64,000 nucleotides of DNA from Raillietiella orientalis (taxonomy: Eukaryota). The notes beneath the pieces were generated by a model. That model searched no databases. It had not been told where the DNA came from and saw only the letters and a program-made list of their open reading frames with translations. Shown here one piece after another: positions 1 to 64,000 of this stretch. Made by a program: the position numbers and the translations under genes. Location of the stretch: NCBI GenBank assembly GCA_036172245.1, contig JAYWIR010000027.1, positions 2,728,001 to 2,792,000 of the forward strand, given 5' to 3'. Every line of letters begins with the position of its first letter. Positions within the stretch are counted from its first letter, which is position 1.

Positions 1-1411
1 AAACGATCAGCTGGTTCTGCAGATTGCTTCAATGCCCTGGGTATATAAGTCATCTCTGGAAGAGGGCTCTGATAATGTTGTGTGGGCACTCGAGCTCTCT
101 TCAGTACCCTGTCTGTGTGTGCAACTTCTGGAGTAGTCTTACTGCCCTAAGGGACAGGCAACTGGGGCATCTGCATGTTTTCTTTTTAATTTACCTGCGC
201 TTTAGTTGCTCGTGGTTTCTTTACAGCTACTTCCTGAGCCCTAAGGTCAGGACGAGGAATCTTTTCCAGAGGTGGAGGTACTGATTTAACTGCAACGACA
301 GGTTTTGCAGGTCTTGGTGATGCCTCTGAAGCACTGGGTCTAGCTACTGAACCTACACAGAAGTATCAACTTCAAGTTCAACTGCCACAAGCTACCAGAA
401 TGGCTGGGACCAGCTGGAGTCTTAACTGCCACAGGCTTAGACTGAACATTGTTGGTTGATGGTAAAGGCTTATTGCCATCCAAGGATCCAGTTTCTACTG
501 GTTTCCTCACATGTTCTGTCAGTCTGCTGGAAGCATCATCACCACTTGTTGAAGCCTGGACCGGAGGCAACGGAACAGACGGAACAGATGGTGGGGATAA
601 CTTTTTCATTGGACTCAAAGGCTCCATTTTAGGAAGAGGTGGAACAGTCATTCTGACTGAATGGTCTACATGTATAGGTATACCAGGGTGAGTAGAACGA
701 ATGGGAACAGAAGAGGGAGCAGGATTTGAAGGTTTCATAGGTGAAGCAAGGGTTACCTTAGTCTGTGAGACTGGAGAGGCTGCACGTAAAGGGGTACACC
801 CTTGTGTTCCTGGTCTGGGAGTGGAGTTCATGGAGACTGGGGATCGAACCGCATGATAAGTCTGAAAAAACTCACCAGCATAAGATACACATTATGACAA
901 TGAAGCACCCAAACAATCACAACAATATCAAGCACATAGGAACTTATAAATTGAACTGGTTGCTTATAAAAGGTCATCAAAAGCATATGCCTATTTCCTT
1001 AAGTTTGCTAAAACAGGCAATTTCGTTTCTGCCGGCAAAATTGGGTTAACATAAGCACATACATCCATGAAACATGTTACATACGGCTACATAAAGCAGA
1101 ATACAGTTTCCCTGAGTATAGTTATGTCCCATTTTAACAAACACACCGTCCGTGCAGGCAATATTATAACAAATACCACAGTTACCGTAATCACCAACAA
1201 AACTTGTTATTTGATATATGATTTTACAGTGGCACGGTTTGCATGCGCTATAGGAGACGCTATAAACATTCGTAATTTACGTTGCACAAACCCATCTTAC
1301 CTGCGAAGTCATCGTTATGGTCGCATTTGTCATGGATAGGGGAGATGAGTAACTAACAGGTGAGTTGGATGATAGGGGTCCAGAAAGATTTACTGCTTTG
1401 GATTGATCCAT
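1..1411 (-). CDS. 5' part of an uncharacterised Pro/Ser-rich protein (gene continues off the left edge)
   Basis: Phase-consistent GT-AG exons 1411-1301 (MDQSKAVNLSGP...; in-frame stop upstream of the ATG), 861-396, 352-195, 146-<1 (...KRARVPTQHYQSPLPEMTYIPR...). Introns 439, 43 and 48 nt. Includes ORF 340..831. No domain recognised. Confidence 0.8.
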
Positions 1412-2068
1412 TTTGATTCTGTTTCAAAAGTTTCTCACATTTTAAACCACTTTGTCGTTAGAAATGTTCCGAAAAAACGTTTCTACAAAAAAAAGAAAAA
1501 GGAAAAAAACATACATTACAGCAACAAAATACACAGATCACTAACGGCTGCTTCTATGGTTTCACTTTCGGGCAGCAAGCACGTTAAAGAAACCGCACAT
1601 GACCAACGGATTCACGAATGCTTTCACGAGTTGCGGACCCCGAAATGTGTGTGTGTGTGTACAAATGACTGATTGCACAGCCGCACATAACATGTGCTAT
1701 ACGATGCCGCTTGTACACTTCGCATAATTACCCGCCACTTCGCTCGTCATCGATCACAACAAACTTTCAGCCATTTCAAAAAACTCGGATCCCCCCCTCA
1801 CGAATCCGACGCAAAAGGCCACCACCTCCAGCTCAGGAGCGGCGGAACGTCCGTGGGTTTGTTTTCCCGGCACCTACTGCTCCCCCATCCATCTGGTGGG
1901 AAGGATTACGGTCTCGTGGGGGGGAGGGGGAGGAAGAGGAAGAAAAGAAAAAAAAACAAAAGCACTCCGCCACCACCACCAAGTGCGACTCGTGCAGAAA
2001 TTGTCACTCGCTTCCCGTGCTGTCACGCGTTGGAAGGGGGGGAAGGGGGGGGGGCGATAATCCTGCTC

Positions 2069-2074
2069 CACACA

Positions 2075-2115
<41 letters not shown>

Positions 2116-2127
2116 ACACACACACAC
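2069..2127. repeat. (CA)n microsatellite
   Basis: Near-perfect CA run seen directly. Confidence 0.95.
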
Positions 2128-5100
2128 CTCGATTTGTGAGCCTGTCACTTCTTACTTCACAACACTCGCCCCCCCCCCTCCTAATTACATGCTTTGTGAC
2201 ACAGTAGTATATGCTAATGACGTTCGTACAGGAGCGTTTATACGGGAGCGGTGCTTTGCACGGGATCGCATGCACGGTATTCAAATTTGAAACTTGTCAT
2301 CTAACGAAAAACCCGTTTGGCTGTAATTAATTTCCCGTATGGGGCCAGAAGGGTGGCTGACTGGCAATCGATATTCTGGAATAGGTGATTTTCGTAACCG
2401 TGTTTGTGGGGCAAGGCTTCCGGGAGGAGGAGGAGGAGGAGGGGTGAAGAAGATGCAGTGCCAACGTTCACCGGGAAATGCGACGGGATTTTCACGGCAC
2501 GAGGAGGGTGGTCGGCACGACCTCTCCCCTGCTTCCTGCCAGCTCTCCTGAAGACCTGCCGCGTCTCCGAACCGTGGGGCACGGGGGAACAGGAAGAAAA
2601 AAAAAAAAAAAACCTGCTGCCCAATCTGCAAAGGAAAACTCAACGGGAAATGAAAAAAGAAGTGGGCAAAAACATCCGATGCTTTGCCAAGCGAACGCAC
2701 TCAGGGCTACGAAAATCAAAAAGAATCATATTGCGATTCCGACCGCAAAATAATAACCATAATAATAATAACGATAATGATCATAATAGCAATGGAAAAA
2801 AAAAACGTGTTTGAAAATCTTCGTCCACATTATGAACATCTCCCACACGACTGTGAGAACCTCTGCATCACTGCCCGGAAAATTTCTTTATATAACAAAA
2901 TGGTAACGCCGCCATACGATTCACAATTTTCGGAAAAAAACAATCCTCGAAACAAAAAAAAAAAAGGAAAAAATGTCCCTTCCAGCAACAGATCTTACAT
3001 TTCACACTTCTTTTAGTTAAATTTGTCGACATTTAAATTTGAAAAAACAGTTGTCACTGGTTTCTCCGCACCCCTAACCCGCCTCTCCCACTCCATTTTT
3101 TTCTTCACATTATTGGATCATCAAGATCGAAAGACAACTTATTCCATCTTTAATGTCTAAATAATATGGCTAGTAAGTGAGCGTCCATTAATGCATCTGG
3201 CATATTTGCTTATTTCATTACAACGCCTCGCGCTGAATAGATTCTACACATGTATTTTCCATCCCTGCAAATTTTACTCTAGCCCCACAGTGGTTAAAAC
3301 ATGAAGTCATGCATCAATCTGTTTCTGTTACTGTTCCATCAATTCTTTCAGCTCCCCCCCTCCCTCTAAACAATCCAAGGAACCTTCGAGTGATGAGGAA
3401 TTTCTTTCAGCAGTTGGTTTTTTCTTGCAATGACCCACGTGAAGCCACGCCGTGCACAGCAAACGGTGTACATCAGGGAGCGGAATTCGTTCCGCACTTC
3501 CGTTTGCTTCAACCCTCTCAATACCCCCAGCTCTCAATTTCCGATTTTTCACACTCGGATGTGTGCTCCTTTGCTCAGAAACATGCCAGGCGAAATTCTC
3601 AACCAGGTGATCTTTCGGATGGGCAGATTTTGATTCCACACTCCTTTTCCGAATCCGATCGCCTTTGAATGCTGTTGCAGCAGTTCAAGATGGCATTTCC
3701 ATTTATGCCACGCGTAAGAATTCGCCGTGCATGCCTCGGTCCTCTGTGATTCTTCCTGTAAATGTTCCAGTCATCAGCAGCTTGGTCATTCCTAAGGATG
3801 TCTTGCATGTTCAAAGCAGTATAACGACATGCCATTATTTCTCACTGCGACACAGGAAGAAAAATCATTTAAAGTTTCCATATATTTAACAAAATATCGT
3901 GGACACTAGATGTTTTTAGACTGCTATTTTATTTTCTTTCAAGAAAGGTAATCCCATTTCGAAACCTGGCACTCTTTTGATTGTTTGCATAATGGCTGAA
4001 GGATGTCTTCAAATTAATTCTTGTTTTTCTCTCCCTCTCTCATGCTATGTGTACAAATTTTAAGGTGAGTCGGAAGCTCTGGAAAAGTAGAATAATTGGT
4101 GCTTGTTTGTAGCTTTTACTCAAACAAACAAGCTAGCATACCCTGGAGGAGGAAGCAAATGCTTTGTCTCTGGGGAATACTGAACCATTTTGTACCTGTT
4201 GAATCGACCTAATCTGTCAAAATTACCTCTTGCAATCGATTCATGTCTTCGCGCACTGAAGCAGCCATGACATCTATTTCCCCGTCTTCTCTCCGAAGCT
4301 TTTCCACGACACCGAAACACCGCTGGAAACCACCCTAATTTCGAAAGATTGAAGAAGTGAATCAACACGTGCCATTTCATTCGCTAAGGTCTTACCGTGC
4401 CTCTGTGCAAGAGATAAACTTGAGTTTACACGAACGTAGGGCCGTGCTTGCCGGTGAGCCTACTGAAGGAAAACCAATCAGGAGATTAATTTTGAGAAAT
4501 GGGTTTCTCTCCTGAAAAATTAGTTTGAACTGAAAAATTTCAAAGAATGCGCTGTCACCATGAATTGGACCCGTGCCCTGTCATTTTGCCGTGAGCTGGT
4601 CCTGAGACGTCTTTTCTTTTCTTTCTTTCTTTCTTTCTTTTTTTAAAAAAAAGGAATACAAAATTAGAAGATCGAGATCACTCAATCATTCATAAAACGA
4701 AGTGTTAGAAGCAGTTCTGGTGGAAAATGAGTGCACCAATGTACTCTTCTGATCATTAAATGGGAAACTGTGATAATATCAGAGGTTAACTGGAAACCAC
4801 CATTTAATTTCCTGATTTCTTCACTTTTTCTTTAAAAAAAAAAAAAAGAGAATGGCAAACCTCCAGGTAAAGAGTAATCGGGGCACACAAGATTTAAACT
4901 TGACCACTGCGTGTCCACTCGAGAATCCATTTCAAAATTCTGGGAATTATAAGTTACACTGCATAACAGAGTCAGATGACTTTCATCTGGGCAGATCCGA
5001 TGCGAGTATGCGACTCACATGAGGTGTGTCTCCTTTACCTGCTCCGAAACTGGAAAGAGTATCCCTTCATCGTTCTGAGAGCGAAACTAGGAAATGTGCT

Positions 5101-7551
5101 ACTTGGTGACGAGTTGCAAAGATGATGTTTACATATTGAAAACACTGAAACGCTCTGTAATATCCAATGATTAAATGTTGTGAAAGATGCCTGAGAGAAT
5201 CGGGTTTTGAAAATCGTGCTTAATGGCACCAGCAAGATTAACAGCTTCTCGGTCCGTCTGAATTGAAAATGGAGAGACGGTGGACGAAATGTTTGCCGCT
5301 TGCTTCAGGAAGCAACGGAATTGCAATCTCCCAGATAATCGGGAAAAGCAACCGAGAAAAAAAAAAGTATGAGTAGAGCGAAACGGAGGAGTTGACTTTA
5401 CAACGAAGACCGGCGAAAGCCTGTAAACCAGATTTTAGGAATGCAATCACCAGTCGACTGTTGATTAGGATCGTAACCACAGGCATTCTGTTCACTTAAG
5501 ACTATTCTGAAGTCAAAGACGAACAGACTATAGAGAATAGAGAACAGAAAATGGAGCTCATTTTTTCGTTGAGAAATCCAAGTTCTAGTGGACATGAAGG
5601 GAATTTTTAGAGCACGTATTGCACTTCTTGAGACAAGTGCTTGCTGAGATAACTGATATCGTCAGCAGGCAGCCTTACCCCCAAACGACCCCTACCTATC
5701 TCTCTGTAATTTCGCTCATGAAGTACCGTGCTGCCTGCTTTCTTAATGCGAGGTAAACCTCGGATTTATGTGAGGCGTCGCATGTTTCAATCATTCTGTA
5801 GGGATGTTCTCAGAATCCTGGACAAGGGAAGTTTCCCTTTCTCGTTTATAATTTCCAAGGAAAAGGAAACATCTTTCGAACTCTGAAAGCAGCAGATGCA
5901 AAGATCCCACAGTAAGTCACTTTTCCACAACTGACAACGAGTGCAATACATCAAAATTCAGGACTCAGTCGGCTTTCCCTGCTGGCATAGAGGATTCGAG
6001 CCTGCCAATTTGACGACAACTTCAGTTCTGGAAATCTTTCGGTTTCATGAGATCTTAAGACGATTCTCCCTGGTGATCATCCATTGCGTATCGCAAGTTA
6101 TTGGGTACCTTGCTATTATTGGAGATCAGGTGTGCCTCTGACTACTACGTGAAGAGAATCCAAAGATTTCTTTCACAGAAGGGTAGCCGTTCTCGAAGTT
6201 TGCCCCTTGCTTCATTAATGAACTACTTTCTCACGAGTCGTCCAAGTGGCTGCAGAACCTAAAAATTGGATAGAATAGCGCAATAGTTCCACCACACTCT
6301 ACCCTAATTTTATTGGTGAATTCCTCGGAAGGGGCACAGTGCACTATGATGGAAGAATGTTGTCACCAGATGAAAACATGCATCGCTCATTACAAAAGTC
6401 AGGGACAATGTTGCAGAATAATCCAGATCAGAGCACTCTGCAAATCAATTACCTTCTCTTCTTGCTTCCCTCGCATTGCTCTAGTATTTTCTAGTTTCTC
6501 GGTTTGCTTAAATTGCATGTACAATGTTCCACCCAATCTCCTTCTGAGATTACTTTAATTTTTCATGAATTCAATACTTCTAGAGAATAAAATGATCGCG
6601 TGATTGAAAATATACATCCAATTTTTTCTGTGACGTTTCTAGATAATACTAGAAAAGCATTTAACAAACTGAAATAAATTGAATCCTAGGGAAGTTATAA
6701 AAGGGAAGTTATTTTCCTTTCCCCTTGTGATTTCGATCCTTTTCATTTATTCCATTCTTTGCAAAACTCAAAGGAATCTATCATGCGACCTAATTCCTAG
6801 AGAAAACCGAAATTCTAATTGGAAGAAAGGAGACAGTATCAGAATCATCGCAACACACATGTTTATAAACACCACTTTGCTTCAAGTTCCCAAGAGTTAG
6901 GTAATATGACTTCGATAACTTTGCAAAATTGTTTCAATGCTGTTTCGAAAAGTTTCACTTCGAGGATTTACGTACTGAGATTGCATTGTCTTTCACATAT
7001 GCATTTTCAAAGGCATTCTAATGCAGTTCGATGTGTGCAGAGATAAAAAAAAAAAAAACACATATCTGGGGCTTTGAAAACCCCATCAGTTCCCTTTCGA
7101 CCGATTTGATACCTTTCTTCAAAGTGCTTTCCCACGAGAAGCATGCTTTCCCTATCCAGAAAACTCTCATTTTCTCGTATGAAATTTTTGCTTTGTTTTT
7201 AACATTAAAAAATATTTTTTGTAATGTGAGATATGCTCACTCTTTACACCATCTACTCTTCTGTATTTCCTCCATTTATTATTATGCTTGGAAATGTTTT
7301 CATTGCTTGCAATTTGATTTATGCGTGTTAATAAATTCTTTTATGCGAGATTACAAGAATGTTTTACAAATATATAAAATTGTGGGAACCATGTTTGCTG
7401 CATTGGTAAAGCTAAACTTTCGTTTGGTGGTGGTTATGAGATAATTCCAGTATGAAGCATGTGATGTGTTTCTTTTGATGCGATTGTGACTTTTTATCTC
7501 CATTAAAGGAAAAAAAAGTGTTGTTAACTTGTGCGCTGATGTGAAGTACAC

Positions 7552-8497
7552 ATGGAGATGGGCGATGCATTCATCAATTTGATAATAACAAGTAACAGAA
7601 ATACTTTCGAATCTCATAGGAGGTTTCCCATTTCATCGACGTTAAAGGAACTGAAGGTGGGTGCCTATATAACCTTGCATTCTGGATTATTCTTATTGGA
7701 ACAGTTGAAGTTAGAATTGTTAACTGGTATTTCTTGCAATGCGATGCGTTTACAATTGTTTGAAAATGAAAAAATGCTGGGGTTGTTAGAAGATGATGAT
7801 TCTACGTTAGTAGATCATTTTGTAAAAGATGGCATGAGAATCCATGTAAGGTTTTTTCAAAAATGCCTAGTGTTTAATGATGACTAGGTTACTGACACAT
7901 CATTTCATGGTGCTGAATCTGAAAATGTTAATGCCGAGCACTTTAAGTTGTCTCAAGAAGAATATGCGAAAAGACATGGTAAATCTATAACCAGTTACCA
8001 CCTTAGCATTGTGTTGTTGTTTCAGGAACAGTTCATGCATATCTTAGTCAGAATAAGCTAGGTAAATACAATGAGGATTTAAAACAGAAAAAAGAAAAAG
8101 ACAAGAAAGATATGTTACTCAAAGAAGAAAAGTTGGCAAAGGAGTTCCAAACTGGTGATCGCTGTGAAGTTTCTACTTCAGGTCAACCACTGCGCAGAGG
8201 AACTATTAAGTTTATTGGTATGTGATATTTGATAGGGCAGTGATCAATTTTTGTTAGGCAATGTGCATTGTTTAAGTGGCCCGTGGGTGGGTGTACAGTA
8301 TGATGAACCACTAGGAAAAAACGATGGAAGGTAAATTTTGAATTTTCACAACAAAAGTTTTACATATGACACAATTAAGTGTTGAGGGACAACGATACTT
8401 CAGTTGTCCTCCAAAATATGGTGCATTTGTGAGGCCAAGTTGTGTAACCATTGGTGATTATCCTGAGCTGCCTCTTGATGATGAAGATGAAATCTGA
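7552..8497 (+). CDS. TBCB: Tubulin-folding cofactor B (ubiquitin-like domain + CAP-Gly), 239 aa
   Basis: Exons 7552-7656, 7705-7845, 7888-7978, 8026-8217, 8258-8330, 8380-8497 join in frame. Ubl region ([13 protein letters not shown]...DGMRIHV), CAP-Gly (GDRCEV...RRGTIKFIG...[23 protein letters not shown]...YGAFVRP), C-terminal DEI. AATAAA at 8670-8675. Confidence 0.96.
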
Positions 8498-11400
8498 TCA
8501 AAGATGTTCCAAAATTGAGCTTTTTTTTTTCTCATGCTTTAAGAATAATTGACTGCATCACAAGAAATTAGTCTTTCACAGATTCTGTTTTGATAAGTAA
8601 ACTTATGTTCATATGAAATGCAGTTTTGAAGATTGCAAGAAAATGAAAATTAACTGTTCATCAAAGATTAATAAAGTATTTGTAGCTAAAGTTCTGTCTA
8701 CACACTCTTTGTCATGAAAATTTAAAAAGTGGGTATTTTTTAATGAAAAGAGAAGCAGAAATACTTTGGTGGTTGTGATTTTTATCTGTTAATTACAGTT
8801 TTGCTACCTATTTGGACAATGTATTTAGGAAGTTCAATAATCAACTTTTTGTACAGTGTTGTGCATTCAAGCCATGCTTACGTGATGAACTTTTCTTTCA
8901 GTACACAGAAGTTTTTTTAATCTTCAATTTTGTGTTGATAAATTGCACATGATGCATTATCGAATGATTGTATGCCTCCTCTTATATGACAATGTTTTGT
9001 TCTCCACTTTTATCTGAGTGGTAATGGCAGAATGTATCTTTCCTGTTGTTCTACCACCAATACTAGATTAACATGAAGTAATTTGAAAAAAATGAATTCC
9101 TTGAGCATGGGATGAGCGAAGCCGTTCCCATTACTGTTGAAACCCTATGGGGACCAATTTGGAGGGGGGGTCTTTCAGACCAACCGCCAATTGTGAAACG
9201 AAAGTTACGGACCATGAAAGAAATAGCTTGCCAAGATTTCCCTTTGGTTTGCTCTCCCCCTTTCGGTTCACGTGGAACGAAGAGAAAAGGATGTTTGCTT
9301 GCCATACGTAATCGCCGGGTCTTGCTGCGTGTCATCTGCAGAAGACCAATTTAACAAAAATGGGGGGGAGGGGGGAAACCTGAGCACATTTTCGAAAAAA
9401 TGACAAGGCGTCACTGAAAGAGGAAAAATTTAGAGCGGAAGTTTATGCGCCACTGGAGGAAACTGTTCCGTTTAACGAATGCTGGGTGCTCACGTGCTTG
9501 CACTGTCACTGCCTGAAGGAAGAAAAGAAGGGTTGAGGGGGGGGGGAAGAAAAAAACACCATCTCGCATCTGTGCGGAAGCTCTCGCGGTGACCAATCTG
9601 TTCCAATGCATCTGTCCAATGTACCGGAGTGGGCGTTCGGCCCAGTCGGATGGGTGAACGAGCAGGAGGAGAACCAGCAGCAGATTACCGACTGATCAGG
9701 CAGATGTTCGGGTCGGTCCAGTTTTCCGCATCTCACTGAGGGGTCTCCGGTTCCTCAAATAGACAGCACATCGACGGATGCGAAATGTGCAGCTGATGGT
9801 TCGAGGGTTCGTCGAAATGCCTGCCGTAATTCCCTCACTTGCAAGTGGATTTCCGCAAAACTGCAGATATGGGGATGGTGCATAGGCGCCACCCGCAAGC
9901 ATCGGTGCATCTTGGCTTCTCTGCAAACTTTGCCCCTCGAAGCTTTATAATTTTCGGACCCGAGGAGAATCACGTCTATGTTTGAGGTCGATTTTACCTT
10001 TAGTTCCTAAGCCATACTGAATCGCATATTCCTTTCAAAAGAACTGTGAAGTTCTCGGAAGTTTTGCTCTTTGACAGCAAAGACTCCTCACACCCTTTTG
10101 GTACTCGTTCTAAAAAAAAACACACAGCAGCGACAACTTTTGAGCGTCCATTTTCTGATGTTTATGCAGCGGAAAAGCTACCTCGTTTAATCGTGATCTT
10201 CATTTCATCTTCATGGTTCTCTTTCAACGGTGCATTTTGTATCCCCCTCCTTTCCCCTCCCCCGATCGCTGCACTGTGATTGGTCAGGAAATCATCTGCA
10301 TCTGCTAATTTGTGTTCTAAATCTGGATTTCTTAAACATAAGCCGCGGTCGAAATGTTCAAGGTCGCGTTGAATAAACGCCGTCGCTCTGCTGCGGGAGA
10401 CGCGCTTTTTTTCCCTCCTTCCCCTTTTTTTCTAACTCTTGAATTCTGTGGACAGAATTTCCTAGTCTTTTTCTTTATGTTCCTCGCGGTCATTCCGTAA
10501 GTACCTTTGCGTGTTGCGGATGCAAGTAAATGAGATGGTCATCATGAGCTTGCTTTCGGTCTCGCAAAAATCCGCCATTTTCCGATTGCTCCGGAAGACT
10601 CGTTGCAACCACAAGGCGACGTTTTTCCTCCTTGTGGCAGGAATACCACGTTCCCGACGTGAATCCCTCGTTCCATCCACTGTTTCGAAACTGTGGATTC
10701 ACCTCAGAATGTTCCAGGGTGGAACGGAAAACACTTTATTCGAAATTCCGTGAGTGCAGAGATACTGCAACATTTGGGCATCCCTGTGAATACCAAGTTA
10801 TGCTCGTCTATTCAAGGTCATGCCTGCGCAAATCGCGATCTCCAGAGGCAGGCAGCTCAAGATTTCTTCCTCACGCCGTGGTTTGCCAGCTTTGCGCTGG
10901 AACTGTGGCTGTTTGCTTTCCTATTTATCCATTTCACTCGACGGGGTCCCGAACCGGGAACAGCGAGATTTGGATTTTCGTCTGAAGGTATGGTGATGAT
11001 GACCCGAGCAGTTTTTCGGACTCGCGGATGTGTTCCACTCCGCCCTTCCCACCGAAATCCCGTTCTGATTTTGTCGGTTTATGATTTAATTGGCAGGAGC
11101 CAGCATAGACCACTGTTTCATTGGCAGATCTCGGTTCGTGAGGAGATGCCATCTTGGTGTGGTGTGTGCCTGGAACCCTTGAATCGGTTCGAAAAGGAAG
11201 GCATCCTCGCGAGGGGTGTGCAAGAAAAAGGGGAGAAATGGACGAGAATTCCGTGCTGAGGAACGCACGTCTCTCGAGTTACCCTCGGTTGTGCAAGTTG
11301 TTTCGGGTCTCTAATGCGTTCTCATCGAGCAGTTTGATGGCAAGGAGTTGTGGTAGCGGCAGTCAAGGGGGCAGATGATGCATCAGTAATGAAAATTTCC

Positions 11401-11636
11401 GAGGGGGGGGAGGGGGGGGGACAAAGTCAAAATGGAATTAAAAAAAAAAAAAGCGGGACGACCGATTTCTCTGCTAACCGGACCCTGGAGTGTTCCTTCC
11501 TGAGCTGCGCATGCAGAAAACGGCGAGAAATTTCAGTCCACTTCATTCGAATGGTGAAGCCAAACCGCTTCTTCTGGTACCAAGACGGCGGCTTTCGGCT
11601 CAAAGTTGCCGCTACGCCGAACGACATCCCCAAGGA

Positions 11637-12530
11637 CCAAAAAATAGATGTACGCATGTACATCACGTGCATCAATGTATAAATGTATGTACTTTTGTGC
11701 AGATTAATGCACATTATAAAGATTTGTAAAAATAAACACGCACGTTCATCACGTGTATTAATTTGTGGATTAATAATCTAATTTAACATGTGTTAATATT
11801 TATTAAGGTACATATTAATATAATCCATCATAAGCATTAATAAATATCATGAATATACATGTTAATAAACATTATAAAGCATATGTGATTATTATATATA
11901 TTTACATATGTAATAAATATGTATTGCATGAACGTGTAAATGTGGAATTCTTAACAATAAAAAATAGTGGTAACACTATTTTTTATAGCCTAGATAAAGA
12001 TAGCCGAAAAAAAGCCAAAAGCAAACAAACTCAGAAAAAAAACACAAACACACAAGAAATTTGGTCATTTCATTTTGCTGCCATTTCCAACACGCAGTGA
12101 ATGAAAACTTTCTCAAGATATGATGAATTTAATTTCTGGATTTCCATCGTTTGGTAAATATATGTTTTTATAGTTTGATGTTCATATATTTATTTAGTAT
12201 ATATTTATTGTAGATTTATATAATAAACACATATAACCTCTGATATATATATATCAAATATATTAACACAATATTGATTATATAATTAGGTTAATGTAAT
12301 TAATACTGCGAGCGTTAAGTTTTCATGAATATGCATGTTAAAATAAACTTGTACATTAATGTATACATTAATGCACAAGTATACGTGTGTGTATTAATAT
12401 GCATAATAGGTATATTTATTTCTTATAGTCAATATATTTATATATATTTACATCTCGATGATTATTATAAGTATACATATTTATAAATCTACACGTTAAT
12501 GTACATATCAACACACAATATTTTTTGATG
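11637..12530. mobile_element. AT-rich island with degenerate inverted ends; possible decayed MITE-like element
   Basis: Sharp switch to very AT-rich DNA between GC-rich flanks. Left end (aaaaaata..atgtacat..acgtg..tataaat..tactt) resembles the reverse complement of the right end; internal direct repeat catgaatat[a/g]catgttaa near 11848 and 12325. No TSD or ORF identified. Confidence 0.4.
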
Positions 12531-15500
12531 GGTCAGGATTTTGCACCACACCCAACTCGCTAGTGGTGGGAAACGTGATCCAGTGGCGCCGCTTTCCACA
12601 AAAGAGTGCCGACTTCTGGAACTCCGCGGATGAAGGGTTCGTGGAATCTTCTCGAACTGGTTCCGTGCCACCAGCTGAGACTTTCACGAGACCCGCCGCC
12701 CCGTTCGCGCGCTTCTCTCGAAGCCGGCGATCGCATGTGCCGCGGCCTCGCGGTCGCCTCCGCAACTGCCCTTCGCGCTGCAAAGTTCGAAGCGCGCGTC
12801 GACCGTGGTTGGCTGTTGCTGCATCCAGGAAGCGCGGCCGCCTTCTTGCACGGGGGAGAGGGGATGTAACATGACGTGCGGTTTTGCTTCCTAGTGACAG
12901 AAAGGGAGGGGGGCTGACGCAGCGTAGGAGCAGGAATCGTACGCATAGTTGCAAAAACGCGCGCGCACAGAGAGAGAGGGAGAGGGGGGGGACACATACG
13001 CACACAGTAGTCAACTTTTGGTGATGGGGGATCACTGTTGGGAACGGATAGCTCCCTGGCGTCATAGTGATGCGTTTGAGCTTTTTGTCAAACCCAACAA
13101 ACTGGACAGGGAATGGGGCGGAGGTCGTAAAAGAGTGAAGCAGACTTGCAGCTCGCGGCTGCCGGTGAAAAGACTATGGAAAGGTTCTGCTACGAGGGGG
13201 GAGGGGAGCTCGAATCCGTCTCTGCTTTGCGTTTCCTCTCACCAATCCGGTCTTCGATGTACTTTATAGATGTACTTGGCCCACGTGGACACATGGAAAC
13301 GCACGTTGCTTCTCCTGTGCCACAGCAGCCTCCTGTACAGTACAAGCCTAGGGGGAGGGGAGGGACGCAGCCCTCACGAAAGGGGATACGAAGGCGCGGC
13401 CTCCCGGAGATCGATCCAGCAGATAGAAAGAGATGGCCGGCGGCACCTTCCCTTCCCGTGCTCCGTCGCCCGTTCTCTGGTGAGCGGGAAAGGCCTCACG
13501 CGCGCGATGAGAGGGCGGCGGCTCGCAGGCGCCGTTGGGAGACGCGGCATGGGAGGCGTGGGAGATTCCTGCGGAGGATCCCGGGGGGCGCGCGCCACTA
13601 CCCTGCGCCTCGGATCCGCCGCCTCCAGGTCCCGAAGCCAAGGGCGGCGGGGAAACCTCCGCGCGAGGCAGGAGGGGAGGGGGATTTTCCCGAACACAGC
13701 CTCAAGGTCCCCACTTACCGTCGATGTGTAGGAGGGGTCAGGAGCAGGCGAGCTGGTCAGCGGCTCGCGAACGTGGCAGCTGCGAGCAGCAGCTGGCCAG
13801 AAAATCCTTCATCCTGGAGAGAGGGCCGCGGCTGGGACGAACGCGCCGCCATCCTTCCCGCCCGGAGTCAGGGATCAGGAGGAGTCAGGAGTGTCCCCTG
13901 GCCCAGCTGCCGGGCAACCTCCCGCGGTCGGGAGCCGACGCAGGCCTCTCTGCTGCCGTGGCGCTCCGCTCCTCTCGGCATTCGCCTCAGGCGCTCCCCC
14001 TGCAGGAGGGACCAGGCCAGCCGGCTACAGAAGTGGAAATCTGGGAAACGACCGACCGTGGGACAGCAGTTCCGCCGTCGCTGCGGTCCTCCCCGCCGGA
14101 GCTGAGTCAGAGGCCGAAGGTGATGCCCCTTCACCCGCCTCTGGCCACCCGCCCGGATCTGCGGGGACTGGGCCGCCAGAAGGAAGGGGGGGGGGGGCTA
14201 GACTAGCCTCGGATTCGAGCGCTGGCCCGGAAGCGACCCATGAGGACGAAAAGGGGACCACGCGACCGAGGGACCCCAGGAGGGGAGGTGGCCTCTGCTC
14301 AAACGTCTTCCGAGAGGAGCGAAGGGGGCCAACTGTTTCCCCTTTCCCCCTTCTTTTTTCGTGGAAGGTTTCTCACGCAGCTGCCGAGGCAGGAATCCTT
14401 CGACGTGGCAACCACAAAAGAGAGGAGAATCTGGCTCTCCGGAGCAGTGGCTGTTGGAGGAATTCTCTGTGCAGATGAGACCTCTCTCCTCTCTTTTTCT
14501 TTTGTATTTCTTTTTTTTTGTACCTTAGAGTTCAGCCGGAGGCGACGGCTCGTGTAGGCGGCTTTCCGGAGCATTCGAGGGAGGAGCAGGGGGAGGGTGG
14601 GACCGGTCCATGGGAAGCTCTGACCTCACAAGGCGATCGCGGCAGGAGCCTCCCCGAAGACGGCCATGGCGAAGAAGATGCAATGGAACCGGGCGGGGCA
14701 GCGAACTTGCGTCGCCGCGCTCTCTGTGAGCGGGCTCGCGGTGCCGAAGTTCCTTTCCGCCCCTCTCGAAAGATGGTGCACTTCGTTCGGTTCCCGCGCG
14801 CCGTTTGAACAGCGCGGCCTTTCGGTTCAACAACCGGCCGACACAACTCGCCTGAAAGCGAGCGCCTGAAAGAGCGGGTCCGCATGCACTTGGAGGTGTG
14901 AGATGGGGTGGGGGGTGAATCAAGGATGCTCCCGAGTTCGTGCGCTCCTCGGTCGAGCTACGCGACGGCGGTGGACGGAGCAGGCAACCGTCGCCGGGGG
15001 ACAGCGAAGGCGGAAGGAACGAGCAGGGAGGGCACGGGTGCATGCACTCGAGGGAGGGAGAGGGGCGTGAGGAGAGAGAAGTCTCGGAGGAGAACCAAAC
15101 TGCCGTTGCCAAGGCAGAGCAGCTTCCGCCCGAGAGGAGCAGTACCACAGTGTGCGCCACTGCCGAACGCCCGCGAACGGACGATCTTTCCAGGCCTATC
15201 CTGGTCCACGAGGAGGGAGAGGCAGTGTCCTTGGGACGTCTTCGCGAGGGAACCTTCCGTACCCTCCTCTTTAATCCGGGAGGTCGGCTCTCGAGTGAGC
15301 GCCCCAGATGGGCGGGAGGCGCCTCACCCTCCGGCGATGTGGGGCGTGACTCCCCGAGGAATGGGAAAAGTGCTGGCTCCCTTCGCAGGGATCCGAGCGC
15401 CCCTGGAAGGCCGCAGGAGGGCGCAAGCTGCATCCGGGGGCGTCCGCCGCGAATTCGCGAGGTCGCGGGCCCGGCGGGAGATTTGCATGAAATCTGGAGC

Positions 15501-15939
15501 AAGCGGAACTCGTCGCGCGGAGACGCGGGAAACCGGGCGACCGGCTCGGATGCTGTTGAACCGGCGACCCACAAACGGAGGCGGCCGTTTCCAAGGTGAC
15601 GATGCTATCGTCGTCGTCCGGGAAGTCCGAGGGGAGGGGAGCGGCCCGGGCAAGTGCGCGCTGGCCCCTCTGCCCTGCTCGACTGCGCTCTCCAGGAGTC
15701 CTGCTCGAGGGCGGCAGGGGTCACGCGGGTGGTCTGCTCCACTCGACCGAGGGATCGGTCGAGCGACCCCTTCCCGGCACCGACTTCCCGTGATCCCCGA
15801 TGCCTTCCTCCCTCGGATGAGTGAGTGCGCGTGAGAGAGGGGCAGCGCGATCTTCACCCCCTCCCCCACTGCGCGCGGTCGCTTGCCTGCCCCAGGGGGC
15901 AGAGCTGCGCGCGTTCTCTTCGGGTCAGCCCTGCCCCTC

Positions 15940-16075
15940 AGCCAATGGCTAAGCGGCCTGCCGACCTCCAGGAAGCGACGACGCCCGGTGGCGCGTGACG
16001 TGCATTGCGGAGAGACTAACGGGTCCTCCCGCCGCGGCCGGCGCCCGACGCCCGCCCCCCCCCCTTCCTCCCCGA
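15940..16075 (+). promoter_or_regulatory. Putative proximal promoter of the Delta-like gene
   Basis: CCAAT, TGACGT (CRE-like) and CCCGCCCC (GC box) lie within about 210 nt upstream of ATG 16146. Motif matches only. Confidence 0.3.
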
Positions 16076-16145
16076 TGAAAAGGCGGCCGCCCTGCGCGAC
16101 CCCGCACGGACGCACCGCATCCTCGCGCACAGCCTCCACGCAGCC

Positions 16146-19100
16146 ATGAAGCGACCGACAGCGCAGGCCGCCGTCAGCGCCACGGCCGTGCTGGCGCTCG
16201 CCGCCGCCTTCCTCGCCGGCGCGGCGCACGCCAGGAGGCGCAGCAAACCCGCACAGCACCAGCACCAGCTTCAGGTACGCCCTTTCCATCCCCTCTCCCT
16301 CCCTCTCCGTTCCGGGGTTCTCGTGGGCCTCTTCGTCTGCTGCTGTGCCTCTCACGACCCTTCTTTCGAGTCCTCGACACTCTATCTGTCCCTCAAAACC
16401 CTTCCTTCGCTTCCAGGTCTCCCTATCTATCCTCCACGACCCTTTCTTCGCTTCCAGGTCTCCCTATCTATCCTCCACGACCCTTTCTTCGCATCCCAGT
16501 CACCCCATCTGTCCCTTCTTGACTTTTGTTTTGCCTCTCTCATTCTCACTCTATCCTCAATCGGACCCTTTTCTCGCGTCCCCATCCATGGCTGCCCTTT
16601 CCGCTTCTTTCCACCTCTCCTCCAACAGGAATCACTGAAGAAGCGCGAACGGCAACTTAGGGTCATCCGTGACCAGCGGACATGCCCAGCGCGCGCGTAT
16701 CGCGCCTTCACGAAAGGGTCAACCCGTGACCGTGGTTAGGGACGCAGCTTTTCCGATGGCCCGCGGCACCCTCCGTGGGCGCCGTGGACCAGCTCGCGCG
16801 GGGCTTGCAGTGAGCGTCAGGAGGTCCGACCATCAGGGCGGAACCTCTCTAACTCTTCCATTCCACTCCCACCCCTTTCCCTCGCCTTCTCTTTGTTTCG
16901 GGGCGTTCTTTCCCGTTCCCTTTTTCGAGTTCTGTACGCTCGAGCGGGAGGCGGCGACCTCCGTCGAAGGATTGGGGAGGGGAGGGAGGCGTCACTCCCT
17001 GGGGCTCTGCTTCTTCTTTCATCCTCGGACCCGCTGCCGCCGTCCGTGGAGAGAACCGGGGGAGGGGAAGGAGGCGAGGCCTTGCTGGTCGGACGATTCA
17101 AAGGGCGGAGTGGGAAGGAAAATAGGGGTCTGCGCCACGCCCGCCCCATCTTAGAGAGAGTTTTCTTTGCCCCTTCCCCGAGCCGGTCCCGAGGGACGGA
17201 CCCTGTCTTCGAGGGGGGATGGCTGGGCGACGTCCCCGCGGAACTCCCTTGTCCTGCATCCTGAAGAGCGGTCCTTTGCGTTTCAGGCGCGCTCCAGCAA
17301 CTGCAGCGTGCCTTCCGGAAACTTCTACTGCAACGAGGAGGGCAAGATCCTTTGCCAGAACGGGTGGTCCGGAGAGGACTGCAAGACGCCCATCTGCAGC
17401 TCAGGCTGCAATCCCCTATTCGGCGCATGCGCCAGCCCGGATCAGTGCCTCTGCCGGTTTGGTGAGAGACGGCGCCTTCCTCGGGTCGGGGGAAGACGGG
17501 AGGCTGCCCTGACCCCTCCCTCGCAGTCCTCACTCTTTCTTTTTTCCCCTCCCAGCCCCCAGTTTCACTTCTTGCCCTTGGCGACGAGGCGCATGCGCGT
17601 GCCACCACGCCTCCGCCTGCTGTCGCGCGACCCGAGCACCATCTCGCGGGGAGATGCGGAACGTGCCGATCCGCAAATCTTCGCCGGGTCGGCAGGCTTT
17701 GTGATGCGGAGGCGGGAAAAGGGAGAAAGTGAGGGGGCAGGGGGCAAGGGGGCGACGGGTTTAAAGGAGGAGGAGTCCTCCCCCTGCGGGGGTCTCTGCT
17801 ACTCAAGGTGCGTGCGAGGGAGCGAGCCTCGCCCTTCCTGACTCCTTCCTCGACCGTCTCTTGGGGTAACCGGAGAGCACCCGGTCACTGCGCTTCCTCC
17901 ACAACCCCTTCCTCCAGGTTGGCAGGGTCCCTCCTGCGACACCTGCATGGTGATGCCGGGCTGCAGCCACGGCTACTGCAACAGCAGCTTCCAGTGCATC
18001 TGTGAGGAAGGATGGACCGGATTCTTTTGCAACATCCGTGAGTCTGGGGTCCGAGGGAGGGGGAAGAAGGGGACGGGGGGAGGAGGAGGCAATGCTTCTC
18101 CTCCCCATCCCTTAAGTCCGTTGGGGTGAACGCCTGACATTCGGAACGCTTCCGTAGCCGTCTGCCACTCTCAGTGCCGCCCGTCGCAGGGATTCTGCAA
18201 GGTCCCTGGGGAATGCAGGTGAGCAGACACGGCCCCAAGAAGTCCTCTTCTACCCCACCTCCTTCTTCTCAGGTGCCACATGGGATGGAAAGGGGAGCTG
18301 TGCGAAGAATGCCTCCCCCTGCCGGGATGTCAGCATGGGACTTGCATGAACCCTATGGAGTGCAGATGCGAGTCCGGATGGCAGGGGTTCCTGTGCGACA
18401 GACGTGAGTGCTTCACCTTCCCCCTTTCCTACCGGCACCACCTGCGCCACGGAAGATAGCGCTGGTGGTGCCCTTGTTTCGTCGTCGCGCGACCCATTCC
18501 CCTCTGGGCGCCCGTCGGTTCGCGCCGCGGCTCCTGGGGAGACGCGTGCTGCCACACGAATAGTCCTCCGTTTCCCTCCCGAACTCAGCCGTACCCCACG
18601 GGAGAGCGGCTGGGGGTAGGTGGAAGGAAATCTTTCTGTGCCCTTACGGCAGCGGTGGGCAGCGCTGGTTTGCAGAGTCCTCTCACGAAGATCGCCGGAG
18701 CGCAGCATGATCGTCCGCTCGCCCATGAGAGGTCAGGTTCGGCTGCTGCTGCTGCTTTTCCCCTCCTTCTTTCCTTCCACCCTTTTCCCTTCTTCTCCCC
18801 CTCCTCTTCTACCACCACCTTCACTCCCGTTTTCCACCTTCTTCCTCCCCTCTCCGGAGGTGCAGCAAGTGCACCTTCAATCGCCCTTACACAAAAGCTC
18901 CCTGGTAAGCAACCATAGAGGCTTTCTCACAGTCTGGGTGGGCAATTCTTCGCGCGTGTGTATACTGGGAGAGGGGGGGGGGGGGGAAGGAAGGGGGAAT
19001 AGTAGGAGGTGTCTCCAGGCAGCAGTTTCTCCTTTCCCACTCACTCGAAGCTCTCATGTCTCCGCCGGCCAGTCTCGATGCACCGACCGACACTTCCCCC

Positions 19101-19914
19101 TCCCCCCTTCGTCCACCTTCTTTCCCACCACTTTTTCCAATCGAAGTACTCGACTTTTTACCCTCCCCTTTGTCTTTCCAGCCGTGTGCGCATCCCAGTG
19201 CCACCCACGTAACGGATTCTGCGAGAAGCCGGGTACCTGCCGGTAAGTTGAGGGGACCCCCGGGAGAGGGCAGTGCTCGCTAATCGGGCTGTTTCTTCTT
19301 TCCCCTTTCCCTCCCTCACCTTCCTTTCCTCGTCTCCGTTCCCTGTTCTCTCTCACCGCGGAGCAGCTGCCGCGTGGGATGGAACGGGACCAACTGCGAG
19401 ACCTGCATCCCGCATCCCGGATGCGTTCACGGGGGCTGCTCTCGTCCCTGGGAGTGCAACTGCGAGGACGGCTGGGGAGGATTCCTGTGCAACCAACGTG
19501 CGGATAAGCGGGCGCTGATCGTGGGCGGGGAACCGGTGCCTTTTTGTCTCTCCCTCCTCGCCCCTCGACCCCTCTTCGGCGGCACCTTCGATTCCCGCAG
19601 GCCTCGACTACTGCGCCAATCACACGGACGCCTGCAAGAACCAGGGCCGCTGCATCAGCCTGCCGGAGGACGAGGGGTGGTTCAGGTGCGCCTGCCCAGA
19701 GGGCTTCACCGGCGCGTCCTGCGAGGCCGAGCTCCAGAGGAAGGGGCCGGGGGCCTCCGTCCCCCAGAAGAACGCCGCCAACTGGGGGATCCTCGAGTGG
19801 CTGAGGATTCCCCTGCAGAACCTCAACGCGATCACGCCGGAGAGGATCTTAGCTCAGATCCCGAGGGACCCCTTCCTGGACTGGACCCTCCGGGGGGGCC
19901 GGCGGAGACGCTAG
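16146..19914 (+). CDS. Secreted Delta/Serrate-like EGF-repeat protein (partial DSL + 3 DOS-type EGF pairs + 1 EGF; C901-like), 373 aa
   Basis: Exons 16146-16274 (signal peptide ...AVLALAAAFLAGAAHA), 17287-17461 (GNFYCNEEGKILCQNGWSGEDC, PICSSGC...), 17918-18037, 18158-18218, 18273-18403, 19182-19242, 19367-19497 (CIPHPGCVHGGCSRPWECNCEDGWGGFLCNQ), 19601-19914 (LDYCANH..CKNQGRC..CACPEGFTGASC). All GT-AG and phase-consistent, 1122 nt; AATAAA at 20033-20038. Confidence 0.92.
16405..16492. repeat. 41-nt tandem repeat (two exact copies plus degenerate neighbours) in intron 1 of the Delta-like gene
   Basis: cttcgcttccaggtctccctatctatcctccacgacccttt at 16405-16445 and 16446-16486. Confidence 0.9.
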
Positions 19915-22365
19915 GAGACTCCCTGCACCGACGAAAACCGCGAATGAGAAGACCGCGTGACTGCGGCGAACGGAGGCGACGACCGACGACGATGACCACG
20001 CCGCGGGCGCCACGGCGACACCGGCGGCTCCCAATAAAAAAGGAGACCATGGACGCTCTTCCCCCCATGGGGATCCGCTCCCAATCCTGCCTCATCAGCC
20101 CGGAGGGCCTTCGGTTGGACCGGGGAGCGACTCACGGGCGGAGGCGGCCATTTCGGGGAGACGGATGCCACCGCCCAGGATGACCGGGCGACGGCTTCCC
20201 AGAGATGGACTGCTTCCCAGGAGTGCTGCCGGAGGGCCGCGGGGACGGGCAGTCCATCTCCCCGCGCTCGGAGAAGGGGTGGGAGTGGGGTAAGATAAGG
20301 CGTTCCCCTCCCTTTTATAGGCGAACGGAAGGGACGTCTCGGGCAACGGGGCGCGCCGCTCGAAGGAACGGAGGGGTCCTGGAGCCGCATACGCCCCCAG
20401 AAGACTCTTATCTCTGGAGCCCCTACAGGGAGCGTTCCTTCATCCCTGTGGAAGCGTACTCTCTCCCCGTACGGCCGCGCTCGAGAGAGGGCCTCCACGT
20501 GATCTCCTCGAGGGAGTCAAGGTTGGGTGGGGATCCTTCCTTCTCTGAAAAAAGGGGAAAAGTGCCTGCAGGCCTCTGAGAGACGCAAGCGGTCGCCAGG
20601 GCAGCGGTGGGGCGCGAGAGATCATCCCCCCTCCCTCTGGAAACGGGTAGAGGGAGAGGGTAGCACCGGGCATCCTAGAGTCGGGATCTCCTCCTCCCCG
20701 GGCACTCGCCGCGGAGCAACCTCAAGCCCGAGGTGAGCCAGCGGACGGAGGAAACCCGTGCTATTCCGTGGTCACGTAAGGACGGTGCCCGAGACATCCC
20801 CCTGCACTCTATTCTGAGAATGGGGGGAGGAGGAGCGAACGTCTGTCTGGCCACGCCCTTCCCTCATCCCCGGGCCACAGCAGCTCGCTGCGGGAGACCT
20901 CAACTTCCCCCTTCCGTCTGAACCGTCGCGCGCGCGTCTTCTGACGACCGGACTCGGAAGCGAAGTCGAGGGCCCCCGAGGGACCACTCGAGCGGTGCTG
21001 CGCCCTGTTCACCTCCCTGAGGGCCCCGGCCTTCCCTTCTGAAGCGACGCCCTTCCGGGAACGACGCGCCGCTCTCGGCGGATGCCGCCGCGCCTCGACG
21101 CCTACACCTACACCGCTCCTCCACGCTCCGCCCGGAAGGGCCGTGCGCTCGGTCCGCACCGGCGGGCTCGACGGAGGACCCTCATCGGACCTTCCGTACA
21201 GCCCCCCAGACTTCCCTGCTGCCACGGCGCCGCTCCGCTCGGCTCGCGCCCTGGGCACGCCTTCCGCGAAGCGTCTCTCCCGGGTCGCCGCTGGTCACGT
21301 GGCACAGCTCTCTCGAGCGACCACCAGATGCACGGGGCCCCTGTCGGAGAGGCATCCCCCCTCACTCCCCAAGAGGGGTCAGGGAGAGAGTGCCCGCCCC
21401 AGAGCTCCTCCATCTTCCTTCGCACTCCTTGACGGCCGCGAAGAAACCCCTGGAGCTTCTCAAGCGATAGTTCCGTAGTGCCCATGACGAGGGGTAGTAG
21501 GACCTCCCTTCCTCCGTAGGTCAGACCCTGGAGACCCCGCCGGACCAAGCAGAGAGAGGCCAGAGGACCGCAGGAGAAAGGCACTGTCTCTTCCCCCCCT
21601 CCTATCCCGAATCGTGTGGCGCCTGTAGGCGGGAACGGCGCGGAAGCGGCCTCTTTGGTCGCCCACCTTCGCCTCTTGACGGGCAGAGGAGCGGAGGCAT
21701 CCAACGGGAAGCGAAGGGGCCGCCCGCGGCGCCGACACGGCCCTTAGCCGCTCCTCCTCCGCTCACCCCCCGCGGCGTGAGCGCGGGCGAGGGCGTGGCC
21801 GGAAAGCTGCCGACCCCTGGCAAATTTCTCTCTTTCCGGCGGCATCTTCCCCCTCGCTTGCCGGGAGCGAAGGGCGTTCCCGGCACCCGCCCAGGGATCG
21901 GCCAGTAGGGTTCCCTCGGAGGCGCAGCGACCTCATCTGTTCCTCTCGTCGCATCCGCTGGCGTCACCCGCCCGCCTCGCACCTCGACGCGAGTCCGTCC
22001 GATGGCCATGTGCCCTCTTGGAGCCCCCTTAGCTCTCCCTCAGATCGGGCCGCGGGGACGACTTTCAATCCAAGTTGGCGTGTCGGTACCGCCTTGCGCC
22101 CGACCCCCCCTGGACAGCGCTCCCGGCTACCCTGGGCACCCTGCGTTAGAAAAGCGGACGCCACGCACGGGACGGAGGAAGGAATGGAGCGCGCATCTCC
22201 TTCCCTCCCTCTCAGCCCCTCCAGTGGGCATTTTGCCTCCCTCCCCTCCCTTCCCTTTCTATCAAGTCTTGGGGGGGGGGGGGGGGAAGGGGAAGAGGCG
22301 ACTTGACTGAAGGGAGGAAGACCCTAAACCTCAGAGGCCGACTCTCCTGCTGTCCACCAGGCGAG

Positions 22366-22401
22366 AAGGCAGCCAACCTCTGGCGCAAGGCAGCCAACCT
22401 C
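22366..22401. repeat. Short direct repeat, period 21
   Basis: aaggcagccaacctc at 22366-22380 and 22387-22401. Confidence 0.8.
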
Positions 22402-25400
22402 CGGACAGTCTCAGACGGTGGTACCGGATGCTGCCTGGAGCGGCCACACGCGCGCGACCACTACCAACCGTGCCGTCCGGGAGTCTCGCCTTATCCGACG
22501 GGAAGGTGTGGCGGCCGCGCGCCCCTCGACTCAGGCGAGCGCCTCCGCCATGATGGCTGGGGAGTTGCCGGTCGCTGCGCGCGCCGGGGGCGTCACTTCG
22601 CAGCCGCCCCTCCTCTTACGCGTGACGCGTTCTCGGTATCACACTGACGCGCGCCGGTTCCCGGAACCCTTCTGACGGCACAAGCACGTCCCGGAAACCG
22701 CGGCTCTCCCGGAACGCATCCCGGCGACTTCCTACCTGGCGGACCCCCTTGTCACCGAGATGATTGGTCAAGCGCGAGAGGGTCGTGGCAGCTGGGGCAG
22801 CTGCCGAGGGGGGTGATGGGGCGTTGTCGGAAGGGAAGGAGGTCCCATCGAGAAAGAGGGAGCGTTCCGGAGGAAGCTGCACGAGCTCGTTTTCCAGAGC
22901 GCTGCGCGTGATCCCAGTTTCCGTGTCGGGACTGGGGTGAGCGGTAGCCCCGAGTGCGAAAGTCCGTGGTGTCCCAACTGCTGGCGCCCTCCCTCGTGTT
23001 CTTGGAGCTAAAGGTGCGCCTCCGTGTCCGAGGCGGCGTCCGAAAGAGGGAAGGAAGCGCGCTCGAAGGTGCTGCCGGCTGGTGGACGCACGTCCGGAAA
23101 GCCCGGTGCCGTCCTGGAACGGTGCGGTTTTCGAAAGCGAGAGATTCCCCTCCTTTTCCGAACCACAGTCGTGTGGTTCAGCGCAGCACGAGACACGGCC
23201 CTGCACCTCACCTAGGAGACGGGAGCACCACGCGAGGCGGCGGGAACGGAATCGAAGATACGCAAGCTGCAAAACGCGTAGGCAAGGAATTCGATGCACA
23301 GCTTATCAGCATAGCATGCGAGATGGTCATCTCAGTTCCAAGCAATAGAATGCCACGATGAGGAGCAAACCTCTTCCTTTAGTTTTTTTTTGACGGTTCA
23401 CCACAGGGCAGGATTGCAAAGAAAAGTTTGGTGGAGTATTCCAGCGTCCCGAATCTCTTTGCCGCAACGGTCCTGCATGTTGAAATCGGCTTTCCGTTTC
23501 CGAGGTTCCACGTCTGCTTTTCCACATCGCAAAGTCACCTTAAGAGGAAAGTACGTCTGCTTGTGATACTGAAAAGCATTTCGACTTTTGCACGTTAAAA
23601 GAAATCGGAACACATGAATGGGTGCGGAATGGCGCCACATACGGAAGGCTTCGAATAGTCTGTTACGAATCGGGAAAAATTTTTTCATCGGGACGTCTGG
23701 ATAGCTTGCAATCCCCACGTTATTCTACTGAGAGTTTGGTAGGACGTTTGTTGATGACAACTTGGAGAGATCTGGAGGAGAAAAAATAAAAATAAAAAGT
23801 AAAGGAAGTTGAAGCTAAACACCAAACCAAATAAGAATGGTGGTGGTCTGCCATAATTTGATCTGATGTCGCAATTCCCGTACCATTTGCAGCGGACAGT
23901 CCTGAAAGAGGACCACTGAGGCCGTGCCGTGCTCACAGAAAAGCCTGAGAACATATCTGTGGGACCAAACTCATAGTGCCAGTTTGAAAGCTTCATGAAT
24001 TGTGGTTCTGCTTGCTCAAGATGCATTTCTTCTTGATTTACGGCAGCTATCTTTGTTTTTGTTTTTTTTTAATAAATGAGAAGCTTTGAAGTGCTTTTTT
24101 GACAGTCACAAAACACTCTTGCTGATTTGCTCACCTTCCCTCAAAGAAATCCAGCACCATTTTTTTCTCTTCGTTGTAAGTTTCCACTACCAGATCCTGT
24201 CTTCATTGGTTCACTGCTTTCGAAGATTCTTGGAAAGTATGAATTTTCAAGAATCATTCCCTTATCATACTGTCGCAACATACTTGCATCCTCAGATAGT
24301 CTGAAGGGGCCACACTTGTTCTAATGACTCGAAAACTTCTCACATTTGAAACTGCTTCCTATATCTGATCATGAATCGTCAAAGATTAGGAATGCAAAAT
24401 AAAATGGGAGGCAAACATGTATGAGAGAACTGTGACTAATTCGTTTTAATTTGAACAGCTGCATTGCAAGACATATCTAATGAGGCTATAAAGCAGTAAT
24501 AAATAACAGGGACAGCATGCTCTTGACGATTTATTCGAATATGATAGCATGCTGCGATTCATAAAAAGTACAGCCAAATACTGATGATATCTTTCAGCAA
24601 CACTGAAGTCAAGGAATAATTAAACTGGTTAATAAAGAAATAAGCTCTTAATGGAAGCGTAGAATATTTAGAAAATGATTTGAAAGAATGACAAGATTGA
24701 GGATTTGGGGAAGCCTCCGAGAATTCCAGTTGTCTGGAATTCTCTGAGCTATCCTAGAAATGCAAGGAACAATGTAAATCTCACCAGAAAACAGCAAAGT
24801 ACAGAGGAAAAAACAAAGGATTTCAATCTTTCTCTTTCAATTTTTAGCGTAGACAATAGGATTAAGGTCATGATTATTATAATGCCCAATATGAATGCCA
24901 AAAAAAAGCAAACAGATTCCCTCTAAGACTGCTGTCTCTTGAAATGCTAATGGCATTAATACAAAAATTTCTCATCCGTTATTTTAAAACAAAACAAAAA
25001 AACTGATAACATCATGCTGAAAGTATTGAGTAACTATCAGAATATGCATAAACTCGTAGTTCTGAAAATCTCCGTGGTTTACGATTTCAGATTATGCAGC
25101 GCTGTTTTTTTTTTGCGTGTAGAAAATAGCAATCTTCCCTTTAACTATAAAGTAAAAAGAAAAAAAAAATCATTTCACTTGAAAAGGATATCCTGATTAC
25201 GTATGCATAAAAGGTACATCCCCCCCCCACCTCCCCCAACAGGCTCTCAAGTAATTTCTTGAGCGAAATTCGAGTGAATTCCTTACTCGAGTAGGTTAAC
25301 GTGCTGTTGTTGTCACCCAGAAGCATGCAGGTGCCCTAATGCAGAAAATGTTGAAATAAGGTACGTGTCGCTAGTGAAACTTGATTTATATGAACATGTA

Positions 25401-25771
25401 ATCTTTGCCCATGGTGCAACCGTCGGAATCCAAGATTTCTTTATTGGAATGCCTTTTTTAGTAGAGCTCACATCGAATGAATGCCTTGTGAGTGCAGCCT
25501 AAAGTTTTCAATCTAGTAGTATGCACTTGTCAGCAACCTTGAGTTCATGCTGTTGGTGAATGCATAGTTTTTAAAAATAATTTCGAAGCTAGATTTTGTT
25601 GAAAATGTTCATTATTTGCTCTCATTCTTAAGCGCAAATTTGACGACATTACTTTATTGCAGAAATAAAGTTCCCAGTGCCAGAAAAAAAAAAGAAAAAA
25701 ACCTTGTTGAGAAGCCTGGTTTAGCATTAAGCATGGATCCGGAGCTATCTTGAAAACTATAGGAATAAAAA

Positions 25772-28700
25772 ATGGCAGTGACGACCAGGATGAAAAGTTC
25801 TCAGCAAAAATCAATATCTTTGCTGTTTTCAAAATTGCATGAGGCAATAGCTGAAGTAACAACTCCATCAAAGTTAATGATCGACAAAAAAGTTTTGGAA
25901 AGGACTTGGAAATTAATGGATAAAGTAGTCAGGTGTTGTCAAAATTCTAGAATGCATTTGAAAAATTCTCCCCCCTTTATACTGGATATTTTGCCTGATA
26001 CATATGGTCATTTGTACCAAATTTATGAAAATTATGCAGACAATTTATCAGTCCTCAGTGATGTAGAATATTTTAAAGTATTTCTAGATAATTTAAATCA
26101 GAAGTGTAAGCAAACTTTAAAATTGTTCAAGGAAGGCAAAGATAAAATGTATGATGAGAATTCATGCTATAGAAGAAACTTAACAAAACTTAGCTTGGTA
26201 TTTTCACATATGCTGAGTGAACTAAAGGCTTTGTTTCCTAATGGCTTTTTTGGTGGCACTCAGTTTCGAATAACCAAGAGTGATGCTGCGGAATTTTGGA
26301 AAAATGCATTTGGAAATAAGTAAGTTTATTCAATTTTACATCAAGATGTGCAAGCTTAGTTTCTCTGTTGCTGTAATTCATATTGCTTATTGACTGATTC
26401 AGATGGTCATGAAATGATTTCCCAGGGTTATACGTATTTCACAATTTCGGTTATACGTATTTCACGAATTTCATATTAATTGAGGAACTTTTAGATTTGC
26501 ATTTTATTTTTGGGGTGTGTTCTGTGTGCTGGCCGAAGCTTGCTCTTAGTGAATGCCATTAAAAAAGGAGAGAAACTTTGGCAAGCATTTCTCTCCAAAT
26601 TGATTTTTTGTGTTTCTTATCAAAATTTTAGTATTGTTATACAAGTAGCACCTATTTATTTTGTACCTGCTTTACTTTCTTGCAAAGTACATTTGCATGC
26701 ATGGTTGTAATATGGCTGTGGCTGATGTTTTGTTAACTATCATAGATCAATTCAACAGTGTGTCTAGTTATTATGTAACAGTGTTTTCATTGTGTTTGTT
26801 ACAGTGTTTGTTATTTCTATTTTTAAGGCAGCTGGATTTGTATATTTGATGATATGGTATTGATTATTCCTTTGGCCTATTTTCATAACGTATATATGTC
26901 TGAAAGATTTTAAATTATGGATGAATATTAAATTAATGGTGAAGTGTATAAGTGTCAATTCATAAAATTTTGTATGGAGCCTATATTAGTGATTGCTATG
27001 TCTTCCTTGATGTTTTGGGCCTCTATTAACACATGAGGACTGTGGCAGTGCTATTATTGAACCTCCTATGTATTATGCCTTTAGTAATATTTAGTTTAGT
27101 TAATTTAGCATCAGAAGTCAAGTAACTGAAAATTTTAAGATTTAATAGGTTTAGGTTTTTGCACTACATATCATATCTTGGATGGGTAAGTATCCTTTCC
27201 ATTTTTCATCATTGTAATTAGATGCATATTTCTTTGTCACTGCATCAGCAATTTTATTTCATCATCAATTGTTCTTGAAGTAGTGATATGAATCATTGAA
27301 GTTGAATAGGAAATATGAAACCTTCCTCCAATTAGCATACATTTCCCATATTAGAAGTAATTCTCTCGAACTTTTTTTTTTTTTTTTTTGAGCTGCTAGA
27401 TGTCAGTGATGGAAGATGGATGAGAACTGTCACTGTGCCATTATCGCTTTTTGTCATTTACATCCCAGTAAAAAGACAGTATGTGAACTAAAGGAGCATT
27501 ATTTATGATTCAGTTTTTCGCCAGGGACACTGACAGCATGAGATTTCGGGGGTCGTTTTCCACATCGAGAAATGTAGGCATTCCAATAGCTTGCAGTACG
27601 CATTTACGAAATCAAGTGGATGGGTTTGCGTACCATCGGTTTTTGGTTCCGTGCTTTGACAAATTACATTGGCACGAGCTCAGGAGCCTTTCGTACATGC
27701 TGACTTTCGGTGCACACTGATAAACTCGTATACGCATGAACTTGAAACGCCGATTTTTTGATGATGTCGTCAAGCATCCCTGATGGCAGTCTCTCATAAC
27801 TTCTTGAGGAGTATTGAGGGTGAGAAGACATTTCATAGGGGTTTGCAGCATGGGCCGTGGCAAATCGGATTTCCGCGCCAGCAGTATAATAAGGACGAAT
27901 GGATTTGCCACCTTGCGTGCTTCACACGTGTGGTTTTGATGTCCGCATGCCTGGGGGGTTCTTAATTGGAATCCTGATTTTATGGGAGCGCGTGTTATAA
28001 CATCTTGTTGTTTTTTCTGGATAGTATTATGCTTTCTGAGTAATTGCCTTCTCAAGTTTCGAGTGTGCTGCAGCATCGTAGCACCTCCATTGTATTGTGG
28101 ACAGAGTGCTTGGAGATTCCTCACATGCATCACACTGTGGTGGGATGCACGTGAGGAAGAAAAGGTTCTGAGCAGGTCCTAAGGAAGCTGGAAAACGGAT
28201 ATGAGGCACACACACACACACACATACACACACAAACACACAAAATAGTTTGATAAGTAGGGCAACATGAGAAGCAGCAAGCCGTAAAATATGATCGCGG
28301 ATCTCGGACAGATGAAGGAATTTGAGGCCGATTTCGAAATTTAAACAACTTTGAGACTGCGGTTCTCCATCAGGTTTTACCTTGAATCTTTAGAATCCTC
28401 CGTTTGGGTTTGTTCGAACCGACATAAAAATATTAAGCATTTTCCTAGTGGTCGGTCTCCCAGAAATGAAACCATTTTCAAAATGAAGCCTTGAGTTGTA
28501 AAATTTGAAGCCTGTGGCCTCTGGAGCTGCAAGGCAAACCAACAGAAGGCACAGCTAGGCTGAATACGTGATCAATATGCCCCCCCCCCCCCCCCAAAGC
28601 AAACAGACAAGTAGAAAGACATGTTTCGAGCAGCTAAAAACAGTGTTGAGGAAGAAGAAAAACGAAAAGAAATGCGGGGGCGTGGTATGTGTGTTTCATG

Positions 28701-31700
28701 CTCAAAATTTTGACTTGCGGTTTTCAGCTAATGTGATTGACTCTTGTGGCCACCGAGACGGCGGAGCCACTTTCTCATTGCAGCCCCGTTCCATTCTTAT
28801 GGGGCAGACGCCTCCACATCCTGTTGTCTAGCACTGGGAATTTGTCTTTCACGTTATTGCCGAGAAAAACTCACTCGACCCCCTCAGCGGAATCACTGGA
28901 GGACAAAGGGACTACGTAAGGAAACCACGTCATTGAAAGATGTCGAAAAGAGGCAGTTGAGGCTTGACGATTGAACAAGGAGCAGCACGGAACACTTCAG
29001 AAGGGTTCATTTTACCTCGCTCTGGCGAACGAGAATTGCAAGTCTTGGAAAAGTCTTCTTGTCTGCCGCCCTCGAACCGCGAAAAGCGTTCCATCCGGAA
29101 TGGCAAGTAATAAAGGTGGCTCCTGGAAAAGCGGATGTTGCGAAAACGAAAATCAGATTACGGTGCAGCTGCTACAAACGGGGCATTCCATCCACCCATT
29201 CCTGTTAAAGGAGCAGCAGGCTCGAGGATCTTTCGAGGAATCGGGCGAATCTGTGAGCGGCGGATTATCTGCCGCAGTTTGGCATTCGGACATGGGAAAA
29301 TGCATTCACACATACCTCAGCAATTTTTTTTTCCAATTATCATTAATATCGGCTTTCGTGAGTATCTATCGTGTGACGTTCCGGGATGCAAATTTCGAGA
29401 CGTGGGAAGCCATGGAATGCACGTGCCGGTTGTGGGTTTTCGGCTTCAGAGGCGAATCTTTCCCATCCTGCACGCAGGATCACAAGTGAGGGAATAGTGT
29501 CTAAGACTTGGATGTCTAAGACAATAAGAAATGTTGCTTAATATAAGTATGGAGGAATTGTTCTGTGGTTTTCTGCTTTCCAATGGCGGAGGTGTAGCAG
29601 GTGCACCATAAATCGGTTTTCTAGTAGCCTTCGCGTGTTCTCGTGTTTTCTCGTCCAAGTCCACCCCCATGGGAATGGGTGCTCCGTCGCTTTCAATTAC
29701 CTGTGTCGTGCACGTTTACAAGAACGCACGCCGATTAAGGTGATTCCTATGTGTTGGTTCCGAGGCGATTCTGTCTCATTCCCTGTTGATTGAGGGATGC
29801 ATGGCTTCCTTCATCTCTCCCCGTTTGGTTGTTTGAAACAGTGCTCTTCGTGTTCGTGTTTGCTCCCGTTTCAAACCGGGTGCGTGAGTAAAACGTGGAG
29901 TGATTAATGAAAAGCCATTCATCTTGTTTAGCCAGCAGAACTGAACATCCCGCGGTTCTCACCTGTGTTTCCCATCTCTCTGCCTTTTTCGCTTGCTGTT
30001 CGAAATATTTGCATACTGGAAAATGTAAAAACAAAAAATAAGCTTCCATCATGCACGCAAGAAAAGCATCATCAGTGTACTATTTCAGTAAATAGGTTCT
30101 TCTCAACGTTTACTAGTCTTTTTACGATTGTGCTGTGCGTTGCTTGCAGAAAGCTATGGGTGATGCAAGCTGTGGGTCCTTACCCCTCCCCCAGTGCTTC
30201 TTTCCTTTTTGTTAATTGGAAGTGTATTGCTGAGTTGACTGTACTGATCTGTTTGTGGTTGCTAGGGATTCGTATACTGTACGTAATATTTTTGCAAAGG
30301 TGTATTGCTATTTTCAAACTAGTCGGCCCTATTCTAGAAACAACTGACACGTTGGTTTTTGTTTTTGGGTGTACGTAACTAGAAGTCGCTGTTTTTCATG
30401 CACCATTTCGATTCGTGTGTCTGCACAAATGGTGGTTTCCCATATGTGATGGTTTTTGATTTAGCAAAAGTTTTCCCTTTTGGAGAGACCAGCGTTCGTA
30501 TTTAGCCGTGCAGGAGCATGAATGGTGTTTCTCCCCCCCCCCCATTTTGTTTCTTCAACGTAGGTGTATTAAATGGTGATTCAGCTTTTCCTTCTCTCTC
30601 CGAACCCCCTATTTGCAATGTTTTCTTCCACGTATCCGGATGCAAGAGTGTTTCTCCATTTGTCAGCGAATATTGTCAGTGCAATGACTGATGTTTAGTG
30701 GGAGGACTTTTTTTTTTCTGAGTGGGAAGTATACAGGAACGAGTCCATGAATTTCTGAAGAAATAAATGAATGCATGTTTAGACTTTTTGCAAACTGGAG
30801 TTGAAGGCTGCGTCACCCGCAGTTTTCAGCAAGCACTATTAAAAAGATTAAGAAATATTGGGAAGACTCTTTACTATGATTAGCACGTCAATGTTTCTTT
30901 TTAAATCTCACCAAAACAAAGGATATATGATAAAAGCGTTGATTTTTTGTTTTTTGTTTTTTCCTTTTGAATTTCTTCGAGCCAAGTGCAGTGAATGTGC
31001 ATTCACCACGGATAAGTCGTTTGTCTGTTCCAAGAGTGAACAAAACTCGGAACAAAACTCTTGGAACAAGAGTTTTGTTCCAAGTCACAGCATGGTAATT
31101 CGAAGCTGTTGCGAGCCTCGGTGATTTCGCCCTCGGCACCAAAAGTGTTCTTGGTTTGTGTTTTTGGGCTGCTGTACCAAAACGACTTTGCTTCCTCTGC
31201 CATGTTCTCCATCCGTGCGAGCAGTGGATGTGTTGCTGAGATGGCATGCGGTATTCCCATGGTCTTCTGTCGGGGTCGTACAAAATACAGATCAAAGCAG
31301 TACATGGCATGCCCGAATCGTTGCGAACGTGGGCGCCTCGGACGTTTCTGATTTTCCTTCTGTACTTAACCTGACACATTTCACCAGACGGCGTGTGTGT
31401 TCCTGTTATTTTATAGGAATTTGCACAGCTTCTTCTATGAACAAAGTAAATCAAAAAATATATTCTGCTCCACCTGTGGCATTTCCCCCCCAATCGTCTC
31501 GTTTCCTCAGAAATCATGGTTTTATCGATTCAAAAGCGATTTTTCCTCCTTGAACTTTTGTGTGAATAATTCGGCTTTGCTTCAAATTGGCGGCAGCATT
31601 CCAAATAAATCTGATTCGTAATGGATCCTTTGGTTCCACACGAATATTTTCCCTTGTTTGGACGTCGCCTGGAGCCGTCGTTTTTATCAAATAGCAACAT

Positions 31701-33506
31701 GAGAACACGAGACCATAGAATACATGGAAGATCACATTATTATGTATGTGATACATGTTCCTCCGCGGGAACAAAATTATGAAATTGCTTCTCCGTTATT
31801 CCTACTCGTCCCAAGGAAAGCTGGAAGGTGGGGGGAAGAGTCAGGTGGTCATCGTATTTTGACTTGTGAATGATTTTCGTTTGAACTTGCGATTACGTGG
31901 GGATCGGAAGCACAGAAAGATAACAGAAATGCATTGAAATGCCCACCGATTTGGTTTCCGCAGGCATTTTGCTGGAAAAAGATCCCAGTTTCCGTAATTC
32001 GCGTCATCAAAGTAGCTGCTTTCGGAAGCAATTGCATGCTCAGTTCGAAACCCTATCCGCTGTTATACATGAGAAAACGCAATCGTCAACGGAAGGCAAT
32101 GATCAATGCCGTTGCAAGCATCAGCATGACAAACATGTTGCACGAACAAAATGCAAATGTGCAGCTTTTCTGACTGGAAGTGCCCGGAAGATTTTTTTTT
32201 TTTTCTCACGGTGCAATTGTATGATTTGCAGAACTATCGTACCATGGTGCACTTTCAAAAAAGCTTTGCATGAAGTTCATCCCATTGCTTCAGGCTTGGA
32301 AGGCATGGCATTAAAGTCCACTATTGACCTGACTTGCAATGACCATATTTCCAACTTTGAATTTGATGTATTCACCAGGTATGTTGGATCTTCAACTTGC
32401 CTTGATCTTATTTGCAGGCTTTTCCAACCATGGTCTTCTTTGCTACAAAACTGGCAAATGTTAGCGGTCACACATCAGGGTTACATGGCCTTCATGACAT
32501 ATGATGAAGTGAAGGCTTTACTTCAGAAATACATTGATAAACCAGGCAGGTTGGTAAGAATATCAAAGAATATTTAATGCAAGTGTTCCAGTTACGTGTT
32601 TCGATTATCCTGCACACGATTGGGCCAATGGGCCATTGGATATGTGACTAGAGATGGAACATCCGGTTGCCAAATTTTGCAAACCATTCCCCAAAACAAG
32701 TCCTTGTGTCAGGCTCTTTTGGATGGGTCTCGCGAAGGATTGTAAGTTTCCAATGATTTGATTCAGGTCCAGTGCAGTCCCTACTCCAACAGCTATTTGT
32801 ATCCGGATGGCAAGAATTATAACCCTGATCTATCTCTGGCTGTTCAGGAGGCCCCTGAAGGTCGTATTCAAGTGACTCAGGAACAGTACGAGCTTTATTG
32901 TGAGATGCGATCTAGCTTCCAGCTCTGTAAAATATGTACAGAGCATGACAAAGATGTGCGCATTGAACCTTGTGGCCATTTGTTGTGTACTTTGTGCCTG
33001 GGAGCATGGCAAGAGTTAGATAGTCAGGGAGGCTGTCCTTTCTGCCGTGCTGAAATTAAGGGTACAGAAGCTGTTGTAGTTGATCCTTTTGATCCCAGCA
33101 GTCCCACCAGTGAACTGGAAGAGGATGGAGAGGTGAATAATGAAGATGCGTTGAATTGTTGTATTTTTCCTTCTAGGAAGCAGCTGGATGGAATCACCTC
33201 AACAACAATTTGCGTACCTTAGCACTGTCTCCTTCCCATCAGTGTGGTGTTTCTTCTGTCAGCCCAGGCAGTTCACCCGGAGCTTCACCTCTTGCCAGTC
33301 GTAGCCCTCCTGGACCACCTCCTCTTCCTCCAAAGAAAAATGCATCTCATGTTAGTCCTGCCACGTATTTGCAGTGGCGACCTGCTCCTGTGATTAAGTG
33401 AGAACTTTATTCTCTGCAGAGTGTTTCAGATCTATTGAAATTCCAGGAGAAGTTCACCCGATTTCAGCAAAGACCTGCACCAACTGGTAGTGAATGGATC
33501 CAGTGA
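25772..33506 (+). CDS. Cbl: E3 ubiquitin ligase Cbl, short form (4H-EF-SH2 TKB + linker + RING + short Pro-rich tail), about 513-525 aa
   Basis: Exons 25772-26319 (TWKLMDKVV...[16 protein letters not shown]...[11 protein letters not shown]), 32232-32378 ([24 protein letters not shown]), 32418-32549, 32592-32741 ([19 protein letters not shown]), 32793-33132 ([35 protein letters not shown]), 33177-33350 and probably 33420-33506. Alternative stop at 33401 if the last intron is retained, so the 3' end is less certain. AATAAA at 33935-33940. Confidence 0.96.
26426..26472. repeat. 23-24 nt tandem duplication in Cbl intron 1
   Basis: ggttatacgtatttcac(g)aatttc twice in tandem. Confidence 0.85.
28207..28243. 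repeat. Imperfect (CA)n microsatellite
   Basis: Seen directly. Confidence 0.85.
31026..31084. repeat. Nested inverted/direct repeat with a perfect 15-bp hairpin
   Basis: ggaacaaaactcttg (31049-31063), gaa loop, caagagttttgttcc (31067-31081), plus extra copies of gaacaaaactc and tgttccaag. Confidence 0.85.
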
Positions 33507-36500
33507 AATTCCAAAGTCAGATGGTCTTTGTGGTGCTAGTCCCGTGATTGAATTATGCGAAAGCACTGTTCCAGTAAACCCCTAACGCCGAACATAATTC
33601 TCTACCTGTGATATCCAGCCGCTTGATTTCGCTCCCTTTTCAGGCTGCTCATCTCCTTTCCTCACAATATGTCGTCAGGTTCCTCCAATTCTTTGTGGAA
33701 GATTGTAAATCAACGAAAGCATTTATCTTTTGTTATGTAGTTTTTGTGTTTTTGTTTTTAAAGGGACTATTTTTCTGCGAGACTCCATTTTAGTAATGCG
33801 CATCTATGGTAGCAATCGCAGTTTTTTCTTTCAAAGTTTTTTTTTTTTTAAAAAAAAAAAAAAAATGCAAATTACGAAACTACGAGTGACCTAGATTTGA
33901 ATATATTAGAATGTAAAGCACCGTAAAGTTGAGCAATAAAACAATTCCCTGTAATTCTGCATATTCCATCGCATGTTTGTTTTCACACTGCAAATTTGGA
34001 AGCAGTCGTTCCAGGTTTTCAGTGTGTGACCGAAAAGGTAAAAAAAAAAAAAAAAAATGGTCGTTTCCGGGAACTAGAATACACGGCGCAAATCTTCTCC
34101 GTAGCATACGACATGCCTTTGTGGTGTAGAGCAAAGTAGTTGATTCTTTAGTATCTCCTGGTGACTGTTACAGTGCCCTGCATATTTAAAACGAGCTTTT
34201 AACACAGTAGCAGTAATGTTTTTTTTTTTCTTTTTTTCTAATTTCAAATCTTGGATTCACCGCAGGCTCTCTCTCCGGGTTAAGGCTCTGCAATAGAAGT
34301 TTGCATGGGGATGTTTTCTGTGAGGGCCCTGAGACACCCTAGGGTGAAACCGCGTGCATGCTAGCTGGCAACCTATCGGCTTAATCGGCGTTTTGCAAGA
34401 GTTACTACCTGGTCAGCCATTCCACTTGGGGTGAACGAAATTGGCTCCGACGAGTGACCAGAAAGTCAAATGCGACTTTTTCCATCCTTTTGATTGTTTA
34501 CTTTTAACCTCTTCACCATATGTAAAACCTGACGGTTGTACAGCCTGGCGAGCACTGCCATCACCGATTGTGAGTAGACCGAAGCGAGGACGCCAAAGAA
34601 TGCACTCTGATGCCTGCTCGACCTACTCAGTGCGGGAACCTACTTCACAAGGCTTAGCAAATGTTTTGCCAGTGGTCTGAGAATTCACGGATTCCCAGAT
34701 TGGAAAACTTGACCTTGCTTTACTTTTCGGTATGATTTTTCCTCTGAATTATTTTTCCCTGAAATCCCGATCCATCAAGGAATGCGTTGTTACTTCGGTC
34801 CCCCAAACTACAAGACTAAAGTGTGAAAACGTAAATGAAATCGGAGTGAAGGAGTAGACCCCATCCCATCGTGACATAAATGCTAAAGATTTCTCAGCCA
34901 CATTTTCTAGTTGCTTTTCCTAACTACAGAATCAGGTTAAAACTTAAGAGTATAATCTCCATTCACATAAACGTCGTCATTCCTCAAGAAGGAACTCTTT
35001 CTTTCTCAGAGGGATTCAGGTGGTTTCACTTATTTTCAACGGAGAGTATCAAATACAAGACTCTAAAGTAGACATTCATTTTTTTTTTTGTTATGCAAAG
35101 CAGTTTCCAAGATTTTCTAGTATACGAAAAAAAAAAAAAACTGAACGATTATCTATCAAAGCAGCAAATCTTCACCGAAGTGTCACGTCCATAAATCTCG
35201 TGAAGACGAGGCTTTCCCATAGACAAGTAAAGAGAATATTTATTGATGCTGGGTACCGCAATTTTCCTGTTTCCAATGCAAAATGATCCGCAATCAATGC
35301 CAAAACAGAGAAAGGAGCTCCCACTTGGTGGTACTGGCTGGTAGTCAGTGTCAGCTTGAATTCTTTGGCGTTCTTTACGAATACAGATCTGACGCTAGAA
35401 GGAATATAGCTTCAATCTTGGTTGGAGTCCCATATAAATACGGGTTTTCTTATTCACGTTTCGAAAGACGTAAGAATCAAGTCCCCTAGACTTGATGGTT
35501 TCGTTTGGAGACAAAAGGATAGGAATTATTGTGTGGAACATGGCATCTGTTCTTTTTTTCTGGTTATTGCACGTGTATTACAGGCTAAAAACTCAGTGAC
35601 ATTATAGTCCATCCGAATTCAACATTACGACCGGTACTCTTTCAAATTGCTTTCCACTTGTCTTCACAAAGAGATCCTCGGGATCTTCTTTAGCATCCTG
35701 AGAGCGGTAATTGGTGCGTAAGCAAATATTTTCTGTGTCTAAAAGTGGAATTCGGTTTCCTTTGCATTTGACATTCCAGCGTTTGAGAACGCGGAGAAAG
35801 TTTCACGTAATGCTTCCTTCTAAAGTGTTGCAAATGCATCTTTGGTTTCCTCCAAAAAAAAGTCTCCATCCTCTCACAGATTCAGTATTGACGTTTTTTT
35901 TGGGGGGGAGGGGGGGGGGCGTAGAACAATCCAAAAGATCAAAAGAAAGATCTAGAGTCTTTGAGGATACATGTAAAGAGAAAAATTTTCAGCTTTGCAA
36001 ATCTGCAACTCTGGTTTGTCACTCAGATTAGACATTCTGCATTTTTGAGATTGAAGCAACTGAGTTTTTGATATTTTGCGAAGATCATTTTCGTTGATTT
36101 CTCCTGAAGTAAACTAGATGGTCCAGGAGACGGGTAAGTTCATCTCAACTGCTGAATAGCATTGCATCCCATTCTACTCTGTTTTCTAGAAATTTATTAG
36201 TAGCTCGACCACATTCACATGTGTAAACTAGATGCAAGTAATTGGTAAGAAAGTGGTAAAAGATCAGGAAACGAAAGACTAAATTAAATCTGTTGGGTTG
36301 CCTCTTCTTTTTAACTCATGTCGTGATTTTGAAGGTTGATCCACGACGAGAGGAGACCAGTCCCACAAACTACTTGGGAATACTGATTGTGTTGCATCTT
36401 TTCTCTCTTCTGATGTGAGCCTCCTTCTTCCTGGGAATTCTCATTCTCTCAACACTTCATCATTTGCTGTATCTCAAGATTCCAGAGGTTCAACGATGAA

Positions 36501-37698
36501 TACCGTACTGCCCGCCTTTGCAGTTGAGTTGGAACTAATCTTCGATACCTGCTCCCCAGGTTCTGCTTTGTTTCCTCCGAGGCAGCTTATGTGTGCGGGT
36601 AAGAATAAGCGATTCTTGGCTTCGTCTGGGATCAGTAGGTCTAGCTTTAGCTTCGAAATAGGCTGTTCCGGAATAGGCTGATTGGAGGATACCAACTTCC
36701 AGTGTTCGAATGTTAACTTTTCGATTTCGATCAGCTTGATTGTGACTCTCTGTAGTAATACGCTGAAGATGCAGCCTTACGATTCCATCCATCGTCCACA
36801 TCTCTTGCGAAAGTGATCAGCGTCGTCCTTTGTCCTTTGTCGATCAGCGTCCCAAGTCATTCATCTTGACTGCAACTGATTTTCTTTTTTTTTTTTTTTA
36901 CGAATCAACAGAGTCTGCTTTTTGAATATGAATTCTGAAATCATTGAATATCGGGAATGCTTTCCATTTGGGAAGCCTGACATTGATTAATTTATTCTGA
37001 TTTTTGACTCAAGATACAGAATAAATTTATATAAATCTCCTTTTCTTTTTACACGAAATGCTTCGAAATGATAATTGAAATTTTGAACTTAGCAAAGAGG
37101 AATGGGTATACTCGTGTGCAATTCTCATGTTACATTATGTCATCACTGTGACATTATTGAGACCGTTTTGTCATTCAAGACGCAGATCATAGGGAAAGCT
37201 GAAGCTGTGTACAGAAAGCATCGACTTCGTAGGGACTTTGTGAGCCAGAGTTGAGATGGACTTGATGAAATTTATTGAAATTGTTCAACATATTTAATGA
37301 TGCCAAAGTAATCTTGATGTGGATGTGGGTGCCGCCAACTGCTCTGTCGACTGTCAGGACCTGTGTACGGCCCCTCTCACTGAACGCGTGGCGTGTACCT
37401 TCGGGAAATACAATTTCCATGGAAGTGCAACGTGAAAAAACATTTCCGGTGAAGGACTACCTTCATGTTTGCAACCATGGAATTAGATGCCTTTTTTTTT
37501 TTCCTTCCCTCTTGTAAATGCATAAATGTAACGCTAATAAGTGAAGATAATTTTTGGTGGTCGTACGGCGAAAAAATTTACATAATTGTATATCGGAATT
37601 TTATTTTTAGGGAACTTTTCATCAGAAAATAATACATTACATTTGTTCACTGAAAAGCATGTTGCTCTGTGAATGGCGTTCCTACCACGCTTCTGTTG

Positions 37699-38363
37699 AT
37701 GATGACCAGCCCCCATGCGTGGAGCGGGAAGAGCGCTGTTGACACGGAAGAGGACGATGCAATTGAGACCATGTTAAGGAAAGTGGGATGTTTGAACGAG
37801 CATTACAAAATAATGGTATGTTCAAAAGTGGAAATTCACACTTCTGGCATGCATGGGTTTCTCATGATTTGGCATGCACAAATGGTCCTGAGCATTTCAT
37901 ATGATTTGCTTATCTTCACTTGTAAAGCGGACGTTTTGCAGCGTTTCCCGAATAAAGAAAAGTCTTCGTCGATGTTAATCAGCGTTTATAATTTTTATAC
38001 TCTTAGGACCGGGTTTTTAAGCGAAGAGTTAATGAACGAGCTTATCTGATAGATAAATGTGCATTTCGTTTATAAGTTTGAATCCTCAGAAAAGCTGATC
38101 AGGGAGGACTTGTGCAAAGAATATTTTCAATTCTTCAGTGTCGTTTTGAATAACTCATATCTTTCCGTCAGTAGTCAGTAATTTGTGAACTTGGTGCAAC
38201 TGTAAGCATTCTTGAAAATGTGTCATGTTTAATTTAATTTTTTTTGTACATGTAGGAATGCATGTCGGAACATAGAGATTGGAGAAAGTGCCAGAATTTT
38301 GTCAAAGAATTCCGCATATGTATGGGCAAAAATAAAAACTCAGATCCTGTGCAATCCCAGTGA
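37699..38363 (+). CDS. COA4: Cytochrome c oxidase assembly factor 4 (twin CX9C protein), about 74 aa
   Basis: Exons 37699-37815 and 38256-38363 give EEDDAIETMLRKVGCLNEHYKIM|ECMSEHRDWRKCQNFVKEFRICM: two CX9C motifs and the DWRxC signature of COA4/CHCHD8. Start could be 37699 or 37702. Confidence 0.9.
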
Positions 38364-38389
38364 TTTGCTATATTAGCCAATTTAGGGCA

Positions 38390-38913
38390 ATGGCCTTATC
38401 CACCAATGTTAACTCACATAATGAAACATCCATAGTCCCCGAACTTTCAGAAGTGCACAGACTACCATGTCACATTGATTACAATGGGCCAGCAGCAGTG
38501 TCTTCATATTTTATTGTGGAAGAAACTGTGAAGGATGAATCAACAAAGGAAACAGAATCACACAAGACTCAGGACAAACAGGAAACTGGTATGCACTAAT
38601 TAGATGAAGCTTCATATCTTTTCCAAGTCAAGGCTTCATTTCGTGGAAGAAATCTGATTGGCAGAGTTGTTTCTTTTCCCAATGAGTATGTAGGAGCCCT
38701 TTTAGAGATGCAGGAAGCGGGAGTTGGGTTAGAAGGAATCTTTAATCACTTCACAACTTGGAGCTTTGATGAGAATCCTTATGAGAATCATAGTTTAGAG
38801 AATGCCATTGATTTACTGAAAGTACTTCAAGTGGTAAGTGCAAAGAGAAGTTTGGATGGGAACTTTTTGCTTTTATCCAGTTGCATGAGGTTGATGAAGA
38901 TGGAAATAAATAA
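38390..38913 (+). CDS. RNASEH2C: Ribonuclease H2 subunit C, 145 aa
   Basis: Exons 38390-38588 (VHRLPCHIDYNGPAAVSSYF), 38628-38833 (ASFRGRNLIG...FNHFTTWSFDENP), 38881-38913 (LH...). Introns 39 and 47 nt. Motifs match the RNase H2C family. Confidence 0.92.
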
Positions 38914-38928
38914 GTGCCTTACTGTATA

Positions 38929-41055
38929 TTAATTAAGGGAGCTTGTTGGGGATTCCAAACACTCACTAGGAGGTGGGGGTAGTGAAGAGATTGAAGCGTC
39001 TAACTGATACTTGATTTCATTTTTGTCACGAGCTTCTAAAGCCAGTTGTTGCTTCAAATATATGTTGTTCTTGATATATGCTGCCACTAACAAGTAATAG
39101 TAATGCAGAGCAAATGCTAAAGTCAGGAAAACAATGGCTCCTGTACTTATAGGCACACTCCTGGGAATTTTTGAAAGTATTTCGCTTTTTTCAGTTATAA
39201 ATGCATATAATTGGCAAAAAGGGGGACAGCTTCTTGAAGGACTCAACTGCATCAAAAACATGATAACAGAAAAAAGTAGGGTGAAAAATGTTAGAAGTAA
39301 AGCCAGGGCGACATGTCCATTAAGAAGGGTGGGAGAAACACATATGGGTGGGACCAATAAATGCCAGTGAATAAGCTTGGAAAGTGTCACTGATGTACAG
39401 CAAAGTGCTGCCAGTAGTGGCATAAAAGGGGCAAAATAGAAGGTTGCCCATCCAATGGATTGAATGTAAATAAGTCCAAAAAGGTGATAATGGAGTCCAA
39501 ACAAACATAATCTTGGAAGAAATTTTTGAAACTGGGGAGGCTTGATGGCAAGACCTAAAATGTTGGCCACTACCTGTTGTGTAGTAGCCAGCATTAGAGT
39601 GTTGTAGAGGTGCTGTCCAATCCAAGTTTCCCAGCATGTGATAGGACTGCATTGTAGAGGGTCTACTTCCTTAAATAGGCAGCCAATCAGTACAAGAAGT
39701 AGATATATCCTGAACACCAGTATTCGAGCTGGACCAGTTGCTTCACCTGGGCATTCTTCCATTGCAGTGACCCAATGCGATAGTAAACATGCAGTCAAAT
39801 CCAAAGAAATCAGTGTGATGGAAGGTAGAAATGACTGTTGGTATGCAACTGATGTGCTGCTCATAGAAACAACCATGCATAAGAGTGGCACTGCAAAAAC
39901 AGCTAGTGCTGTTAGACAAACATTGAGAAACAGTTGCCATCGAAGTTTCTTCTTGCTCCACACATTCATTTCCTGTGAATTGCGAAGTAATACACATAGT
40001 TTATTGTATATTGTTGTGTTATGAAGGCCATGGATCCTAGCGGAACGGATGCTAAAAATCCATCCAGAGAAAAGTAGCCTGACACACTCAGAGCGTTCTT
40101 GCCCAGACAGATTGTGTTTCAGTGATTTATGGTAAGAGTTTATGAGTACCACGCTGATCATAAAAACAGATAGTGTAAAACTGCTTAAAATAGCTAATCC
40201 ATCATTAACATTTTTATGTTGAAAGTATGAGATGGATAAGAAATAGGTATTACGAGGCAAGATCGCCTCGTTAGTGCCCTGCTGTGTACTGCAGGATGTG
40301 TTATGATGACATGATTCGTCTCCTTCAGCATGCCGTAGCAGTGAAGTACAAAATGGTAGTATTAGTAAAATGTTCAACAGCCACAGGTAGTACAACCATT
40401 GTAAACTAGTAGAAACAGCCGCACCGTATAAGTACTGTAGCTGTTTATGCAACCATTGTGAAAACCTTGCCAAGAAGCAGTTACTGATTTGTTTTTCCAT
40501 CCACAGCAATAATTGGATTGCCAGAAGCTTATATTTTGCATGGGTGTTCAAGCGTAAGTGAGGAGTGGACTAGGTATATTACTAGGTATCAAATGTTTTC
40601 CATACTCACTCTGAGGAATTTTCTTTTCTGCCGGCGGATCGCCATCGGAGCACTAAGATTACGTAAATTGGCCAGTTCTTGCTGCACTTGGATTTGATTG
40701 TGAATCCTTCCTATACAAAAAATGGTGGTTAATGTAGGCTTATGGTTGTTACCTAAAGTCTGATCCGGAAGAGCACTACATTGTAGAAGATCTGCTTTAC
40801 AAACATTACAAAAGGGCACTTCATAATGAAGGGCTGCATCTATAATGCATGGTCATGGGTCGTTCATTAAATTTGATGAATCCACAATCATACAAACTTA
40901 CGTGAGTGGAGCGGCTCGTTTGCGATCAGTGAAAGTGACACGCACCCTGAAGTATCGGAATTTTTAGGAAGTTTTGAATGATACTTCTCATGATAGAATT
41001 CATTTTCAGCTTCTTCCCATTCCAAAGACTTCTGCCTCTGTTTGCAGTCATCCAT
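38929..41055 (-). CDS. Transmembrane channel-like (TMC family) protein, divergent, about 660 aa
   Basis: Exons 41055-40902 (MDD...WEEAENEFYHE), 40839-40753, 40710-40610 (LRNLSAPMAIRRQKR), 40569-38929 join in frame. Many hydrophobic segments, TMC signature CWETWIGQHLY, LIYIQSIGWATFYFAPFMP, PSRSCPPF, LKQQLALEARDK. Looks closest to the TMC4-8/TMC7-like type, but orthology is not established. Confidence 0.85.
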
Positions 41056-41894
<839 letters not shown>

Positions 41895-44828
41895 TGATGT
41901 CTTTTTAAAGTAAATCTTTTGCCTGTGATCAGTAAGCTGCCCAATTGATTCGTGAGCTGGAGATCGTCTTTGGTTTACAATTATCCTCTTTGTTTTCGTT
42001 CCTCTTGGAATTCTCGGAAAAGAAAAAAAAAAAAAAAAAAAACGAATGGTAGTTGAATCTGTGGGGATTTTCAGATTGGGGGGGGGGGGGGGAGAACGAA
42101 ACTGATTGTGATGTTTGCCTTAGAAGAAAAAACCACGATATTCACCATCGCATGTCCGTTTAATGGCACGTTCTGTGGGCTTTGGAATACGTGGAACCGG
42201 CAAATTTTTTTTTTTTTTGGTGCTTTCAGTTGTGTGCGAGTGTTGGTACGAAGTTCTCCCGGGATCGTGAGTTTGTGGAAATAGCAAGATAAGCATAAAA
42301 AAGTTCAGAGGGAAAAGTCTTCTGGAACGCTCCCTGTTCGACAGTTTCAGCTGAGACAGCACGAGTGTTGGCCAGCGGCCTTTCCATCGGGCCATGGGGA
42401 GTAGGGTTAACAGCAGCCCAACAAGTGGGATGGGGCCTGTCGGCATGCGTGCGGATTCCCAGCCTTCCGTGGGCGCGTCTGCTCCCAAGGAACACTACTG
42501 ACGAGATGGTCAGGTTGCCCACGCCATGGAGCTGCTGGGCCGCTACCAAACTCACCCCCATCCAGTCTTTGGAGGCGCGTGCTTGGCGCTGAGGTCACAA
42601 GCGTTCTTTTTGCGGCAGCTTTTTGTTTTTTTTTTTTTCTCTTAGCCGTGACCTGAGCGTCCGTCGAGGAAATTCATTTGCATCCGGAGCGAAGGGAAGG
42701 AAAGCAATTCTCGAGTTCTTTTTTTTTTTAATGCTCACTCGTGGATTTGCTCTTTTGAGTCGTACTGGTGCGCTTCAACGTTTTTGTTCGGTGGGCACCG
42801 TCGACGTGCTTGGACGAAGAGCCGTATGTTATCGTCATTTCATTTGCGCGAGGTGACATTTTGCTTCCGGTTCTAAGAGGAAAACACCCGGGTGTTAGCG
42901 GTGTTATGGGTACGTGGAATTTTCGAGTTCTCCAATGGAGCGGTGCTGAATGATTGGGTGCGTGTTGCGTTGATGGCCCACGGAGGCCCTGCCTGGCCTT
43001 TATCCTCTGGTGTTGTGCATGAAAAAAAAAAAAAAAAAAATCAATTGGTCCTCTTTTAGATACCGCTAAAGAGAGGGTGGCGATGGAGGTAACGTTCAAT
43101 CAAACGGGGGAGGGGGGGAGGGGGAAGCAGGTTGCGCAAATGCAAATTCTTTCATGCAGCTTGCTATCAGAAGTGGTTGTATTAATGCTTACTCGTGAAG
43201 ATTGGCCTGCATATTTGTAAACATTCGGCCTGTGGATTGCAACATTGATCTAGGGAATTAAACCTGACTACGGGTGATAGCCATACTTATCGATTGCTAT
43301 CTAAAGAGCTCGGCGAGTACAAACAACTTCTGTGTGAGCTCTGTTAGTAGGGTTGAAGACCGGCCCATGTAGTTTCACAGAAAGCACCCTCTGACCACCG
43401 CGATTCGCTTTTCGAACGTGGGTTTACTTGAAATCGGGAACGCGTCGATCCGAAGGATTGCCGTGAGATGAAAAGGGAGGGGGGCGACGCAAAGGTAAAC
43501 TTGGTGAGCCTGCATGGATCCCGGTCGTGTTTGGGAACACGTCTCGGAGATGGCGCTCGCAGTGATGCTGCATGCCTGGTCGGGCGCATGGCAAACGTCT
43601 CTTTTGTGTGAGGCGATGGCATGCGTACGACGAGAGCGAGGCAGGCGAGTGGTCAAGTGTCAGAAATCGTACAGGAAGCCTGTCCTGCCCCACGACCTAG
43701 AATGTGCCGTGAGCAGGCAGCTCGGGATATCATTCCATGCTCGTTTCTCACCAGTACGTGAACAATCTGCATCCGGACAATGCGAAGGCATTCGTACTCG
43801 GTTTGTGTACTGTTGCGCCTGGATTCCCGAGATCGGCGTGTACAAACTGCGTACGTAAAGGGGGGAAGCCAAACCTTTAGCGTTTCGAGCGACAACTCCA
43901 ATGATAAGCAGACCAAATCTGTTTCCTGTTTTCGATGCGATATGCAACGCTTCGTTGCATAGGAAAGGCGAAAATGTGTAAACTACGTTTCAAAACATGC
44001 AATTTTTCTTTTTTTGGAAACACACACACAAAAAAAAAAAGGAAAAAACGAAGAGTAATGCCGGTTTTGCACTACATGCGGCAGCGGTCTAAAGATGCGT
44101 TTCACATATTGTTCCAAGGAAGCAGGAAGACACCGTCACAACGACCGGTATGCGTTGTTCGTGACGTGCTCGTACGTTCCTTTATTTTATTCGATGACGA
44201 ATCTCCACTTTTCCTTCATCACGAGCAAACTTTTAGCAGAGAGACCTTTCGTTAAGGAAGGAACTTTGAAAATCCGCATGTGTGTACAATTGAAACAGAG
44301 GGGGGGGGGGAGGATTCCGATCCTATAGATGTTTCCGTTGACTGCGTCCTGCGGAAGAACCTCCGGTGAGAACCGGGCATGGTCTCAGGAAGCCCGGAAG
44401 CGCGAAAAATCTCAGTGCTTTCCCGGCCAAGAGATCTTCAAGGAGGAAATCGTGAAAGCCGTCTTCGCTTCCTCGCCTTACGTCCTCCCCCGCTGAGGTT
44501 GCGTGTTTTTACGCCAATTGTAAACAAATCCGACTTTCAGCCAAGCATTATCTGAGCAGGGCATTATCAAATTCCCCAGTATGAAAGGAAGAAGATGTTT
44601 GTGTGAATGATCACTGCAGCTCGAAAGCCCCGCACTGAGATGTTCCAGCGAAAGGTCGGGAGGCATTCACCGTACACTTCAGTAGCTGGGCGACCTACGT
44701 GGGACTTTTCTGAAGCGAAGAATGTGGGACCCTTGCGAGGGGAGGTCATCGGTGTTGGACCGGTTCGGTGCTCACTCCGTCTGCTTTGCCGCTGCAAGCG
44801 GATTGCGTTCTTCCCGCCTTCCTTCCTT

Positions 44829-44863
<35 letters not shown>

Positions 44864-47800
44864 CCCCCGTTTCACGGGAGCATTATGTGTGTTCAAGAGG
44901 TTTCGGTTGCCTTCTTCCGAGCGAACAAAGAGGCCGCGGTGCCGTATACTTGGCGTGGTGGTTTCGAAGTCAGCGCCGGTGCACATCCCCTCCGCCTGAT
45001 GATGATGGCCTTTCGGGCAGCATCCGACCAGTTCGGATGATTGTGTTTGGCTTGCTCGAATCGATGCTCTCTCTGATCGCCTTGCAGGAGCCGCTGGGAA
45101 TTCCTTTCTTTCGTTTTATTTTATTTTTTTTTTTTTATCTTCCCATTTTTTTGGGTCGTATCGAATGCAAAGCACACCAACTCTTGCATGCTGTAAACAC
45201 GAGGCATTGCATTGTTCGTGGTCACCCGTGTCCATGGCATTGCAGGCATTTAAAACATTATCTTTAATTGGCTCCGTTGTCACTTGTGAGAATTTTCCCG
45301 CTCCGCCGGGGCGCATTCCAAAGTTTAACTGCTCGCGGTACTGCAAAAATCCATGGTGCCATGGTGCATCTCATCGTTTTTTTTTTGCTTTTTATTGATC
45401 TTCTGGAGGGGAGGGGGGGGGGGGAATGATGTGCAAGGAAAGTATTGATCAGAAAATCGTCGGTGTTCGCACTGCGTTAAATTTTTCTTTGTGCTCATTC
45501 GAAAATTGGGCGTGGCAGCAACATGGTTTGGTGTGTATGTGTTTGTGTGTGTTTTCCGTTTTCCCCTCGGGGCGTGCAGAGGAAGTACGGAATCGCATGT
45601 GCATTTCGAGAAAGAATTCCTATTTGCCCGTTGACCTTGAACAATGAGCGAAGAGTCAGTCAGTCAGTCAGTCGATCCCGCGAATAATTTGGCGGCGCCG
45701 AGAGAGCGGGCAAAGAAAGTACGGATCTGTCGCTTTTGTTCCGATTTTCGGCTCGCCTCGTCTTAAGCGGTCGGAGGTGGTGAAGTTTCGAAAGTCTTAC
45801 CTGCTCCTTGCGTGGCACCAGAGAGCAGTCCCTTCCCGGCCTGGGAGCGTGGGATAACACTGCGTATCACGCCCTCTTCTCACCCTGCGGATTCATCGTG
45901 GCGGTGATGCGCGCACACACACGAAATGATGGGTTTGTGTGATTTTTCCACTCGTCGGTACGGTTGCTTCCGGGGGGAAGAGGAAGGGGGGGGGGGCCGG
46001 AAAAAAAATTCGTAGCAGTGTACATCGCGTCCAGACGGCGATTCCACATGTGGCTCCCCATGGCAACAACGCATGCCTGTCCGGTATCCAATCAATTAGG
46101 GGCTGGCTTGGGGCTCGCCTCCTTTGCCTCTGCGGAACTTTTCGCTCTTGGCAACTTCTCGCGCAGCAGGAGCGTTTCCGTTCGTCCGTCTCCTGGATTC
46201 CACAGGGGCCTGCAGAGGATGCTCGTGGATCCTTCGTGCAAGATAACGCCGTTGTGTGCGTTCCTCTAGCCTCCTCCGCATCCGTCTCCCGGTCCCGAGG
46301 GGATGTTTGGCTGTGTGCGTGTGTGTGTAGTGCCCTTGCACTTGGCTGTGGCCTCTAACGTTCATCCAACAGGTTAGGAATCGTTGGCTCCTATCGCGGT
46401 GGATCTTGTGAAGCGCCGTCCGTTTCCAGGGAACCGGGTGATCCCAGAGTGCGGGCGGACGCTCCGTGGTCCCGGAGGGAGGGGTTGCGATGACGAAACT
46501 CTTCCCGGACATCTCGTGGTACTCAACGTCTTCCACTTTCTCGGGAGGGCCTCCCGGCAATGCAGCGTTTTCCAAACTTTTGCTGCCCACCCTTCCCCTC
46601 TTTCAGTGAAAGCAGCAGACTCGGGTTCCATCCTTTCCTCCCCTTCCCCCTCCCTTCTTGACCGTGGTCCTGTGATGCAATGTTGAGCGTCGTGCATAAG
46701 TCTTGAAGGTGCGATCCGGTGCCAACTAAACGGATCCGCCTTAAGTCACTAGAATCACGTGATTCGACCGATTTGGTCAGCAACCCTAATAATATGAAAT
46801 ATACATATATGTGATACTTGAAGGTCTCCCGTTGTTGCTTTGCTACTTTCCCTTGTCTTCTTTCGAACCTTCTTACATTTGGGGATGAATGCTGCTGCTG
46901 CAGGGAGGGCCAGCGCTCAACATGTTGGGAGAATCAAAAGAGGATTTCGAAAGACGCCCGATGCCCGCCGGTCGCTCTCGCCAGAAGTTTTTTTGGTTCT
47001 CTTCGTTGTGCCGGAAGAGCCGGAGGACAGGCTTCGGTTGGTGGTCACTTGATCCGGAGAAAACGTCCGGAGAGCGCTCGCACGAAGAGTTACCAGGCAG
47101 GGAAAGGAGGAGGGGCGCATTCAAAACGTTCCTCCCATTGTTCTTCGCCCACGCAGAGCCATCCTTTTTTGTCCGCGCGGAGCACCACCCTCCTCCTTTC
47201 CCCCTCGAGAATTGGTTGGCGAAACGGCGGAGGATTCCTCCTCTTTCGAGGAACGTCCACATTCTTCTCTTGGGATCGACCGCTTCCTAGCGACCGTAGT
47301 GGAGCGTCCTCCACGCTCGCACTCCCCTCTCAGGTTCCCTCGTGCTTCAGACGGGAAAGAACGTGAGGAGAGGAACACCAGGACCAGCGGACGGGACCTA
47401 GATTCTCACGGAGGGTTTCGCAAATCCGGAGTGACCTCCCCCGTTCTTGCGAGATCCCTACGGAGCGAGGGAGGAAGGGATGCGCCTTGGACTTGGTGAC
47501 GAACTCGGCGCGCCACGGTTCACCGATTTTTTTGCACGCTCGGGGACGTCGAGTCGTTCCGCCTGTGGCAGCGGCACCCCGATCGTCCGGGTTGAGCAGA
47601 AGGGTGAACGCAGTGGACCATTCTTCTGTTCACCCCTGGCGAGGTGCTGGCGCGGACAGCTGTGCCCCCCCCCCCTTTCCAGAGTCAGTGACCGAACGCA
47701 GGGCTTCCTCCGCTCGTTGGGGTGGTCCCGAGAACCTCTCGCTGCCCCCTCCTCTTCCCTTCCTCCTTGCTTCCTCCTCCTCTGCCTTTTTCCTCCCTGC

Positions 47801-50800
47801 TTCTCCGTTCACTTGTTCGCGATTTCCCGCTGCCGAGAGACGCTGGAGTTTCCGTGCACGCGACGTGTTTGCTCCCCTTCGTCTTTCAGCGCTTCTGCCG
47901 CTCGCGCATCCTGCGATCCTGTGGTGATCTCAGGTTTCAGAGAGGCTTTCTGAATGGGTTGCTTGCAAGGTGATTTCGAAAAGAAGAAGAAGGAAAGGGA
48001 AAAAAAAGAAAAACAGAAAGGAAAAATGATAACTGAAATGTAGGAGACCGCGTCTTTACGTACGTGTGTCCTGTTGCTGTGTATTTCGCGCTGCTGCTCG
48101 CGCATTTGTGTGCGCGCCCTTGGCATTCGCGACGGTCAGTGTGCGTTTCTTTGCTGATTACTGGCGTCCTTCGTTTTGGATGCGTGCAGGACTGGTAGAC
48201 GTGTTTAAATGATTTTGCATCCTGTGAGTCATTAAGGACCCTTGGGTACGCCGTGCGCGCGCGAGAGAGGGCGCGTCCTTCGCCCATCCAGTGTGTTCGT
48301 GTGTCGGTTCCGCCGATGCTGGTGCGCTGTCGGGGAACTCCTTGTAAGGTCGTGTGTGTCGGCAGGTCCTGACGGATGACCACCGTTTCGCATTTTCGTC
48401 GCGCACAACCGTCGGGAGAGTGCGCAGCTCAGCCGCTTCCGGCAGGTGCGCGCGTGCGTTCGGTCGCACGCGCGCGCGAATGCTGTGTGCGTGAGGGGAA
48501 GATGACTCCTTCCTGCGGTTGCACCGCATGCGTTTTTTCTCTCAAGTTCACCTCCTCCCCCCTTTCCTCTCTCTCTCTCTCTCTCTCCCCACCTTTCCCC
48601 GAGCCACGATGTACCCAGGTCGAAGCTGGTCAGCTCGCGGGTCGGTTTCGGATGTGACGTTGGCGCTATCTGCTCGACTCTTTTTTTTTTTTTTTTCGTC
48701 GTTTCCTCGCGGCGATGGCTCTGACAGGACTGTCCCGATGAGTTGTGGCAGGAAGCGGGACCCGCGCTGCACAGGAGTGTCGTCCTGCCGTCCTTCCCGC
48801 CTGCCCAACCGTCCGCGTGGCGTGCGTGTGTGCGGAGACCGGCGCCTGTGGGAGTGAACGGGCGTGGCCTGATACGCAATCCATCGAGATGGTGGTGGTG
48901 ATGACCTCTCAGGCGCGTAACCCACGTCGTCTTTTGACTTACCGCAAGGCAGCAGCTGTCCAGGGTCAACCGGTTTTCTTCTTCCTTTCTTTTATTGTTT
49001 GTTGTCGTCTCTCTCTCTCTCTCTTTTCCATACTGGCACCCCTGATCACTGTGCACATGTGGAGGTTTTGGCGGGCGCGTGAGCATTTCGTCAAAGATTT
49101 CATCCTCCCAATCACGGATGCAGCACGGCCCTCCGAGTCACGTGGCCAGGTTCGAAAAGATCGATTGGAATTCGTGGCTTGTTTGACGCTTTCGTTCTTC
49201 GAAAGCACACGCGCACACTCACGCACGGCATGCACGCAACCACGTCGGGTGCGACCGTCCTCTTTGCCTTCGCGAAAATCTCGTGGTCCCGTTGCCGTGG
49301 AGTGCCGTGCCAGAGTGAAGCGGCGCGCGCGCAGTCACCATTGCCGTGAAGCCCGCGGAGAAGAAAGAGGGGTGCGTGGAACAAACCGAAGATCGGACCC
49401 TCTTCCCCTCACCCTCTTCGTCACGCCTCGACGCCCGCCGCCCCGTAGAGCAGCAGCGGAAACGATCCAGCGGATGCATCCCGGCTCGAGACCATCATCT
49501 CTCGACGGGAGGGCTTCCTCCGACGACGATTTATCTCTCCGTTGACCCCCCTCCCCTCCTCCCCACGTTTCTCGCTGACCATCCGAAGCTGGACGGAGCG
49601 GCGGCTGGCTGCATGCTCTCCTCTGCAAGGGCGTCACGCGGAGGGCGCGGAAGTGGCGCGAACGCGTGCCGGAGTCGCCGCGTGCGTAGCGGGCCAGACG
49701 GAAAGCACCGCCACGCGCGGTCTGCTGCCGGAGCGGCGCGGCTCCCTCCCGACCAGGAAGGAGGCATCTGGAAGCTGCGTGAGGGGCCGGGAGTCTCAGG
49801 TTGCGGGAAGGCGCGTGCCCCGGTTGCACAGTTTCGGACGAGCGGCCCAGAGGGTCGCGGAAATGACAGGGGCGGTGCTGTATCCATGGGTGCGGGAGAG
49901 CGAGCGAGCAGCGCGGCCGGGTGGTTCAGGATCGCAGCGGATGCGGGTGGAGCGGGGTCGGTGGACGAGCTCCCCTCGAGAGGCAGAGGGGACCTGTGGT
50001 TTCGAGCACCCAAGGAGGAGGAAGTGCGACTTTTGTCGAAGCTGGACAGCCTTGGGTCATGTGTGTGGGTCGCGCGAACTCGATCCTTCTCGTGGCGTGA
50101 GACCCAGTAAATAATTCATGGCTGTTTTCGAACCCAAGCTCACTCTCCGTCTCTGCATGTGTGTGTGAGTGTGTGTGTGTGGTTTTTCATCCATTGTTTA
50201 CGCAGCCTTTTCCCTTTCGTGAGCCAATCGGAGAGCCGAAATCCGTCCGCGTTAATTTCGAGTTCTCCTCCTCCTCCCTCCCCCTCCTCCTTCTCCTCCC
50301 TCCTTCCTCAGAGTGTTTACTGCGGGCCTTTGTCACGCCTGTTTCACGTATGTCACACTTGGAAATCAGGTTCGGAGTTTGTTGGTTATTGTGAGGGAGC
50401 GTTCCTCTTTTCTGCGGAGGACGTGCGCCTCCCCCTGTGGCGCACTTTCGTGGTCGGCTTTTCCTAAGGTCCCCCCACCCCCGCTCCGTCGCCGTGTTGT
50501 GATTTTCTGGCGTCCACTCTCTTCCCCACCCCCTCTTTTTTCTCCCCTCCTCCTCCCCCCCTTCCGAGTCGCGGAAAGGAAAGAGAAGGGGAAAGGGCGT
50601 GCCGTGCTAACGGGACGTGCCCGGTCTTTTCGCTTTGTCTGAAGATGCGCGCTCTCCGTTTCGCCCCGCCGACCGCGATCGCTGCCTCGCTTCGGGTGCC
50701 AGGCGTCTCTCTTACGACGTGGCTCTCTGTATGAGTGCTCTTCTGCTCACTATTTTGGGGAGGTCGTTCGTTTTCCAAGCGGCGGCGGGGTGCTTTCCGC

Positions 50801-53023
50801 GCTTCGATTGCGTCACGCTCGCGTCATCCCGTGCGACGCGCTCATTGTTCGCAGGGAACGCTCGCGTCATCGCGATTGTTGCCCTGCTCTGCCGACGGGC
50901 GCGCGGGTTTGCCAGTTCGCGTCCGGGCGTCGACGGGCGCTCGTTCCTCCTCGGGGGGACGTGCAGGAGCGCGCTCGTCATCCTCCCATCCTGCGTGATC
51001 CGGACCCCGTCAAGCGCGGGGAGGGGGAGCAGCAGGAGGAGCGCCGTTGCCCTACTCCTGCTTTTGACACGACGCGAACGTCCGCCTTCGGCGGATGATC
51101 CAGCGAAAATCTGCCGGCTGCGAGGTGGAGAGACGCGGGACTCGTCCGTCCCGTTTTGTGCGTGCTCTCGGCCCCCTCCTCTTGCGCCACGAGTGCCTTC
51201 CACGGAGGGTGGTTTAACACCCGGGTGCTCTGGGGCGTTCATTTTAAAAACAAGCAAGCACTTGTAGGTCCATCGGCCCTACAACGTCCTAGAAGTTTCG
51301 GAACTTGCCGAGTGACCGGCCCACGGAAGTTGGTGGTACCTACCTGCACCAGATTGCATGACGCTTTCTCGGCTCCCACCTGGTCTCCGTGCTGCTTTCG
51401 TTCGCGGCAATTCTCCCACCCCTCTTCGCGTTCTCTTTTCTTCCTCCTCCTCCTCCCCCCCTCCTCTCTTTCCTCCTCAACGATCACGACGCCCGGGTTT
51501 CCGGACCCTCTGCGCATCCGCGAAGGCTCCGATCTCTTCAAGGCTCGCATGTCCCGGTGACCGCCGAGCTGCCTCCGGCCCGCCACTTCCGTCGCAGCGG
51601 ACTGGGGCGGCAATTCTGATCGCTCGGAGCGGAGTCCTGGCCAAGAGGAGCCTCCGTGCTCGGCGAAATGTTCTCACCGCGGCGGTCGCCTTGAAGACGT
51701 CGGTAGCGCGCCTTTTTCTTTGTTTTTGCGCCTTTTTTTTTTTTTTTTTTGGTTTGCTCCTCTTTTTTATTTTTTGTTTTCCTTTTTCCTCGAGAGGAGG
51801 ATGCGGTGGTCCGGATCGGAAGAGGGTGCCGATCGACGTGACATGGTCGGGCATCGCCAGGTGACGTTCGCTGGATGTTGGGGAAAGGAACTTCTCGGAG
51901 AGAGCGTGCAGATCCGGGACAGGGCCTTGGTCGCATGCCGGAGAACGCGCGCGTTCCACGCATGGCTGCGCTGCTGGCGCCGTCGCTCGAGCGGGCGTGG
52001 CGTGCGCACGCGGCCACCGGGGGTTTCACGCCCCGCCGTCCGTCCTCCGCCCACTTGGTTTCTCCGCCCGGGGAACCCTGCTGCCGCGCGCGCGCAAATC
52101 GTATCGCGGCCGATGACGTCGACGGAGATGACGTCGGCTTGCGGGTCGGCGGCGGCGGGGGAGTCGGGCTCTCCTCGCACCTGCTGCCTCCATCTCTCGC
52201 TCCTCGACGAAGCTGGGGGGCATCTCCGCGGTGTTCACTCCCGATCCCTCGGACCTCGAAAGCTCCTCAGCTGGGCATGCACGCGGAGGGTTCGATCGCT
52301 TCCCGAGCGCTAGTCGCTTCCGGGACGGAATTTACGTGTGTGTGTGTGTGTGTGTTTTTGTTTCCTCCTCAGATGGCACCGCTGCTTGCCTTCTTTTTCT
52401 CTGCACCCAGCCGGCTGGGGCGTTGCTGTGCGGGGATGCTGTCCGCTCGCTCGCCCGCGTGCGTTCGAACGCTCCGCTCTCTCGATAATGGCCCGTCGGT
52501 GCCGTCCGGAAGGGGTCGTGCAGGAGATGCTTCGCCGCAGCGACGGCAACGCATCTTATCGGACCATGGCGACGGCCAAGTTGGGGTGAATCCCTCCTAT
52601 AGGGCCGAGGGCCCGGGACAACCTGGGAGCCCTCGGCCATAAAAAAAAAAAAGAAAAATTCCTTCGTAGGTCTTCGATCCTTCCCCTTCGGTACACAGCA
52701 CGCCGGTGCCGAGCGGTGCTCCTCCCATCTGGCGGAGGTATCCTCCCCGGGAGCTGGCTGCCGGGAAAGGCAGACCGCGCCCCACATTCCTCTCTCCGAA
52801 GCGCGGCGAGATGGCGGCTCGCTATGGGAACCGGCAAAGGCGCCACGCGTAAGCGCGTGCCGTGGCGACGTGCCCGCGAAGTGCCCCGCTTGGGGAAGGG
52901 CGGGGCGGGAGGCGTGTTTGCTGCTCCCGCTCTCTTACGGCCCGTCCGCCTTGTCGGCTGCTCCGCCCGTGCGTTCGCTTCTGTGCAGCTATTCGAAGCG
53001 CGCTTCCCATCAACCCCCCGCAG

Positions 53024-53650
53024 TCCTCCGCTTCTTCCCCTCCCTCTCTTTTCCCTTCCCCCTTCCTTCCTTCCTTCCTTCCTTCCTTCCTTCCTTCCTT
53101 CCTTCCTTCCTTCCTTCTTTCCTTCCTTCCTTCCTTCCTTCTTCTCCTTCCTTCCTACCTTCTCCTCCTTTTCTTCCCCTCTTCCTTTCTACCTATCCCT
53201 CCTTCTCTCCCTTACGTCTTCCTCCTCCTCCTCCTCCTCCTCCTCCTCCTCCTCGTCCCGTCCTTTCCTCTCTCCTTTTCTCCTTTTCCTCCTCTTCCTT
53301 TCTCTCCTTTTGCTTCCTTTTCCCTTCCCTCCTTTTCCATCCTTCTCCCTTCCTCCTCATTCCTCTTTCCTTCCTTCCTTCTCTTTTTCTTCCCCTCTTC
53401 TTCCTTTCCACCCATCCTTCCTCCTCTTCCCTCTATCCTTTTCCACCGTTTCCCCTTCCTTTTCGTCATCTCCATTAGTCGTCTCTCCTTCCTTCTCTCC
53501 CCCTTCCTCTCCCCTTCTCCCTTGTCCTCTTTTTCTTCCCTCTTCTTCCTTCCCACCTGTCCCTCTCCCTCCTCCTCCCCCTCGTCTTTTCCTTCTTTTC
53601 CTCTGTCTTGCCTTCCCTCCTCTTCCCTTCCCCGTTTTTCTTCCCATCCC
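53024..53650. repeat. Long polypyrimidine/polypurine tract including (CCTT)n at about 53061-53140 and (CCT)n at about 53221-53253
   Basis: More than 600 nt of almost only C/T on the + strand. Confidence 0.95.
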
Positions 53651-55855
53651 GGTCTCCGCGCGCCCCCTCTCATCCTTTCGCAGGTCTCGAAAGGAGCGGT
53701 TTGTAAGGGGAGCGCTTGCTAGTCTGGACACGTCTCCCTCCCCCACCTCATGCCTCTCTTCCATTTTGGGGCTCGGAGGAACGAGTGGCGGTCGAAAGGC
53801 GTCTTTCGCGGAGCGCACTTCATGGTGCGCGCCTCCGGCCGGTCAGGACCCTGAGCGTTTTCGCCACCCCCGTGTGCAGGTTCTCCCCATCTCTGGTTTA
53901 TCCGTTCGGACCAGACGGTCTGCAGGAAGAAGCGCCTTCGATGGAGACGCAGGTCTTGACCGTCTGCAAGGACCGGCCGGCAGCAGCGAGCGGACGGAAT
54001 CGCTTCCGGAAAGGAGGGAGCGGAGGGAGCCCTCTTCACCCTCCTGGGTGGCGGAACACTGTGCTTCTCCTGGGCACGTTCTTGCGGCGTCGAACAACAG
54101 CAAGCGAGGAAGGAGACGGCATCGCCACGGGACCGGTCTCTTAGCAACCGAGGTCGAGAGGGAACCGCGAAGACACTGCCTTCCCCTCGGGTCGTCTTCG
54201 AGCGCTGCGGTCCGACTTGGCGGACGGCTTCCTCGCCAACCGCGACGTCCCTCCGCCCCCCACCCGCCTCTTTCGCTCCTCGTGAGCCTCCCCTTTTTGG
54301 CTTCGGGGCGGCCTCTCGCACGCATGCGCGCGCGCGCCTTCGCCCCAATGGCGGCGGGGGACGGCGACGCCAAGTTTTCCCCTTCTACGTCTGCCAGCCT
54401 GCCGCGCAAGAGCCGCGCGAAAGGTAAGGAGGAGGTGTGTGTGTATGAGAGATGGCGGATGCTGCGCACGCGCGTTTGCACGCGTCCCTCCCTTCCACCC
54501 CTTCCTCCCCCTCCGCCGTTTACTGGTCTTTGTTTGAACGTTCCTCTTGCGTAAATCACGGCCGTGCAGCAGCGGCTTCCGCAGCGGCATTCCCGCGTTC
54601 CTTCTGCCTGGGAACGTTGAAGGTCATCGGTCAAGGGAGCAACAGGCGGGCGGGCTGCTGAGCGGCGCATGCGCACCGGGGACCAGCATTCCCGCGGCAA
54701 CCGCGCTGCGCCCGTAGCAGGAGGTGCGCTCTCTGTCGCAGGGTCTCCTCTCCGGGGAGTCATCGGTATCCCTATCAATCCTGCAGCAGCCTGCCACCTT
54801 GGGCCGGGTCATTCCCTGCCTTCGAGCCCTTAGGACGTTCAGCACGAGATCTTCCCCCTCCATGCCCCGTACGCACCCTCCCTCGCGGGAAGTGCTGCCT
54901 CCCCGGGGGCCGGACAGGGGTGTGGAGCAGCGGAACCTGCCCTTCCGCCCCCTCCCCTCTCCGGACGGAATGAGCACCCCGGTCCTCCCGCCTCGCCATC
55001 TGCCAGCGGCGGTGGTGACTCCCAGGAGTCTAGTTTCGCGGTCGCCGTGAAGACGACCGCGCTCATCATCATCAGCCAATCCCTTGCGGCCCGTCGGATC
55101 CGCTTCGCGTCCCCGCGAGCCGGAGGCCCCGCGGAGGCGCACCCCTCCTGCCCCTTCTCGAGGGTGCCAGAGGGAACGGGGAAGTAGGGGAGGGCTGGAG
55201 GGGGCAGCTCGCGCGATCCGCCGGGCAGCCTCGTTCGCGTTCTCTCAATGCCTGCCCTCACGCGCGGCTTCCACTGGAACCTGGCAGCCCTCTCTTGCGA
55301 ACGCGCTTTCTTCTTCTTGAGCGTTTCCCTTCCTCCGCTTCCCCCCCTCCATGATTCATCATCCTGCACACACACAGATCAATTGTGCTGCATCCTTGTA
55401 AAGTCATCAATTTGTATCAGATTGCGGAATGCGCCGCTCATGATCACTCGTGAGAGGCTGTGCCGCTTCGCGCGCACTTGCTCTTCGACGGGGTGCGGGG
55501 CGGAGCGCGGAGGAGGGGGAGGGCGGTGGAGGTGTCCGTGACCTCCGCGCAGTCAGCGTGACGGCGTGTTGTCAGGCGGCGGACTAAGTTCCGGTGGTGG
55601 TGCTGGTGGTGGTCCGCTCTCCCGGAAAGGTCGGCGCGAATCGTGCGTGCCCACGAGAAAGGACTCTTTTCTTCTTCTTTCCCCTCGGGTTCTGTTCAGG
55701 GGAGGGGCGGGAGAAGCGGGCAAGCGTGGACTCAGCTCCTCTACTCCTCGTTTTCCTGCCCTCATCCGTACAGACATTACGCCGTTGTGCTTCTCGAAGG
55801 CTCGGCAATGGTTGCTCGGATGTGCTTCAGGGTGTTCCGCAGTCGCAGATCGTCT

Positions 55856-56036
55856 CCCGCTTTCATTGCCTTCGTCGCCGCCAACGGCGTCGACGTCTCG
55901 GTCTGATTGCCCGCTTTCATTGCCTTCGTCGCTGCTTTCCCTTCCTCCCGAGACGTCGACATATCGCTGCCTAGGTCGTTGTCAACGGCGTCGGCGTGTC
56001 GCTGCCTTCGTCGTCCTCAGCCGCGTCGACGTCTCG
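55856..56036. repeat. Cluster of short direct and inverted repeats
   Basis: cccgctttcattgccttcgtcgc at 55856-55878 and 55910-55932; gtcgacgtctcg at 55889 and 56025 with an inverted copy at 55948-55960. Confidence 0.8.
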
Positions 56037-59000
56037 TCCCCTTGAGTCGTCGTCGGTGTTGCGGCTGATGTTTTCCTGGCGGCCGGACGAGAAAGAGGTT
56101 CCCCTGAGGAAAGCAACAAGTTGTGCATCAGAGGGTGTCTGTGTACACAGCAGTTCCGGATGTACACAGTCGCGTCCGGGCGCACGCTGCCGTGCGATTC
56201 GGTGCGGCCCGGAGGTTGCTGGAAGGCGGTTTGGTTGGTTGGACTCGCGCGCTCCCCGCAGGCGCTTCGCGGCGGCCGGCTCCTCGAAGGGCAGGAGGGA
56301 CCTAGCGAGACCTTCCCGCCAGGAGCTCTACGCGTCACTTCCGCAACTCCCTCTGAGAAGAGGGCGGCGTGCACGGCGAGCGTCTGTCGCCCGGAAGCGA
56401 TGCAGCTCTCCCGCATTCGCTTCTCCCCATCCCCCTCCTCCCATTTCCTCCCTGGCGTCCGAGGCTGCAGCTCCTCTTCCAGCAACACCGCCTCGCGCCC
56501 CGCGGAGCCCGGCAAGCTCCCCGACCCTCAATGGGCTTCGCTCAAGTCCTTGCCGGGATGGAAGAGCATGGAGAACGGAGGGAGAGCGTTTGCTCTCTCT
56601 CTGCTTCCCTTCCGTACGCCTGAGCCTCATCGTTCGGAAACCACGGCAACCAGCAGCGGGACGTGAGGGTAGGGGAGATGGCCTTGGGGGAGAAGGAGGT
56701 GGAGCACTGCAGAGGATAGGTGGCAGCAGACTCGAATCGCGACGGTGCTGTCAGCTGCCCTGCCGACAGAGCCTGTGGGCGCGGAACGTGTGCACTCTGC
56801 GCCACCCGTTGCCGGGACGTCGCGATTCCTTTCCGGAGGTCGCTTCCTGGGCCAAGCAGCCCCGGCAGGGGAGGACGTCCGCCTCGTTCGGCAACGATCG
56901 TTCTCCTGGACACGGGGGTAGCGGGACGTCCGCGCCAGGAGGCCCCCCATCTTTTATCCCCACTCAGGCCAGGGAATCCGCGGGTTTTCCTTCTCTGCTT
57001 GTTTCCGTGCGTCCGAGACCACGCGGCGAGGGAGGAGGCGGGAAAGCAGGACAAAAGCTTTCCTTGTCACGAGGCAGAATTGCGGCTCCCGGTGCTCCCA
57101 TATCCCTCCCTCCCTCCCTTCTCCCCTTTCCTGGCCCGCGCGGCTGGTGCGAGGGTGCCGAGCAAAGACGGGTTGATTTTCCAAGGCCGTCCATCGCGCG
57201 CGTGCGGGGCGAAACAGCGATGGAGGAAGGGGGGCAGGAGCACCCGTCCGCATCATCCGCTCCGCGCACGACAGGGATCGTTACGTCGGGAGCCTGCATT
57301 CCTGGCGATGGACCCGGTTCGCGTCCCCCTTCGGCCTTCTTCCGCTTCCGGTTGGTTTTCGGCAGCCGGTCTGGGACGGAACCTTCCTCGTGCCGGCCTG
57401 GTCCGATCCAGCATTCCTCCTCCTCCTCTTCCCTTTCTTTTCCTCTTCCTCCTTTCCTCCTCTCTTCTTTCTTGTCTTCTCTTCCTCCTTTCCCCTTCAT
57501 CCTCCTTCTCTTCTCTTCCTCATGCCATTTTCCTCCTCCCTTCCTTCCTCGCATGAGAATCTGCAGATTGCCGGTGTCTTCCTCCCCTCATTGGGGTCAC
57601 CGTTGTCTCGTGTGTGCTCCCTGCTTCACGTACGTTGTCGACGCAGCCCTGGATGCAAGGCGGTTCCACCGGTGGACGTTTCGTCCACTATGGCAACCTG
57701 TCCTTGCGCTCGCCTGGATGCCAACCTGCTCGGATCCCGCTGCGGGCCGACAAGACTCTCGCGGTTCCGGTCACATCCTCGGAGATGCCAGAGGGCTCAG
57801 GAGTCGCTCCTCTCGCGGCCACCGTGGTCCAGGAGGGGGAGAGGGCGGCAGTTTCGGCCGGCCTCCGTGCTCTCTCGCCGTGCGAAGGAGAAGCACGCAC
57901 GCGCCTCTCCTGCCTCTCCGGCGTCGCGGCAGCGCGTTCCCCGCCGCGTCTCGGAGCCCCAGGAGGGAGGAAGAGGGAGGAGGAGCACGCCCGTCCTCCC
58001 GGAACCCTGGTCTGCCGCCCTTCGCTCCCTGCGCGCGTAGCAGCGCTTTCTCGTCGCCTCGTCCTCCGCCGCGAGGACCTCTGTCTCCCCTTCCATTCCT
58101 GACCCAGGGCGCGCCTTCCCGACCGCTCCCGGAAAATTCTCGGACACCAGATCGGGGACGCATGGCGAGCCGGGCACTTCGGACTTGCGAGACACCCTCC
58201 CCTCATTGGCGGATGGGCGCGCAGGTCGCGAGTACTCGAGAAGGGAGCGGCGAGCGGCGCGTTCGTGCCGTGCGCGCGTGCGCGTGCGCCGCTCCAGCTG
58301 CTCAGGGCGCTTCCATCCCGCTTCCCCTAATCCCGCTTGCTCCTGTGCTGCCGCTCCCCTCTGGAAGCGGCATTCCATTGGGGAGCAGCACTTCCTTCCA
58401 CCCTCTCTTTCTCGTGGGCACGCGCGTTTCCTGGGCTCCTGCTTCCCCTCCCCCCTCCTCCTCCCTTCCTTTTGTATACGCGTGCGCATTCTCGAGCGCT
58501 CCTCCTGCTGCTGGTCACCTTCGCACCATGGCAATGGGGAGAGAGGAGAAGGAGGTTGGCTCTCCGTTTCTTCCTCATCTGGCAGTATGCGGCGGCGGTG
58601 CTACTTCTTGCGCATCCATCCCTTCCCCGGCTGTCGGGCGGTTCACGCCCACTTCCGCCCTGCCTCTTTGCTGTCTTTACCGCGGTTTCGCTCGTCCTCG
58701 TCTTGCGCGCCTGCGTTGACTAGCGCTTGCGCACTGGTGCTTCGGATGACTGTTGCGCTCATCGTTGCTGCGGGAGGTCTTTTCCTCTGCCTCTCTCTTT
58801 TTTCCTTTCCACTTCCTCTCCCCCCCTTCCAGTGTCCTGCCTGCCATTTCAGCCACCCGTGCGACCACTGCGGCGTCCCAGTGTTCAGCCACAGTCAGCC
58901 ACCGGTGTGCGCACGTGCGCAGTGCGCGCGTCTTTTTATTTACGTTTTTTCAGCTGCCCCGCAGCCCCGACCGCACGTTCCACCCCCAACTCCAAACCCA

Positions 59001-62000
59001 GCACGTTTTGTGCGTCCCTGTGAGCACCAGGAGTGCCCTTTCCCCCCCTCCTTCCTGAACAGTCCCTGTGCGAATGGATGACTGCCGATCCCCGCTCTGC
59101 CGTCCTCCGCGCATGCGCGCTGGAGCAGCAGCGCTCGCGACTCGCGTGCCTCGCGCGTCCTTCGCCTCGCAGCCGACAAGCCGCCGGTGGCTGCCGCTCC
59201 GCCCAGCTCCTCGCCAGAGGAGAAGGAAGGGACGCCCTGCGGGCAAAGCTCGACGAGGAAACCATCGAATCTCCCTTGGCCGTGGATCCCCTCTGCTTAG
59301 GAGGACAGGCCTGCCCCTCGGCATCCGACGATCACCGAATGGCATCCCCCCCCACTCGGTGGTCGTCGTCTCGTCTCGTTGGTGCTGCCTGCCGTGCCTC
59401 TCGGGTGCCGCTTCCTGGCCGCTCAGCCGTTCCAGCAGGAGCCTCTGCTCCCGGGTGAGACCGGCGTCCAATGGGAGCGCGCGCCCGCCTTCCTACACAA
59501 CGCCGGACCACCCAGTCTTTCTCCATGCCAGCGTTCCCCTCCCCTCCCCCCCGGGTGCTAATCTTTTCGGCGTTGAAGTCCGCGGGAACGAGGCTTACGG
59601 CCGGAGTGGGATGGGGAGGGGAGGGGACAGGAGGAGGAGGGGGGGGGAACCTCGTTGCAGCGAGGTTCTCCTCCCCCTCCCACTCTCCTCCTATCGGGCG
59701 CTTCATTGCGACGTTTCCGGCAGCAGCGATTTCGCGGTCCGGGCGCAGATGCGCGTGCACACACACGTCGTGCCGAGCTGCTCGCGGGAACGCGCGGTGC
59801 ACCCGCACGGTGCGCGACCAGACCACTCCCTCCCAATCCCCAGATGACTCTGCGCCTTCAGGAGGCCCGCGTGGCTTGCACGGCATTACATAGCGCCCCC
59901 TCCCCCCGCCCTGTCTTTTTGGAGAGGGATTGCCGGAGGCGTTGCATCCGCGCGCGCGATTCGCCTCGCTTCCTTTCAGGAGGCTTTCTCCTCGGAGGCG
60001 AACTACTCCCGCAGGAGGAGGAAAAGGGGGGGGGGGAAGGGGGCGGATCGGCCGTGCCGCCGCAGTGTATTTTGCTGGACTGGCAAATGAAGCTGCGGGA
60101 ACAACGCGTGTGTGTTCCGCCGCAAGGCGGCAGGAGAGCGCGCAGTCCTGCAGGCAGCAGACGTCGTGAACAGGAGGACCGCGGGGTCGAACCGGCCCCC
60201 GTCGCTCCGAGCAATTCAGAAGAAAGAGGAAGTCCGCGGCCGGGCGGGAGGGGAGAAGAAGGGGCAAAGAGATTCCCGACCGAGTCTCCAAGCCTTCGAG
60301 TTCACCCTGGTTGAGGTTGCGCCGTTGAGATTGAGCGCCGCAGTCCGCCGCCTTCGAAAGATACCTCTTCGGCAGCAGCAATTTTGACCTTGCAGCAGAA
60401 AAGATTGGCTGTCTCCTTCCTCTCCCCCCCTTCTCGTCCTTACATCTTCCTCCTCTTCCTTACATGCTGTTCCTCCTCCTTTTCTCTCTCCTCCACTTCC
60501 TGACATCTTCCTCCTCCTCCCTTCCTTCTCCCCCTCTTGCTCCCTGTAGCTTCCTCCTCTACTCAGTTGCAGCAGCAGCCCGACCGGCGTTGATTTTAGA
60601 CTTCCCCTCCTTGTGAAAAAGGGAGCGCACGTTCCCCCGCAGCGTTGCTACGAGAGGAGCGGAGCTGAATGGAGGCTCGGCGCCGCCTTGAGCGGGTCTT
60701 CCCCCCTCGGACCCTCGCAGGCTGAGCAGCGGGAGAGCTGCAGGCAGGGATGGCTGGCTGTTTCCTGTGGCGAGAGGAGAAGCTGCCCCTTTCGTAAGAG
60801 CGCAGTTGCAAAGACTCTCGTGGACGCGAAAGAGTTCGGAGGGACGCCCATAAAACGCCCTGGTTCTCGGAGCCGGGGGCCGCCCGTCGATGATTGCTGC
60901 GGTGTGGGGCGCCGTGCTCAGCACCTCCTCGTAAGGACGCACCAGCGAGGGAAAAAGAGAGTGAAAGAGTTCGGCAGTGGCGAGTGCGCAGGAGAAGAGA
61001 GAGAGGAGGGGAGGGGAACAGCTGGTCAGTCGGCGTCCGCTCACGGCGACGTGCGCGCCCCATGCGAGCACGCGGGTTCCTGGCGATTCATAAGCTGGAG
61101 CAACAGGGGCGACGCGTGGTCAACAATGGCGGACGGACCTTGAGGGTGGACTTCGGAGTGGGAGGAGGGAAGACGCGTGGGAGGACTTGTTCGCTTCGGA
61201 AGGGGAAGAGGAGGATGGTTGGCGGCCAAACGCCAAGTGCTGGAAGAAAATGGACTTGCCGAACCTTGAAACGGCGGCCGAAGACGTCGGTCGAACCTAC
61301 ACAAGAAGGAGGGAACTGCGAGCGGGCCCCCCTTCCCCGAAAGGTGACCGCCACAGACCGCTCCAGATTCAGCCTTGCGCCCTCCCCCCCCCCCCCGCCC
61401 CTGACACCAGTTGCCATCTTCGGTGAAGAACCTTCTCCTCCGGTTGGGCTCGGGCGACGGAGGAGCGAGTCTGATGCGTGTGACGTCGCCAAAAGGGAGG
61501 GGTAGGGCAAACCCGGAAGAGACTCGAGGTCGGGAGCCGGCAGCAACGCTGGAGGCTTCCCCTGATCGGTTCGGGGAGCCGCGGAGCTTTGGCGACTCAG
61601 AAACACGCGCGTGACCGTAGCCAGCCGGGAATAGGTCAAGCACTTCCTCTTCCGGATCCTCCCGGCCCTCCGATCAACGAGACAAGTGCACCGTGGGACG
61701 AAGGAGCGTTCCGCGGCCTGGCCTCGGTCGCTAGCGGGGCGTCGGCTTCCGGCGGCAGCGCGCGCACCCCTCGCCCAAGGAGAGGAAGGGAGAGAGGGGG
61801 AGAGCGCCGGTTTGCGCTAGCGTGCGCTCCGTCGTCTGCGGCGGTAATCAATTGGCTGTGCGGTTATTACGGCTTACTCTCCCCCTCCTCCCCCTCTGGA
61901 ACGCCAGTGCGCGTGCGCGCGTGGCGCAGAGACTAAGTACATGGCTGTTGGGTAGGGTTAATGGAAACAAAGAGGAGAAGAAGAAGAGAAAAAAACACGT

Positions 62001-62287
62001 TCATGTCCCTCCACTGCCTTCATAGCGACTTCTATGCTGACGACACTCGGAACGGCTGGGAGTCAGGACGAAGACGCCGGTAAAAGTAGGTTGACCGGTT
62101 CGTTTCCTTCTTCGAGAGCAAAGGGTCACGATCACCGAAGGCTTCGTTCTAATTAACGCGGACTCATGATCCAGAAATGACGACGTAGGAGCCAGGAACG
62201 AGAATAACCTACATCACTGCTGCCTTTGTGAGGCGGGTGAACCTCACAGTTCGGCTGCGCGGCGACGACCACGGCAGGCCTTGTCGT

Positions 62288-62474
62288 TCACCACGAGTTC
62301 ACCTCGGCTTGGCAGTGGTGGTGGTGCCGGTGCTGCTGCTGTGCCGGGCTTCGGCGGAGGTGCTCGCACGGGGACGAGGAGCGCCTGATGGTGACCACGG
62401 ACGGGTGCGGCGTGGACCGCGCGTCGTGCGCCTGCATCCGTGCAGGTTGCGGCACGGGAGGTGTCCAGCCACGC
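62288..62474 (-). CDS. Candidate terminal coding exon of a minus-strand gene whose upstream part is not identified
   Basis: Acceptor ctcctttccactgccag, then a frame with mostly G/C-ending codons (..MQAHDARSTPHPSVVTIRRSSSPCEHLRRSPAQQQHRHHHHCQAEVNSW*). No homology recognised. Confidence 0.35.
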
Positions 62475-63624
62475 CTGGCAGTGGAAAGGAGCACGTAGCG
62501 ACGGGGGAGGAGTTTCACGAGAGGGTACGGACCGAATGTATTGGTGGTGGTGGTTTTTTCCTGGTCCTGGAGCGGCGTTCCTCCTCCCCGTGACCTGACG
62601 CTCTTGCCAAGCTTTCGGAACCGTACATGAAGTGGCTGGGTTAATGGAAGAGCTCCAGTGTTTCGCGTGTCTCGGCGCTGTGCGTGACCAAGGCAGCGAA
62701 CTTCCGCTCCCGTCCTCGCGTTGAAAATCGGGACGCCGTCGGCCGGTGTTGCCAGCCACACTCTGCTGCAGGTGCAGTGGCGATGCCACAGGAACGGGTG
62801 TTCCCTCATGGGGCGGGGGGAAGGGGGAGGGGCTGGAAGAAAAGAAAAGAAAAAAAAAAAAAAAAAAACAGCCCGCACACTTTTCATTTTCGGTCGGCGT
62901 CACGAAGATTCAACAAGAACCCGCGCTGTCCTGGGATGAGCGCGTCCCTGCTTCCCAGAGGCCACCGAGATGGCGACAGTTTGGATCGCATGTGTTCCAC
63001 CTTGGTGATTGCACGTCTCGTACACGAATGCTCGTTTTTCTGTGACGATGATCAAATGCCACGGGTACCACGAGGTCCCCGTTCGTGAAAGAAGCTGCAG
63101 CGTCAAGGATCTCCCGCGCTACGTTCGAAAATCAGCCTCCCTCCCCCCTCCCCATCCTCCGTCAGCTGAACTCAATTGTTGCGTCATTTGTTTCCGGAGT
63201 TGGGCACGCGTCACGAAGTTGGTCGGACGATAATAAAATGAAATCCTCCGACCTAACTCCTCCTTCATGAACCCCGCGTACGCCATCGGCCCATAATGAC
63301 CGTTGGACCGAGGCTCTTTGCTCCTTCGTCTTTTCCGCCTGTAACTGCCTCATCACTTCTGTTGTGTAATCAATATGGGGCTCAATCTGAAACTGTAGCC
63401 CGTTTACGAGTCTTTTTTTTTTTTTTTTTTTTTTTTTTCGGCGTGTGTGTCGATGTGTGTTGTAGCTGTTCCTTTGTCGTCGGTCTATTCGGCGGCAGCA
63501 TCCCGGCTGTGCGAGCTCGTCCGGATTTACTTCAGATATCCGTCCGTAGCGAGCGAAATGTTCGTAGTATTTGGTAAACCTCGCGGAATCGATCGTACCG
63601 CTCGGTGTTCAGCCAGGTTTAATC

Positions 63625-63665
63625 GCATCCCAAGGTTGCGGGAGAGCATCCCAAGGTTGCAGGAG
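63625..63665. repeat. 21-nt tandem duplication
   Basis: gcatcccaaggttgc[g/a]ggag twice. Confidence 0.85.
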
Positions 63666-64000
63666 CTCTGGAAAAACCGTGCTCTGAAGGGGATCGATCG
63701 TTTGTTTGCCGGGTTTTCCTCTGGTTTACCTGCGGGGACGGTTCGCCTTTTGCACAGAACTGCAAGCGGTACTCGAAAACAGGAGCAAACTGGCGCTGCC
63801 ATTTGATCGATCTGAGAGCAACGGCAATTTCCTCCCGGCCGCAGTTTTAACAGATGCGTCTTTCCGGATGCATCCCCATTTGCAACTGCGAATTCCTCTT
63901 CTGATTAGCCGTGCACAGACACCCGCCGTGGGAGGGGGGCATCGCGCTCGCCATGGCCGTGTGTCTTTGCTTACGTGCGCTCTTTGGCACACAACTGGTT

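Follow-up and report, generated by a model that had tools for sequence, protein, structure and literature searches.

Within the window, a 64,000-nucleotide stretch of DNA, two small protein-coding genes follow one another on the forward strand: a COA4-like gene of two exons with a 74-aa product and an RNASEH2C-like gene of three exons (introns of 39 and 47 nt) with a 145-aa product (Table 1), hereafter COA4 and RNASEH2C. An initial annotation of this DNA had placed the COA4 stop at 38363 and the RNASEH2C start at 38390 on a common strand with a 26-nt gap, coordinates that were verified against the sequence, and had named both genes, RNASEH2C correctly and COA4 probably so. It had also pointed to an AATAAA inside the COA4 coding sequence (CDS) and to an acceptor-like aaTTTAG 4 nt 5′ of the RNASEH2C ATG, and both motifs are present as it described them (at 38331-38336 and 38379-38385). 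In a window that is not compact as a whole, a gap of 26 nt is a genuine peculiarity of this locus.

Table 1. Features of the COA4-RNASEH2C locus and its surroundings, numbered from the first letter of the window.
Feature	Position	Strand	Description
CBL (E3 ubiquitin ligase) gene	25773-33400	+	Exons 25773-26320 and from about 32231 on
Normal-CpG stretch	36500-38170		Obs/exp about 0.8-1.15; COA4 upstream region, exon 1 and most of intron
COA4-like exon 1	37699-37815	+	117 nt; ATGATG start; 39 codons; phase 0; donor GTATGT at 37816
COA4 intron	37816-38255	+	440 nt; GT-AG; T8-tract acceptor ...TTTTTTTTGTACATGTAG
Three TCAGT initiator-like cores	38135, 38168, 38175 (38135-38179)	+	In COA4 intron; motif-only candidate start cluster for RNASEH2C
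GTAAGC donor-like site	38202-38207	+	25-65 nt after the TCAGT cores
CpG-poor stretch	38250-40000		Obs/exp 0.09-0.29; COA4 exon 2, whole RNASEH2C and 3′ half of TMC exon
COA4-like exon 2	38256-38363	+	TGA at 38361-38363
AATAAA	38331-38336	+	In Lys-Asn-Lys codons of COA4 CDS, 24 nt before stop codon
Spacer, COA4 stop to RNASEH2C ATG	38364-38389	+	26 nt; AG at 38375-38376 and 38384-38385
Acceptor-like AATTTAG	38379-38385	+	Followed by GGCA, then ATG; ends 4 nt before ATG
RNASEH2C exon 1	38390-38588	+	ATG in GGCAATGG context, G at -3 and G at +4
RNASEH2C exon 2	38628-38833	+	Pfam match
RNASEH2C exon 3	38881-38913	+	AATAAA 38905-38910 abutting TAA stop 38911-38913
TMC7-like last large exon	38929-40569	-	546-codon open exon; stop codon 38929-38931

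Gene structure and identity

The spliced translation of COA4 carries the twin motifs C31-x9-C41 and C51-x9-C61, and the product, which probably resembles human COA4, has the form expected of a twin-Cx9C protein (two motifs, helix-loop-helix, ~70-90 aa). Identity searches with Pfam and Atlas were made with exon 2, which alone scored 25.1 bits (E 1.9e-5) against the Pfam CHCH family, slightly missing the cut-off of 27.2. Its nearest named Atlas cluster was 'cytochrome c oxidase assembly factor 4 homolog', a cluster of mostly arthropod members, at a score of 0.89 that serves as a lead only, and clusters of the CMC4 and COX23 types came close behind (0.85-0.86). For RNASEH2C, the Pfam family RNase_H2_suC (PF08615) matched exon 1 with 27.4 bits and exon 2 with 33.4 bits, both above the cut-off of 20.8, and the matched profile positions (2-37 and 37-65) run contiguously across the 39-nt intron. 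Because profile position 2 already aligns with residue 22, the gene truly begins with the ATG at 38390, and upstream of it no coding exon is missing. With exon 2 as the query, no match was found among longer proteins and a scan of metagenome contigs gave 520 pattern matches and 0 relatives; a 28-nt exact stretch of exon 1 was likewise unmatched in the metagenome contigs.

The affinity of the host was read from the conserved first exon of CBL, a search with which returned 1305 relatives. Every named entry among the best 120 of these 1305 was an arthropod, at 62-69% identity, and the set included a branchiuran, a cladoceran, an ostracod, a spider, a tick, a myriapod, a horseshoe crab, and many insects. 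No relative closer than 62-69% identity appeared among these best 120 matches, from which copepods and amphipods were absent. We concluded from these protein matches that the animal is probably arthropod-like, belonging to a lineage that appears to be without a close relative in the database searched.

Neighboring genes and CpG landscape

The stop codon of a TMC7-like gene on the reverse strand lies 15 nt from that of RNASEH2C, so the two mRNAs must overlap tail to tail and the TMC 3′ UTR is antisense through the last RNASEH2C exon; together with the AATAAA fused to the RNASEH2C stop, this spacing means that three genes are packed end to end. In a full HMMER search, the TMC exon showed 23-32% identity to any of its 81 relatives and is thus highly divergent, its ten best matches being TMC7-like proteins of an ostracod, mussels, a jellyfish, a nemertean, a scale insect, and others; a word-indexed search with the same ORF gave no match.

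Upstream of COA4, the spacing is of another order, with about 3.7 kb separating it from the 3′ end of CBL (an approximate position set by eye). The first CBL intron spans about 5.9 kb and the short ones 42, 51, and 44 nt, and in the 51-nt intron the acceptor in use is preceded by three internal AG dinucleotides. Long A/T homopolymer runs lie between CBL and COA4 (33840-33866, 34040-34058, and 35130-35143), including a T12 followed directly by an A17. Farther out, the window holds a ubiquitin-like domain exon at 7540-7884 on the forward strand (Pfam Ubiquitin_2, E 6.6e-15) and two microsatellites, a (TCAG)n run at 45656-45672 and, at 53061-53381, an array of about 84 imperfect (CCTT)n copies. 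Two GC-rich blocks of about 10 and 16 kb (13000-23500 and 46000-62500) have 60-68% G+C and a CpG obs/exp near 1, and the genic DNA around them has 35-45% G+C. The blocks were considered as hidden genes and this was rejected: their long ORFs are without a Pfam match, there is no codon periodicity, and no repeats were found within the window. An open frame of 914 codons at 55975-58719 gives a translation that is of low complexity and rich in R, S, P, G, and A, and is probably no gene.

The CpG content switches sharply within the COA4 intron (Table 1), and from about 38250 the depletion continues unbroken through RNASEH2C, with no CpG-retaining island directly before its ATG. Depletion is likewise seen in the CBL exons at 33000-33500 (0.23-0.35) and, taken with the sharp switch, suggests that the animal has a mosaic pattern of gene-body methylation. 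Invertebrate gene-body methylation gives the basis on which CpG depletion may be read as evidence against a promoter. A promoter in the 140 nt that immediately precede the RNASEH2C ATG is therefore unlikely, and the unbroken depletion through RNASEH2C favors a dicistronic mRNA.

The junction and the translation of the second reading frame

The spliced COA4 mRNA, if extended into RNASEH2C, would present 11 AUGs upstream of the RNASEH2C AUG, and the ORFs of all of them close before it is reached, the COA4 frame 26 nt upstream of it and those of the other frames farther upstream. Re-initiation is therefore geometrically possible and leaky scanning is not; leaky scanning to RNASEH2C past 11 upstream AUGs was accordingly set aside as implausible. 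The sequence contexts of the two start codons also favor a dicistronic mRNA, as the RNASEH2C AUG has G at both -3 and +4, whereas position -3 of the first COA4 AUG is a T. So does the distribution of polyadenylation signals: no canonical AATAAA or ATTAAA occurs between the COA4 stop and 38905, and the gap itself holds no such hexamer.

Other routes to the second protein fared poorly. An IRES or otherwise structured spacer was rejected, the predicted fold of 38300-38450 being no stabler than those of shuffled sequences (z +0.84; 159 of 200 shuffles at least as stable); a spacer of ordinary fold in itself favors a dicistronic mRNA. RNASEH2C is read in the -1 frame relative to COA4, a frame that is open from 38336 on, and a fusion of the two proteins by -1 frameshifting was considered on this account; T_AAA_AAC is not a canonical slippery site, however, a stimulatory fold is absent, and the product would be senseless, joining an intermembrane-space protein to a nuclear one. 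Were COA4 exon 1 spliced in cis to 38386, the RNASEH2C ATG would fall at offset 1 mod 3 and so, as the initial annotation had held, out of frame; such splicing yields a 47-codon dead-end ORF and was discarded.

Several features of the junction count against a dicistronic mRNA. By the usual rule of 10-30 nt, cleavage directed by the AATAAA at 38331 would fall at or slightly before the COA4 stop. A U/GU-rich stretch lies after that stop, downstream of the hexamer, and the two elements together could terminate COA4 mRNAs ahead of RNASEH2C. Ribosomes that have translated an ORF of 74 codons, moreover, generally re-initiate inefficiently. A simple dicistronic mRNA, finally, would make no use of the TTTAG site. 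For the AT-rich portion of the window, the probability by chance is 0.024 for a TTTAG anywhere in the gap, 0.41 for any YAG, and 0.033 for an AATAAA within 40 nt, rates at which TTTAG and AATAAA are individually uncommon, but the motifs were chosen after the fact.

Candidate start sites and leaders for RNASEH2C

The initial annotation had reasoned that the gap leaves no intergenic room for a promoter. This premise overlooks the 440-nt COA4 intron, which contains three TCAGT cores and, shortly before COA4 exon 2, a consensus donor. TCAGT is described as the arthropod initiator consensus in the available portion of one source (PMC10911095), and the Drosophila Inr is given as TCAKTY/TCAGTY in that of another (PMC6483594). 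In Markov simulations, 12 of 15000 stretches, each 440 nt long, contained such a TCAGT triple by chance, and 15 of 300 simulations did so when it could fall anywhere in 22 kb on either strand. The triple and the GTAAGC donor together point to a separate start, against the dicistronic reading. RNASEH2C would then be transcribed from within the COA4 intron, with A+1 at 38137, 38170, or 38177, and a short non-coding leader running to the donor at 38202 would skip COA4 exon 2 and be joined at the TTTAG acceptor (38385/38386). COA4 mRNAs would stop at their own AATAAA or read on, and the two genes would overlap while keeping separate promoters.

This arrangement, which we judge unlikely on balance although it is a close rival of a dicistronic mRNA, draws support from several sides. 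The three cores lie within 45 nt of one another, at a chance that is low for a stretch of 440 nt (12/15000, as above); from 36600 to 38400 the forward strand has no GTAAG other than the donor at 38202; splicing to 38386 would give leaders of 29, 36, or 69 nt, all of them AUG-free; the TTTAG site gains a role; and the normal-CpG stretch ends at 38166, right at the TCAGT cluster. The motif was sought after the fact, however, and TCAGT pairs are found elsewhere too, one in a coding exon of CBL (26048 and 26055) and one in a CBL intron (30072 and 30085). The consensus is one of arthropods and Drosophila and may not be the initiator of this species, and a match resembling a DPE was not seen when the sequence was inspected by eye. 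The donor at 38202 would, in addition, pair more naturally with the stronger acceptor at 38255, giving an intron of 54 nt, near the 39-51 nt of the short introns in the window, as against 184 nt to 38385, and a leader spliced to 38256 has four upstream AUGs. Leader exons of 25-32 nt would also be very short.

An overlap of another kind would follow if the COA4 ATG were preceded by a non-coding leader exon that could be spliced either to the COA4 exons or to 38386, such that alternative splicing produced two monocistronic mRNAs from one promoter. The available portion of PMC4528330 provides a precedent, in that FlyBase lists 130 genes with a common promoter and 5′ non-coding exons. At the present locus, the acceptor-like TTTAG 4 nt 5′ of the RNASEH2C ATG would suit this scheme, as would a donor-like GTGAG at 37240 and an acceptor-like TTATTTTTAG ending at 37611, both upstream of the COA4 ATG. 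These candidate splice sites upstream of COA4 are bare motifs, however, and the intron to 38386 would exceed 1.1 kb and skip two good acceptors. We consider a shared leader of this kind improbable.

Possible trans-splicing

Operons of the SL1 type and those of ascidians have a poly(A) signal near the stop codon, a tiny gap, and an acceptor just before the ATG. The AATAAA 24 nt before the COA4 stop, the 26-nt gap, and the acceptor-like site 4 nt before the RNASEH2C ATG fit this form. Under such a scheme, a single pre-mRNA would be cleaved at a COA4 poly(A) site lying at, near, or within the stop codon, and RNASEH2C would be capped by a leader trans-spliced to 38386. Trans-splicing is given for copepods and amphipods in the accessible parts of PMC7986045 and PMC4664967. 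These are the sole arthropod groups said in these papers to trans-splice, and, as far as the available text of PMC7986045 goes, operons had not been reported from them as of 2021, which weighs against a spliced-leader operon at this locus.

The scheme also requires a lineage that trans-splices, and neither copepods nor amphipods are found among the best 120 of the 1305 CBL matches. No Rfam family was matched anywhere in the window at the gathering score, which likewise speaks against it, and the other spacings are not operon-like, as the roughly 3.7 kb between the approximate CBL 3′ end and COA4 illustrates. The acceptor-like TTTAG before the RNASEH2C ATG has candidate donors in cis as well, at 38202 and 37240. 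We therefore regard a spliced-leader operon as very improbable and as the least supported of the readings.

Discussion

The arrangement described here can be set beside several known systems, the closest of which are found in Drosophila. According to the accessible parts of PMC4528330, 159 dicistronic pairs of Drosophila melanogaster are annotated in FlyBase. Its File S1 has six parts, and of the 41 stop/start junctions in the first of them, 19 are at most 30 nt long or overlapping, such that a gap of 26 nt falls inside the range of the annotated pairs given in that part. In the portion of their paper available (PMC2276209), Hayden and Bosco describe conserved fly upstream ORFs as enriched for mitochondrial import proteins and name twin-CX9C upstream ORFs at CG9865, CG30290, and CG9288, loci for which File S1 of PMC4528330, where available, gives junction gaps of 22, 18, and 19 nt. 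The CG9865 locus, CG9288/CG42375, and Ppcdc/CG42496 (CG30290 being equated with Ppcdc through its FBgn number) resemble COA4-RNASEH2C in that a small mitochondrial twin-Cx9C protein is encoded upstream of an unrelated housekeeping gene on a common strand, and the gaps are alike in scale, at 18-22 nt in the fly pairs as given in that source and 26 nt here. Judged by this analogy, a small twin-Cx9C cistron just upstream of an unrelated housekeeping gene is an arthropod pattern that is already known, and in fruit flies genes so closely spaced usually have an mRNA that is shared or overlapping.

There are differences as well. The gene pair is not the same as at any of the fly twin-CX9C loci, and an AATAAA just before the upstream stop distinguishes COA4-RNASEH2C from them; the fly cases, moreover, rest on cDNA and RNA-seq, whereas ours is known from sequence alone. 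The Drosophila pairs with a shared promoter and 5′ non-coding exons, or with overlapping UTRs, that are described in the available text of PMC4528330 would be alike in that unrelated genes on a common strand overlap in transcribed sequence, and in having a splice acceptor, here a candidate one, immediately before the downstream ATG; in contrast to the pairs with a shared 5′ exon, the leader exon at COA4-RNASEH2C is a candidate. The spliced-leader operons of nematodes (SL1-type), ascidians, appendicularians, flatworms, and chaetognaths share with our locus the minimal spacing, the poly(A) signal near an acceptor (at our locus an acceptor-like site), and the co-orientation of unrelated housekeeping genes, but the host of COA4-RNASEH2C appears to be arthropod-like and the neighbors lie kilobases away. 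Bicistronic loci of green algae (PMC7896298, PMC11892635) likewise place two ORFs on one mRNA with a short spacer, as described in the accessible parts of both papers; they use leaky scanning, however, against which the 11 AUGs of the COA4 cistron argue here.

The initial annotation had likened the locus to spliced-leader operons and to insect dicistronic mRNAs alike. The insect half of that comparison gained a good precedent in the fly pairs, and the spliced-leader half ended as the weakest of the readings. Our own tentative preference, which we hold at somewhat short of an even chance, is that COA4-RNASEH2C is a compact, cis-acting dicistronic or overlapping unit of the fly type. The arthropod-like affinity of CBL, together with the spacing and the twin-CX9C pattern of the fly pairs, favors this reading; that the precedent comes from the fly, and that this animal stands within or near the arthropods, weakens the analogy.

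For such a unit, we infer co-transcription, bypass of the AATAAA within the COA4 CDS, and re-initiation. Transcription would start upstream of COA4 and run through both reading frames, and the transcript would end after the AATAAA at 38905 as a dicistronic mRNA. COA4, a small protein of the mitochondrial intermembrane space, would be translated first; ribosomes that had finished it, or one of the short out-of-frame ORFs, would resume scanning and may re-initiate 26 nt downstream of the COA4 stop at the RNASEH2C AUG, whose context is strong. A monocistronic RNASEH2C mRNA arising from the COA4 intron could exist alongside, as at most comparable fly loci. If the dicistronic, shared-leader, and trans-spliced variants are taken together, a single promoter for both genes, as the initial annotation had proposed, is plausible and has a little more in its favor than against it.

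No description of COA4 and RNASEH2C as one locus was found in the literature, including in searches with dicistronic terms; two papers mention both genes, but not as a locus. Nor was a cytochrome oxidase assembly factor found in print as the partner of a subunit of the ribonucleotide-excision enzyme. File S1 of PMC4528330 has no row under the gene names searched, a result that says nothing of the fly orthologues. The arrangement is also a trap for annotation, in which gene callers may fuse both genes, lose the small one, or start the second in the wrong place. Were RNASEH2C trans-spliced, the locus would be the first operon of such a kind in its arthropod group, going by the 2021 statement in the available text of PMC7986045, and of all the readings only this one, the least likely, would alter the picture of arthropod gene expression. 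Overall, we consider co-transcription of the two genes plausible and trans-splicing unlikely. If the unit is dicistronic, it would provide a non-fly example of mitochondrial twin-Cx9C proteins encoded as upstream cistrons of unrelated nuclear genes, a pattern that has no agreed explanation and that prompts one to ask how translation of the second ORF comes about.
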